Source: Candidatus Methanoperedens sp. (GTDB taxonomy: Archaea > Halobacteriota > Methanosarcinia > Methanosarcinales > Methanoperedenaceae). Taken from it: a stretch of 32,000 nt of DNA. A program made the position numbers and the translations under genes. Positions 1-32,000 of this stretch are shown one piece after another; position 1 is the stretch's first letter; each line of letters starts with the position of its first letter. The DNA is taken from positions 30,001 through 62,000 of the forward strand of contig JAPZAR010000029.1 in the NCBI GenBank assembly GCA_027460535.1, in the 5' to 3' direction. The notes beneath the pieces are model-generated. The model made no database searches. It saw only the letters and a list, made by a program, of their open reading frames with translations, and had not been told where the DNA came from.

Positions 1-1079
1 GAGGTAGCCCAGCTTCCTCCTATTGTTTGACACGATGTTTGATCAGACAATATGATAATTGCTGGGGTAGGTGTCGGGGGTGTAACTGGTGGAGTTACTA
101 AAAGCGAAACTGTAGTAGTATGTGAAAGTATACCACTTATTCCAGTTACAGTTAATGTATAGGAGCCTGTTGGTACTGATGGGTCAACAATTAATGTTAG
201 TGTTGATGTGCTTGAAGCGGGATTAGGTACGAAATTTCCTGCGACACCTGAAGGATTCCCACTTAGCGAGAATGTCACTGGAGAACTGAATCCGCCTGAT
301 GGAGTAATAGTTATTGTAGAAGTTCCAAGGCTACCTTGTGAGATGGCGACAGATGATGCGGCCAAGGAGAAGTCTGCTGTCGGAGGAGTTGGTGTTGGAA
401 CTGTAATAACAGCAGTAGCTATTGTAGCTGGTCCTTCAGTTAATACTCTGCCGTTCATAGCTGTGTTCGCACCTACTGTAATAGCAGCCGCCTTGGTCAT
501 TATAGTTCCCTGGAAATTGCTGTTCGCTCCAAGTGTTGAGGCTCCTGTTACTACCCAAAAAACTTGATTAGATTGGGCGCCATTGGTTAATGTGATAACT
601 GAATTGGCTACTGTGTTCAATGCACCAGTAATCTTGAAGATGTAAACTCCGGGACCGTTAAGAGTAAGTGTTGTTGTAACAGAAGCAGCACCCCCAATAC
701 AATGGACGCCAGGTGCCACGGTCGAGCCACCTAAATCAACAGCGGCTGGATTAGTATCATCACATGTTCTGGAATTTGCGTTATTTATTGCAGAGTCCAA
801 ATCAGAATTTGCCTTGGTATATGCAGCATCATTCAGGTGGTTGGTACCCGTAATTGTACTTGGAGTCGTCGTTTGCCCACCGATACCACTTCCAACATCT
901 CCGTTAACGGTGGTTGGGTTGGTGTTGGTTAAGGTCTGAGCGAGTACACCGAAAGTGCTAGCTTTTCCAAGGTTTACTGGGCCTGGTGCTGGTGCTCCTA
1001 GCCCAGAAAAAACTAACACAGAAATTATCATCACGACTAAAGCCGGGATGATGACTATTTTTTTATTGTTTGTCGACAT
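1..1079 (-). CDS. Secreted or cell-surface protein with a DUF3494 (ice-binding-like) domain, then Pro/Thr linkers and an Ig-like domain. The C-terminus runs off the window.
   Basis: Absent from the ORF track because it runs off the edge. Hand translation of the minus strand from ATG 1079-1077 (GGAGGT just upstream) stays open to position 1. The N-terminus has a hydrophobic signal/anchor: MSTNNKKIVIIPALVVMIISVLVFSG. It continues LGKASTFGVLAQTLTNTNPTTVNGDVG...NDAAYTKANSDLDSAINNA...LGGSTVAPGVHCIGGAASVTTTLTLNGPGVYIFKITGALNTVANSVITLTNGAQSNQVFWVVTGASTLGANSNFQGTIMTKAAITVGANTAMNGRVL, which fits the DUF3494 family pattern. After that come PTPTPP linkers and an FSL..ITITPSGGFSSPVTFSLSG..GSYTLTVTG Ig-like segment. 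Confidence 0.75.
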   Translation of the reverse strand, partial: MSTNNKKIVIIPALVVMIISVLVFSGLGAPAPGPVNLGKASTFGVLAQTLTNTNPTTVNGDVGSGIGGQTTTPSTITGTNHLNDAAYTKANSDLDSAINNANSRTCDDTNPAAVDLGGSTVAPGVHCIGGAASVTTTLTLNGPGVYIFKITGALNTVANSVITLTNGAQSNQVFWVVTGASTLGANSNFQGTIMTKAAAITVGANTAMNGRVLTEGPATIATAVITVPTPTPPTADFSLAASSVAISQGSLGTSTITITPSGGFSSPVTFSLSGNPSGVAGNFVPNPASSTSTLTLIVDPSVPTGSYTLTVTGISGILSHTTTVSLLVTPPVTPPTPTPAIIILSDQTSCQTIGGSWAT

Positions 1080-1161
1080 ATTTACCTCCACTCTAATATC
1101 GCTTGAGTAAATATGGTGACTTGGAGTAGATGTAATTTTCTCCCAGGTGGGAAGATGGTCA

Positions 1162-1182
1162 AATTATAGTTAAGAACCTAAC
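1162..1182. repeat. IS630 terminal inverted repeat, left
   Basis: Matches the reverse complement of 2226-2246 at 19 of 21 positions. Confidence 0.8.
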
Positions 1183-1706
1183 ATTTCTAACTTATTAATA
1201 AGGAACTTTTCAATCCATCTTTTGGCAAAGCTCATTTTTGATGAAAAATTTTGGAAACTGCGATAGATGATATCTTTCAGATGACTCACGTCAACGATGA
1301 AATTTTTTGAAATGACTTTCTTGATGCTTTTCCAGATGAATTCTATCGGATTCAAATCTGGAGAATATGGAGGCAGATATATCAATTTGATGCCAATTTC
1401 TTCTGCAAAATCCATTGTAAAATTTGCTCTATGCGAACGGAAATTGTCAAGAATAAGAATAATATTTTTTGTAGGATTTTTGGATCTAATTTCTGTTAAG
1501 AATTCACAGACATCCTCTTTTCTTGAATGCTCCTTAAAGTTAATTACAGAGTTTCCATTCAACGCATAAAATCCAAACGAATTTGCTCTTAGCTTTGTTG
1601 TATTCTTGCAGATTGTTGGTTTTGTAAACGACCATAATCTTTGAGTATTTGCTGTTGTTTGAGGTGATGATTCATCAAGAAAACCTATGATTGCATCCTC
1701 ACTCAA
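1170..1706 (-). CDS. IS630 transposase, DDE_3 catalytic part (orfB)
   Basis: 178 aa: FLDESS...ILILDNFRSHRA...LIYLPPYSPDLNPIEFIWKSIKK, a DDE superfamily endonuclease signature. It lies in the +1 frame relative to orfA and has only a TTG as possible own start. Confidence 0.85.
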   Translation of the reverse strand: MSEDAIIGFLDESSPQTTANTQRLWSFTKPTICKNTTKLRANSFGFYALNGNSVINFKEHSRKEDVCEFLTEIRSKNPTKNIILILDNFRSHRANFTMDFAEEIGIKLIYLPPYSPDLNPIEFIWKSIKKVISKNFIVDVSHLKDIIYRSFQNFSSKMSFAKRWIEKFLINKLEMLGS

Positions 1707-2193
1707 ATTGGGTAGTTTTTTTTAAGATCTCTTCTGCATCATCTGGTCTTCGGTAATCGTGTGGAAATGGTTTCGCAAGTTTCATGCCAAATTTTCTCAA
1801 GATAATTCGTATTTGCTTCAGAGAATATTCAACCATGAACTCGTCTGATATGAGTTTCTTAATTTCATCTGTTGTCCAGTCATCCCGTTTATTCAGGATT
1901 TTCTTCAGTTGTTCTTTTTGATCATCAGAAAGTTTTGATGGTTTTCCTCCTGCAAATTTTGGTTTTAACCCCTCATATCCCTCTTTATTCCACCTATCCT
2001 GCCAGATATAAGCCACTGGTTTTGATATTTCCACACGCTCAGCAGCCTCTTCAACCGTCACTCCTTCATATCGATATTTTATGAAATACAATCTCTGCAA
2101 GACTTTTACATCTTTTTCCAGGGATTTTATTCTCTTTTGCAGTTCTTCGGCTGTAATGTGCCGTTCAATAGTGATATTTTCTGGTCTTGCCAC
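1699..2193 (-). CDS. IS630 transposase, N-terminal HTH/winged-helix part (orfA)
   Basis: 164 aa with a GTG start. The sequence ...LQRLYFIKYRYEGVTVEEAAERVEISKPVAYIWQDRWNKEGYEGLKPKFAGGKPSKLSDDQKEQLKKIL...WTTDEIKKLISDEFMVEYSLKQIRIILRKFGMK is typical of IS630 DNA-binding domains. It ends just after an A8 tract. Confidence 0.85.
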   Translation of the reverse strand: MARPENITIERHITAEELQKRIKSLEKDVKVLQRLYFIKYRYEGVTVEEAAERVEISKPVAYIWQDRWNKEGYEGLKPKFAGGKPSKLSDDQKEQLKKILNKRDDWTTDEIKKLISDEFMVEYSLKQIRIILRKFGMKLAKPFPHDYRRPDDAEEILKKTTQFE

Positions 2194-2225
2194 ATTGAAC
2201 TATAATGCTCTAATTAGTTATAAAA

Positions 2226-2246
2226 GTTACGTTTTTAACTATAATT
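2226..2246. repeat. IS630 terminal inverted repeat, right
   Basis: Matches the reverse complement of 1162-1182 at 19 of 21 positions. Confidence 0.8.
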
Positions 2247-3308
2247 CATCTTATTATTGCGGGGAAAGAGAGGCCTGAGAAACATCTTTCTGGCATTGCC
2301 AAGCTGATGAAGTTTTGTTATTTTCTGATGGTGTTAATTCTGAACAAGTAACTGATACCTTGGAACAAATGGGCACAGAATATAAAATAATTCCATGTAT
2401 TACTGACCATTTATGTCGGATTCCATTATGCCAAACAATGAATTGTGTATATTACCTTCTGCAACCCCGATTTCTAGACTATCTAAACAAGATGCGTGGT
2501 TTGATGATGAAGAATGAACGAAAAACAGAAAGAATAGAATTCAAATTATTCAGGAATAATTTGGGTATAATATTGGAAAATTGCTTTATATCAACAAACA
2601 CATTTAATTCGTTGAGGAACGAACCAACCAATACCACCAAACCACCATCCTATCCTATCCAAAAATATTTCTTTTTTTTGGTTTGTTTCCTCAATATTTA
2701 TTCCAATTACTGCTAAGATTATTTTTAATATAAGTTTTTCTATTCTGGCTGAAAATCGGGTCATGCATCCTTATTGCTCCACCAATAGACATCTAATTAG
2801 CATCTTTCAGAACATATTCTCTAACTTTCAATTTTTTAATATGTTCATCTAATAGATTTCAAATTTGTCTTCGTTTATGATTTGAAAAATCTTTCAAGTT
2901 TATGGATTCACTGATCTCTCATTCCGATGGTGATGTTAGCTCCATGAAGTAATTTTCATCGCCATATCTGATGGAGAAGGAAAAGGAAGATGGGCAGGGA
3001 GGGTATACGGATACTGAATAAGTCACAAAAAAACGGGATTACCTGCCCATCAATATTATAACCGTTGCATTAATTAATAAGATTATCCATGTTCATAATG
3101 ATGAAAGTCTAACTTGTATTACATGGTGAATATTGTATAGTACATCAATTAATGCTGGGTCGAATATGACGGATTATATACAATCATCTCTAATTCTACC
3201 TTTGGTTGTAGCTGCATTACCTATTATAGTTAAATTTATTATATATTATTTATATCATCCTAAACTTGAGATATTTTTCCCATCACCCAAGTGATTAATA
3301 GCTACTCT

Positions 3309-4673
3309 TTATTCCAACTGCGCCCTTATCTTGGAATCAAGTATCCTCAGGAACTCATTCTTTGCCTCTCTCGGGATAAAAGCCCCTGCCGCAATGTCAT
3401 GCCCGCCTCCTGTGCCTCCCACCTCTTTCGCAGCCTGGCCTATAGCAACTCCAAGGTTCAAGCCTTTTCTGATAAGGTCGTAATTTCCCCGGGATGATAC
3501 CTTGACCCCGCCGTCAGAATCGGCAAATGCAATAATCGGCAGGTTCTTGTTATTGATAAAAGATGCGCTCATCCCTGCAACTATGCCCACTATGGTCTCC
3601 CTTATCTTATTTCCGGAATCGAAATACTGCAGGTTCTCCATTTTAGTGGTCCCCTGCTCCTTGACGAGATTCAGCCCTTCGACAAGATTTTTCCTGTGGT
3701 CATTAAGAAGGGCGATAGCCTCATCATATTTCTTGCCCCTCTCGCCCATACAGACCGCAAGTCCGATATCGGCATGGTCGTAGCGCGCCGTGGCATTAAG
3801 AAGAGTCGAATATTCGGAGGCGTCCCTGACCTCGGTCCCTTCTCGCTCCTGCAGCAATGTATAAACTTCGCCTACCAGCCTCTGGACATTGCGTGCCTGT
3901 AACCCGGAGGAAAGACAGAACTGGATAAGGGCAGAAACTATCTGCTGCTTTTCATGAGCTTCAAGGTCGATCCACCGCCTCCATTTTTCACCATGCTGGC
4001 GTATGCCGATCTTTTTAAGGAATTCTATACTGGCGTCTTCGTTTCCGGTGATTCCCGGAAGGTATGGGTCAGAGGAATATTGCAGCAGCTTGAAGATCGG
4101 TCTTGTCTGTTTGCCGAAAAGGAGCAGGTCTTTCTCATGGCACAATACCCCGTACCTTGTCCCGTCATCCAGGATAGACCGGTTAGCGCCTATCAACTGT
4201 CCGTGCTTCATGTGCTGCAGGTCCCCAACAGCTCCCACAATGGCAAGTGCGGCAAGGTCCCTGTTCTCGCCAAGCGATGATACCATGGTATATGTCACAC
4301 CTGACCCGCTTATTTCATTCGCGCCGTTTATCCCGAAAAGATGAGGATTCAGGTGGCGTTCATGCGTTCCATGAGGCTGGTGGTGGTCTGAGATCACAGC
4401 ATTGATATTCAAAGAGCTTATTGCATCAAGCATTCCGCTCCCCAAGTCGGTGAATACGACGAGTTCGGGGTTTTTATCTGCAATCTCTGTGAGCGCAGAT
4501 ATATCAAGCTGTTTTAAAAAACGGGTTTCGTATTCGATGCCCGCCCTTTCAAGCGCTTTACACATTATGGCCGCAGATGTCAGGCCGTCTGCATCGATGT
4601 GTGACACCACGAGAGCAGAAGCGTGCTTCTTAATATAATCCGCACATTGTTGGGCTCTCAATTGAAATGTCAT
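3309..4673 (-). CDS. DHH/DHHA1 phosphoesterase, archaeal RecJ/Cdc45-like (GAN-type) nuclease
   Basis: 454 aa carrying the four DHH-family motifs: HIDADGLTS, FTDLGSG, SDHHQP and GGGHDIAAG. Size and layout resemble archaeal RecJ-like proteins. Confidence 0.8.
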   Translation of the reverse strand: MTFQLRAQQCADYIKKHASALVVSHIDADGLTSAAIMCKALERAGIEYETRFLKQLDISALTEIADKNPELVVFTDLGSGMLDAISSLNINAVISDHHQPHGTHERHLNPHLFGINGANEISGSGVTYTMVSSLGENRDLAALAIVGAVGDLQHMKHGQLIGANRSILDDGTRYGVLCHEKDLLLFGKQTRPIFKLLQYSSDPYLPGITGNEDASIEFLKKIGIRQHGEKWRRWIDLEAHEKQQIVSALIQFCLSSGLQARNVQRLVGEVYTLLQEREGTEVRDASEYSTLLNATARYDHADIGLAVCMGERGKKYDEAIALLNDHRKNLVEGLNLVKEQGTTKMENLQYFDSGNKIRETIVGIVAGMSASFINNKNLPIIAFADSDGGVKVSSRGNYDLIRKGLNLGVAIGQAAKEVGGTGGGHDIAAGAFIPREAKNEFLRILDSKIRAQLE

Positions 4674-4729
4674 ACGCGTTTTTATAGTTCGTTAATATAT
4701 TAAACCATTTTGCCAGCAGGGGGAAAGTA

Positions 4730-5194
4730 TTACTTCAGGCTTTTAAGGTACCCTATGAGATCATTAAGGTCGCTGTCAGACATATGCCACACGGGCATGG
4801 GAGTATCAAGCGGTTCTCCGTCTTCGTCGATACCCTTCGTGATCGCACGTTTAATTAGGTCATCAGTATAATTTTCGCCCGCCAACGAGGAGTATCGTAT
4901 ATCAGGAGCATCGAATGTCCACATCATCATTCTTCCCCTCCCTCCTGTTCCATCAGGACCGTGGCACGCGGCACAGCTCATCATCCCTCCGCGCATTGTC
5001 ATCGTCCCTATGGATGAGATTATAGCTTCTCCAGAATCGGTTGTAGCGGTGAAATAGATCCTCTCACCGTTGCTCTGGAAAGCCGTTGCCTGCCTGGTGT
5101 AATAAGATGGGGATCTGTAAGAGAGCAGGAAAAGACCTATCATTCCTACAACAATAAGAATTATTGCGATCTGCAGGTTTCCCGGTTTTTTCAT
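4730..5194 (-). CDS. Membrane-anchored monoheme c-type cytochrome, Met-rich
   Basis: 154 aa with an N-terminal TM helix (LQIAIILIVVGMIGLFLL) and a single CxxCH heme motif (SCAACHGPDG). The motif is flanked by Met-rich stretches (MTMRGGMM, GRMMMW). The start overlaps the upstream gene stop in an ATGA overlap. Confidence 0.7.
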   Translation of the reverse strand: MKKPGNLQIAIILIVVGMIGLFLLSYRSPSYYTRQATAFQSNGERIYFTATTDSGEAIISSIGTMTMRGGMMSCAACHGPDGTGGRGRMMMWTFDAPDIRYSSLAGENYTDDLIKRAITKGIDEDGEPLDTPMPVWHMSDSDLNDLIGYLKSLK

Positions 5195-5433
5195 ACCAGG
5201 TCTTTCTTTTTCTCCTCGAATTCTTCCTTGTTTATCTCACCGCGGGCGTATCTTTTCTTCAGAATTTCAAGGGCAGATTCTTGTTCTGTTTTAGCTCCAC
5301 CATGTTCCCACAGATATTTGATGAGCAACACAAGACCGATGAGCACCAATATCGAGAATATCAGCCCCAGGATCCAGTAACCTCCTCCCATCATTCCATA
5401 ACCGTAACCGTCCATCATTCCTTGCATGATCAA
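5191..5433 (-). CDS. SHOCT-domain small membrane protein with a Met/Gly-rich N-terminus
   Basis: 80 aa: MIMQGMMDGYGYGMMGGGYW, then one TM helix, then a C-terminal ALEILKKRYARGEINKEEFEEKKKDL that matches the SHOCT short C-terminal domain. Confidence 0.7.
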   Translation of the reverse strand: MIMQGMMDGYGYGMMGGGYWILGLIFSILVLIGLVLLIKYLWEHGGAKTEQESALEILKKRYARGEINKEEFEEKKKDLV

Positions 5434-5539
5434 CCTCCACTAAGATAATTAATAATTGATTTAGTACTATAAAAAGACAGGGGCTGAAAGAAATATAAAA
5501 AAGGCAGGCGCTTGCCCACAGCGCCTTGTAATGCTAATA

Positions 5540-6391
5540 TTATTCGGTCACGAGAACATCCGGGGCTCGATGTCCTATCCTGCCAGCACTTTTTGCTTTT
5601 ATCCCGCTGATCTTTTCATGCGCAAGTTCTGCCGCTTTCTTTCCCGCAAGGAGCATACCGCCAAAAGTGGGTCCCATTCGCGGCGCGCCATATGTTGAGG
5701 TGGCTGACATGCCTGCAACGATAAGACCGGGATATATCTCATGTGTAAGCTCGACAGTCTGTTTTTCAGCCTCATCCACCCAGAGGGATCCGCAGCCTGG
5801 CGGCTCGGGAATATTTAATCTCTTTTGCTGCCAGAGACGCCTGACAAGGAAAGAATCGTGGCCTGTAGCATCTATTACCACTTTTGATCTTATCGCGATC
5901 GGATCCATGCAAGTAATGAATTTAGGCATCTGCTGCACGGGATACCACTGGATAACTACCCCTTCAACATGATCTTCCTTGAGGATCAAATCTTCTACGT
6001 TCGTGGAGTTCAGCAACTTCGCGCCGGCATCGCACGCGCTTGCGAGCATTTTCGAGACCATCTCAAAAGAATCGCAGACATAGAGTCCTTCTTCCACTTC
6101 CTTGAGTCTCACACCGCACTCTTCAAGTATCTTGTGGGCCGGTGCTCTCACCGTATTTTTGGGCATGAGAAAACCTCCCTGCCACATGCCTCCGCCGCCG
6201 TAAATATTTCTCTCGATCATGACAGTCTTGTGTCCCAACTCAGCCGCATACTTTGCAGTTGCCACCCCGCACGGTCCCGAACCCACAATTACGATATCGC
6301 TATCAAGAATATTCTTTATAAAATCATCCAGGAATTCATTTACTATTGTTTTCGTAACATGTATCTCACTAAGGCTTGTCATAAATTTCAC
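5540..6391 (-). CDS. thi4: Thiamine thiazole synthase (Thi4 family)
   Basis: 283 aa with a dinucleotide-binding motif IVIVGSGPCGVATAKY. Further Thi4-family pattern: GGGMWQGGFLMP, AGAKLLNSTNVEDLI..EGVVIQW, CMDPIAIRSKVVIDATGHD. Confidence 0.8.
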   Translation of the reverse strand: MKFMTSLSEIHVTKTIVNEFLDDFIKNILDSDIVIVGSGPCGVATAKYAAELGHKTVMIERNIYGGGGMWQGGFLMPKNTVRAPAHKILEECGVRLKEVEEGLYVCDSFEMVSKMLASACDAGAKLLNSTNVEDLILKEDHVEGVVIQWYPVQQMPKFITCMDPIAIRSKVVIDATGHDSFLVRRLWQQKRLNIPEPPGCGSLWVDEAEKQTVELTHEIYPGLIVAGMSATSTYGAPRMGPTFGGMLLAGKKAAELAHEKISGIKAKSAGRIGHRAPDVLVTE

Positions 6392-6510
6392 CTATGTCAA
6401 TAGGGCTTCTGCTGACCATAAACTTTTCTAAGGAGTACTGCAAGAAGCAGGAATAGGATTAAATAACAAGATTTATACAAAGGAAAAAAAATACTCCAAT
6501 AGGTCGAAAA

Positions 6511-6879
6511 ATGGAAAATATCCCCCTCTATACCATACTTTCAGGAAGTTCAGTTATCCTTTCCGTTCTTGGGCTATATTTTGTTGCAAAGATATGTGTA
6601 AGGTGGAAGAAAATGGATAAGGACGTTCTCAAAGCAAGGGTTTTTCTTAACAAGAAATTCCTGACAAAGAATTGGACATACGTCTTTCTTTCGGGAGCTT
6701 CCATGACGGTTCATCAGTCCATAGAATTCCTATCCTCATTATATCATGTCGCAGATATTCGTCTCGAAAGCATTTCCGAGATATTTGAGTTCATAACACT
6801 CGTATTCATCGTTGTGCTGGCATACGAATGGTACAGGATAATTTACCTGGAAGACAAGCCCTTCTTATTTAGCGCATAA
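6511..6879 (+). CDS. Hypothetical membrane protein
   Basis: 122 aa ORF with hydrophobic helices at both ends and no recognisable family. Its 3' end overlaps the convergent valS by 11 nt. Confidence 0.4.
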
Positions 6880-9424
6880 TTACGATTACTGCACTTCCTA
6901 CTTCAAGTACGTCCACAGCTTTTCCTTTTAACAGGATCTCTTTTTCCACCCTGAAGAATGACCCATCAAGGGTTATGTTATCACCTTCAACAAAAAGCGA
7001 GACACTGCCGGTTTCTGCATCCACCGGATCCGAGCGTGTAAGTGCTTCCACAATGGATTTTGCCCTATTCCTGTATGTCCTGCCCAGAACCTTCATATCT
7101 GGCTTGATCGCCACCGGCCTAAGGTCAAAGTCAGGGCTTCCTGTTCTAATTTTGATATCAGAATTAGTTACTCCTGCAATATCTGATGCGTCTGTTATGG
7201 AGGAGTATATCTCTATTTCCCCAAGAGGCGAATTCAAGGCCATGCCGTGCTCCGATTTATAGCGCCTTATTGCACCTGCCATTTCTTTTATCAATTCACC
7301 GGTCGCTTCTGCATCTGCATCGATAAGCGATTCATCCGCTTCAGGCCATGCCTGAAGATGCACGCTTCCCTGATTCAGGTGCGAATATATCTCCTCGGAA
7401 AAATACGGCAAAAATGGTGCAAGAAGCCTTGATAATGTGTCTATGGTGACATAGAGCGTATACTGGGCAGCCTGTTTTCCTTCTTTGTCGCCGTAAAGTC
7501 TTGATTTAGCTAGCTCAATATAATTATCTGCCAGGATATCCCAGGCGAACCCCCGTATTGCCTTAAAGGTTTCATCGAACTGGTAGGCATCCATTTTTTG
7601 TGTCGCTTCTTTCACAAGCCTGTTCAATTTGCTTAACAGCCACCTGTCAACTGGCGTAAGAGAAGCAGGTTCATCCGAAATGTGTGGCAAGGAAAATCGC
7701 ATGATGCTCCATAGTTTCTGGAGGAATCTTGAACCCGCTATTACATCCTTCCAAGAAAATATGATATCCGACCCAGTCGTGCCGCCAATAGCTGCCCATT
7801 GCCTGAACGCATCGGCGCCGTATTGCTTCATCACTTCTTCCGGAACAACGAAGTTGTTTCTGGATTTGCTCATTTTATGGCCGTCTTCGCCAAGTACCAT
7901 TCCGTTGAGCAGGATCGTGTCCCAGGGTTTTACATCGAGAAGTGCTTTAGCCCTCAGGATGGTATAAAAAGACCATGTGCGGATAATATCATAACCCTGC
8001 GGACGAAGCTGTGCAGGCAAGAGCAGCGGATGCTCGCTCAGCCAGCCTGCAACATGCAGGGCAGATATGGATGAGTCCATCCAGGTGTCGAGTACATCCT
8101 CTTCTCCTTTCCACTTCGTGGAACCGCATTCGCATGCTTCGGGCGGGTCTTTCTGTGTAGGGTCAAGCGGCAGCCATTCCTCTTTTGCGACTTTCGTTTT
8201 ACCGCAACCTGCGCAGTACCATGCGGGAATAGGCGTGGCAAATATCCTCTGTCTTGATATACACCAGTCCCACTCCATGGTGCCAGTCCAGTTCTCCAGA
8301 CGCACTTTCATATAATCCGGAACCCATGTTATCTCGTTCGCGGTATTCAGGATATCCTCGGAGATAATCTTAACGAACCACTGTTTTTCAGAGAGTATCT
8401 CGATAGGCGTTTTGCAGCGCCAGCACAGGCCAACGTTCTGGTCGAGTTTTTCTTGTTTGTAGAGAATGCCGGATTCTCTCATGTCCATGATTATGGCTTT
8501 CTTGCATTCTTCAGTCGCTAATCCTGCATATTTGCCTGCAAGTTCGGTCATCTTGCCGGTCTTATCGATGGCTTTACGCAGGGGCAGATTGTGTTCAACC
8601 CACCACCTCACATCCTGCTTGTCGCCAAAGGTGCATATCATTACCACTCCCGTACCAAAGGAGGGATCGACGTTCTTATCAGAGATTACCTTGACTCTAT
8701 GGCCGAATACTGGCACTTTTATCTCTGATCCAACATATTCGCGATATCTATTATCATCAGGATTTACCGCCACAGCCACGCAGGCAGCAAGCAGTTCCGG
8801 ACGCGTGGTGGCGATTTTTAGTTTATCGAAGTTAAGGTAATTCAGGATGGTGTCTCGAGCATCGTATTCGACTTCTGCAAATGCGATAGCTGTCTCGCAG
8901 CGCGGGCACCAGTTCACAGGATGGTTCTGCTGGTATATCCTGCCGCTGTTGTACATCTGCACGAAAGACCTCTGCGTTTTTCCAAAATACGCCGGTTCCA
9001 TTGTAATGTACTCATTGCTCCAGTCGATGGAAAAACCAAGGCGGCGCAGGCTTTTTCTCATGCGTTCGATGTTCTTCGTCGTGAGTTCGACGCACAGGCG
9101 GCGGAATTCCTCACGCGAGACCTGGCTCTTCGTGATACCATGCGCCTCTTCCACTTTCACTTCTGTGGGCAGCCCGTGGCAGTCCCAGCCTTCGGGGAAC
9201 ATCACATTGTATCCGCGCATCCTTTTATAGCGCGCCACGAAATCGATATAGCACCAGTTCAGCGCATTGCCGATGTGGAAATTCCCTGTAGGATACGGTG
9301 GAGGCGTATCGATTATGAACCCGGGTTTTTTTGAATCCCAATCAAAATAATACATGGAGTCGGGCCATGCATCCATCCATTTTTCTTCGATCGCGTTGCA
9401 ATCGTATTCTTTCGGGAGTTCCAT
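6869..9424 (-). CDS. valS: Valine--tRNA ligase
   Basis: 851 aa class I aaRS. It has a HIGH-like [17 protein letters not shown], a KMSKS motif ([10 protein letters not shown]), and a CP1 editing-domain insert. Length and N-terminal sequence fit archaeal ValRS better than IleRS or LeuRS. Confidence 0.85.
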
Positions 9425-9685
9425 AACTCTCGCTCTGATAACTTACATTGTTAATAGAATTATCGGTTTTTAGTGACTGTTTCAATTCGTGGTGGTAGTT
9501 ATCCTGAAATCAATACCTTGTATCTAAAAACAATACCGATAAGATGAGTTATTTCTTGGTTTTACTATTAATTTATGCGCTAAGTAAAAATTTTACACAA
9601 CCATCACAAAATCCATCTCTCGATCCCGGTCAATTATAATGAATTGTAGTTACGGTTATAATTTTCTGTTCTTCAAGAATCCTTT

Positions 9686-10618
9686 TTAGAAGTTATGTAT
9701 CTCTCTATGCTTTTTGAGGTAAGTTTTGTCTGGAATGTATTTTATAGGCATTCTAATCTTCTTCCCATTTAAATCAGAAATAGCGGTTGCAAGTATACTA
9801 CTCTTCGGCTTAAATGACTTTGTCACAATTACTTCATATTGATCAGAAATGGAGATTAACCCATTTTCGAAAGCGACATCATGGAGAACACAGAGACAAA
9901 TACCGTTTGTAGGATATGACGCTATTTTTATATCCTTGCTTACTGGCACAACGTGGCAACCTCTCAAAAACTGCCCATCATCAACATCGCACATGGCACA
10001 CTTACTTTGATAACACTCTAATAGTATATTACGAAAAGCCTGTTGAAAATTTCTGGTTTTAACCTTTCTCTCCGAAAATGTAGCACCCTTCCTTATACCT
10101 TCTTCATATTCCTGAATAATTTTGTCTTTTTTCACGACGTTCCATATTCCTAGCCCTCGCACCTTTTGTTCTGTTAAGGGCATGACGGTTGACAACCAAC
10201 CCTCTTGTTTATTGATTTTTTTTAGTTCTGTGCCCAGCCAGTTAACATGTAACGTGTGCTTATAGTCAACCGGTATAGGATTATAATAATATTCATCATC
10301 CACCTTACCAATCCCTGCAATTTCTTTTTGCCCTTTGTTAGCAATTATAATATCTCCCTTTTTAACATTTCTGAAGTCCAAAAGTTGTTGAGCATCTCGT
10401 GTTAGACGGGTTTTATAATTAGGGGCTGTGTAATAAGTATAATACGTTCGTAGTCTATCTTTAATTTGGTCTAAACTTAATTCTGATAAATCGCCGACCT
10501 TGGACCAGCCCATTGCAATTTTTTTCTCTTCAATGCAAATAGACCATTGCCTTTCCCAACCTCTGTGATCCCTTCCCCAATTCGACGGGGAGATTTTCAA
10601 ATAGCGAATATCTTTCAT
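9686..10618 (-). CDS. Two-domain protein: unassigned (possibly PUA-like/EVE-like) N-terminal domain fused to an HNH_2 nuclease. Candidate type IV (modification-dependent) restriction enzyme.
   Basis: 310 aa. The C-terminus CAMCDVDDGQFLRGCHVVPVSKD...TNGICLCVLHDVAFENGLISI fits the HNH_2 pattern (C..C...HI.P....NG..LC..H..FD.G). The N-terminal 160 aa (YLKISPSNWG...IAMGWSKVGDL...VKKGDIIIANKGQKEIAGIGKVDDEYYY) has a small beta-barrel reader-like pattern. The gene is visibly more AT-rich than its neighbours. Confidence 0.6.
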   Translation of the reverse strand: MKDIRYLKISPSNWGRDHRGWERQWSICIEEKKIAMGWSKVGDLSELSLDQIKDRLRTYYTYYTAPNYKTRLTRDAQQLLDFRNVKKGDIIIANKGQKEIAGIGKVDDEYYYNPIPVDYKHTLHVNWLGTELKKINKQEGWLSTVMPLTEQKVRGLGIWNVVKKDKIIQEYEEGIRKGATFSERKVKTRNFQQAFRNILLECYQSKCAMCDVDDGQFLRGCHVVPVSKDIKIASYPTNGICLCVLHDVAFENGLISISDQYEVIVTKSFKPKSSILATAISDLNGKKIRMPIKYIPDKTYLKKHREIHNF

Positions 10619-10789
10619 TTTAAACCCGCAATTATTTGGAACCTCACTAATAAAAGTCTATTGAAACATAAATCTTATCACAATAGGATTTTCAGGTATT
10701 TTTGGGATTCCTCTATCGAGATTTACATAAAATCCCTATAGATACCGAAAAAAATTCGCTATGCAACCCATCCTTAGTGTAATTTTTAC

Positions 10790-11080
10790 GACCAATTTTG
10801 ACAATCTACTAATCACCCTCACGCAAAATTCAGACGAGCGCCCATTGGCCCGGCGCGCCCGATGAATCGGGTGTGGTTGGGCGACCCTGCGAACTGCGCA
10901 GAGTCGTGGGGTATGTTTCCACGTTTGAAATTGTTCACGAAAAAAGGATGCCCGAAACCTCAGAGATACTCCGCTCACGCAAAAGAATATCCGCAGGGTG
11001 CCTCAGGTAAAGGAACTTGCGCCCTTTGTGGTGATTGTCGATACCCACATGAACTGTGTTCACAAATCCAATGAAAAAGA
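10790..11080. other. Unassigned GC-rich, structure-rich noncoding segment (candidate structured RNA or gene relic)
   Basis: There is a sharp compositional jump relative to the flanks. Only low-complexity, Arg/His/Cys-rich, mutually overlapping ORFs are present. Nested complementarity: CGCCCA 10839-10844 with TGGGCG 10878-10883, enclosing the palindrome CCCGATGAATCGGG at 10858-10871. Hairpin CTGCG-AACTG-CGCAG at 10887-10901. ACCCTGCG 10884-10891 is complementary to CGCAGGGT 10992-10999. Direct repeat CTCACGCAAAA at 10818-10828 and 10974-10984. Confidence 0.3.
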
Positions 11081-11082
11081 TA

Positions 11083-11165
11083 GAACACAGATTCCACGGA
11101 TAACACGGATTGGCACGGATTAAAGATATCCGTGAATATCCGTCGAATCCGTGTCATCCGTGTTC
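11083..11165. repeat. Heptamer-array palindrome: three CACGGAT followed by four ATCCGT(G/C)
   Basis: CACGGAT at 11095-11101, 11104-11110 and 11114-11120. Its complement ATCCGTG at 11128-11134, 11147-11153 and 11156-11162, plus ATCCGTC at 11138-11144. Spacers are 2-3 nt, so the arms can form an interrupted hairpin or cruciform of about 70 nt. Confidence 0.7.
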
Positions 11166-11205
11166 CCTGCCTCATTGGCAGCACTTTTTCATAGCAGAAG
11201 TAAGC

Positions 11206-11219
11206 AAAAAATAAATAAT
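11206..11219 (-). terminator. Oligo-T tract downstream of the DUF190/crcB operon
   Basis: The minus strand reads TTATTTATTTTTTG about 60-75 nt after the stop at 11281. Archaeal terminators are typically oligo-T. Confidence 0.35.
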
Positions 11220-11280
11220 CTACCAGCCCGTAACGGTATCGGTTTTTACAGGATTCTAATCAACTATACCCTGCAATTCA

Positions 11281-11610
11281 TCATGCTTCATACTCATGCC
11301 CCGTCACAATATTCACATCCTGGATCGTTATCAGTTCGTTCTTTGTCATTTTCTTAATTTCAGGAAGAACAGCCATCAACCTATCTTCGGTATCCACCAC
11401 CTCGATGATTATCGGAAGGTCTTCGCTCAAGCGCATGATGCTTGGGGTATGGATGATGCTGTGCACACCATATCCTTCAAAACCCCGGAATACCGTTGCG
11501 CCTGCTATACCTTTGCGTCTTAGATATTCAATAATCGCATGATATGTTGGCTTACCCTCCTGCCTGTTTGACTCTCCAAGGTATATCCGCAACATTTTTG
11601 CTTTCATCAT
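11281..11610 (-). CDS. DUF190 (PII-like) protein associated with CrcB
   Basis: 109 aa: MLRIYLGESNRQEGKPTYHAIIEYLRRKGIAGATVFRGFEGYG...LSEDLPIIIEVVDTEDRL matches the DUF190 family. It lies directly downstream of two crcB genes. Confidence 0.8.
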   Translation of the reverse strand: MMKAKMLRIYLGESNRQEGKPTYHAIIEYLRRKGIAGATVFRGFEGYGVHSIIHTPSIMRLSEDLPIIIEVVDTEDRLMAVLPEIKKMTKNELITIQDVNIVTGHEYEA

Positions 11611-11633
11611 TCCTCCATAATTCCTTTACAAAC

Positions 11634-11981
11634 TTACATTACCATCAATTTACCTGCAATTACACCGCCACCGCACAGGATCAGGCTCAACAATATGTTA
11701 GCAGCAAAAATCCGGGACTCACCACGTTCAAGCAGCCGGAAGCTCTCATAGCTGAATGTTGAAAACGTTGTAAATCCTCCAAGTATGCCTGCATCTGCAA
11801 AATATGGCAGCGGGTTTGAGCCGTACGTTATTATGGAAAGCAGGGCGGAACCTGTAAAATTCACGAGCAGGGTTCCCGTGGGCAGGTCTTTCCAGACCGG
11901 GAATATTCCGGAAACAATATACCTGAGAATAGCTCCAAGCGCGCCTCCTGCCCCAACAAGAAGGATAAGTGCAATGTTCAT
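11634..11981 (-). CDS. crcB: Fluoride channel CrcB/Fluc, paralog 2
   Basis: I set the start at MNIALILLVGAGGALGAILRY (ATG 11981-11979), which forms an ATGA overlap with the upstream crcB stop. The protein is 115 aa with GGFTTFSTFSYE, the CrcB signature. The 165-aa track ORF extends spuriously upstream into the preceding gene. Confidence 0.8.
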   Translation of the reverse strand: MNIALILLVGAGGALGAILRYIVSGIFPVWKDLPTGTLLVNFTGSALLSIITYGSNPLPYFADAGILGGFTTFSTFSYESFRLLERGESRIFAANILLSLILCGGGVIAGKLMVM

Positions 11982-12334
11982 GTTCCCAGCCCCTTCATTG
12001 CCATGGCTCGTCCGGCAAAAACCGCGAAAAGGCAGGCAATTATATTTGCAGATATATTCCATGCAGCAGGTGCTGCGGAATATTGAAGTGTCTGCAGCAT
12101 GAAAGTCGAAAATGTTGTTAAGCCCCCGCAAAAACCTATCCCGGCAAGGTATCTTTCCCTCTCGCTGAAAAAACCAAGTTCAGTTCCGTACATCAGGTAA
12201 CCAAGGATGAAACTTCCGAGGACATTGACAATTAAGGTACCCCCCACTCCCTGAAAATACTGGAAAATAAGTTCCCTCAAAGCAGAACCCAAAAACCCAC
12301 CAATGATGATGTAAGAAAATCTCGTTTTTTCCAT
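11978..12334 (-). CDS. crcB: Fluoride channel CrcB/Fluc, paralog 1
   Basis: 118 aa: IIIGGFLGSALRE...NVLGSFILG...CGGLTTFSTFMLQT, the CrcB family pattern. Confidence 0.85.
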   Translation of the reverse strand: MEKTRFSYIIIGGFLGSALRELIFQYFQGVGGTLIVNVLGSFILGYLMYGTELGFFSERERYLAGIGFCGGLTTFSTFMLQTLQYSAAPAAWNISANIIACLFAVFAGRAMAMKGLGT

Positions 12335-12419
12335 TTTTTCGCTTGTTTATATTTTAAATAAATAATTTCCATTGTGTCTGCCACCTTACGGAATGGAGCA
12401 GAATCGTATTGTTTTATAA

Positions 12420-12506
12420 CGGGCGCGGAGGGAATTGAACCCCCGACCTACAGCTTGCTCCTTAGAAATTAGGAGGCTGCCGCCATATCCTCTAGGCCAC
12501 GCGCCC
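12420..12506 (-). tRNA. tRNA-Arg(CCU) with a 14-nt intron at the canonical 37/38 position
   Basis: Hand-folded cloverleaf on the minus strand. Acceptor GGGCGCG/CGCGCCC. D arm GCC(T)-AGAGGATA-(T)GGC. Anticodon stem GCAGC/GCTGT with loop CTCCTA|A, anticodon CCT at 12473-12471. The 14-nt intron ATTTCTAAGGAGCA contains AGGAG, which can pair with the anticodon region. T arm GGGGG-TTCAATT-CCCTC. Confidence 0.85.
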
Positions 12507-12570
12507 TCTGGTTCGCTCCTAAATATCAGTGTGTTATCTTTAACTTATCGCCTTTATGAAAGAAAGGGTT

Positions 12571-12580
12571 AAGTATATTT
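12571..12580 (+). promoter_or_regulatory. TATA-box-like element upstream of tRNA-Tyr
   Basis: AAGTATATTT is centred about 25 nt upstream of the mature 5' end at 12600, the expected archaeal TATA spacing. Confidence 0.4.
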
Positions 12581-12599
12581 GTGCTTATTCAAAGGCAAT

Positions 12600-12710
12600 C
12601 CCGCCTTAACTCAGTGGCTAGAGTGCGCGGCTGTAGTATGGTTCATGTGCATATGCACACAATACCGCGCAGGCACCGCGAAGTCCCCGGTTCGAGTCTG
12701 GGAGGCGGGA
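12600..12710 (+). tRNA. tRNA-Tyr(GUA) with a 38-nt intron
   Basis: Acceptor CCCGCCT/AGGCGGG, giving the C1-G72 pair that is the archaeal/eukaryal tRNA-Tyr identity element. D arm ACTC-AGTGGCTA-GAGT. Anticodon stem CGCGG (12626-12630) with CCGCG (12676-12680), loop CTGTAG|A, anticodon GTA at 12633-12635. Intron at 12637-12674. T arm CCCGG-TTCGAGT-CTGGG. Discriminator A at 12710. Confidence 0.85.
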
Positions 12711-12721
12711 TTTTATTTTTT
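12711..12721 (+). terminator. Oligo-T terminator after tRNA-Tyr
   Basis: TTTTATTTTTT follows the tRNA 3' end immediately. Confidence 0.5.
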
Positions 12722-12778
12722 ATAATAATATTAACAAATAAGTGAATTATTTAAAGCCAAAGCGCAAATAAGCCCATT

Positions 12779-13690
12779 ATGCTGCGAGTGACTTTTCTCG
12801 GGACAGGAGGCACCCTGCCTACGCCGAACCGCAACCCTTCTGCCATACTTGTCAACAGGGAAGGAGATATGATGCTTTTTGACTGCGGCGAGGGCACGCA
12901 GCAGCAGATGATGCGAGGCAAAGTGGGCATGAAGATAAATTCCATCTTCATTACTCATTTCCATGCCGACCATTTTCTCGGGATCCCGGGACTAATACAG
13001 ACCATGTCTTTTAACGGAAGGACTGAACCGCTTGAAATATACGGGCCGGAGTGGACCAAGCAGATGGTACATCTCCTCATGGAGCTGGGTTACTACAAGC
13101 TCGGTTTTCCCATAAACGCGCATGAACTGGAAAATGGGTCTACGATTGATAAAGGAGAATATTTTATAAAGGCTGTTGCCACAGATCATGGCATTCCCAG
13201 CCTTGGCTATGTGCTTGAGGAAAAAAAACGTATCGGCAGGTTTAACAAGGAAAAAGCTATCGAACTCGGGGTTCCGGTGGGGCATCTTTTTTCAAAGCTC
13301 CAGAATGGGGAGTCTGTCATGATAAATGGCAGAAAAATCTTGCCCTCCCAGGTATTAGGGAAAAGCCGTCCCGGCCGAAAACTGGTTTACAGCGGGGACA
13401 CGCGGCCCTGTGGATCAATTGCCCGGGAAAGCTTGGGAGCGGACCTTCTTATCCACGACGGGACGCTTGCCGATGAGCTGAAGGAGTGGGCTCTTGAAAC
13501 AAAACATTCGACATCGGGGGAAGCCGCAGCTCTTGCGAAAAAAGCAAAAGTAAAGCAATTGATATTGACACATGTCAGTTCCAGGTACTCGGAAAATGTA
13601 GAGATGCTATACCGTGATGCAAAGAGCGTATTTGAAAATGTCAAAATCGCAGAAGAATTCATGGAAATAGAAATACCTCTCAGTGAATAA
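12779..13690 (+). CDS. rnz: Ribonuclease Z (tRNA 3' endonuclease)
   Basis: 303 aa metallo-beta-lactamase fold. Starts MLRVTFLGTGGTLPTPNRNPSAILV, has the HxHxDH motif ITHFHADHFLGIPGL, and ends ...LILTHVSSRY. Confidence 0.9.
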   Translation: MLRVTFLGTGGTLPTPNRNPSAILVNREGDMMLFDCGEGTQQQMMRGKVGMKINSIFITHFHADHFLGIPGLIQTMSFNGRTEPLEIYGPEWTKQMVHLLMELGYYKLGFPINAHELENGSTIDKGEYFIKAVATDHGIPSLGYVLEEKKRIGRFNKEKAIELGVPVGHLFSKLQNGESVMINGRKILPSQVLGKSRPGRKLVYSGDTRPCGSIARESLGADLLIHDGTLADELKEWALETKHSTSGEAAALAKKAKVKQLILTHVSSRYSENVEMLYRDAKSVFENVKIAEEFMEIEIPLSE

Positions 13691-13726
13691 ATAAACATTA
13701 AATACACGCAGGTATATACCTCATAG

Positions 13727-14074
13727 GTGATGGTATTGAACGCTTCTTTGTTGAAATTCAAACTGGACATTGAAAGAATAGGGCACATAATTGACCTGGA
13801 TGAGTTCAAAATAAAAGAAGCCAGCGAACAAGGAAAGAGCACACTGATCTCTTCGAAATTCTTTAATAAAGGGGTTTACAGGGTGCGCAATACAAAGAAC
13901 GGGCGCCTTGAGACTATTGCTGTGAATATTGATAAAATAGCGGCTGTCACATACGAAGGGCTCAAAAAAGAATTGGGGGAGGGCTGCGTTGACAAACTCC
14001 TCTGGAAGGATGTCCCTGAGGGCGAACCCATATTTTTCTATTCGCTTAAGCTTGAGAACGATTTTGTAAAATAA
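13727..14074 (+). CDS. Hypothetical protein
   Basis: 115 aa ORF that fills the gap between rnz and the AMP phosphorylase gene. No recognised motif. Confidence 0.45.
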   Translation: MMVLNASLLKFKLDIERIGHIIDLDEFKIKEASEQGKSTLISSKFFNKGVYRVRNTKNGRLETIAVNIDKIAAVTYEGLKKELGEGCVDKLLWKDVPEGEPIFFYSLKLENDFVK

Positions 14075-14077
14075 ACT

Positions 14078-15595
14078 CTAAAAGACCTTCGTTGCCTGGA
14101 CTCTCTCTAAAAGCATGCCTTCCACAATTATGGGGAAGTCCGTCTCCGCACTCTTTAATGCATTTGTTAGTTTCCAGCTCTTGTCAGCGAAAATCGTTAT
14201 CAGGGGTTCACCTTTCTTAACGATCTCACCTTTTTTCTTATGGATCCACACCCCCGACCCTCTGTCAATGGGGGCTCCCGCAATCCTCGCTATCTCCACG
14301 ATTCTTTTATTGTCGAATTCAATAACATAACCTTCTGCCGGGGATGCAAGCTCAGCCCTATGTTCACCCGGTTTTATATCGGCATATGTTATTTTAGGAT
14401 TTCCACCCTGTGCCTCTATGATTTCCCTTAATTTGCCCAGAGCCTTGCCTGAACGAAGTGTTTCCATCGCTATATCCTTACCGTGCCCTTTGGCCGCTGC
14501 TCCGCCCATTTCAAGCAAGATGCCGGCAAGTGCCGTACTCTTTTCAATAAGGCTGTTAGGCCCCTGCATTGTTTCCAGTACTTTGAGAGCCTCCCTGACC
14601 TCGATTGCCGGACCGACCGTCCTTCCGACCGGTGAGGCGCCGTAGGTCATGGCGCATTCCACACTCATCCCGAGCCTTTCTCCCAGTTCGATCAAGTCCC
14701 TTGCCAGTTTTTTTCCCTCCTGAATCGTGGGAACTTTTGTCCCGCTGCCGATGGGTATATCGATGACGACACAGTCTGCGCCAACTGCCCCCTTTTTCGC
14801 CATTATGGACGCAAGAAGCTGGTTATGGGGGTCTATCCCGAGTGGATATTCAGCATGTATCAGCTTGTCATCAGCCGGAGCTATATTTGTAGCGCCACCC
14901 CATGCGATCACGCCTCCTACCTTCTCTGTAATGGATTTTATTTCCTCGGCCCCGAATTCTACTGGTGCAAGCACTTCCATAAGGTCAGCTGTGCCTGCCG
15001 CGCCGGTAATGGCCCGTGAGCTTGTCTTGGGTATCAGGAGACCGTTCGCAGCTATTATGGGTACGACCAGCAGCGATATTTTATTCCCAGGTACACCCCC
15101 GATGCTGTGCTTGTCCACAATGGGATGGGTATCGAATTCGATCTTCTCGCCCGTATCGATCATTGCCCTTGTGAGCCATTCGACCTCATCCGAGCTCATT
15201 CCGTGGATGTATGAAGAGGTAACGAATGCAGACAACTCTATTTCCGTAAGGTTATCCCTGACAATATCCTGGACGATCTGGTATATCTCTTCCTGCGTCA
15301 GCTTCTGGTGATCCATATATTTTTTAATGAAGCCGACGGAGCTGGGTCTTGAAGTGGGTATGATATCTACTGTAAGTGGGCATATCTTTCCAAGTTTCTC
15401 GCAACATTCCTGGTATACCCCTAGGTTACCTCTTTGAATCATATCGCCTGTTTCAACGATCGCAGTGATATAACTATGATCTTTTAATTGAACTCGGTCG
15501 CCGCCGCGAACCCCCAGTTCCTTAGCATCTTCGGTATTTAGGACAACCTTGAATTTTCCTGCCTTTATTTGAAGTGGTTGGACTTTTAATTCCAT
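14078..15595 (-). CDS. deoA: AMP phosphorylase (archaeal thymidine-phosphorylase-family enzyme)
   Basis: 505 aa. It has the characteristic N-terminal extension MELKVQPLQIKAGKFKVVLNTEDAKELGVRGGDRVQLK ahead of the glycosyltransferase core (DKHSIGGVPGNK, TSSRAITGAAGTAD) and a C-terminal alpha/beta domain. This size and layout match archaeal AMP phosphorylase. Confidence 0.8.
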   Translation of the reverse strand: MELKVQPLQIKAGKFKVVLNTEDAKELGVRGGDRVQLKDHSYITAIVETGDMIQRGNLGVYQECCEKLGKICPLTVDIIPTSRPSSVGFIKKYMDHQKLTQEEIYQIVQDIVRDNLTEIELSAFVTSSYIHGMSSDEVEWLTRAMIDTGEKIEFDTHPIVDKHSIGGVPGNKISLLVVPIIAANGLLIPKTSSRAITGAAGTADLMEVLAPVEFGAEEIKSITEKVGGVIAWGGATNIAPADDKLIHAEYPLGIDPHNQLLASIMAKKGAVGADCVVIDIPIGSGTKVPTIQEGKKLARDLIELGERLGMSVECAMTYGASPVGRTVGPAIEVREALKVLETMQGPNSLIEKSTALAGILLEMGGAAAKGHGKDIAMETLRSGKALGKLREIIEAQGGNPKITYADIKPGEHRAELASPAEGYVIEFDNKRIVEIARIAGAPIDRGSGVWIHKKKGEIVKKGEPLITIFADKSWKLTNALKSAETDFPIIVEGMLLERVQATKVF

Positions 15596-15805
15596 TTTAT
15601 CGTACCCTTGTTCAGTCTATATTTACTGTTTGCAATATTTAGGATATAATTTTTTAATGTTTTTAGAGACATTTGTTAAACAGTGCCATTTTTAATAACA
15701 TTCTTACTAATACCAAAAATAGGCTCTTATTCGATAAAAAGCTTTATATTAATAGATATCAAAGTAATACTAAAATAATTTATTATAAAAAGGAGATTAG
15801 AAATT

Positions 15806-15955
15806 ATGGGTAAAGTTGTAAAGCTCCGGAAGTCGGGCAAAAGCCTGATCATAACCATACCAATGGCAATAGCTGAAATGTTTAACCTCAAAGAAGGATC
15901 GTTGGTAGAGATTGAGCCATTTACCTCTAGCTCCATGCAGCTTAAGGTAAAATGA
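15806..15955 (+). CDS. AbrB/MazE/SpoVT-type DNA-binding protein (49 aa)
   Basis: Below the ORF-track size cutoff. AAGGAG lies 11 nt upstream of the ATG. The product MGKVVKLRKSGKSLIITIPMAIAEMFNLKEGSLVEIEPFTSSSMQLKVK matches the swapped-hairpin SpoVT/AbrB pattern (..G.S..v.iP....e...l..Gd.v.i). No toxin-like partner ORF follows. Confidence 0.65.
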   Translation: MGKVVKLRKSGKSLIITIPMAIAEMFNLKEGSLVEIEPFTSSSMQLKVK

Positions 15956-16009
15956 CCGTTACTTTTACCTATCCCTTCCGGAGATAAACCATCCGGTTGA
16001 TAAATATGC

Positions 16010-16318
16010 TCACCCATTTTTAAACATTCTACTCCAGATTTCTGTCCCTTCCTCCGCATATATCTGTGATTTCACAATTAGCATCTTATTGTAAAGTGCC
16101 ATGATAAATGCTATCAGGAAGACAACCTGTGTTATCTCGGCAATATAATAGGTGTTTAGCACATCTCCTGCATCTCTGAACCAAATCGTAAACTTGATTA
16201 GTATATTTAGAGCAAACCCTGCTCCAGCAACTGAAATATATATCCAAGTTCGCTCCAGCACTGCCTTGTCAAGAAATAAATCAGTATTTGATAAGTCCCT
16301 GTCCGCTTTGCGTATCAT
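16010..16318 (-). CDS. Hypothetical membrane protein, possibly the 3' part of a frameshifted gene
   Basis: 102 aa with two TM helices. The same frame stays open upstream through another TM-like stretch (LEILTKGLVEVFLEIFTACAAFILIILIGQILF) that has no ATG, GTG or TTG. Confidence 0.4.
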   Translation of the reverse strand: MIRKADRDLSNTDLFLDKAVLERTWIYISVAGAGFALNILIKFTIWFRDAGDVLNTYYIAEITQVVFLIAFIMALYNKMLIVKSQIYAEEGTEIWSRMFKNG

Positions 16319-16763
16319 AAAGAGAATCTGCCCAATGAGGATGATTAAAATAAACGCAGCACATGCAGTAAATATTTCTAAGAAAACCTCAACAAGCCCT
16401 TTTGTTAAAATCTCTAATTCCTCCTTTATGAAATTTTATGAGCAGGTCATTTGAAGTTATACCTTCCGAAACAATAACAAACGAACCTATGACTGCTATT
16501 AAAAATAGTACATTCAAATTATATTTCACCATAGTACCATCAAAGTTTAATTACCTATATAATATTTATAACTGTCGATACATGCAACTTAAGGTAAAAT
16601 AAATTTATAAGTCATCGGCAAATAGGTTGTATTTAGCACTATTGATTAATCCGCAGGATGTTTTCATGATTAGTTCTCAGGCTGTCATCTCCTCTATTAG
16701 GGTATCAAAAAACAAAGAACGGGCGCGAAAACATGATCCGACTCGTATGGGGTAAAGCCGGGA

Positions 16764-17438
16764 TCAGATTTTTCCTAAGATATTTTTCAACTCATCTACA
16801 CGCAACTGCCCTGGAGCTAGCGCATTCTCTACATACCCATATGTCATGACAGATCCATAGATGGGAGCTATAACACGCGAGTGCCTTCCTGTTTCACCCA
16901 TGGCAATGGTGCACACCGGTCCTTTTGCTCGCAGGGTAGCCTCAAATAATCGCAGCACATCTTCAAGGGAATTCGGCATTACAGCGAGTTTAGCGATATC
17001 AGCCCCAGCCTCAAATGATTCATTGAATATTCCCATCATAACATCTAACCTCGGTGTCTTCTGGAAATCATGTGTGGATATTATAACTGTTTTCCCTGCA
17101 TCACTCGCTACTTTAACGACATCATCTCTCTTATCCGAGCATAACTCAATGTCAACTGCATCTGAAAGAGGCAATAAAGAGACCAATGTCTTAATGCGCA
17201 ATGACTCATCCCTGTGCCACTCTCCTCCCTCCTGCTTCATCCGGTTTGTAATAATTACAGGGAGGCCGATTCCTTTAACATCCTGAAGTGATTGACGGGC
17301 ATCGCCATCCAGGAGATCGATCCTTAATTCCAGGATATCTGCCCCAAGCTGTTTTGCTTTATTTGCATATTCGACAGGATTTTCTCCTAATGCCGCAACC
17401 ACCGATCTTTTAAGTTCCAGACCTCCTAAGCGCACCAT
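16764..17438 (-). CDS. aroD: 3-dehydroquinate dehydratase, type I
   Basis: 224 aa with ADILELRIDLL, IISTHDFQKTP, ADIAKLAVMP (catalytic Lys region) and AMGETGRHSRV, matching type I DHQase. Confidence 0.85.
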   Translation of the reverse strand: MVRLGGLELKRSVVAALGENPVEYANKAKQLGADILELRIDLLDGDARQSLQDVKGIGLPVIITNRMKQEGGEWHRDESLRIKTLVSLLPLSDAVDIELCSDKRDDVVKVASDAGKTVIISTHDFQKTPRLDVMMGIFNESFEAGADIAKLAVMPNSLEDVLRLFEATLRAKGPVCTIAMGETGRHSRVIAPIYGSVMTYGYVENALAPGQLRVDELKNILGKI

Positions 17439-17532
17439 ATGAAGGTAAATGTCTCTCCGTGATAATAAGATTTATTAGAGTAATTTAATCTATCAACATA
17501 TTTATATCGTTTGAAGTAAATTAAACATAAGA

Positions 17533-17799
17533 ATGAACCACTTGTCGGAAAAGGTTAAAAGGGCGGCGGCAAGTTTAGTGCTCGAGGTCGATGAGAGAAG
17601 GGTAGGAGAATGCAAGAATTGCGGCTCATGTTGCATGTTTTTATATAAATGCCCTTTCCTGAGATTTGAGAACCACAACTCTCATAAAGCCGTATGCACA
17701 GTACACAGACTCAGACCTCCAATGTGCAGGAAATATCCAAGGACCAAGGAGGAGCAGTTACATCAACCCTGCGGGTACTATTTTGTTGACCGAAATTAA
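17533..17799 (+). CDS. YkgJ/UPF0153-family cysteine-cluster protein
   Basis: 88 aa with the CxxCxxCC motif (CKNCGSCC) and a later C..H....P..C..YP, typical of the family. Confidence 0.65.
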   Translation: MNHLSEKVKRAAASLVLEVDERRVGECKNCGSCCMFLYKCPFLRFENHNSHKAVCTVHRLRPPMCRKYPRTKEEQLHQPCGYYFVDRN

Positions 17800-17867
17800 A
17801 CTCCTATCCCAAGAAGTGAAATCGTTCGATATATTTATTATACAAAGAAGCCGTAATTGACCTGAAT

Positions 17868-18086
17868 ATGACAATATCTGAACTGCTCAAGAACTCTGCC
17901 TATGCTATTGTATTTGGATTCATGGGACTTATTATTGGGATATGGAGCGCAGACCTCTTATTCAATTTAATCCTTAAAAATTTAGACAGGGTAACTACGA
18001 TATATATTTCTTTAATAATTATAATATTAATTTCGGCAGGCGCGTTCCTGCTTGGTTTTACCAAGGGTAAAAATTTGCTTGAATGA
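17868..18086 (+). CDS. Small two-TM membrane protein
   Basis: 72 aa with two clear hydrophobic helices. No family assignment. Confidence 0.4.
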   Translation: MTISELLKNSAYAIVFGFMGLIIGIWSADLLFNLILKNLDRVTTIYISLIIIILISAGAFLLGFTKGKNLLE

Positions 18087-18448
18087 GAGTAAACGTGCAG
18101 GAGCTCTTCCTTTACAATGCGGCTAATAATCATGCGTGCAGATGAGGTGGGCATCGTGTGGAAAAGATGCTTTGCAGGAACAATTATATTTTCATAATAG
18201 AGAAGAATGAAGATGCCTGCAATAGGGCAAAGCAGCTTGATATAGATCATACATGGAAATACGGCTACGTCAAGCATGTTAAGAGCGCTGCCATTCGATA
18301 AGCAGTAAACCCCTCATGTTTTTATTTGATAATGTGGTCTTCAATACGGGATACTTGAAAAAAGAATGGAATCTCATTATTATAATCATAATTAATTAAA
18401 GAGTAACCTATAAATACAAATAACCTAAGGTATAATGATAGGCGGAAT

Positions 18449-18700
18449 ATGCGACGAAGCAGGATAGATATCATTATCGATGTTCTGGAGGTGGCAAGGA
18501 TGGGCGTGAATAAAACGAGCGTTGTCTACAGGACGAATCTGAATTTTAGGCTGGCGGATAAATATCTTGAGTTACTGCAGAGGCAAGGATTTGTAGAGAA
18601 TAGAGTGGATAAATATATAACAACAGACAAAGGGAAGATCTTTTTGGAGAAAGCCAAAGAAATCAATCTACATTTAGAAGAGCCTGACCGAAACTGGTAA
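18449..18700 (+). CDS. Small winged-helix DNA-binding protein
   Basis: 83 aa: IIIDVLEVARMGVNKTSVVYRTNLNFRLADKYLELLQRQGFVENRVDKYITTDKGKIFLEKA. This is the archaeal wHTH small-regulator pattern. Confidence 0.6.
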   Translation: MRRSRIDIIIDVLEVARMGVNKTSVVYRTNLNFRLADKYLELLQRQGFVENRVDKYITTDKGKIFLEKAKEINLHLEEPDRNW

Positions 18701-18866
18701 TACCAATCTCCTCATTTTTTATTTCTACAAGCCCATACTCATTCATGAAATCCAGGGTTGCAGCAACCTTTGATGGAATTTCTTTTTCAATTTCATTTAT
18801 ACGGAGTTTTTCTTTCTCACTGATTATTTCAAGGATTCTATCTGCGGTTTCTCCGAATTTTGTCAT
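18663..18866 (-). CDS. Small winged-helix-like protein
   Basis: I chose the start at MTKFGETADRILEIISEKEKLRINEIEKEIPSKVAATLDFMNEYGLVEIKNEEIGITSFGQALL, giving 67 aa. The 3' end overlaps the convergent gene 18449-18700 by 38 nt. Confidence 0.45.
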   Translation of the reverse strand: MTKFGETADRILEIISEKEKLRINEIEKEIPSKVAATLDFMNEYGLVEIKNEEIGITSFGQALLNVD

Positions 18867-19125
18867 ACCTTTCTTGATAATGATGAAATAGTATATATAA
18901 CTCAACTTAACAGAGTTCCTTAACGTGCTTTCTTAATATAATTTCTTAACTATATTTACTAATATTTTATATTACCTTCAAGCGTAGGAGTGTTTGCCCT
19001 TCATGGGCAGGATAAAACAGGTGATAAAATGAATAACGAGAAACCGAATAGGACAGAAGAAGAAAGGGCAGCAGAGGAAATATTCCAGAAATATCCTCTA
19101 AACTTCGGTTAAGAGGCATCTTAAA

Positions 19126-20034
19126 ATGAGCTGGAGAAACAATATTGAACTATTAAGATTGTGCAACTCTCCAGCTTCTATAATTTCACCTTTCCCTATT
19201 TTTGCAATTTCCCTTTTTCTAATATCTCGCAGAGAGTTCAATATTCACGATTTACCCATTCTATTTGCCGGAATAGTTATCTCACTTTTTTCGAACTTTG
19301 GTTCTAACTTATGGAACCATTGCAATGATATAAAAGAGGATTTGGCACAAGGCAAGAAAACGATTTTAACACAGGATAGATCAATGCAAAAAACAGCACT
19401 GTTTATCGCTGTCATGCTCTACGCATTCTCTATACTCTTTGTTTATTATTTATCAATCGAACTTAAAAAGCCAATTTACTTGTTTTTTTTAATTTGGGCT
19501 TTTGCAACCTGGTGGTATTCGGATAATCTAATTCTTAAAAAAATTATTGGTTTTAGACTAAAAGAGCATTATATAGGTGAGTTTATCACCTATGGCGTTG
19601 CATGGCCCACGTATACATTGAGCATCTGGCTTGTATATTCTGATTTAAATGCCAAAGGAGTATTGACATCTGCGGCATTCTTTTTACTTAGCATATCAGC
19701 GCTACTGTTAAAGGATTTAAAAGACATAACAGGAGATAGGAAAGCTGGTTTAAAAACTTTTGGAGTAACATTCTCCCCTTCTCGACTAATACGATACTCC
19801 TCTTACATGATGTTGTTATTTTATTTTATCTTACTGAATCCACTTTCTTTAAATCTTTTTGGTATCGGTATTTTGGTCATGATCTTTCCATTCGTTTATT
19901 TTTTTAAAAATACCTTTGCCCACATGTATAAAAAAAACTGGGTTTTAGAGCTAGAAGATATGAAAGCACTGAAATGCATAGGCAAATCTATCTATGCATC
20001 GGTGATATTTATAGGGCTGAGCGCTTTTCATTAA
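19126..20034 (+). CDS. UbiA-superfamily integral-membrane prenyltransferase (divergent)
   Basis: 302 aa with about 8 hydrophobic helices. First motif NLWNHCNDIKEDLAQGKKT is a degenerate NxxxDxxxD. Second motif LLLKDLKDITGDRKAGLKTFGV fits the DxxGDxxxGxxT pattern seen in DGGGP-synthase and chlorophyll-synthase-type UbiA enzymes. Confidence 0.7.
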   Translation: MSWRNNIELLRLCNSPASIISPFPIFAISLFLISRREFNIHDLPILFAGIVISLFSNFGSNLWNHCNDIKEDLAQGKKTILTQDRSMQKTALFIAVMLYAFSILFVYYLSIELKKPIYLFFLIWAFATWWYSDNLILKKIIGFRLKEHYIGEFITYGVAWPTYTLSIWLVYSDLNAKGVLTSAAFFLLSISALLLKDLKDITGDRKAGLKTFGVTFSPSRLIRYSSYMMLLFYFILLNPLSLNLFGIGILVMIFPFVYFFKNTFAHMYKKNWVLELEDMKALKCIGKSIYASVIFIGLSAFH

Positions 20035-21404
20035 ATTTCCAAACAGGTATTTGTACCAGCATTTGTAAAAAAAATATTATCATTCGCTTCTGATAAATAA
20101 TTTCTTAACTGGAATTCAGGTGGAATATACGCTGAAGGAGGGTAAGATAAAATTCCAAAATAATTTTTACCTAATAGTTTTTTCACTTTATCTTTATATT
20201 CAAAAGTTTTCTCTCCGAATGTGGTTGCAACTCCTACATCAATGCAGAAATAAATAAAACTACCATTATTATATTTCAAATTATTTAAACTTGAGATGAA
20301 TGCATCAAATTTATCATTCACCATTTCATAAACTAGGGCAACCTTTTCTGAATAATCTGAAACATCCATAATTAGAGGGAACAGGTCGAATGGTAAAAAG
20401 TTGCCCATACCAATAACAAACGCTCCCTTTGTTTTTTTATTGAAAAAAAACAACCCATACGGTATGAAGATTTTATAGTCTCCTTTGTCAAGATTCCCTA
20501 AAATTTCTTTCTCTTTTTTATCAAATACATGTATCAGATTCTTTACTGCTTCGGGGGAGGGTATGCCATCCAGCGATATTAAAATATTTTTTTCAAAGTT
20601 TGCTTTAAATTCCTTTATAACTTTAAAGTTATTATTGATTATGCATCTTGTTTCATCAAGAGTTTTACCTTTATCAGGAAAGATCTCATCATATACAGCA
20701 TTTATATTCTCTTTCTCGATTGTGAGTGCAGCAATGCCTTCTTCTATATCCCTGAAGTTACAGAAAATGCTGGGAGAATTAAACCTCAGTTGTGTATGCA
20801 ATACGTTAATTCCTATAATCGGCACTTTATAATCGGTACTTTGTGCAAAAATATCAAGTACAGTCGGAGGTGGGTAGATAAATTTCTCTTTATCGCAGTA
20901 ATCTGCGAATTTTCCCGCATATTCTTTTTGTTTTTCCGGATTCGCTCTTTTGCATAATGTACTGTAATATAATCCTCTCGCACAAATTTGACTGACCTTA
21001 AACGCACTTGCCATATGTGCTAATGGAAAATGTAATATAACAACCCCTTTCTTGCAATCTATTTTTTTGGCGAGTTTTTTCGCAGATTCTATTGCACCAT
21101 TTTCATTCGCTCCTTGAACTCTTATCTTTGCGTCAGGGTCAGTGCATAGTACCAGCGCGGCACCATCCATTCTTAAATCATCTGGAAATATCATTCCATC
21201 CACAGAAGCGCCTATCTGTGGTATATCGCCATACTCTTCATGGAATATATCCAGCATGGACTGATATTTGCCGCCATACTTTAACGTGGCATAGAATAAA
21301 GCAAGGTCAGGTTTAAAATCCAGATGCAAATGAGCTTGCTCTAAAATATCCAGTGCAGCCTGCTTATGGTCTTTTTTATTACTGAAAAGCGTAAGAGATC
21401 TCAT
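20031..21404 (-). CDS. FIST-like (FIST_N/FIST_C) sensory-domain protein
   Basis: 457 aa. The N-terminal pattern ...AALDILEQAHLHLDFKPDLALFYATLKYGGKYQSMLDIFHEEYGDIPQIGASVDGMIFPD...DGAALVLC resembles FIST_N. Assignment is from memory of the family pattern only. Confidence 0.45.
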   Translation of the reverse strand: MRSLTLFSNKKDHKQAALDILEQAHLHLDFKPDLALFYATLKYGGKYQSMLDIFHEEYGDIPQIGASVDGMIFPDDLRMDGAALVLCTDPDAKIRVQGANENGAIESAKKLAKKIDCKKGVVILHFPLAHMASAFKVSQICARGLYYSTLCKRANPEKQKEYAGKFADYCDKEKFIYPPPTVLDIFAQSTDYKVPIIGINVLHTQLRFNSPSIFCNFRDIEEGIAALTIEKENINAVYDEIFPDKGKTLDETRCIINNNFKVIKEFKANFEKNILISLDGIPSPEAVKNLIHVFDKKEKEILGNLDKGDYKIFIPYGLFFFNKKTKGAFVIGMGNFLPFDLFPLIMDVSDYSEKVALVYEMVNDKFDAFISSLNNLKYNNGSFIYFCIDVGVATTFGEKTFEYKDKVKKLLGKNYFGILSYPPSAYIPPEFQLRNYLSEANDNIFFTNAGTNTCLEI

Positions 21405-21678
21405 TTCACCTTTTGTATTTTTGTCTCCGGGGCGTTTTTACTTTCCATTATATCCAGAATTTCAATTAGTTTGTTTGGGAATATATATTTTTCCGCTATA
21501 TTATTAAGATGCAGTGTTCTTAATATTTTAACCTTCTCACCAGGTTTAAAGGGAGAATGCCTAGGTCAACTTGATAAACATTCTATGAGGATGCAAAGGC
21601 AGAACTATATCTATTTTGGAGATTAATTTTAATCCGATACAGGTATCCATCGATTATTAATCCGAGGGAGGAAAAATT

Positions 21679-23244
21679 ATGAGCTTGGAAAAAAGTCAGG
21701 TCAGAGAGGCTATTAGAAAAAGTCAGGCTTTTCTGCTTAAAGGCGTAGAGAACCATTTGATATTAAATGGGAGAAGACAGCAAGAATTCCTAATAAATCC
21801 ATGCCCATTAGCCACAGCCCTTGCAATTCTAGCATCCGAGAGAAATTGTGAACCAGTAAAAAACGCAATCACCTGGCTTCGGAAAATACAGAATAAGGAT
21901 GGCGGATGGGGTTTTGCGGATAGCGTGCCCAGCGATATTAATAGCACTGCTCTATGCATTCTGGCTCTGGAAGAGACTGAAAGACAGATAGAAAAAAGAG
22001 CCCGCATTTTCATGAAAGAAAATGGTGGTTTCTCAAAAACAGAATGGTTTGTTCAAGTGATTTCAAGTTTATTTGACAAATACTCCCCGGATGAGATTCG
22101 TACTCCAGGTGTTGGTGCCTCAAGATTGCCTCTTCCGGAACTGCGATTTACACCTTCATTTTATGCTAATCTGAATCCTACTGCGAAAAATATGGTTTTT
22201 AGCCTTACCGCGCTGGAAATGTTGGCTAAAAAGGAAAATGCTAACAAAACACTGGGATTTTTAGAAAGTGTTCAGGGACTGGATGGTTCTTGGGATCAAG
22301 AGGTTATACTTACTTCTTTCGCAACATTGGCGTTTCAAAAAGCTAAAATAAATCCCAGAATAAATCCGAATCATTGGTTTTCCGAGGTGCAATATTCAGA
22401 TGGTGCTTGGCCAGCTTTCAACCAATTAGCTTGTTGGGATATAGGTTGGGCCAGTTCTATTCTTGCTGGAAAATTTTTGCGGGATGAAAGACTACAAAGA
22501 GCGAAAAAGTATCTTGAAGATGGAATGTATTTGGACGGAAGTTTTGGGTTCACATTGCCACATGCAGGGCCGGATATTGATGACACTGCAGTGGCTTTAA
22601 TAGGGCTTAAAAATCTCTGTTCAGAGAAAACTCTACAGACATCTCGATATTTAAAATTTATGCAGAATGCAGATGGAAGCTGGAGCACATTCCCGGAGTT
22701 CTTTGGCAGTCCCCCGTATTGCATTTCAGGAAAAGTTGTTCATTTACCAAGTGTGGATGTAACGTGTCATGTTTTAAAAGCCTTATACGACGAACCATTA
22801 ACAAATAAAGAACCTTTCATAGAGTCGGCTCTCGACTGGTTAGTCTCAGCTCAGAACAAAGATGGCTCATGGGAATCGACATGGTTCAGGGGTAATATCT
22901 ACGCGACTTCTGAGGCTATAACCACTTTGCATAAATTTGGCATTGAGGGAGAAACTATATCCAGAGGTTTAGAATGGGTTGGTGGTCAACAGCGCTCTGA
23001 TGGGAGTTTTGGCAATGGCACCGTACCAGAAACGTCATTAGCGTTAACAGCATTCATGGCATGCCTTTTTGAAAAAGTGGATGTTGATAAGGCAGTTCAA
23101 TTCTTATTGGATGAACAAAACCCCGACGGATCTTTTTCAAGATCTTATACAGGAATCTATTTCGGTATTTATTATAATGACCCCATATATTTTACCTATT
23201 TGGGATTAAATGCGCTTGAACTATACAATAAAATGGAAAAATAA
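21679..23244 (+). CDS. Class II terpene cyclase, squalene-hopene-cyclase-like
   Basis: 521 aa. It has eight QW-type repeats: [64 protein letters not shown]. A DxDDTA motif, [14 protein letters not shown], lies at nt 22573-22590. Blocks collinear with A. acidocaldarius SHC as I recall it: [13 protein letters not shown] vs [36 protein letters not shown] vs [38 protein letters not shown] vs ETQRPDGGWDEPYYTG. RBS GGGAGG lies upstream. Confidence 0.75.
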   Translation: [521 protein letters not shown]

Positions 23245-23309
23245 AATTCAAAGAACATTTCGGGTGCGAAATTTTCAATAAAAACCTATTCGTAAAATAG
23301 AAAGTTCTT

Positions 23310-23735
23310 CTAAATGTCAAGTACGACCCTTGCGATCCAGTTTTGTCCTTTCTTCCTGACCTCGTATAGATGGTAGGTGACTGCTTTTACGTCCGATCTC
23401 AAGGTATGCTTTTCCCGGTCGATGGTCTCGCCGGATATTATTGCGTAAAGTTCGTATTCATCATTTTTTTTGATTGTCACATCAAATCTTCCAAAGAGAA
23501 TCGATTCGGCGTCCTTAAGATAGACCAGCTCTGAGAGCCAGTCAAAAAGAAGCCCCTCAATAGATTCGTTTTTCAATTCGATCTTTCTGCTAACCGCTGG
23601 TTTTATGCTTTTCGTATCTGCCATGACCTCAGAGATCGCGAATGCCGCATCCCTGAACAATTCTTCCAGATTCCTGCCTTCGGCCTCAAAGGCAACATCC
23701 GAAGTAGCGATGTCCTCAAGATATCGAAAAGGCAT
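23310..23735 (-). CDS. Archease (RtcB tRNA-ligase cofactor)
   Basis: 141 aa: MPFRYLEDIATSDVAFEAEGRNLEELFRDAAFAISEVM...LLFDWLSELVYL...VKAVTYHLYEV...ARVVLDI. This is the canonical archease pattern. Confidence 0.85.
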   Translation of the reverse strand: MPFRYLEDIATSDVAFEAEGRNLEELFRDAAFAISEVMADTKSIKPAVSRKIELKNESIEGLLFDWLSELVYLKDAESILFGRFDVTIKKNDEYELYAIISGETIDREKHTLRSDVKAVTYHLYEVRKKGQNWIARVVLDI

Positions 23736-24027
23736 ATAATCTTATTATAATCCTGCACTCTTTATGATTTCCCTGAAAGGACAGTGGAAATTATAATCGA
23801 AACCGGGGTCGAAAGGAATTATGGTTACATTAAATCTTGACAGAATTTTAATATGCCCAGGATTTCCGCCTGGGGAGGGAAAGGAGTGATTGCTGGCAAG
23901 GGTTGGCGAAATTAAATGATTAATCAATATAAAAAAACTTTATATAAGCAAATCGCATAATAGGGGTTGGAATGGATTTGCAAAAATTGCAGCCATTATG
24001 GGGAAAAACGGATTTTAGCAGATCAAC

Positions 24028-24074
24028 TTTATAAATTTATAATCTTCGAAAATTATAAATTTAGATCGAAAAAA
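24028..24074 (+). promoter_or_regulatory. Tandem imperfect AT-rich repeat in the PHA operon promoter region
   Basis: TTTATAAATTTATAATCTTCGAAAA (24028-24052) is followed directly by TTATAAATTTAGATCGAAAAAA (24053-24074). Both lie 27-73 nt upstream of ATG 24101, which has GGAGG 8 nt upstream. Each unit contains a TATA-like core. Confidence 0.3.
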
Positions 24075-24100
24075 TCAACTATGTAATCGGAGGAGTTTAT

Positions 24101-25186
24101 ATGGTGAAGAAAAGTGAGATGAAGAAAGAAGAAGGTCAAGAAAAAAAAGATGTTTTCAAAGTATGGGCCGACAGCTATACCGCTGTTTCAAAAATGTGGG
24201 AGGAATCCTACATGAACCTGTACAAGCCCTGGATAGAAACCACGGGTGAAATGTTCGAAAAAGCAGTTGAGCTATCAAAGGAAGCCACGCCTGAGAAGTA
24301 CAAAGAATTCTATGATGAATGGATAAAGGCACAGCAGAAGACGTTTGGGAAAATCTATCCTATCCCGATGCAGAAATCCGACCGGGAGACGCTTGAGAAA
24401 CTTCTTGTAAGCGCGGAGGAAGCGAACAACCTCTTCAAATCCTGGGTCGCCGAGATAGAGGAGAACACGCAGAGAACGCAAGATTTGCTGAAAGGTACAC
24501 CCGACCCCGAAAAGTACAGGGATCATTTTAATATGTGGATGAAATCCTATGAAAAAATATTCGATGAGTTCATTTCCATGCCGGCTATGGAAAGCACGAA
24601 GGAAATATTCGGGAATTATGGCGGCATACCTAATATGTACTTAAAGAATTTTGCAGAGATGTCAAAAATATGGAAGAATTCGTTCTCTGACTTGTACTTG
24701 CCCTGGGTTGACCCCATGTTCAGGCTCTCCGGGAAGACGGCTGAGCTCTCAAGGGGAAACGCAACTCCTGAAGACTACAAGGAATTCTACAATCTTTGGA
24801 TGAAAACATACCAGGAAACATATGGCAAGATGTTCAATGTCCAATCCATGAAGCCGTCAAAGGAAATGCTTGAAAATTTCCTCGAGAGCACCAATATCTA
24901 TCTCAACATGTATAAAACGTGGATAGCTGCCATGGAAAAGATGTCGGAAAAGGTCAAAGACCTGTCGGGACGCACGTCCGATCCTGAAGCTTATAAGGAA
25001 TTTTACGACCTCTGGGTAACGACATATGAGAAAGCTTTCGAAGACTTCTTCGAGAACATGCCCACTATTGGCCCTATGAAGAAGATGATGGAACCTGTAA
25101 AGAGCGCGGCCAAGATATACGCCGACACATTTGCGAACATGTCAAATATGTGGATCGAGTCTTTTCCCAGCACAGCCCGGGCCTGA
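24101..25186 (+). CDS. PhaE-N-like tandem-repeat protein (candidate phasin or PHA-granule-associated protein)
   Basis: 361 aa with four copies of a module ending (T/D)PExY(K/R)(E/D)(F/H)(Y/F)..W....Y....F. These are TPEKYKEFYDEWIKAQQKTFGKIY (from nt 24287), DPEKYRDHFNMWMKSYEKIFDEF (from nt 24500), TPEDYKEFYNLWMKTYQETYGKMF (from nt 24764) and DPEAYKEFYDLWVTTYEKAFEDFF (from nt 24980). The same module occurs in the downstream PhaE as SPEAYRDFYRLWIETYSETFKEFL. Confidence 0.6.
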   Translation: MVKKSEMKKEEGQEKKDVFKVWADSYTAVSKMWEESYMNLYKPWIETTGEMFEKAVELSKEATPEKYKEFYDEWIKAQQKTFGKIYPIPMQKSDRETLEKLLVSAEEANNLFKSWVAEIEENTQRTQDLLKGTPDPEKYRDHFNMWMKSYEKIFDEFISMPAMESTKEIFGNYGGIPNMYLKNFAEMSKIWKNSFSDLYLPWVDPMFRLSGKTAELSRGNATPEDYKEFYNLWMKTYQETYGKMFNVQSMKPSKEMLENFLESTNIYLNMYKTWIAAMEKMSEKVKDLSGRTSDPEAYKEFYDLWVTTYEKAFEDFFENMPTIGPMKKMMEPVKSAAKIYADTFANMSNMWIESFPSTARA

Positions 25187-25188
25187 GT

Positions 25189-25749
25189 ATGGAAAGAACC
25201 TGTTTTGAATCCACCCACGAGTTTTTTGAGATGTGGTTAAAGACCTATGAAGCAACCTATGGCAGGCTCATAGAAATGCCTCCCATGGGCCCGATGCGCG
25301 AGAAATCAGAAAAAGTGATGAAGAATTTTTCGCTTTCAGTCAACCTTTACACGGCATGGATGGAATCCCTGGCCGATTTCCAGAGTGTTTTCATTGAAGC
25401 CATGCGCAGGATGCGCGAAAAGATGGCAGTGGAGGGGGAGGTCAGCCCTGAAGCATATAGGGATTTTTATAGGTTATGGATTGAAACTTACAGCGAGACG
25501 TTCAAAGAATTCTTGAAGTCAGGCCATTTTTCCTCGGGCATGGGCAGGCTCATGTCATATTCTATCGATTTCCAGAAAAATAACAGGGAAATGCTTGAGG
25601 AGAATTACATGAAAACATTGGGCCTTCCCACAAGGACCGAGATCGATGAGATAAACAGGGAAGTCTATTTTCTCAAGAAAAAGGTAAAGGAGCTGGCAGG
25701 AGCGTCAAGGAACTCGCAGGGGATGGGAGGACTCCATGAACAGTCTTGA
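25189..25749 (+). CDS. phaE: PHA synthase subunit PhaE (class III)
   Basis: I set the start at ATG 25189, 2 nt after the upstream stop, giving 186 aa. The C-terminal LGLPTRTEIDEINREVYFLKKKVKEL is the typical PhaE C-terminal helix. It lies immediately upstream of phaC and overlaps it. Confidence 0.7.
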   Translation: MERTCFESTHEFFEMWLKTYEATYGRLIEMPPMGPMREKSEKVMKNFSLSVNLYTAWMESLADFQSVFIEAMRRMREKMAVEGEVSPEAYRDFYRLWIETYSETFKEFLKSGHFSSGMGRLMSYSIDFQKNNREMLEENYMKTLGLPTRTEIDEINREVYFLKKKVKELAGASRNSQGMGGLHEQS

Positions 25750-26920
25750 TTTCATAGAGAGGCAGATAAAATTCGTAAGAGGGATGGAAATACTGCTGGA
25801 ACCTCCCGAAATTACAGTTGGGACTACCCCTTCGGAGGTCGTCTATGCAGAAGACGACATGAAGCTTCTGCATTACATTCCAACATCAGAAAAATCGTAT
25901 CCGATTCCGGTGTTGATAGTATATGCATTTGTTAACAGGTATTACATCCTGGATCTCCAGCCCGATAAGAGCGTGATAAAAAAGCTGCTGAATGAGGGCC
26001 TCGATGTCTACATCATTGATTGGGGATACCCTTCGGGGGCAGACATGTACCTGACCCTTGATGATTACGTTAACGGCTATATAAATAATGCAGTGGACAA
26101 AGTCAGGGAAATATCGGGAACGGAAAAGATCACACTGCTCGGGGTGTGCCAGGGGGGAACGCTTTCCGTGATGTACGCCTCACTTTATCCTGAAAAAGTG
26201 AAGAACCTTGTTGCCCTTGTGACACCGGTGAATTTCGATACGGATAAAGGACTTCTCCATATCTGGGCAAAAAGCCTGGATGTTGACAAGATGGTTGACT
26301 ACTATGGGATAGTACCAGGGGATCTGCTGAATGTTGGATTCCTGCTCACGGATCCTTTCAGGCTTATGATAGACAAGTATGTGGGATTATTCGAGAGGAT
26401 CGAAGGCGAGCCTGATAATGCGGGTTATCTCAGGAATGAGGAGACGGTCAAGACCTTCCTGCGGATGGAGAAATGGATATTTGACAGCCCAGACCAGGCA
26501 GGCGAAGCTTTTCGGCAGTTCATGAAGGACTGCTACCAGAACAACCTTCTCATCAAGAATGAGATGAAGCTAGACGGGAAGAAGATCGACCTGAAAAAAA
26601 TAACGATGCCCCTATTAAATGTTATGGCGGAGACGGATCATCTTGTTCCCAACGCTGCGAGCATTCCGCTTAACGATGCGGTTGCGAGCGAAGATAAGGA
26701 GACACTCATTTTCCCGACGGGGCATATCGGTATCTTTGTTGGTTCCAAATCGCAGAAAGAGGTTTGTCCGAAGATTGCGGAGTGGCTGAAGCCGAGATCT
26801 TTACCGGAAGAGATGAAAGAGCGATCGGAAGAGCAAAGAGAGCAAGCTGGAGTGGAAAAACCCGGACAACCGGTAGTGCGTAAAAGAAGAGGTCGTAAGG
26901 CGAGGAGAAGCGTAAAATGA
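25736..26920 (+). CDS. phaC: PHA synthase catalytic subunit PhaC (class III)
   Basis: 394 aa alpha/beta hydrolase. It has the lipase-box-like GVCQGG, DWGYP, and candidate Asp (AETDHLVP) and His (PTGHIGIF) triad residues. The C-terminal tail is charged and basic (RKRRGRKARRSVK). Confidence 0.85.
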   Translation: MNSLDFIERQIKFVRGMEILLEPPEITVGTTPSEVVYAEDDMKLLHYIPTSEKSYPIPVLIVYAFVNRYYILDLQPDKSVIKKLLNEGLDVYIIDWGYPSGADMYLTLDDYVNGYINNAVDKVREISGTEKITLLGVCQGGTLSVMYASLYPEKVKNLVALVTPVNFDTDKGLLHIWAKSLDVDKMVDYYGIVPGDLLNVGFLLTDPFRLMIDKYVGLFERIEGEPDNAGYLRNEETVKTFLRMEKWIFDSPDQAGEAFRQFMKDCYQNNLLIKNEMKLDGKKIDLKKITMPLLNVMAETDHLVPNAASIPLNDAVASEDKETLIFPTGHIGIFVGSKSQKEVCPKIAEWLKPRSLPEEMKERSEEQREQAGVEKPGQPVVRKRRGRKARRSVK

Positions 26921-27657
26921 GACTCGATAACAAAGTTGCAATTATTACAGGTGGAGGGAGCGGTATTGGCAGGGAAACTGCAATGCTGTTCGCCGAGGAG
27001 GGTGCAAAGGTGGCAATAACTGGAAGGACGGATGAGAGAATAAAGAAAGTCTGCGAAGAGATAAGCGAAAAAGGTGGAAAATCAATCTATGTCCGGGGGG
27101 ATGTTTCAATAAAGGAAGACATGGATGAAGTCGTCAATAAGACTATCAATGAATTTGGGCGGATTGATATCCTGATAAACAACGCAGGGATCAATCAGGA
27201 TGCTTTAGTAACTAAAATGACCAGGGAACAGTGGAATGGTGTCATTAACATCGATCTTTCCGGCGCTTTCAATTGCATCCAGGCAGTGGTCGATGTAATG
27301 ATCAACCAGGGTAGTGGTGTGATTATCAATGCGTCATCAATTTCAGGCATATATGGTAATATCGGACAGGTAAATTACGCTTCGGCAAAGGCTGGGCTAA
27401 TAGGTTTGACCAAGACCCTTGCAAAGGAACTCGGTAAAAAAGGCATCCGTGTCAATGCGGTCGCTCCGGGATTCACAGTTACACCCATGACTTCGAAAGT
27501 ACCTGAAAAAATTATGAATATAATGATAGAGAAGACCCCTCTTCGCAGGCTGGCAGAGCCACGGGATATTGCCTACGCATACCTTTATCTCGCTTCGGAT
27601 GAGGCGAGGTTCGTTAACGGGGCAGTGCTCTCGGTCGACGGGGGATTGACCATCTGA
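26917..27657 (+). CDS. phaB: SDR-family 3-oxoacyl/acetoacetyl-CoA reductase (PhaB/FabG-like)
   Basis: 246 aa with TGGGSGIGRE, NNAG and YASAKAG (YxxxK). ATGA overlap with phaC. The PhaB role is inferred from operon context. Confidence 0.65.
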   Translation: MRLDNKVAIITGGGSGIGRETAMLFAEEGAKVAITGRTDERIKKVCEEISEKGGKSIYVRGDVSIKEDMDEVVNKTINEFGRIDILINNAGINQDALVTKMTREQWNGVINIDLSGAFNCIQAVVDVMINQGSGVIINASSISGIYGNIGQVNYASAKAGLIGLTKTLAKELGKKGIRVNAVAPGFTVTPMTSKVPEKIMNIMIEKTPLRRLAEPRDIAYAYLYLASDEARFVNGAVLSVDGGLTI

Positions 27658-27682
27658 GATTTAAAACAAGTGGGAGAATTAA

Positions 27683-28861
27683 ATGAACAAAGCAGTGATT
27701 GTTTCGGCAACGAGGACCGCGATAGGGAAATTTGGCGGGAGTCTTAAGGATTTCACGCCCGGACAACTTGGTTCCGTGGTGCTGAAAGATGCGCTGAAAA
27801 GGGCGCAGGTTGAACCTGACGAGGTTGATGAAGTTATCATGGGAAATGTTCTTTCAGGGGGCCATGGCATGAATATTGCCAGGCAATCCTCGATATGGGC
27901 AGGGCTGCCGGAAAAGGTACCTTCCTGCTGCGTGAACAAAGTTTGCGGCTCTGGATTGAAATCGGTTATCTTTGGTGCCCAGGCAATCATGCTGGGCGAT
28001 GAGGATATCATACTCACCGGAGGAACGGAATCCATGTCGGCATCCATGTATGCCCTTAAAAAAGCACGCTGGGGGATCAAGATGGGCAATGATGAGACAA
28101 TTGACACGATGATAAGTGACGGGCTCTGGGATATTTTCAATAATGTCCACATGGGGATTACGGCAGAAAATGTGGCTGAGAAATATCACATCAGGCGGGA
28201 AGACCAGGACGAATTCTCAGCAAAAAGCCAGAATAAATCAGAATCTGCCATAAAAGCCGGGAGGTTCAAGGATGAAATAGTTCCTGTAGAAGTCCCGCAG
28301 CCAAAAGGCGACCCTCTTCTTTTTGATACGGATGAGTTCCCGAGATTCGGAACAACAAAAGAAGTACTATCCAGGTTGAAACCGGCATTCAAAAAAGATG
28401 GCACAGTGACGGCAGGGAATGCGTCCGGGATCAATGACGGGGCTGCATCGGTCCTTCTCATGTCGGAAGAAAAGGCCCGGGATAAGGGCCTGGAGCCGCT
28501 TGCAACCATCATTGGCTACGCGTTCTGCGCAATACCTCCGGAAATAATGGGAATGGGACCGGTTTGCGCAACCAGGAAAGTCCTTGAGCGCGCGGATCTG
28601 AAACTGGATGATATTGATCTTATAGAAGTGAATGAAGCATTTGCAGCCCAGTCGGTTGCCGTCAGCAAAGAATTGGGATGGGATATGGACAGGGTAAATG
28701 TTAACGGGGGCGCCATAGCCCTCGGGCATCCAATAGGTGCGAGCGGAGCCAGGATACTGGTCACATTGATCCATGAATTGATAAGAAGAGATAGCACTTA
28801 CGGACTTGCCACACTCTGTATCGGGGGTGGGCAGGGTATTGCAGTAGTAATTGGGAGGTAG
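27683..28861 (+). CDS. phaA: Acetyl-CoA acetyltransferase (thiolase II, PhaA-like)
   Basis: 392 aa with VNKVCGSGLKS (active-site Cys), NEAFAAQ, GHPIGASGARI and CIGGGQGIA, the classical biosynthetic thiolase signatures. Confidence 0.85.
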   Translation: MNKAVIVSATRTAIGKFGGSLKDFTPGQLGSVVLKDALKRAQVEPDEVDEVIMGNVLSGGHGMNIARQSSIWAGLPEKVPSCCVNKVCGSGLKSVIFGAQAIMLGDEDIILTGGTESMSASMYALKKARWGIKMGNDETIDTMISDGLWDIFNNVHMGITAENVAEKYHIRREDQDEFSAKSQNKSESAIKAGRFKDEIVPVEVPQPKGDPLLFDTDEFPRFGTTKEVLSRLKPAFKKDGTVTAGNASGINDGAASVLLMSEEKARDKGLEPLATIIGYAFCAIPPEIMGMGPVCATRKVLERADLKLDDIDLIEVNEAFAAQSVAVSKELGWDMDRVNVNGGAIALGHPIGASGARILVTLIHELIRRDSTYGLATLCIGGGQGIAVVIGR

Positions 28862-28867
28862 ATAGAA

Positions 28868-29728
28868 ATGGAAAACAATAGGAATGGAGCGCGTCTGAAA
28901 GGCAAAGTAGCCCTGGTAACCGGGGGCTCAAGAGGTATTGGCATGGCGATAGCAATGAGGATGGCGGAGGAAGGCGCGGATGTTGCCATAAATTACCAGA
29001 ATACCAGAGAGCATGCAGAGAACGTATCTAAACTGGTAGACCACATAGGCACGATCGATGAAATCGGGAAATTATCGGTGATAATAGATCGTATGGATAC
29101 CAAGGAGCACGCAAAGGAGGCATCGAAACTGGTGGAATCAATGGGCTGCCACTCATGTATCGTTCAGGCGAACGTGAGCGATATCGAGCAGGTGAACAAA
29201 ATGAAAGACGAGGTGCTCAAAAAATTCGGCAAAATAGATATTCTGGTCAATAACGCAGGAATCACCAGGGATAAATCGTTCGTCAAAATGACCCCGGAAA
29301 TGTGGTCAGAAGTAATATCTGTGAACCTGAATGGGGCGTTCAACTGCACCAAAGCCGTAATAGACGATATGCTGGAACGAAAATACGGGCGCATAATCAA
29401 TATCTCCTCTGTCATAGGGAGGATGGGCAATTTCGGACAGGCGAACTATGCAGCATCGAAAGCGGGAATGATCGGCCTTACACAGACGCTTGCAAAAGAA
29501 TTCGCAGGTAAAGGCATAACGGTCAATGCGATAGCACCAGGATTCATTGAAACCGATATGGTGAGATCTGTCCCGAAAGAAGCGATGGAAAAAATCCTGG
29601 CAAAAATACCCCTCGGCAGACTGGGAAAGCCTGCAGAGGTCGCCGCAGCCGTGGCCTATCTTGTTTCCCCTGAAGGTGAATACATAACAGGTCAGGTTTT
29701 AGATATAAATGGGGGACTTTACATATAA
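28868..29728 (+). CDS. Second SDR reductase (FabG-like) carrying an internal 32-aa partial duplication
   Basis: 286 aa with TGGSRGIGMA, NNAG and YAASKAG. It is about 40 aa longer than the first SDR because of an insert between beta2 and beta3 that repeats TREHAENVSKLVDHIG as TKEHAKEASKLVESMG. Confidence 0.8.
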   Translation: MENNRNGARLKGKVALVTGGSRGIGMAIAMRMAEEGADVAINYQNTREHAENVSKLVDHIGTIDEIGKLSVIIDRMDTKEHAKEASKLVESMGCHSCIVQANVSDIEQVNKMKDEVLKKFGKIDILVNNAGITRDKSFVKMTPEMWSEVISVNLNGAFNCTKAVIDDMLERKYGRIINISSVIGRMGNFGQANYAASKAGMIGLTQTLAKEFAGKGITVNAIAPGFIETDMVRSVPKEAMEKILAKIPLGRLGKPAEVAAAVAYLVSPEGEYITGQVLDINGGLYI

Positions 29729-29747
29729 TCAAGAAGGAGTGAATGAA

Positions 29748-30023
29748 ATGGGAGAATATGAAGAAACTCTGGAAGAGATACGGAAAACATTTGGAACGGT
29801 TCCAGAATTCATGAGGGTTTTTCCCGGGGATTTACTTGTCCGGGATTGGCCTTCATGGAAAAAGGACCTTCCGGGGGAAATAGATCTGGAAAGAGCAAGA
29901 TACATGCTCAGTACAGACCAGATTCTGGAAGATATGCTGACCCGGGAAGATATAACCGGGACCAGAAAGGTTGGGTTCGGCAGCACTGGAACCTCAGAGC
30001 CGATCGAAGAAATATCAGATTGA
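29748..30023 (+). CDS. Carboxymuconolactone-decarboxylase/AhpD-like N-terminal fragment protein
   Basis: I chose the start at MGEYEETLEEIRKTFGTVPEFMRVFPGDLLVRDWPSWKK, with AAGGAG 9 nt upstream. The N-terminus matches the CMD-family pattern (..FG.vP.fm...P...l...W...K). The rest diverges and has no CxxC motif. Confidence 0.4.
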   Translation: MGEYEETLEEIRKTFGTVPEFMRVFPGDLLVRDWPSWKKDLPGEIDLERARYMLSTDQILEDMLTREDITGTRKVGFGSTGTSEPIEEISD

Positions 30024-30108
30024 AGTTGTAATAAAGAGAGAACTAATTTTGAATTGATAGTGGACTCCTTGGAAACTGAAAAGAAAATATCCAATCTGGA
30101 AGACCATA

Positions 30109-30242
30109 ATGAAACTTGAAAATGGGTTGCAATTATAACGGGAGCGGAAAGTGGTATTGGCAAAGAAACGGCACTTTTGTTCGCTCAGAAAGGAGCCAGG
30201 GTGGTCGTGGCAGATATCAATGTGGATGGGCTGGTCATATAA
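30109..30242 (+). pseudogene. Frameshifted, truncated SDR gene remnant
   Basis: ATG AAA CTT GAA AAT GGG (MKLENG) runs into a stop. The +1 frame continues [38 protein letters not shown], which is only the N-terminal Rossmann TGxxxGxG part of an SDR. Confidence 0.7.
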
Positions 30243-30383
30243 ACTCAGGCTAGATACCTGAGTCTTTATTGCCAGTGATTTCAATACTTTTGAAAAAACC
30301 TCACTTGGATAATTATTATTAATCGTTACGAATAATTATTTATCGGAAGACTTTTAAAAATAGGTAGGAAGGAGAGATAGAAA

Positions 30384-30788
30384 GTGAGACTGAATAATAA
30401 GTTATTAAGAGATGTAATGACAAGAGGTGTGGTAACTGTGCCGATGGATGCCACTGCCAAACAGATCGCGACATTGCTGAACAGAAAGGGATTATCAGCA
30501 GTCGCAGTTACGGGGCGGGACGGCGAGGCAATGGGTGTGATTTCTGACATGGACATACTCAAGGTGATAGGAAAAGATGACTGGGAAAATATTACTGCAG
30601 ACTCTATAATGACTTCCCATGTGGAGGCGGTCGACCCTGCTACCACAATTGGCGATGCAGTGAAGATAATGAGGGAAAAACATATTCACAGGTTGATCGT
30701 TTTCTCGGAGAAAGGCGTGGGAGCCTCGCAGAGACCTATAGGCATACTGAGCGCAAGTGATATTATAAGGGAAGCCGCACGGGCTTAA
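30384..30788 (+). CDS. CBS-domain pair protein
   Basis: 134 aa with a GTG start and GGAAGGAG upstream. It has two CBS repeats: LRDVMTRGVVTVPMD...GVISDMDILK and IMTSHVEAVDP...IGILSASDIIR. Confidence 0.8.
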   Translation: MRLNNKLLRDVMTRGVVTVPMDATAKQIATLLNRKGLSAVAVTGRDGEAMGVISDMDILKVIGKDDWENITADSIMTSHVEAVDPATTIGDAVKIMREKHIHRLIVFSEKGVGASQRPIGILSASDIIREAARA

Positions 30789-31642
30789 CCAGGCATAAAC
30801 ATCGAGGCGATCACCGGCGTTACGAAAGTCTCGATCATCGCTGCAACAAAGAGCAGTGGAACTATCTTCCGTATATAGAATCCAAGGCCGGCATACAACT
30901 CCCCTTTTATATCAACTTTCATGCCTTTCAATGAGGAGTACACGACATCCCCAAGGCGAAGCCCTATACCTGCGCTGATCAGTATCATGGGGACCTCTAT
31001 TATACCATGCGGTAGTAGCGCAGCGATCACAAAAAGGGTGCCCTGCTGCCTGGAAACCGTATCTGCCAAAATGCTCAGGATCACACCATTGCCCGCTACA
31101 AAAAGAACCGGAATGATGCCAAGCCCGACTCCCAGAATGATTGCCACCAGGCTTTTTATTGCATTATTCAGGAAAATAACGAAAACGATAGTTACCGGAT
31201 TAAGCGTTTTTATCCAGCCGAATGATCTTTTTAAAATTTCCAGGTAATTATCTGACAATCCAGGGTTCCCTACAGCTACGATCAAACCCATAATCAGAGA
31301 AATCAAAAAGATCGCCGTAATAGCGATAAGATATCTTCTCAGTGAATACAAGTAATCCATGTCTGTTCCCATTTTAAATATTTTCAGCCTGCCCTTTTCT
31401 GTTCTTATAATGAATTCATGGCCCCTGCCAAAATCTATGGTCAAAATTGCCCTGGTTTTTTCACTGTTAACCTTCATTGAAAGATAGTGATTTTCGGAAG
31501 ATATATGTATCGCACTGCCGTCATCGCTTTTGTCAACTTTCGCATTCCTTGCCCAATCAGCACCGAAATCCTTGACCAAAAATCCTATAAACCTCTCGGT
31601 ATCCTCTCCCGGAATTTCATCCCATCTGAACAAATATTGCAT
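30785..31642 (-). CDS. SpoIIM/DUF95-family membrane protein with an extra N-terminal soluble domain
   Basis: 285 aa. The C-terminal about 190 aa carry the DUF95 pattern (FLNNAIKSL..., AGNGVILSIL, LLPHGIIEVPMILISAGIGLRLG). The N-terminal about 95 aa are non-membrane and unassigned. Confidence 0.65.
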   Translation of the reverse strand: MQYLFRWDEIPGEDTERFIGFLVKDFGADWARNAKVDKSDDGSAIHISSENHYLSMKVNSEKTRAILTIDFGRGHEFIIRTEKGRLKIFKMGTDMDYLYSLRRYLIAITAIFLISLIMGLIVAVGNPGLSDNYLEILKRSFGWIKTLNPVTIVFVIFLNNAIKSLVAIILGVGLGIIPVLFVAGNGVILSILADTVSRQQGTLFVIAALLPHGIIEVPMILISAGIGLRLGDVVYSSLKGMKVDIKGELYAGLGFYIRKIVPLLFVAAMIETFVTPVIASMFMPG

Positions 31643-31724
31643 TTTATACTCCCATTAAAATCCGCAGTCTACCACGGCAACAACCGATAAATATAAGCAT
31701 TTGTGCAAGTATTTTCTGGTCGAC

Positions 31725-32000
31725 ATGGTTAATAACCTTTTGGATTACATCATAAGTTCTGCAACCGATGTTAAAGCTTATAATCCGGTAAATACCCTTC
31801 TTTTTGGGTTGCTGTTTGCATGTGGCGTGTCCTTCATTTACGTGTACATAATAAAGAGGGTAGGGCTAAGGATTGACAGGGGTTTTCTTTTTGCAGCAAG
31901 CATGTGGGCTTTTTTTGCAATGAGCATACGGCTTCTTTACGACACGGGCTTTACGAAATCAGTGTGGTTTATAACTCCCTATGTGACGCTGATCGATTTT
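31725..32000 (+). CDS. DUF63-family archaeal membrane protein, 5' partial
   Basis: ATG at 31725, open to the window end: MVNNLLDYIISSATDVKAYNPVNTLLFGLLFACGVSFIYVYIIKRVGLRIDRGFLFAASMWAFFAMSIRLLYDTG. This matches my recollection of the DUF63 N-terminus (..YN.vNT..y...). Confidence 0.55.
   Translation, partial: MVNNLLDYIISSATDVKAYNPVNTLLFGLLFACGVSFIYVYIIKRVGLRIDRGFLFAASMWAFFAMSIRLLYDTGFTKSVWFITPYVTLIDF

Follow-up and report, generated by a model that had tools for sequence, protein, structure and literature searches.

A class II terpene cyclase gene as a probable later insertion beside a conserved UbiA and FIST-like gene pair in Candidatus Methanoperedens

The pairing of a UbiA-type prenyltransferase with a class II terpene cyclase is known from the MstE merosterol pathway and from Lon15 and AtoE, and the locus described here, in which the two genes lie less than 3 kb apart, is similar in this respect. 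MstE is a monodomain class II cyclase with a DxD motif, whereas the Methanoperedens cyclase has two domains and a DxDD motif. Furthermore, unlike in the MstE, Lon15, and AtoE clusters, the prenyltransferase is here a core gene that lacks a cyclase partner in most genomes, the two genes are not co-inherited, and no acceptor-biosynthesis genes are clustered with them. As the Asgard archaeal halimadienyl diphosphate synthases demonstrate, archaea do possess functional class II cyclases; however, the Asgard and the Mycobacterium class II enzymes belong to another clade than the Methanoperedens cyclase.

We analyzed a window of 32,000 nucleotides, the whole stretch of DNA under study, taken from a Candidatus Methanoperedens MAG. 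A sequence-only reading had proposed that a UbiA prenyltransferase gene, a FIST-like gene, and a terpene cyclase gene form one horizontally acquired isoprenoid module. The layout it described proved accurate: the three ORFs are present where it had placed them (Table 1), Pfam matches to all three agree with the proposed identities, the convergent UbiA and FIST-like genes overlap by 4 nt, 274 bp separate the FIST-like gene from the cyclase gene, and profile matches identify the flanks as an HTH_45/Sso10a-like winged-helix (wHTH) protein on the left and an archease on the right. The wHTH protein also matches NCBIfam Sso10a_fam (85 bits; cut-off, 60), and the synteny of its gene with UbiA is kept across Methanoperedens, the two genes adjoining in most loci. 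The small ORF between them recurs there in about 20 Methanoperedens loci (35 to 52% identity by tblastn), measures about 67 aa in relatives, and was assigned to no family by Pfam and NCBIfam searches.

Table 1. Features of the locus, in positions of the window
Feature	Coordinates	Strand	Basis
Small winged-helix protein, HTH_45/Sso10a family	18449..18700	+	Pfam HTH_45, 76.9 bits
Small conserved ORF, 80 aa, between wHTH gene and UbiA	18663..18905	-	ORF call
UbiA-superfamily membrane prenyltransferase, core gene	19126..20034	+	Pfam UbiA, 67.3 bits
First Asp-rich motif of UbiA, N64-x3-D68-x3-D72 (NHCNDIKED)	19315..19341	+	Columns invariant in alignment A3
Second Asp-rich motif of UbiA, D197-L-K199-D200-x3-D204	19714..19737	+	Columns invariant in alignment A3
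Soluble FIST-fold protein, AF0772 family, core gene	20031..21404	-	FIST N and Pfam PF27411 AF0772_C
Divergent intergenic region, FIST-like gene to cyclase	21405..21678	.	Sequence
Class II (protonation-initiated) terpene cyclase, two alpha-barrel domains (beta-gamma), 521 aa	21679..23244	+	Pfam SQHop_cyclase_N/C
DxDD general-acid motif of cyclase, D299-I-D301-D302	22573..22584	+	Aligned to PDVDDTAV of A. acidocaldarius SHC
Archease, right flank	23310..23735	-	Pfam Archease, 142.7 bits

The cyclase scores above the Pfam cut-offs for both of its domains (SQHop_cyclase_C, 115.9 bits; SQHop_cyclase_N, 72.3 bits) and below the cut-offs of all NCBIfam equivalogs, including hopene_cyclase (TIGR01507; 118.7 bits versus 431). 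Its AlphaFold model (pLDDT 91.9) shares the beta-gamma double alpha-barrel fold of the A. acidocaldarius SHC (PDB 1SQC/2SQC/3SQC), with a Foldseek TM score of 0.76; drimenyl diphosphate synthase (0.70), OSC, PtmT2, and Rv3377c were also matched. The DxDD motif aligns with D374-D377 of SHC, and His364, Trp402, and Tyr408 align pairwise with the SHC stretches EDVTAHVLE and an 11-residue one. However, the cyclase is shorter than SHC (521 versus 631 aa), is only about 21% identical to it, and branches outside the SHC clade, together with an uncharacterized family of approximately 530-aa proteins from Firmicutes. In length (about 500 to 540 aa), beta-gamma architecture, and DxDD motif it is similar to SsDMS drimenyl diphosphate synthase (7XQ4), the ent-CPP synthase PtmT2 (5BP8), and Rv3377c (6VPT). 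The TM scores of the model to such bacterial two-domain enzymes acting on prenyl diphosphates are 0.64 to 0.76, although sequence similarity is weak (42 to 44 bits). DxDD was found in 115 of 117 aligned homologs, the other two having ECDD, and D301 and D302 are invariant in alignment A4.

The UbiA protein remained far below all NCBIfam equivalog cut-offs (best, 37.5 bits versus 269), and its family profile gave weak matches to solved structures (best, chlorophyll synthase; 31.6 bits). Both searches thus place it outside the housekeeping DGGGP-synthase and quinone-prenyltransferase equivalogs, membership of which would have spoken against the module. Both Asp-rich motifs are intact (alignment A3 comprises 12 sequences of the family). 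Orthologs of 33 to 50% identity were found in ANME-2, Archaeoglobi, Mnemosynella, and Methanonatronarchaeia, with the FIST-like gene always adjoining. This UbiA is a distinct orthologous family, always convergent with the FIST-like gene.

Of the profile matches anticipated for the neighboring genes, that to UbiA was clear (67 bits), that to FIST N was obtained but marginal (23.6 bits versus a cut-off of 23.2), and that to FIST_C was not found by HMM search. Instead, the C-terminal half belongs to a separate Pfam family, AF0772_C (PF27411), as precomputed on orthologs. The AlphaFold model (pLDDT 91.6, pTM 0.92) has the FIST domain of FBXO22 as its best PDB fold match (PDB 8UA3/8S7E; probability 1.0, E 9e-7, TM 0.41/0.54), and a PDB search by sequence gave no match. 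Unlike the known FIST domain proteins (PF08495/PF10442), this protein stands alone without an output domain, shares only about 8% identity with the FBXO22 domain, and belongs to a tiny family restricted to archaea, for which clustering of 1.84 billion proteins at 50% leaves only 52 representatives.

We then placed both genes in their genomic context by a genome scan, which found 42 loci. In 31 species-level loci the UbiA and FIST-like genes converge and overlap, and at least five archaeal lineages have kept the pair in association with a KaiC-like ATPase gene and AF0774. The order is a KaiC-like single-domain ATPase gene, AF0774, the AF0772/FIST-like gene, and the convergent, usually overlapping UbiA gene. 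This four-gene neighborhood was found in Methanoperedenaceae, ANME-2, Archaeoglobi (JdFR-42, L045), Mnemosynella (L043), and Methanonatronarchaeia (L047 and L048); an unclassified uncultured archaeon (L051) has the same layout as L047, and the outer flanks vary between lineages. AF0774 (117 aa) may be Roadblock/LC7-like. The ATPase resembles archaeal single-domain KaiC-like proteins of the ArlH/FlaH and TIGR03880 KaiC_arch_3 types (Pfam KaiC, 133 bits; KaiC_arch_3, 115 bits; ArlH, 53 bits) but scores below all NCBIfam cut-offs. We found no description in the searchable literature of such an ATPase associated with AF0774, a FIST-like protein, and UbiA.

The KaiC-like ATPase gene of the core cluster is absent from the window, and a search of the window and of the 73.6-kb contig up to 10 kb outside it found neither a KaiC-like gene nor AF0774. 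Where contigs of the other cyclase-bearing genomes reach past the cyclase (L010, L001, and L003), AF0774 and the ATPase gene adjoin the cyclase at the position that archease occupies here. The archease beside the cyclase marks a rearrangement in the window genome.

The cyclase is distributed differently from its neighbors. It is present in only 3 of the 31 species-level loci (the window, L010, and L011), while 28 harbor the UbiA/FIST-like pair without it, L008 and L009 having all four core genes and no cyclase. Similarly, only about 7 cyclase clusters were found, at 70 to 75% identity, versus at least 120 Methanoperedens clusters each for the FIST-like protein and UbiA (64 to 76% identity for the latter). 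The three cyclase-bearing loci group as one subclade in a neighbor-joining tree of FIST plus UbiA, and in another neighbor-joining tree the Methanoperedens cyclases form one clade, sister to a Firmicutes-type clade; internal branches in these trees are short and do not rigorously separate a single gain from a gain followed by losses. Beyond Methanoperedens, identity falls to at most 35%, in Desulfosporosinus and Desulfitobacterium (30 to 35%). Judging from these relationships, the ultimate source of the cyclase probably lies in bacteria, in a lineage related to the approximately 530-aa cyclase family of Desulfitobacteriaceae/Peptococcaceae, although the best identity outside Methanoperedens is 35% or less.

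We consider it probable that the locus is composite. UbiA and the AF0772/FIST-like gene would be vertically inherited core genes of the four-gene neighborhood, and the cyclase a single-gene accessory insertion, acquired in a single event by the ancestor of a small methane-oxidizing Methanoperedens subclade, into a variable slot flanked by AF0774 and the FIST-like gene. A later rearrangement in the window genome would have parted the ATPase/AF0774 half from the FIST-like/UbiA half. We count in favor of this reading that the motifs of UbiA and the cyclase are intact and that the FIST-like and cyclase models are of high confidence, with the expected folds. If the cyclase were instead ancestral to Methanoperedens, its absence elsewhere would reflect a deletion polymorphism and no insertion. 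Its divergence within the genus is indeed close to that of FIST (73 to 74%) and UbiA (67 to 76%) in the same genomes. This is nevertheless improbable: the cyclase-bearing loci are one shallow subclade, a search of 5.8 billion database clusters gave no homolog of 35 to 70% identity, and the genome scan found no cyclase in ANME-2, Archaeoglobi, and other lineages with the four-gene core, so ancestral presence would need many independent losses.

The acquisition of all three genes as one meroterpenoid-like island, in which an acceptor is prenylated, the chain cyclized, and FIST regulates, is in our view highly improbable. The AT-richness on which this proposal was built is real: GC is 0.337 in UbiA, 0.341 in the FIST-like gene, and 0.405 in the cyclase, with GC3 values of 0.33, 0.29, and 0.335, compared to a window mean of 0.44 and about 0.5 in most housekeeping genes. 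The trio is also syntenic in the cyclase-bearing contexts seen (the window, L010, and L001/L011); the cyclase adjoins FIST and UbiA wherever the contig includes that side, the L003 contig stopping just upstream of the cyclase, and the best-matching clusters of the three proteins, each on a 6.65-kb contig, were counted as a kept trio. The precedents of MstE and Lon15, and the position of UbiA outside the housekeeping equivalogs, point in the same direction. However, the retention of UbiA and FIST without a cyclase in 28 of 31 loci, across archaeal orders, contradicts a joint acquisition; it is the cyclase alone that varies. In cyclase-less Methanoperedens genomes the UbiA and FIST-like orthologs are equally AT-rich (GC3 0.25 to 0.41), and composition is therefore no mark of joint acquisition; judging from these orthologs, the low GC of the two genes is ancestral. 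Low GC also occurs elsewhere in the window (1001-3500, 9501-10500, and 15501-16500). A search for island borders found neither a tRNA gene nor an integrase nor direct repeats on the flanks, the bacterial cyclase homologs are stand-alone genes without UbiA or FIST neighbors, Pfam and NCBIfam searches found no acceptor-supply gene in the cluster, and the promoter repeats are no more than chance would produce.

A separately gained cyclase might also have been fixed at this site for acting on the prenylated product of UbiA, in a slot that takes lineage-specific tailoring enzymes. Indeed, in two other Methanoperedens species (L015 and L036) the slot is filled by a geranylgeranyl-reductase (GGR)-like flavoprotein gene, which in L015 lies on the AF0774 strand and overlaps the AF0774 stop codon. 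Two isoprenoid-modifying families thus share one slot, and the cyclase stayed with FIST and UbiA after the rearrangement that took the ATPase and AF0774 from the window locus; together, this is compatible with a true cluster-tailoring link, and UbiA and isoprenoid tailoring enzymes may be functionally linked. We hold recruitment for tailoring to be conceivable but doubtful, since the Methanonatronarchaeia slot contains unrelated small genes (a wHTH-like one and a second small ORF) and may merely tolerate insertions. Moreover, the cyclase is encoded on the opposite strand and has an upstream region of its own, the pattern rests on three plus two species only, and the GGR-like protein, at 74 bits, is under its family cut-off of 158.8.

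For the composite locus, which we favor, UbiA would take the prenyl chain of a prenyl diphosphate and attach it to an acceptor in the membrane, and D301 of the cyclase would protonate a polyprenyl substrate at a terminal C=C bond, leading to a polycyclic product. This substrate may be what UbiA produces or some other archaeal isoprenoid, and a biochemical UbiA-to-cyclase pathway is possible. The soluble FIST, AF0774, and KaiC-like proteins may form a set with an ATP-dependent sensory or regulatory role that serves UbiA and not the cyclase. The FIST-like gene, which had been suggested to be a regulatory or accessory component of the module, is more readily understood as a member of the KaiC-like/AF0774 set than as a regulator of the cyclase.

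The sequence-only reading had also pointed to an 8-bp inverted repeat (TATTAAGA/TCTTAATA) and a duplicated 9-bp element (TTAATCCGA) in the divergent intergenic region. Both are present, but not significant as promoter elements: in 1,000 dinucleotide-preserving shuffles, an inverted repeat of at least 8 nt occurred in 21% (P = 0.21) and a direct repeat of at least 9 nt in 32% (P = 0.32). The orthologous regions of other cyclase-bearing genomes (L010, L011, and L002) are poorly conserved and lack these repeats. The region does contain a Shine-Dalgarno-like element, GGGAGG, upstream of the cyclase ATG.

The ORF calls for the three genes, a UbiA prenyltransferase, a FIST-like protein of the AF0772 family and a class II terpene cyclase, matched exactly the positions of the sequence-only reading. 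The FIST-like gene and the cyclase are separated by 274 bp, and the product of the cyclase ORF matches, at 100% identity, the protein of locus tag O8C66_15805 from a Candidatus Methanoperedens MAG. In the window, the trio is flanked by an HTH_45/Sso10a-like protein and by archease, the latter being followed, downstream of the cyclase, by a polyhydroxyalkanoate (PHA) operon. None of the three proteins reached any NCBIfam equivalog cut-off.

Coordinates of the genes and neighbourhoods compared (window positions unless a locus handle precedes them)
Feature	Position	Strand	Remarks
UbiA	19126-20034	+	Pfam PF01040, 67.3 bits (gathering score 34.2)
FIST-like protein, 457 aa	20031-21404	-	converges on UbiA with a 4-nt overlap; Pfam FIST N, 23.6 bits (cut-off 23.2)
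Class II terpene cyclase, 521 aa	21679-23244	+	Pfam SQHop_cyclase_N/C, 72 and 116 bits
UbiA and FIST half of the four-gene neighbourhood	19126-21404
Four-gene neighbourhood	L008:6568-10278		Methanoperedens
Four-gene neighbourhood	L009:6618-10279		Methanoperedens
Four-gene neighbourhood	L043:8708-12621		Candidatus Mnemosynella
Four-gene neighbourhood	L045:8743-12287		Archaeoglobi JdFR-42
Four-gene neighbourhood	L047:619-5069		Methanonatronarchaeia
Four-gene neighbourhood	L048:8754-12287		Methanonatronarchaeia
FAD flavoprotein, ~400 aa	L015:8676-9869	+	Methanoperedens species; best matches in the geranylgeranyl-reductase superfamily
FAD flavoprotein, ~400 aa	L036:8778-9998	+	another Methanoperedens species; best matches as for L015
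Tandem duplication beside the cyclase	L011:6402-8170 (= L001:4413-6556)		AF0774, shortened FIST-like paralogue (389 aa), AF0774
FIST-like gene, apparently truncated or frameshifted	L036:9992-11071		Candidatus M. nitroreducens Mnv1
Two small genes between AF0774 and the FIST-like gene	L047:1885-2720	-	Methanonatronarchaeia
Two small genes between AF0774 and the FIST-like gene	L051:8978-9855	-	unclassified uncultured archaeon
DxDD class II cyclase, ~530 aa	L004:8001-9587		Desulfosporosinus type
DxDD class II cyclase, ~530 aa	L007:8001-9596		Desulfitobacterium
DxDD class II cyclase, ~530 aa	L053:6001-7665		Desulfosporosinus type
DxDD class II cyclase, ~530 aa	L054:6001-7590		Desulfosporosinus type
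IS630-like element	1170-2193	-	HTH ORF 1699-2193, DDE_3 transposase ORF 1170-1706; GC3 ~0.30-0.33
ORF with HNH_2 endonuclease domain	9686-10618	-	low GC; DUF8426 also in the contig's source annotation
tRNA-like gene, 87 nt	12420-12506	-	undetermined two-base anticodon (ARAGORN)
PHA gene set	24101-29728	+	two PhaE-like, PhaC, two short-chain dehydrogenases, thiolase
IS110 transposase	L055:4569-5774		same contig, ~5 kb past the window's right end

In a cluster search, the FIST-like protein and UbiA were each represented by at least 120 clusters at 60 to 76% identity and, among the matches listed, every cluster with a named source came from Methanoperedens or an "uncultured archaeon." The cyclase had only about 7 clusters, at 70 to 75% identity, after which the relatives dropped to 35% or less; these are ~530-aa proteins from Desulfosporosinus, Desulfitobacterium, Dichloromethanomonas and unnamed metagenomic contigs. 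No cyclase homologue between 35% and 70% identity was found in this search. We then scanned the GTDB species representatives with the FIST-family alignment (A2), which yielded 42 loci, and compared these by a tblastn matrix and ORF maps. In all 31 loci long enough to hold both genes, the FIST-like gene and its specific UbiA orthologue were adjacent and convergent, usually overlapping by 4 to 14 nt.

In Methanoperedens, the typical order is a KaiC-like ATPase (PF06745), AF0774 (PF27410, 117 aa), the FIST/AF0772_C protein, the convergent UbiA, a 67-aa ORF and HTH_45. Loci L008 and L009 carry the first four of these genes without a cyclase. At L010 and L001/L002, AF0774 and the FIST-like gene have the cyclase between them, on the other strand; this variable position we call the slot. 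At L003 the cyclase adjoins AF0774 and the ATPase on a contig that stops before the FIST-like side. The ATPase-AF0774-FIST-UbiA order was also found in ANME-2 (L035, L037 and L041), in Candidatus Mnemosynella, in Archaeoglobi JdFR-42 and in Methanonatronarchaeia, while L051, from an unclassified uncultured archaeon with a layout like that of L047, showed the ATPase, AF0774 and the FIST-like gene. Across these lineages the four genes share 33 to 54% identity and their outer flanks are unrelated; a gene set that recurs in this way bears the mark of functional coupling. The Pfam names themselves suggest that the families AF0772_C and AF0774 were built on Archaeoglobus fulgidus genes two locus tags apart. 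In the searchable literature, we found neither this four-gene neighbourhood nor a link between FIST, KaiC and a prenyltransferase, the terms AF0772 and AF0774 returning only unrelated accession-number matches, and no paper combining Methanoperedens, UbiA and menaquinone.

The window keeps only the UbiA and FIST half of this neighbourhood. The KaiC-like ATPase and AF0774 are not directly upstream of the FIST-like gene, and neither was found in the window or within 10 kb past either end of it on the 73.6-kb contig. The locus lacks the ATPase/AF0774 half and is rearranged, as are loci L013, L021, L025 to L028 and L046; the upstream sides are rearranged in other Methanoperedens species too.

Only three loci among the 31 carry the cyclase, namely the window, L010 and L011, and these grouped together in a neighbour-joining tree of the concatenated FIST and UbiA sequences. 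A single gain of the cyclase in one subclade would be the most economical history. The opposite history, in which the cyclase was ancestral in Methanoperedens and lost in most lineages, would need many losses and fits poorly with the gap between 35% and 70% identity among the homologues.

Irregular gene structures were seen at single loci. L011 has a tandem duplication beside the cyclase, in which a shortened FIST-like paralogue stands between two copies of AF0774. In Candidatus M. nitroreducens Mnv1 (L036), the FIST-like gene appears truncated or frameshifted after ~330 conserved residues, being either a pseudogene or an assembly error.

The sequence-only reading had taken the trio for an AT-rich island, a candidate isoprenoid module acquired horizontally as one unit. 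The low GC content was borne out for all three genes, with GC3 values of 0.33 for UbiA, 0.29 for the FIST-like gene and 0.335 for the cyclase (window mean, 0.44; SD, 0.09; housekeeping genes, ~0.5), and the window holds further low-GC patches, including the IS630-like element and the HNH-endonuclease ORF. The joint acquisition was not. In the cyclase-less loci L008 and L009, GC3 is 0.25 to 0.33 for UbiA and 0.35 to 0.41 for the FIST-like gene, against 0.45 to 0.59 for their neighbours. As the UbiA and FIST orthologues are equally AT-rich there, the low GC content of these two genes is old and stable and not the trace of a recent joint import. Across the three genomes measured, the cyclase has a GC3 of 0.29 to 0.39, which would fit foreign origin or low expression alike; of the trio, only the cyclase has a composition that may be called consistent with foreign origin. 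No tRNA gene was found near the region, no flanking direct repeats around it were significant, and no neighbouring gene had an integrase domain in Pfam. Presence or absence of the three genes as one block was not seen either, UbiA and the FIST-like gene occurring in every one of the 31 loci. A joint three-gene island was rejected on synteny and orthologue composition, and the locus shows neither the block-wise distribution nor the border features of a genomic island. The underlying observation was mostly accurate; its reading as a jointly acquired three-gene island is not supported.

The sequence-only reading had also pointed to two repeats in the 274-bp intergenic region, an 8-bp inverted repeat and a duplicated TTAATCCGA, and both were confirmed. 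Among 1000 dinucleotide-preserving shuffles of the region, an equal or longer inverted repeat arose in 21% and an equal or longer direct repeat in 32%, and neither element recurs at the corresponding intergenic positions of L010, L011 and L002. Being at chance level and not conserved, the repeats were rejected as regulatory elements.

We next considered the cyclase itself. Its AlphaFold model (pLDDT, 91.9; pTM, 0.92) shows the two-domain beta-gamma architecture, a double alpha-alpha barrel, and Foldseek matched it to squalene-hopene cyclase (SHC; TM, 0.76) and to the drimenyl-diphosphate synthase SsDMS (TM, 0.70), with a probability of 1.0, as well as to OSC, PtmT2 and Rv3377c. Residues D299-I-D-D302 align with the catalytic DVDD motif of A. 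acidocaldarius SHC, and 115 of the 117 homologues in the alignment retain this DxDD general-acid motif of the beta domain. His364, Trp402 and Tyr408 align with SHC residues that we take to be H451, W489 and Y495. A neighbour-joining tree places the Methanoperedens cyclases in a single clade whose sister is the Firmicutes-type family; this clade lies outside the SHCs proper. Taken together, these features make the protein a credible candidate for an active class II terpene cyclase, in a subfamily as yet uncharacterised.

The window cyclase would share its mode of action with SHC and the bacterial class II cyclases, yet it scored only 118.7 bits against the SHC equivalog TIGR01507 (cut-off, 431.1) and 114.7 bits against the squalene_cyclas subfamily model (322.7). 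Nor is it of the type of MstE, which is a monodomain DxD enzyme. In the searchable literature, the archaeal class II cyclases are the MstE-like monodomain homologues of Methanosarcina and the Asgard diterpenoid cyclases; no paper there links Methanoperedens with a squalene-hopene cyclase, and the few that combine Methanoperedens and terpenes do not concern a class II cyclase. A meroterpenoid-type cluster is defined by co-inheritance of prenyltransferase and cyclase, a feature that the locus lacks: 28 of the 31 loci have this UbiA but no cyclase. In the four genomic contexts of bacterial cyclase homologues, neither UbiA nor FIST genes lie beside the cyclase. The window cyclase adds a new archaeal protein to an enzyme class already known, as an accessory insertion beside two genes of a conserved cluster.

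The bacterial relatives are themselves uncharacterised DxDD cyclases. They stand alone, behind a GNAT acetyltransferase gene in the Desulfosporosinus-type contexts (L004, L053 and L054) and behind a DUF3793 gene in Desulfitobacterium (L007), and no isoprenoid genes adjoin them at these four loci.

Regarding the partners of the cyclase, the HMM search bore out the UbiA assignment well above the gathering score, and the family alignment shows no variation at either Asp-rich motif, N64/D68/D72 or D197/D200/D204. Its best NCBIfam equivalog score was 37.5 bits (cut-off, 269), with 24 to 26 bits for DGGGPS (cut-offs, 296 to 353) and 18 to 26 bits for MenA (cut-offs, 102 to 522). All cut-offs of the housekeeping subfamilies (DGGGP synthase, MenA, UbiA/4-HB, chlorophyll synthase and heme O synthase) were missed, and the protein stands far from every curated subfamily and every solved structure. 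A single-sequence search of the PDB gave no match for UbiA, and the family profile gave weak ones to chlorophyll synthase (31.6 bits), UBIAD1 (22.7 bits) and DGGGP synthase (20.2 bits).

The FIST assignment held in part: the FIST N match is marginal in the window protein and is precomputed as weak on many orthologues, FIST_C had no match at E ≤ 0.01, and Pfam places the C-terminal half in PF27411 AF0772_C. The protein sequence found no match in the PDB. Its AlphaFold model (pLDDT, 91.6) had the FIST domain of FBXO22 as all top four PDB matches (E, 9e-7 to 7e-5; TM, 0.41/0.54), and the name "FIST-like" is therefore valid at the level of fold. Clustering of 1.84 billion proteins at 50% leaves this very small family with 52 representatives. 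As for the other half of the core, the ATPase is KaiC/ArlH-like, and AF0774 aligned over its full length with a Roadblock/LC7 protein (hhalign probability, 43%; E, 2.4e-4), a match no more than suggestive of a Roadblock/LC7-like protein.

Is the cyclase biochemically tied to UbiA? It adjoins FIST and UbiA in every context whose contig extends to that side, and it remained beside them after the ATPase/AF0774 half had been moved away. Furthermore, a different isoprenoid-type enzyme, the flavoprotein of L015 and L036, occupies the same slot; this protein scored 74 bits against TIGR02032 (cut-off, 158.8), with weak matches to Lycopene_cycl and squalene epoxidase, and in L015 its gene is on the strand of AF0774 and overlaps the AF0774 stop codon. 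Against such a tie, the Methanonatronarchaeia slot carries unrelated small genes, so the slot may simply tolerate insertions. Moreover, the cyclase has an upstream region of its own, from which it is divergently transcribed; its relatives in bacteria do without a UbiA of this kind; and the sample amounts to 3 + 2 species. On balance, we consider a real biochemical link between cyclase and UbiA doubtful. It is quite unlikely, in our view, though conceivable, that the four-gene core would be an undescribed archaeal system in which an ATP-dependent sensory module controls a membrane prenyltransferase making a specialised prenylated lipid or cofactor, with the slot docking lineage-specific isoprenoid tailoring enzymes and, in this subclade, the bacterial-type cyclase converting the UbiA product to a polycyclic hopanoid- or meroterpenoid-like compound. 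Were it so, an anaerobic methanotrophic archaeon would make a cyclic terpenoid, a potential new biomarker.

One of the two small minus-strand genes in the slot of L047 and L051 is wHTH-like (115 to 129 aa), and the other, of ~140 aa, resembles, judged only by eye, the C-terminal domain of ArlD/E of the archaellum.

Archaea seldom have class II terpene cyclases. That nitrate- or metal-dependent methane oxidisers carry a motif-intact cyclase of two domains suggests that certain ANME-2d populations may produce cyclic terpenoids, for which the enzyme offers a testable lead; if true, this would bear on membrane biology and on how lipid biomarkers are interpreted, such as signals of hopanoid-like compounds or cyclic isoprenoids from anoxic settings. 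The comparison also flags the ~530-aa cyclase family of Desulfitobacteriaceae as uncharacterised. The deeply conserved, unstudied four-gene neighbourhood, in which a KaiC-like ATPase and a FIST-fold protein are coupled to a dedicated UbiA, is a clean target within archaeal "dark matter."

Elsewhere around the locus, IS630-like and IS110 transposases lie nearby. The HNH_2 ORF, between a valyl/isoleucyl-type tRNA synthetase gene and CrcB genes, is possibly a mobile or defence-related gene; PADLOC returned no defence system at the locus save one weak P-loop match. The tRNA-like gene may, from its sequence, be an intron-containing or atypical archaeal tRNA. PHA storage is known in Methanoperedens, and the complete PHA gene set of the window is consistent with it.

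Follow-up and report, generated by a model that had tools for sequence, protein, structure and literature searches.

Class II (protonation-type) terpene cyclases are already on record from archaea. Asgard class II diterpenoid cyclases have been characterized and make halimadienyl diphosphate, and 64 archaeal homologues were listed with them (McShea et al., bioRxiv 10.1101/2025.02.07.637177). The Asgard enzymes fall in the diterpenoid-cyclase clade together with Rv3377c and plant CPS, and Methanoperedens is not among the archaeal taxa listed (bioRxiv 10.1101/2025.02.07.637177). In Methanosarcina acetivorans, monodomain homologues resembling MstE have been noted, MstE itself being a single domain with a DxD motif (PMC12324236). 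SqhC, a bacterial relative of about 630 aa, groups beside the squalene-hopene cyclases (SHCs) (PMC12324236).

The cyclase described here is encoded in a 32,000-nucleotide stretch of DNA from Candidatus Methanoperedens sp. (contig JAPZAR010000029.1; hereafter the window). An earlier note on this DNA held that archaea are not known for class II cyclization; the Asgard and Methanosarcina reports make that premise outdated, and the window cyclase is therefore not a first. It is a variant not described before within the archaeal class II cyclases. We consider it probable, with moderate confidence, that the protein is a competent class II cyclase of an SHC-related subfamily which would cyclize the ω-end of a polyprenyl chain, and that it was acquired by an old inter-domain transfer.

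Gene, fold and catalytic residues

The features of the gene and its immediate surroundings are collected in Table 1. The 521-aa product is 100% identical to a hypothetical protein deposited at NCBI under “Candidatus Methanoperedens sp.”, and its start codon is kept among orthologues, which begin MSLEKS..., MSIEKS... or MNLEKS.... The inverted repeat and T run 3′ of the gene form a possible terminator. Two antisense ORFs lie within the gene on the minus strand (21723-22013 and 22371-22724) and are treated as chance ORFs.

Pfam places both SQHop_cyclase_C (2.6e-33) and SQHop_cyclase_N (4.9e-20), the domains at which the earlier note had pointed, on the window protein, with weaker matches to Prenyltrans and to the TED_complement toroid domain. 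An AlphaFold2 model (pLDDT 86.5, pTM 0.88) has the A. acidocaldarius SHC (hereafter AaSHC; 3sqc) as its top Foldseek match (TM 0.75, E 2e-19), alongside OSC (TM 0.74) and SsDMS (TM 0.68); matches to SHC, DMS, OSC and CPS all have a probability of 1.00, with TM between 0.63 and 0.75. Family-profile scores are 113.2 bits for SHC, 50.7 for PtmT2 (5bp8) and 44.5 for Rv3377c (6vpt), and SHC is the closest solved relative both by sequence and by fold. These comparisons confirm, at the level of sequence and predicted structure, that the product is a two-domain α/α-barrel class II terpene cyclase with an intact DxDDTA motif.

In a phmmer comparison with the PDB, window residues 285-499 align with AaSHC 359-606 (E 3e-21), bearing out the proposed likeness to the catalytic half of bacterial SHC. 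The blocks of shared residues include PDIDDTAV at the acid motif and WFRGNIYAT opposite WGVNYLYGT; the AaSHC reference sequence was checked and is 100% identical to 1gsz_A. The DIDDTA motif had been put forward as the protonation motif, and it matches AaSHC D374-A379 (DVDDTA of 1gsz) exactly in both phmmer and MAFFT alignments, with D301 as the counterpart of the AaSHC proton donor D376. It is unvarying in 32 family members, and in the tree set every member from Methanoperedens or the Bacillota has it. His451, Asp447, Trp489 and Tyr495 of AaSHC are conserved in the window cyclase (Table 1), as is Trp312. Across members only 30-35% identical, D299, D301, D302, T303, D360, H364, W402 and W253 do not vary, and A304 and Y408 hardly do. 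The SHC-type acid machinery is fully conserved in the window cyclase, with D301 as the predicted donor, polarized by H364, and D299, D302, D360, Y408, W402 and W253 completing the set. The eight QW-type repeats previously counted were all recovered, five of them canonical (QxxDGxW, at aa 71, 199, 238, 329 and 392) and three degenerate (DGSF at aa 282, 437 and 479, with the Q missing from one).

Table 1. Features of the cyclase gene and its immediate surroundings, in nucleotide positions of the window
Feature	Position	Strand	Remarks
UbiA-family prenyltransferase	19126..20034	+	Divergent; Pfam UbiA 1.7e-18; core Methanoperedens gene
FIST/AF0772_C-domain protein	20031..21404	-	Core gene; left edge of cyclase insertion
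Upstream non-coding region	21405..21678	+	Travels with the cyclase gene; read from sequence
Shine-Dalgarno-like GGGAGG	21666-21671	+	7 nt ahead of the cyclase ATG; read from sequence
Cyclase CDS	21679..23244	+	ORF, ATG start; 521 aa; predicted two-domain (beta-gamma) class II terpene cyclase
QW repeat 1, canonical	21868..21909	+	
QW repeat 2, canonical	22252..22293	+	
QW repeat 3, canonical	22369..22410	+	
QW-type repeat 4, degenerate	22504..22545	+	
DIDDTA catalytic acid motif	22573..22590	+	aa 299-304 (D299, D301, D302, T303, A304)
QW repeat 5, canonical	22642..22683	+	
D360-V-T-C-H364	22756..22770	+	D360 = AaSHC D447; H364 = H451 (partner of catalytic Asp)
QW repeat 6, canonical	22831..22872	+	
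W402...Y408	22882..22902	+	AaSHC W489 and Y495; initiation site
QW-type repeat 7	22969..23010	+	F in place of W
QW-type repeat 8	23095..23136	+	F in place of W
Inverted repeat ATTTCG-GGTG-CGAAAT, then T run	23257..23275	+	Begins 12 nt past the cyclase stop
Archease	23310..23735	-	Pfam Archease 1.1e-41; convergent to cyclase; right edge in window species

Relatives and their gene contexts

Outside Methanoperedens the nearest relatives are all bacterial, first in the Desulfitobacteriaceae/Peptococcaceae (30-35% identity) and then in the Chloroflexota (25-27%), and among 1.84 billion representatives E<=1e-30 was reached by only nine clusters. In a neighbor-joining (NJ) tree with 200 bootstrap replicates, 100% support was obtained for Methanoperedens, for the Bacillota-type clade, for the two as sisters and for their union with the Chloroflexota. 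A long branch, also with 100% support, sets the subfamily apart from the SHCs in this tree, which took in no SqhC, no PVC-type “SHC-like” clade and none of the epoxy-polyprenyl cyclases Lon15, AtoE, Bra4 and PlaT2. Members are about 520-580 aa long and have deletions in common, together with two novel invariant acidic positions, E/D208 and D/E501. These traits and the monophyly apart from SHCs define a small, rare and uncharacterized SHC-related subfamily, carried by a few Methanoperedens species, the Desulfitobacteriaceae/Peptococcaceae and, more distantly, the Chloroflexota. No description of this subfamily or of a Methanoperedens cyclase was found in the literature on Methanoperedens, ANME, Desulfosporosinus and Desulfitobacterium.

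The taxon pattern, running from Methanoperedens to Bacillota to Chloroflexota, argues for an old inter-domain transfer. A phylogeny had been expected to reveal its source; the tree delivers the separate subfamily and the old transfer but not the direction, the archaeal clade being sister to the bacterial clade and not nested inside it. Transfer into the Methanoperedens lineage would more probably have run from bacteria to the archaeon, and the gene may afterwards have been lost or relocated in different Methanoperedens species. The lineage is already known for lateral acquisitions (PMC7327174), to which this would add a clear case of transfer between Bacillota and Methanoperedens.

Conserved neighbors were obtained by clustering about 1,000 ORFs of 80 loci. 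In the window species the cyclase stands alone, without a cluster. The orthologue of Ca. M. nitroreducens Mnv1 is accompanied by three radical-SAM (rSAM)/SPASM proteins and an ABC exporter; the order PadR-UbiA-rSAM-cyclase-rSAM-rSAM-ABC is found in Mnv1 and on two further contigs, and PadR in Mnv1 has an IdsA/GFPP/GGPP-synthase-like gene on its upstream side. No description was found of a cluster that joins an upstream polyprenyl synthase to UbiA, cyclase, three rSAM/SPASM proteins and ABC exporter. At the exact junction that holds the cyclase in the window species, Mnv1 has a geranylgeranyl-reductase-family gene. Relatives in the Chloroflexota show an IDS-cyclase-UbiA arrangement plus PlsY, DegV, an acyltransferase and an ApbA-like reductase, and those in the Bacillota a HepT-like IDS, a SAM methyltransferase, an ABC1/UbiB kinase and an ABC-2 exporter. 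The Desulfosporosinus youngiae locus by itself offers an uninformative context. Since these contexts vary, quinone-like in Bacillota, glycerolipid-like in Chloroflexota and rSAM/ABC in Mnv1, they indicate no single substrate.

Two different UbiA proteins are involved. That of the Mnv1 cluster resembles DGGGP synthase most and has just three close homologues, whereas that of the window attained no NCBIfam equivalog cutoff and is represented in Methanoperedens by more than 120 variants, at 64-76% identity. As a core gene present also in cyclase-less genomes, the window UbiA may be adjacent to the cyclase by coincidence; it is a possible partner. An operon of the two was considered, and is weakened by UbiA sitting in the same place in genomes that lack the cyclase.

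Proposed reaction and competing readings

Catalytic competence is the best explanation for the conserved residues of the predicted cyclase, but on what substrate would it act? On the preferred reading, of an enzyme working on the polyprenyl ω-end, D301 would protonate the terminal C=C of a linear all-trans isoprenoid and so start a cation-olefin cascade. Cyclization would be confined to the ω-terminal units of a head-to-tail polyprenyl chain of the regular type (C20-C35), a more probable substrate than squalene, and the polar head, be it a diphosphate, a quinone or a glycerol phosphate, would remain at the cavity mouth. The chain could be supplied by GGPP/GFPP-type synthesis, and a UbiA-type prenyltransferase would join it to an acceptor, before or after cyclization.

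A more specific version of this explanation has the enzyme act like a class II di- or sesquiterpene cyclase (copalyl-, halimadienyl- or drimenyl-PP type), converting GGPP or GFPP to a bicyclic prenyl diphosphate which would then pass to UbiA. With 521 aa and two domains the protein resembles SsDMS and the diterpene cyclases of bacteria; the Mnv1 orthologue and the Chloroflexota relatives are flanked by genes for short-chain IDS and UbiA, GGPP is always made by archaea, and Asgard archaeal enzymes carry out exactly such chemistry. However, diterpene cyclases and DMS score 44-72 bits, against 113 for SHC, and the subfamily alignment contains no family-specific conserved Lys/Arg cluster or Mg-binding motif that would mark a diphosphate site, the sole invariant basic position being K170 (AaSHC R171). 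A His partner of the catalytic Asp is, moreover, known as an SHC-type and not as a diterpene-cyclase feature. Such an enzyme is possible, if rather unlikely.

Could the archaeon instead possess a true SHC, making hopanoids or other pentacyclic triterpenoids from squalene? SHC is the nearest solved relative, the initiation machinery is the same, and methanogen-related archaea contain squalene and hydrosqualenes. Yet the window protein reaches 118.7 bits with the NCBIfam hopene_cyclase model TIGR01507 (cutoff 431.1) and 114.7 bits with the squalene/oxidosqualene cyclase model TIGR01787 (cutoff 322.7), and the subfamily lies on its long branch away from the SHCs. Mapping of residues on AaSHC, which in the gamma-domain half relies on an alignment at about 20% identity, gives the substitutions E45T, E93L, R127E, W133I, W169T, I261E, Q262V, P263I, F437S and Y609D and the deletion of F365; F601 and F605 are further cavity and termination positions that the window protein does not keep. 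In the same alignment W169, I261, Q262, P263, F365, F601, F605, Y609 and the E45/E93/R127 network, which we take to template and terminate the pentacyclic cascade, are conserved in eight control SHCs and replaced or deleted across the window subfamily. The protein is 110 residues shorter than AaSHC. A shortfall had been remarked, but the missing length is not N-terminal as was then supposed: it is spread over internal deletions, the largest at about 185-240 (some 55 residues) and smaller ones at about 350-364, 395-405 and 535-550. The first of these presumably takes away the membrane-dipping helix, or monotopic membrane-association region, of AaSHC, and the window cyclase has no hydrophobic stretch (the Kyte-Doolittle 19-residue mean peaks at 1.13). 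The window and the related loci contain neither squalene-synthase genes nor hpn genes.

Replacement of the ring C-E residues, the new acidic positions E/D208 and D/E501 and the missing 185-240 region together make hopene from squalene improbable; the window cyclase probably does not form it, and hopanoid production is very unlikely. A true SHC was rejected as a candidate on HMM cutoffs, cavity residues, deletions and phylogeny, and we give that reading very little credence. Of the SHC-like cyclase proposed in the earlier note, the class II assignment with its intact DxDDTA stands and SHC orthology does not, with the distal cavity remodeled and the family cutoff missed; its suggestion of a substrate other than squalene is probably correct.

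Marginally harder still to credit is a non-catalytic α/α-toroid, such as an isoprenoid-binding or structural protein with leftover repeat motifs. The Prenyltrans and TED_complement matches would suit it, but acid and aromatic residues that stay invariant at 30-35% identity are not expected without catalysis, and biosynthetic genes surround the related loci. The dN/dS ratios of 0.13-0.26 (15 pairwise comparisons among six Methanoperedens orthologues) also speak against it, indicating purifying selection on the gene in Methanoperedens.

That a bacterial gene was placed in the window by mis-binning or chimeric assembly has next to no probability, despite the bacterial nature of all the nearest relatives outside the genus and one related contig filed under a Ruminiclostridium MAG, and was ruled out by the archaeal flanks and by the recurrence of the arrangement on independently assembled contigs. 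Within a single contig the cyclase gene has archaeal genes to its left and right (archease, AMP phosphorylase, Thi4-type thiazole synthase, archaeal RecJ, ValRS and RNase Z), and the same protein between the same flanks is present on at least seven contigs from independent projects, one of 73.7 kb. The archaeal chromosome claimed earlier is thereby upheld; of the neighborhood listed in its favor, archease, AMP phosphorylase and Thi4 are present, and the plural intron-containing tRNAs reduce to a single tRNA found by ARAGORN and Rfam (12420-12506, minus strand, 87 nt), which by eye reads as tRNA-Arg(CCU) interrupted by an intron of about 14 nt. Orthologues at 70-75% identity occupy syntenic Methanoperedens backbones. 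Between the window and locus L005 the cyclase is 74% identical in amino acids and the flanking core genes 67% (UbiA), 73% (FIST) and 70% (DHQase), a matching divergence that counts for archaeal residence. The GC content of the gene (40.5%) lies inside the window range of 32-50%. As for the “Ruminiclostridium” contig, one of its genes encodes an a,c-diamide synthase of cobB/CfbB type, for which the F430-pathway CfbB is the second-best model (490.7 bits, under the cutoff of 560), and the UbiA of this contig is 86% identical to that of Mnv1; on both counts the contig is more probably archaeal and mis-binned.

Comparison with a Methanoperedens genome lacking the cyclase defines the insertion. That genome has a 155-bp spacer where the whole cyclase block would stand, homology to the cyclase-less backbone stops exactly at the end of the FIST/AF0772_C gene, and synteny on the UbiA side is the same in genomes with and without the cyclase. 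The window cyclase is a single-gene presence/absence insertion beside the core UbiA in a genuine archaeal chromosome.

Implications and comparison with described cyclases

Polycyclic terpenoids are major molecular fossils; hopane-like and other cyclic terpanes are read as bacterial and steranes as eukaryotic. We suggest, tentatively and at longer odds than the diterpene-type reading above, that some anaerobic methane-oxidizing archaea make an undescribed O2-independent cyclic isoprenoid lipid, which in Mnv1 would be tailored by the three rSAM enzymes and exported by the ABC transporter; an ω-cyclized menaquinone side chain or a cyclized prenyl ether lipid are examples of what it might be. If so, it would represent a new archaeal lipid or biomarker class joining SHC-type acid chemistry to archaeal radical-SAM chemistry, and might provide a new biomarker of methane oxidation that depends on nitrate or metals. 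An archaeal source of acid-cyclized isoprenoids in the anaerobic methane cycle would also add a caveat to terpane biomarker readings. Cyclic terpenoids, quinones and squalene go unmentioned in published Methanoperedens lipid studies, none of which was aimed at cyclic terpenoids. As Mnv1 is, we take it, an existing enrichment culture, the product question should be directly testable. With the SHC proton-donor machinery kept, the cavity rebuilt and the 185-240 region absent, the subfamily may also be a useful soluble scaffold for biocatalysis.

How does the window cyclase relate to enzymes already described? With AaSHC (1gsz/3sqc; TIGR01507) it shares the two-domain barrel, the QW repeats, DxDDTA and the D447/H451/W489/Y495/W312 alkene-protonation set; it differs in its low identity, its internal deletions, its replaced distal cavity and termination residues, its score below the family cutoff and its archaeal host. 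SqhC, the sporulenol synthase of the Bacillus sesquarterpene (C35) pathway, is likewise SHC-related and acts on a regular polyprenyl-derived chain and not on squalene, and a HepT-like heptaprenyl-diphosphate-synthase gene adjoins the cyclase in the Bacillota relatives. In a comparison made by description only, SqhC stands apart from the separate, long-branched clade of the window subfamily, in whose loci no YtpB-like gene was seen.

SsDMS (7xq4), PtmT2 (5bp8) and Rv3377c (6vpt) are two-domain soluble enzymes of about 500-520 aa with a similar fold (TM 0.64-0.74); they use prenyl diphosphates, for which no site was identified in the window cyclase, and their scores fall well short of that of SHC. 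The Asgard halimadienyl-diphosphate synthases are also class II terpene cyclases encoded by archaea, but the window protein stands closer to SHC than it does to Rv3377c. MstE (6sbb) is remote (26 bits, TM 0.42), the window protein having two domains and the full DxDDTA, and yet its class II chemistry on a UbiA-attached prenyl chain may be a mechanistic parallel to that of the UbiA-linked clusters.

Fold and initiation site of the cyclase

The cyclase gene is preceded, 7 nt 5' of its start codon, by the sequence GGGAGG, and its stop codon is followed by a hairpin and T-run. The open reading frame and DIDDTA motif described in the earlier note are real, and so are the eight QW-type repeats, five with the canonical QxxDGxW pattern and three degenerate. 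Both Pfam domains that the note had proposed checking were matched (SQHop_cyclase_C, 2.6e-33; SQHop_cyclase_N, 4.9e-20). A phmmer search of PDB sequences aligned residues 285-499 with residues 359-606 of Alicyclobacillus acidocaldarius squalene-hopene cyclase (AaSHC; E 3e-21), and the blocks said to be collinear with SHC pair as stated: PDIDDTAV lies opposite PDVDDTAV, a second block of ten residues opposite its ten-residue AaSHC counterpart, and W..NIYAT opposite W..YLYGT.

An AlphaFold2 model built from a family alignment of 32 sequences (pLDDT 86.5, pTM 0.88) has class II cyclases, without exception, as its best structural matches: AaSHC (query-normalised TM 0.75, E 2e-19), human oxidosqualene cyclase (0.73-0.74), the drimenyl-diphosphate synthase SsDMS (0.67-0.68), the diterpene cyclase Rv3377c (0.66) and ent-CPP synthase (0.64). 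Residues were mapped in an alignment of AaSHC (631 residues, 100% identical to 1gsz_A), eight SHCs and 15 family members. The initiation site of SHC is conserved in full. AaSHC D374/D376/D377/T378/A379 correspond to D299/D301/D302/T303/A304, which places DIDDTA at the catalytic-acid position as had been supposed, and D447, H451, W489, Y495 and W312 correspond to D360, H364, W402, Y408 and W253. These positions are invariant (A304 and Y408 nearly so) in relatives of only 30-35% identity, a degree of conservation not expected of a non-catalytic toroid, and that reading is therefore disfavoured. Values of dN/dS among six orthologues (0.13-0.26) indicate that the gene is maintained by selection. 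Together, these comparisons show that the predicted alkene-protonating site is intact and under selection to be kept.

A substrate pocket distinct from that of SHC

Although initiation appears SHC-like at the sequence level, the protein is not a true SHC. It scores 118.7 bits on the NCBIfam hopene_cyclase model (cutoff 431.1) and 114.7 bits on the broader squalene/oxidosqualene model (cutoff 322.7). Residues that in SHC serve the folding and termination of rings C-E, all kept in the eight control SHCs, are replaced: E45 by T, E93 by L, R127 by E, W133 by I, W169 by T (Y in most relatives), I261 by E/D, Q262 by V/I, P263 by I, F437 by S (C in a few relatives), F605 by I/L/W and Y609 by D/E, while the counterpart of F365 is deleted. 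Two of these replacements give rise to invariant acidic residues, E/D208 and D/E501. The shortfall of ~110 residues, which the earlier note had placed at the N-terminus, consists of internal gaps, the largest (~55 residues) spanning AaSHC 185-240, which we take to contain the membrane-dipping helix, and smaller ones lying at ~350-364, ~395-405 and ~535-550. No hydrophobic segment was found in the window protein. Model scores, cavity replacements and deletions set the protein apart from SHC, and the substrate pocket and, probably, the mode of membrane association differ from those of SHC.

Archaeal source, genomic settings and origin

A hypothetical protein from a ‘Candidatus Methanoperedens sp.’ MAG matches the cyclase at 100% identity, and independent projects recovered the identical cyclase, between the same neighbours on either side, on at least seven contigs, of which the longest measures 73.7 kb. 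The archaeal surroundings hold up: archease, an archaeal RecJ (604 bits), AMP phosphorylase (759 bits), ValRS, RNase Z, a Thi4-type thiazole synthase of the sulfide-dependent kind and a PHA operon are all encoded in the window. The several intron-containing tRNAs reported earlier reduce to a single tRNA. With a GC content of 40.5%, the cyclase gene falls within the range of the window (32-50%). A bacterial mis-bin or chimera is, on these grounds, excluded for practical purposes.

Features of the window and of comparison loci
Feature	Location	Strand	Description
Cyclase CDS	21679-23244	+	ORF, 521 aa, ATG start
DIDDTA motif	nt 22573-22590 (aa 299-304)	+	Catalytic-acid motif
tRNA	12420-12506	-	Sole tRNA of window, 87 nt; no identity given by ARAGORN; by eye tRNA-Arg(CCU), intron of ~14 nt after position 37
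PHA gene set	24101-29728	+	Complete, directly 3' of cyclase region: two PhaE-like, PhaC, short-chain dehydrogenase, thiolase, second dehydrogenase
310-aa protein	9686-10618	-	C-terminal match to phosphorothioated-DNA-binding restriction endonuclease model (55.6 bits, cutoff 180); may be defence-related
Core UbiA and FIST genes	19001-21000		AT-rich, 32-34% GC against 41-50% in most of window
Geranylgeranyl-reductase-family flavoprotein	L087 (Mnv1, FZMP01000224.1) 9317-10513	-	398 aa; GG-red-SF 89 bits; Pfam squalene-epoxidase domain match
AF0774/AF0772_C gene pair	L005 (Methanoperedens) 4413-6556	-	Duplicated downstream of cyclase; second AF0772_C copy 58% identical to window FIST protein
Methanoperedens-type cluster	L092 (GCA_012027035.1, VEPD01000042.1) 1-8614		Deposited as Ruminiclostridium sp. 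MAG

Two settings are found in Methanoperedens. In Type A (the window, L005, L089 and L090) the cyclase stands alone, directly after a core pair encoding a UbiA prenyltransferase and a FIST/AF0772_C protein. In Methanoperedens genomes without the cyclase, a 155-bp spacer takes its place in the same backbone, and since homology stops exactly at both gene ends, the ~2 kb that hold the cyclase together with its upstream region represent a clean presence/absence polymorphism. The adjacent UbiA is a core gene (>120 Methanoperedens variants) that reached no NCBIfam equivalog. In Ca. M. nitroreducens Mnv1 the FIST/AF0774 junction, the site of the cyclase in other species, holds the geranylgeranyl-reductase-family gene, which hints that this may be a hot spot collecting isoprenoid-modifying accessory genes.

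In Type B (Mnv1, L091 and L092; orthologue 72-73% identical) the order is PadR, UbiA, radical-SAM/SPASM, cyclase, two radical-SAM/SPASM genes (AhbD/NirJ-like, under cutoffs) and ABC ATPase. The UbiA is closest to DGGGP synthase, under cutoff, and Mnv1 adds an ABC-2 permease after the ATPase and an IdsA/GFPP/GGPP-synthase-like gene upstream of PadR. Among 5.8 billion proteins, just three are close homologues of this UbiA, so Type A genomes probably lack the cluster. The L092 contig is probably a mis-binned archaeal one; its UbiA is 86% identical to that of Mnv1, and next to its cluster lies a gene for an a,c-diamide synthase of cobB/CfbB type, which clears the generic cobB model and, with 490.7 bits, stays under the 560 cutoff of the CfbB model (F430).

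The Methanoperedens cyclases form a tight clade of about eight variants (70-75% identity), after which identity drops sharply to 30-35% in proteins of 520-545 aa from Desulfosporosinus, Desulfitobacterium, Dichloromethanomonas and other Bacillota; with true SHCs the match covers only ~40% of the length. The best 80 loci of a GTDB scan (one genome per species) included two Methanoperedens species, Mnv1 among them, and no other archaea, ~45 loci nearly all from Desulfitobacteriaceae/Peptococcaceae-type Bacillota, one from Deferrimicrobium, and Chloroflexota/Ktedonobacterales members at 25-27% identity. The subfamily is rare, only 9 of 1.84 billion cluster representatives matching at E<=1e-30 in a full HMMER pass. 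In a neighbour-joining tree (504 columns, 200 bootstraps) the monophyly of Methanoperedens, that of the Bacillota-type clade, their sister relationship and the grouping of both with Chloroflexota, with SHCs lying outside in every case, each received 100% support. The two clades are sisters, the archaeal one not being nested inside the bacterial one, a topology that does not prove the direction of transfer; the breadth of the family among bacteria, set against its scattered occurrence in a single archaeal genus, favours transfer from bacteria to archaeon. A comparison of the window with L005 gives 74% identity for the cyclase and 67-73% for the flanking core genes (UbiA 67%, FIST 73%, dehydroquinase 70%), which indicates that the acquisition is old.

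Among the bacterial relatives, the conserved Chloroflexota/Ktedonobacterales cluster (L051-L064) runs IDS (a polyprenyl synthase), cyclase and UbiA (DGGGP-synthase-like), then ApbA-like reductase, DegV, LpxL-type acyltransferase and PlsY. The setting resembles one for glycerolipids and suggests an undescribed bacterial glycerolipid with a cyclised prenyl group; a DxDD[T/S] pattern search of the cyclases of L053, L054 and L056 gave no match. Many Bacillota carry a SAM methyltransferase, cyclase, ABC-2 transporter, HepT-like medium-chain IDS and ABC1/UbiB kinase, a context that looks like quinone or sesquarterpene.

Proposed reaction and known archaeal cyclases

All informative contexts supply a regular polyprenyl diphosphate through an IDS, often with a UbiA-type transferase, and the solo gene is under selection without a cluster. 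Together with the acidic, rebuilt distal pocket, this points to a common cellular head-to-tail polyprenyl substrate, with GGPP/GFPP, the prenyl tail of a quinone and an unsaturated precursor of ether lipids as candidates. Held by H364, and with D299 and D302 flanking it, D301 would protonate the linear isoprenoid's terminal double bond, and ring closure at the ω-end would yield a terminus of one to three rings, the polar head staying at the mouth. Cyclisation could precede prenyl transfer, as with diterpene cyclases, or follow it, as with the meroterpenoid cyclase MstE. A cyclised quinone tail has precedent, as ω-cyclised menaquinones occur in Nocardia. The futalosine menaquinone pathway is conserved in Methanoperedenaceae (PMC7327174).

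No account of the subfamily or its Bacillota members was found in the literature, a 2026 review of the family included, and none of a Methanoperedens cyclase of any kind. The subfamily's relevance to archaeal lipid biochemistry and biomarker geochemistry is tempered by rarity and patchy distribution. The earlier view that archaea lack known class II cyclisation is outdated: Asgard class II enzymes make halimadienyl diphosphate, 64 archaeal diterpene-cyclase homologues are listed, with Methanoperedens not among the named taxa (bioRxiv 10.1101/2025.02.07.637177), MstE-like monodomain homologues occur in Methanosarcina (PMC12324236), and archaeal class I synthases have also been characterised.
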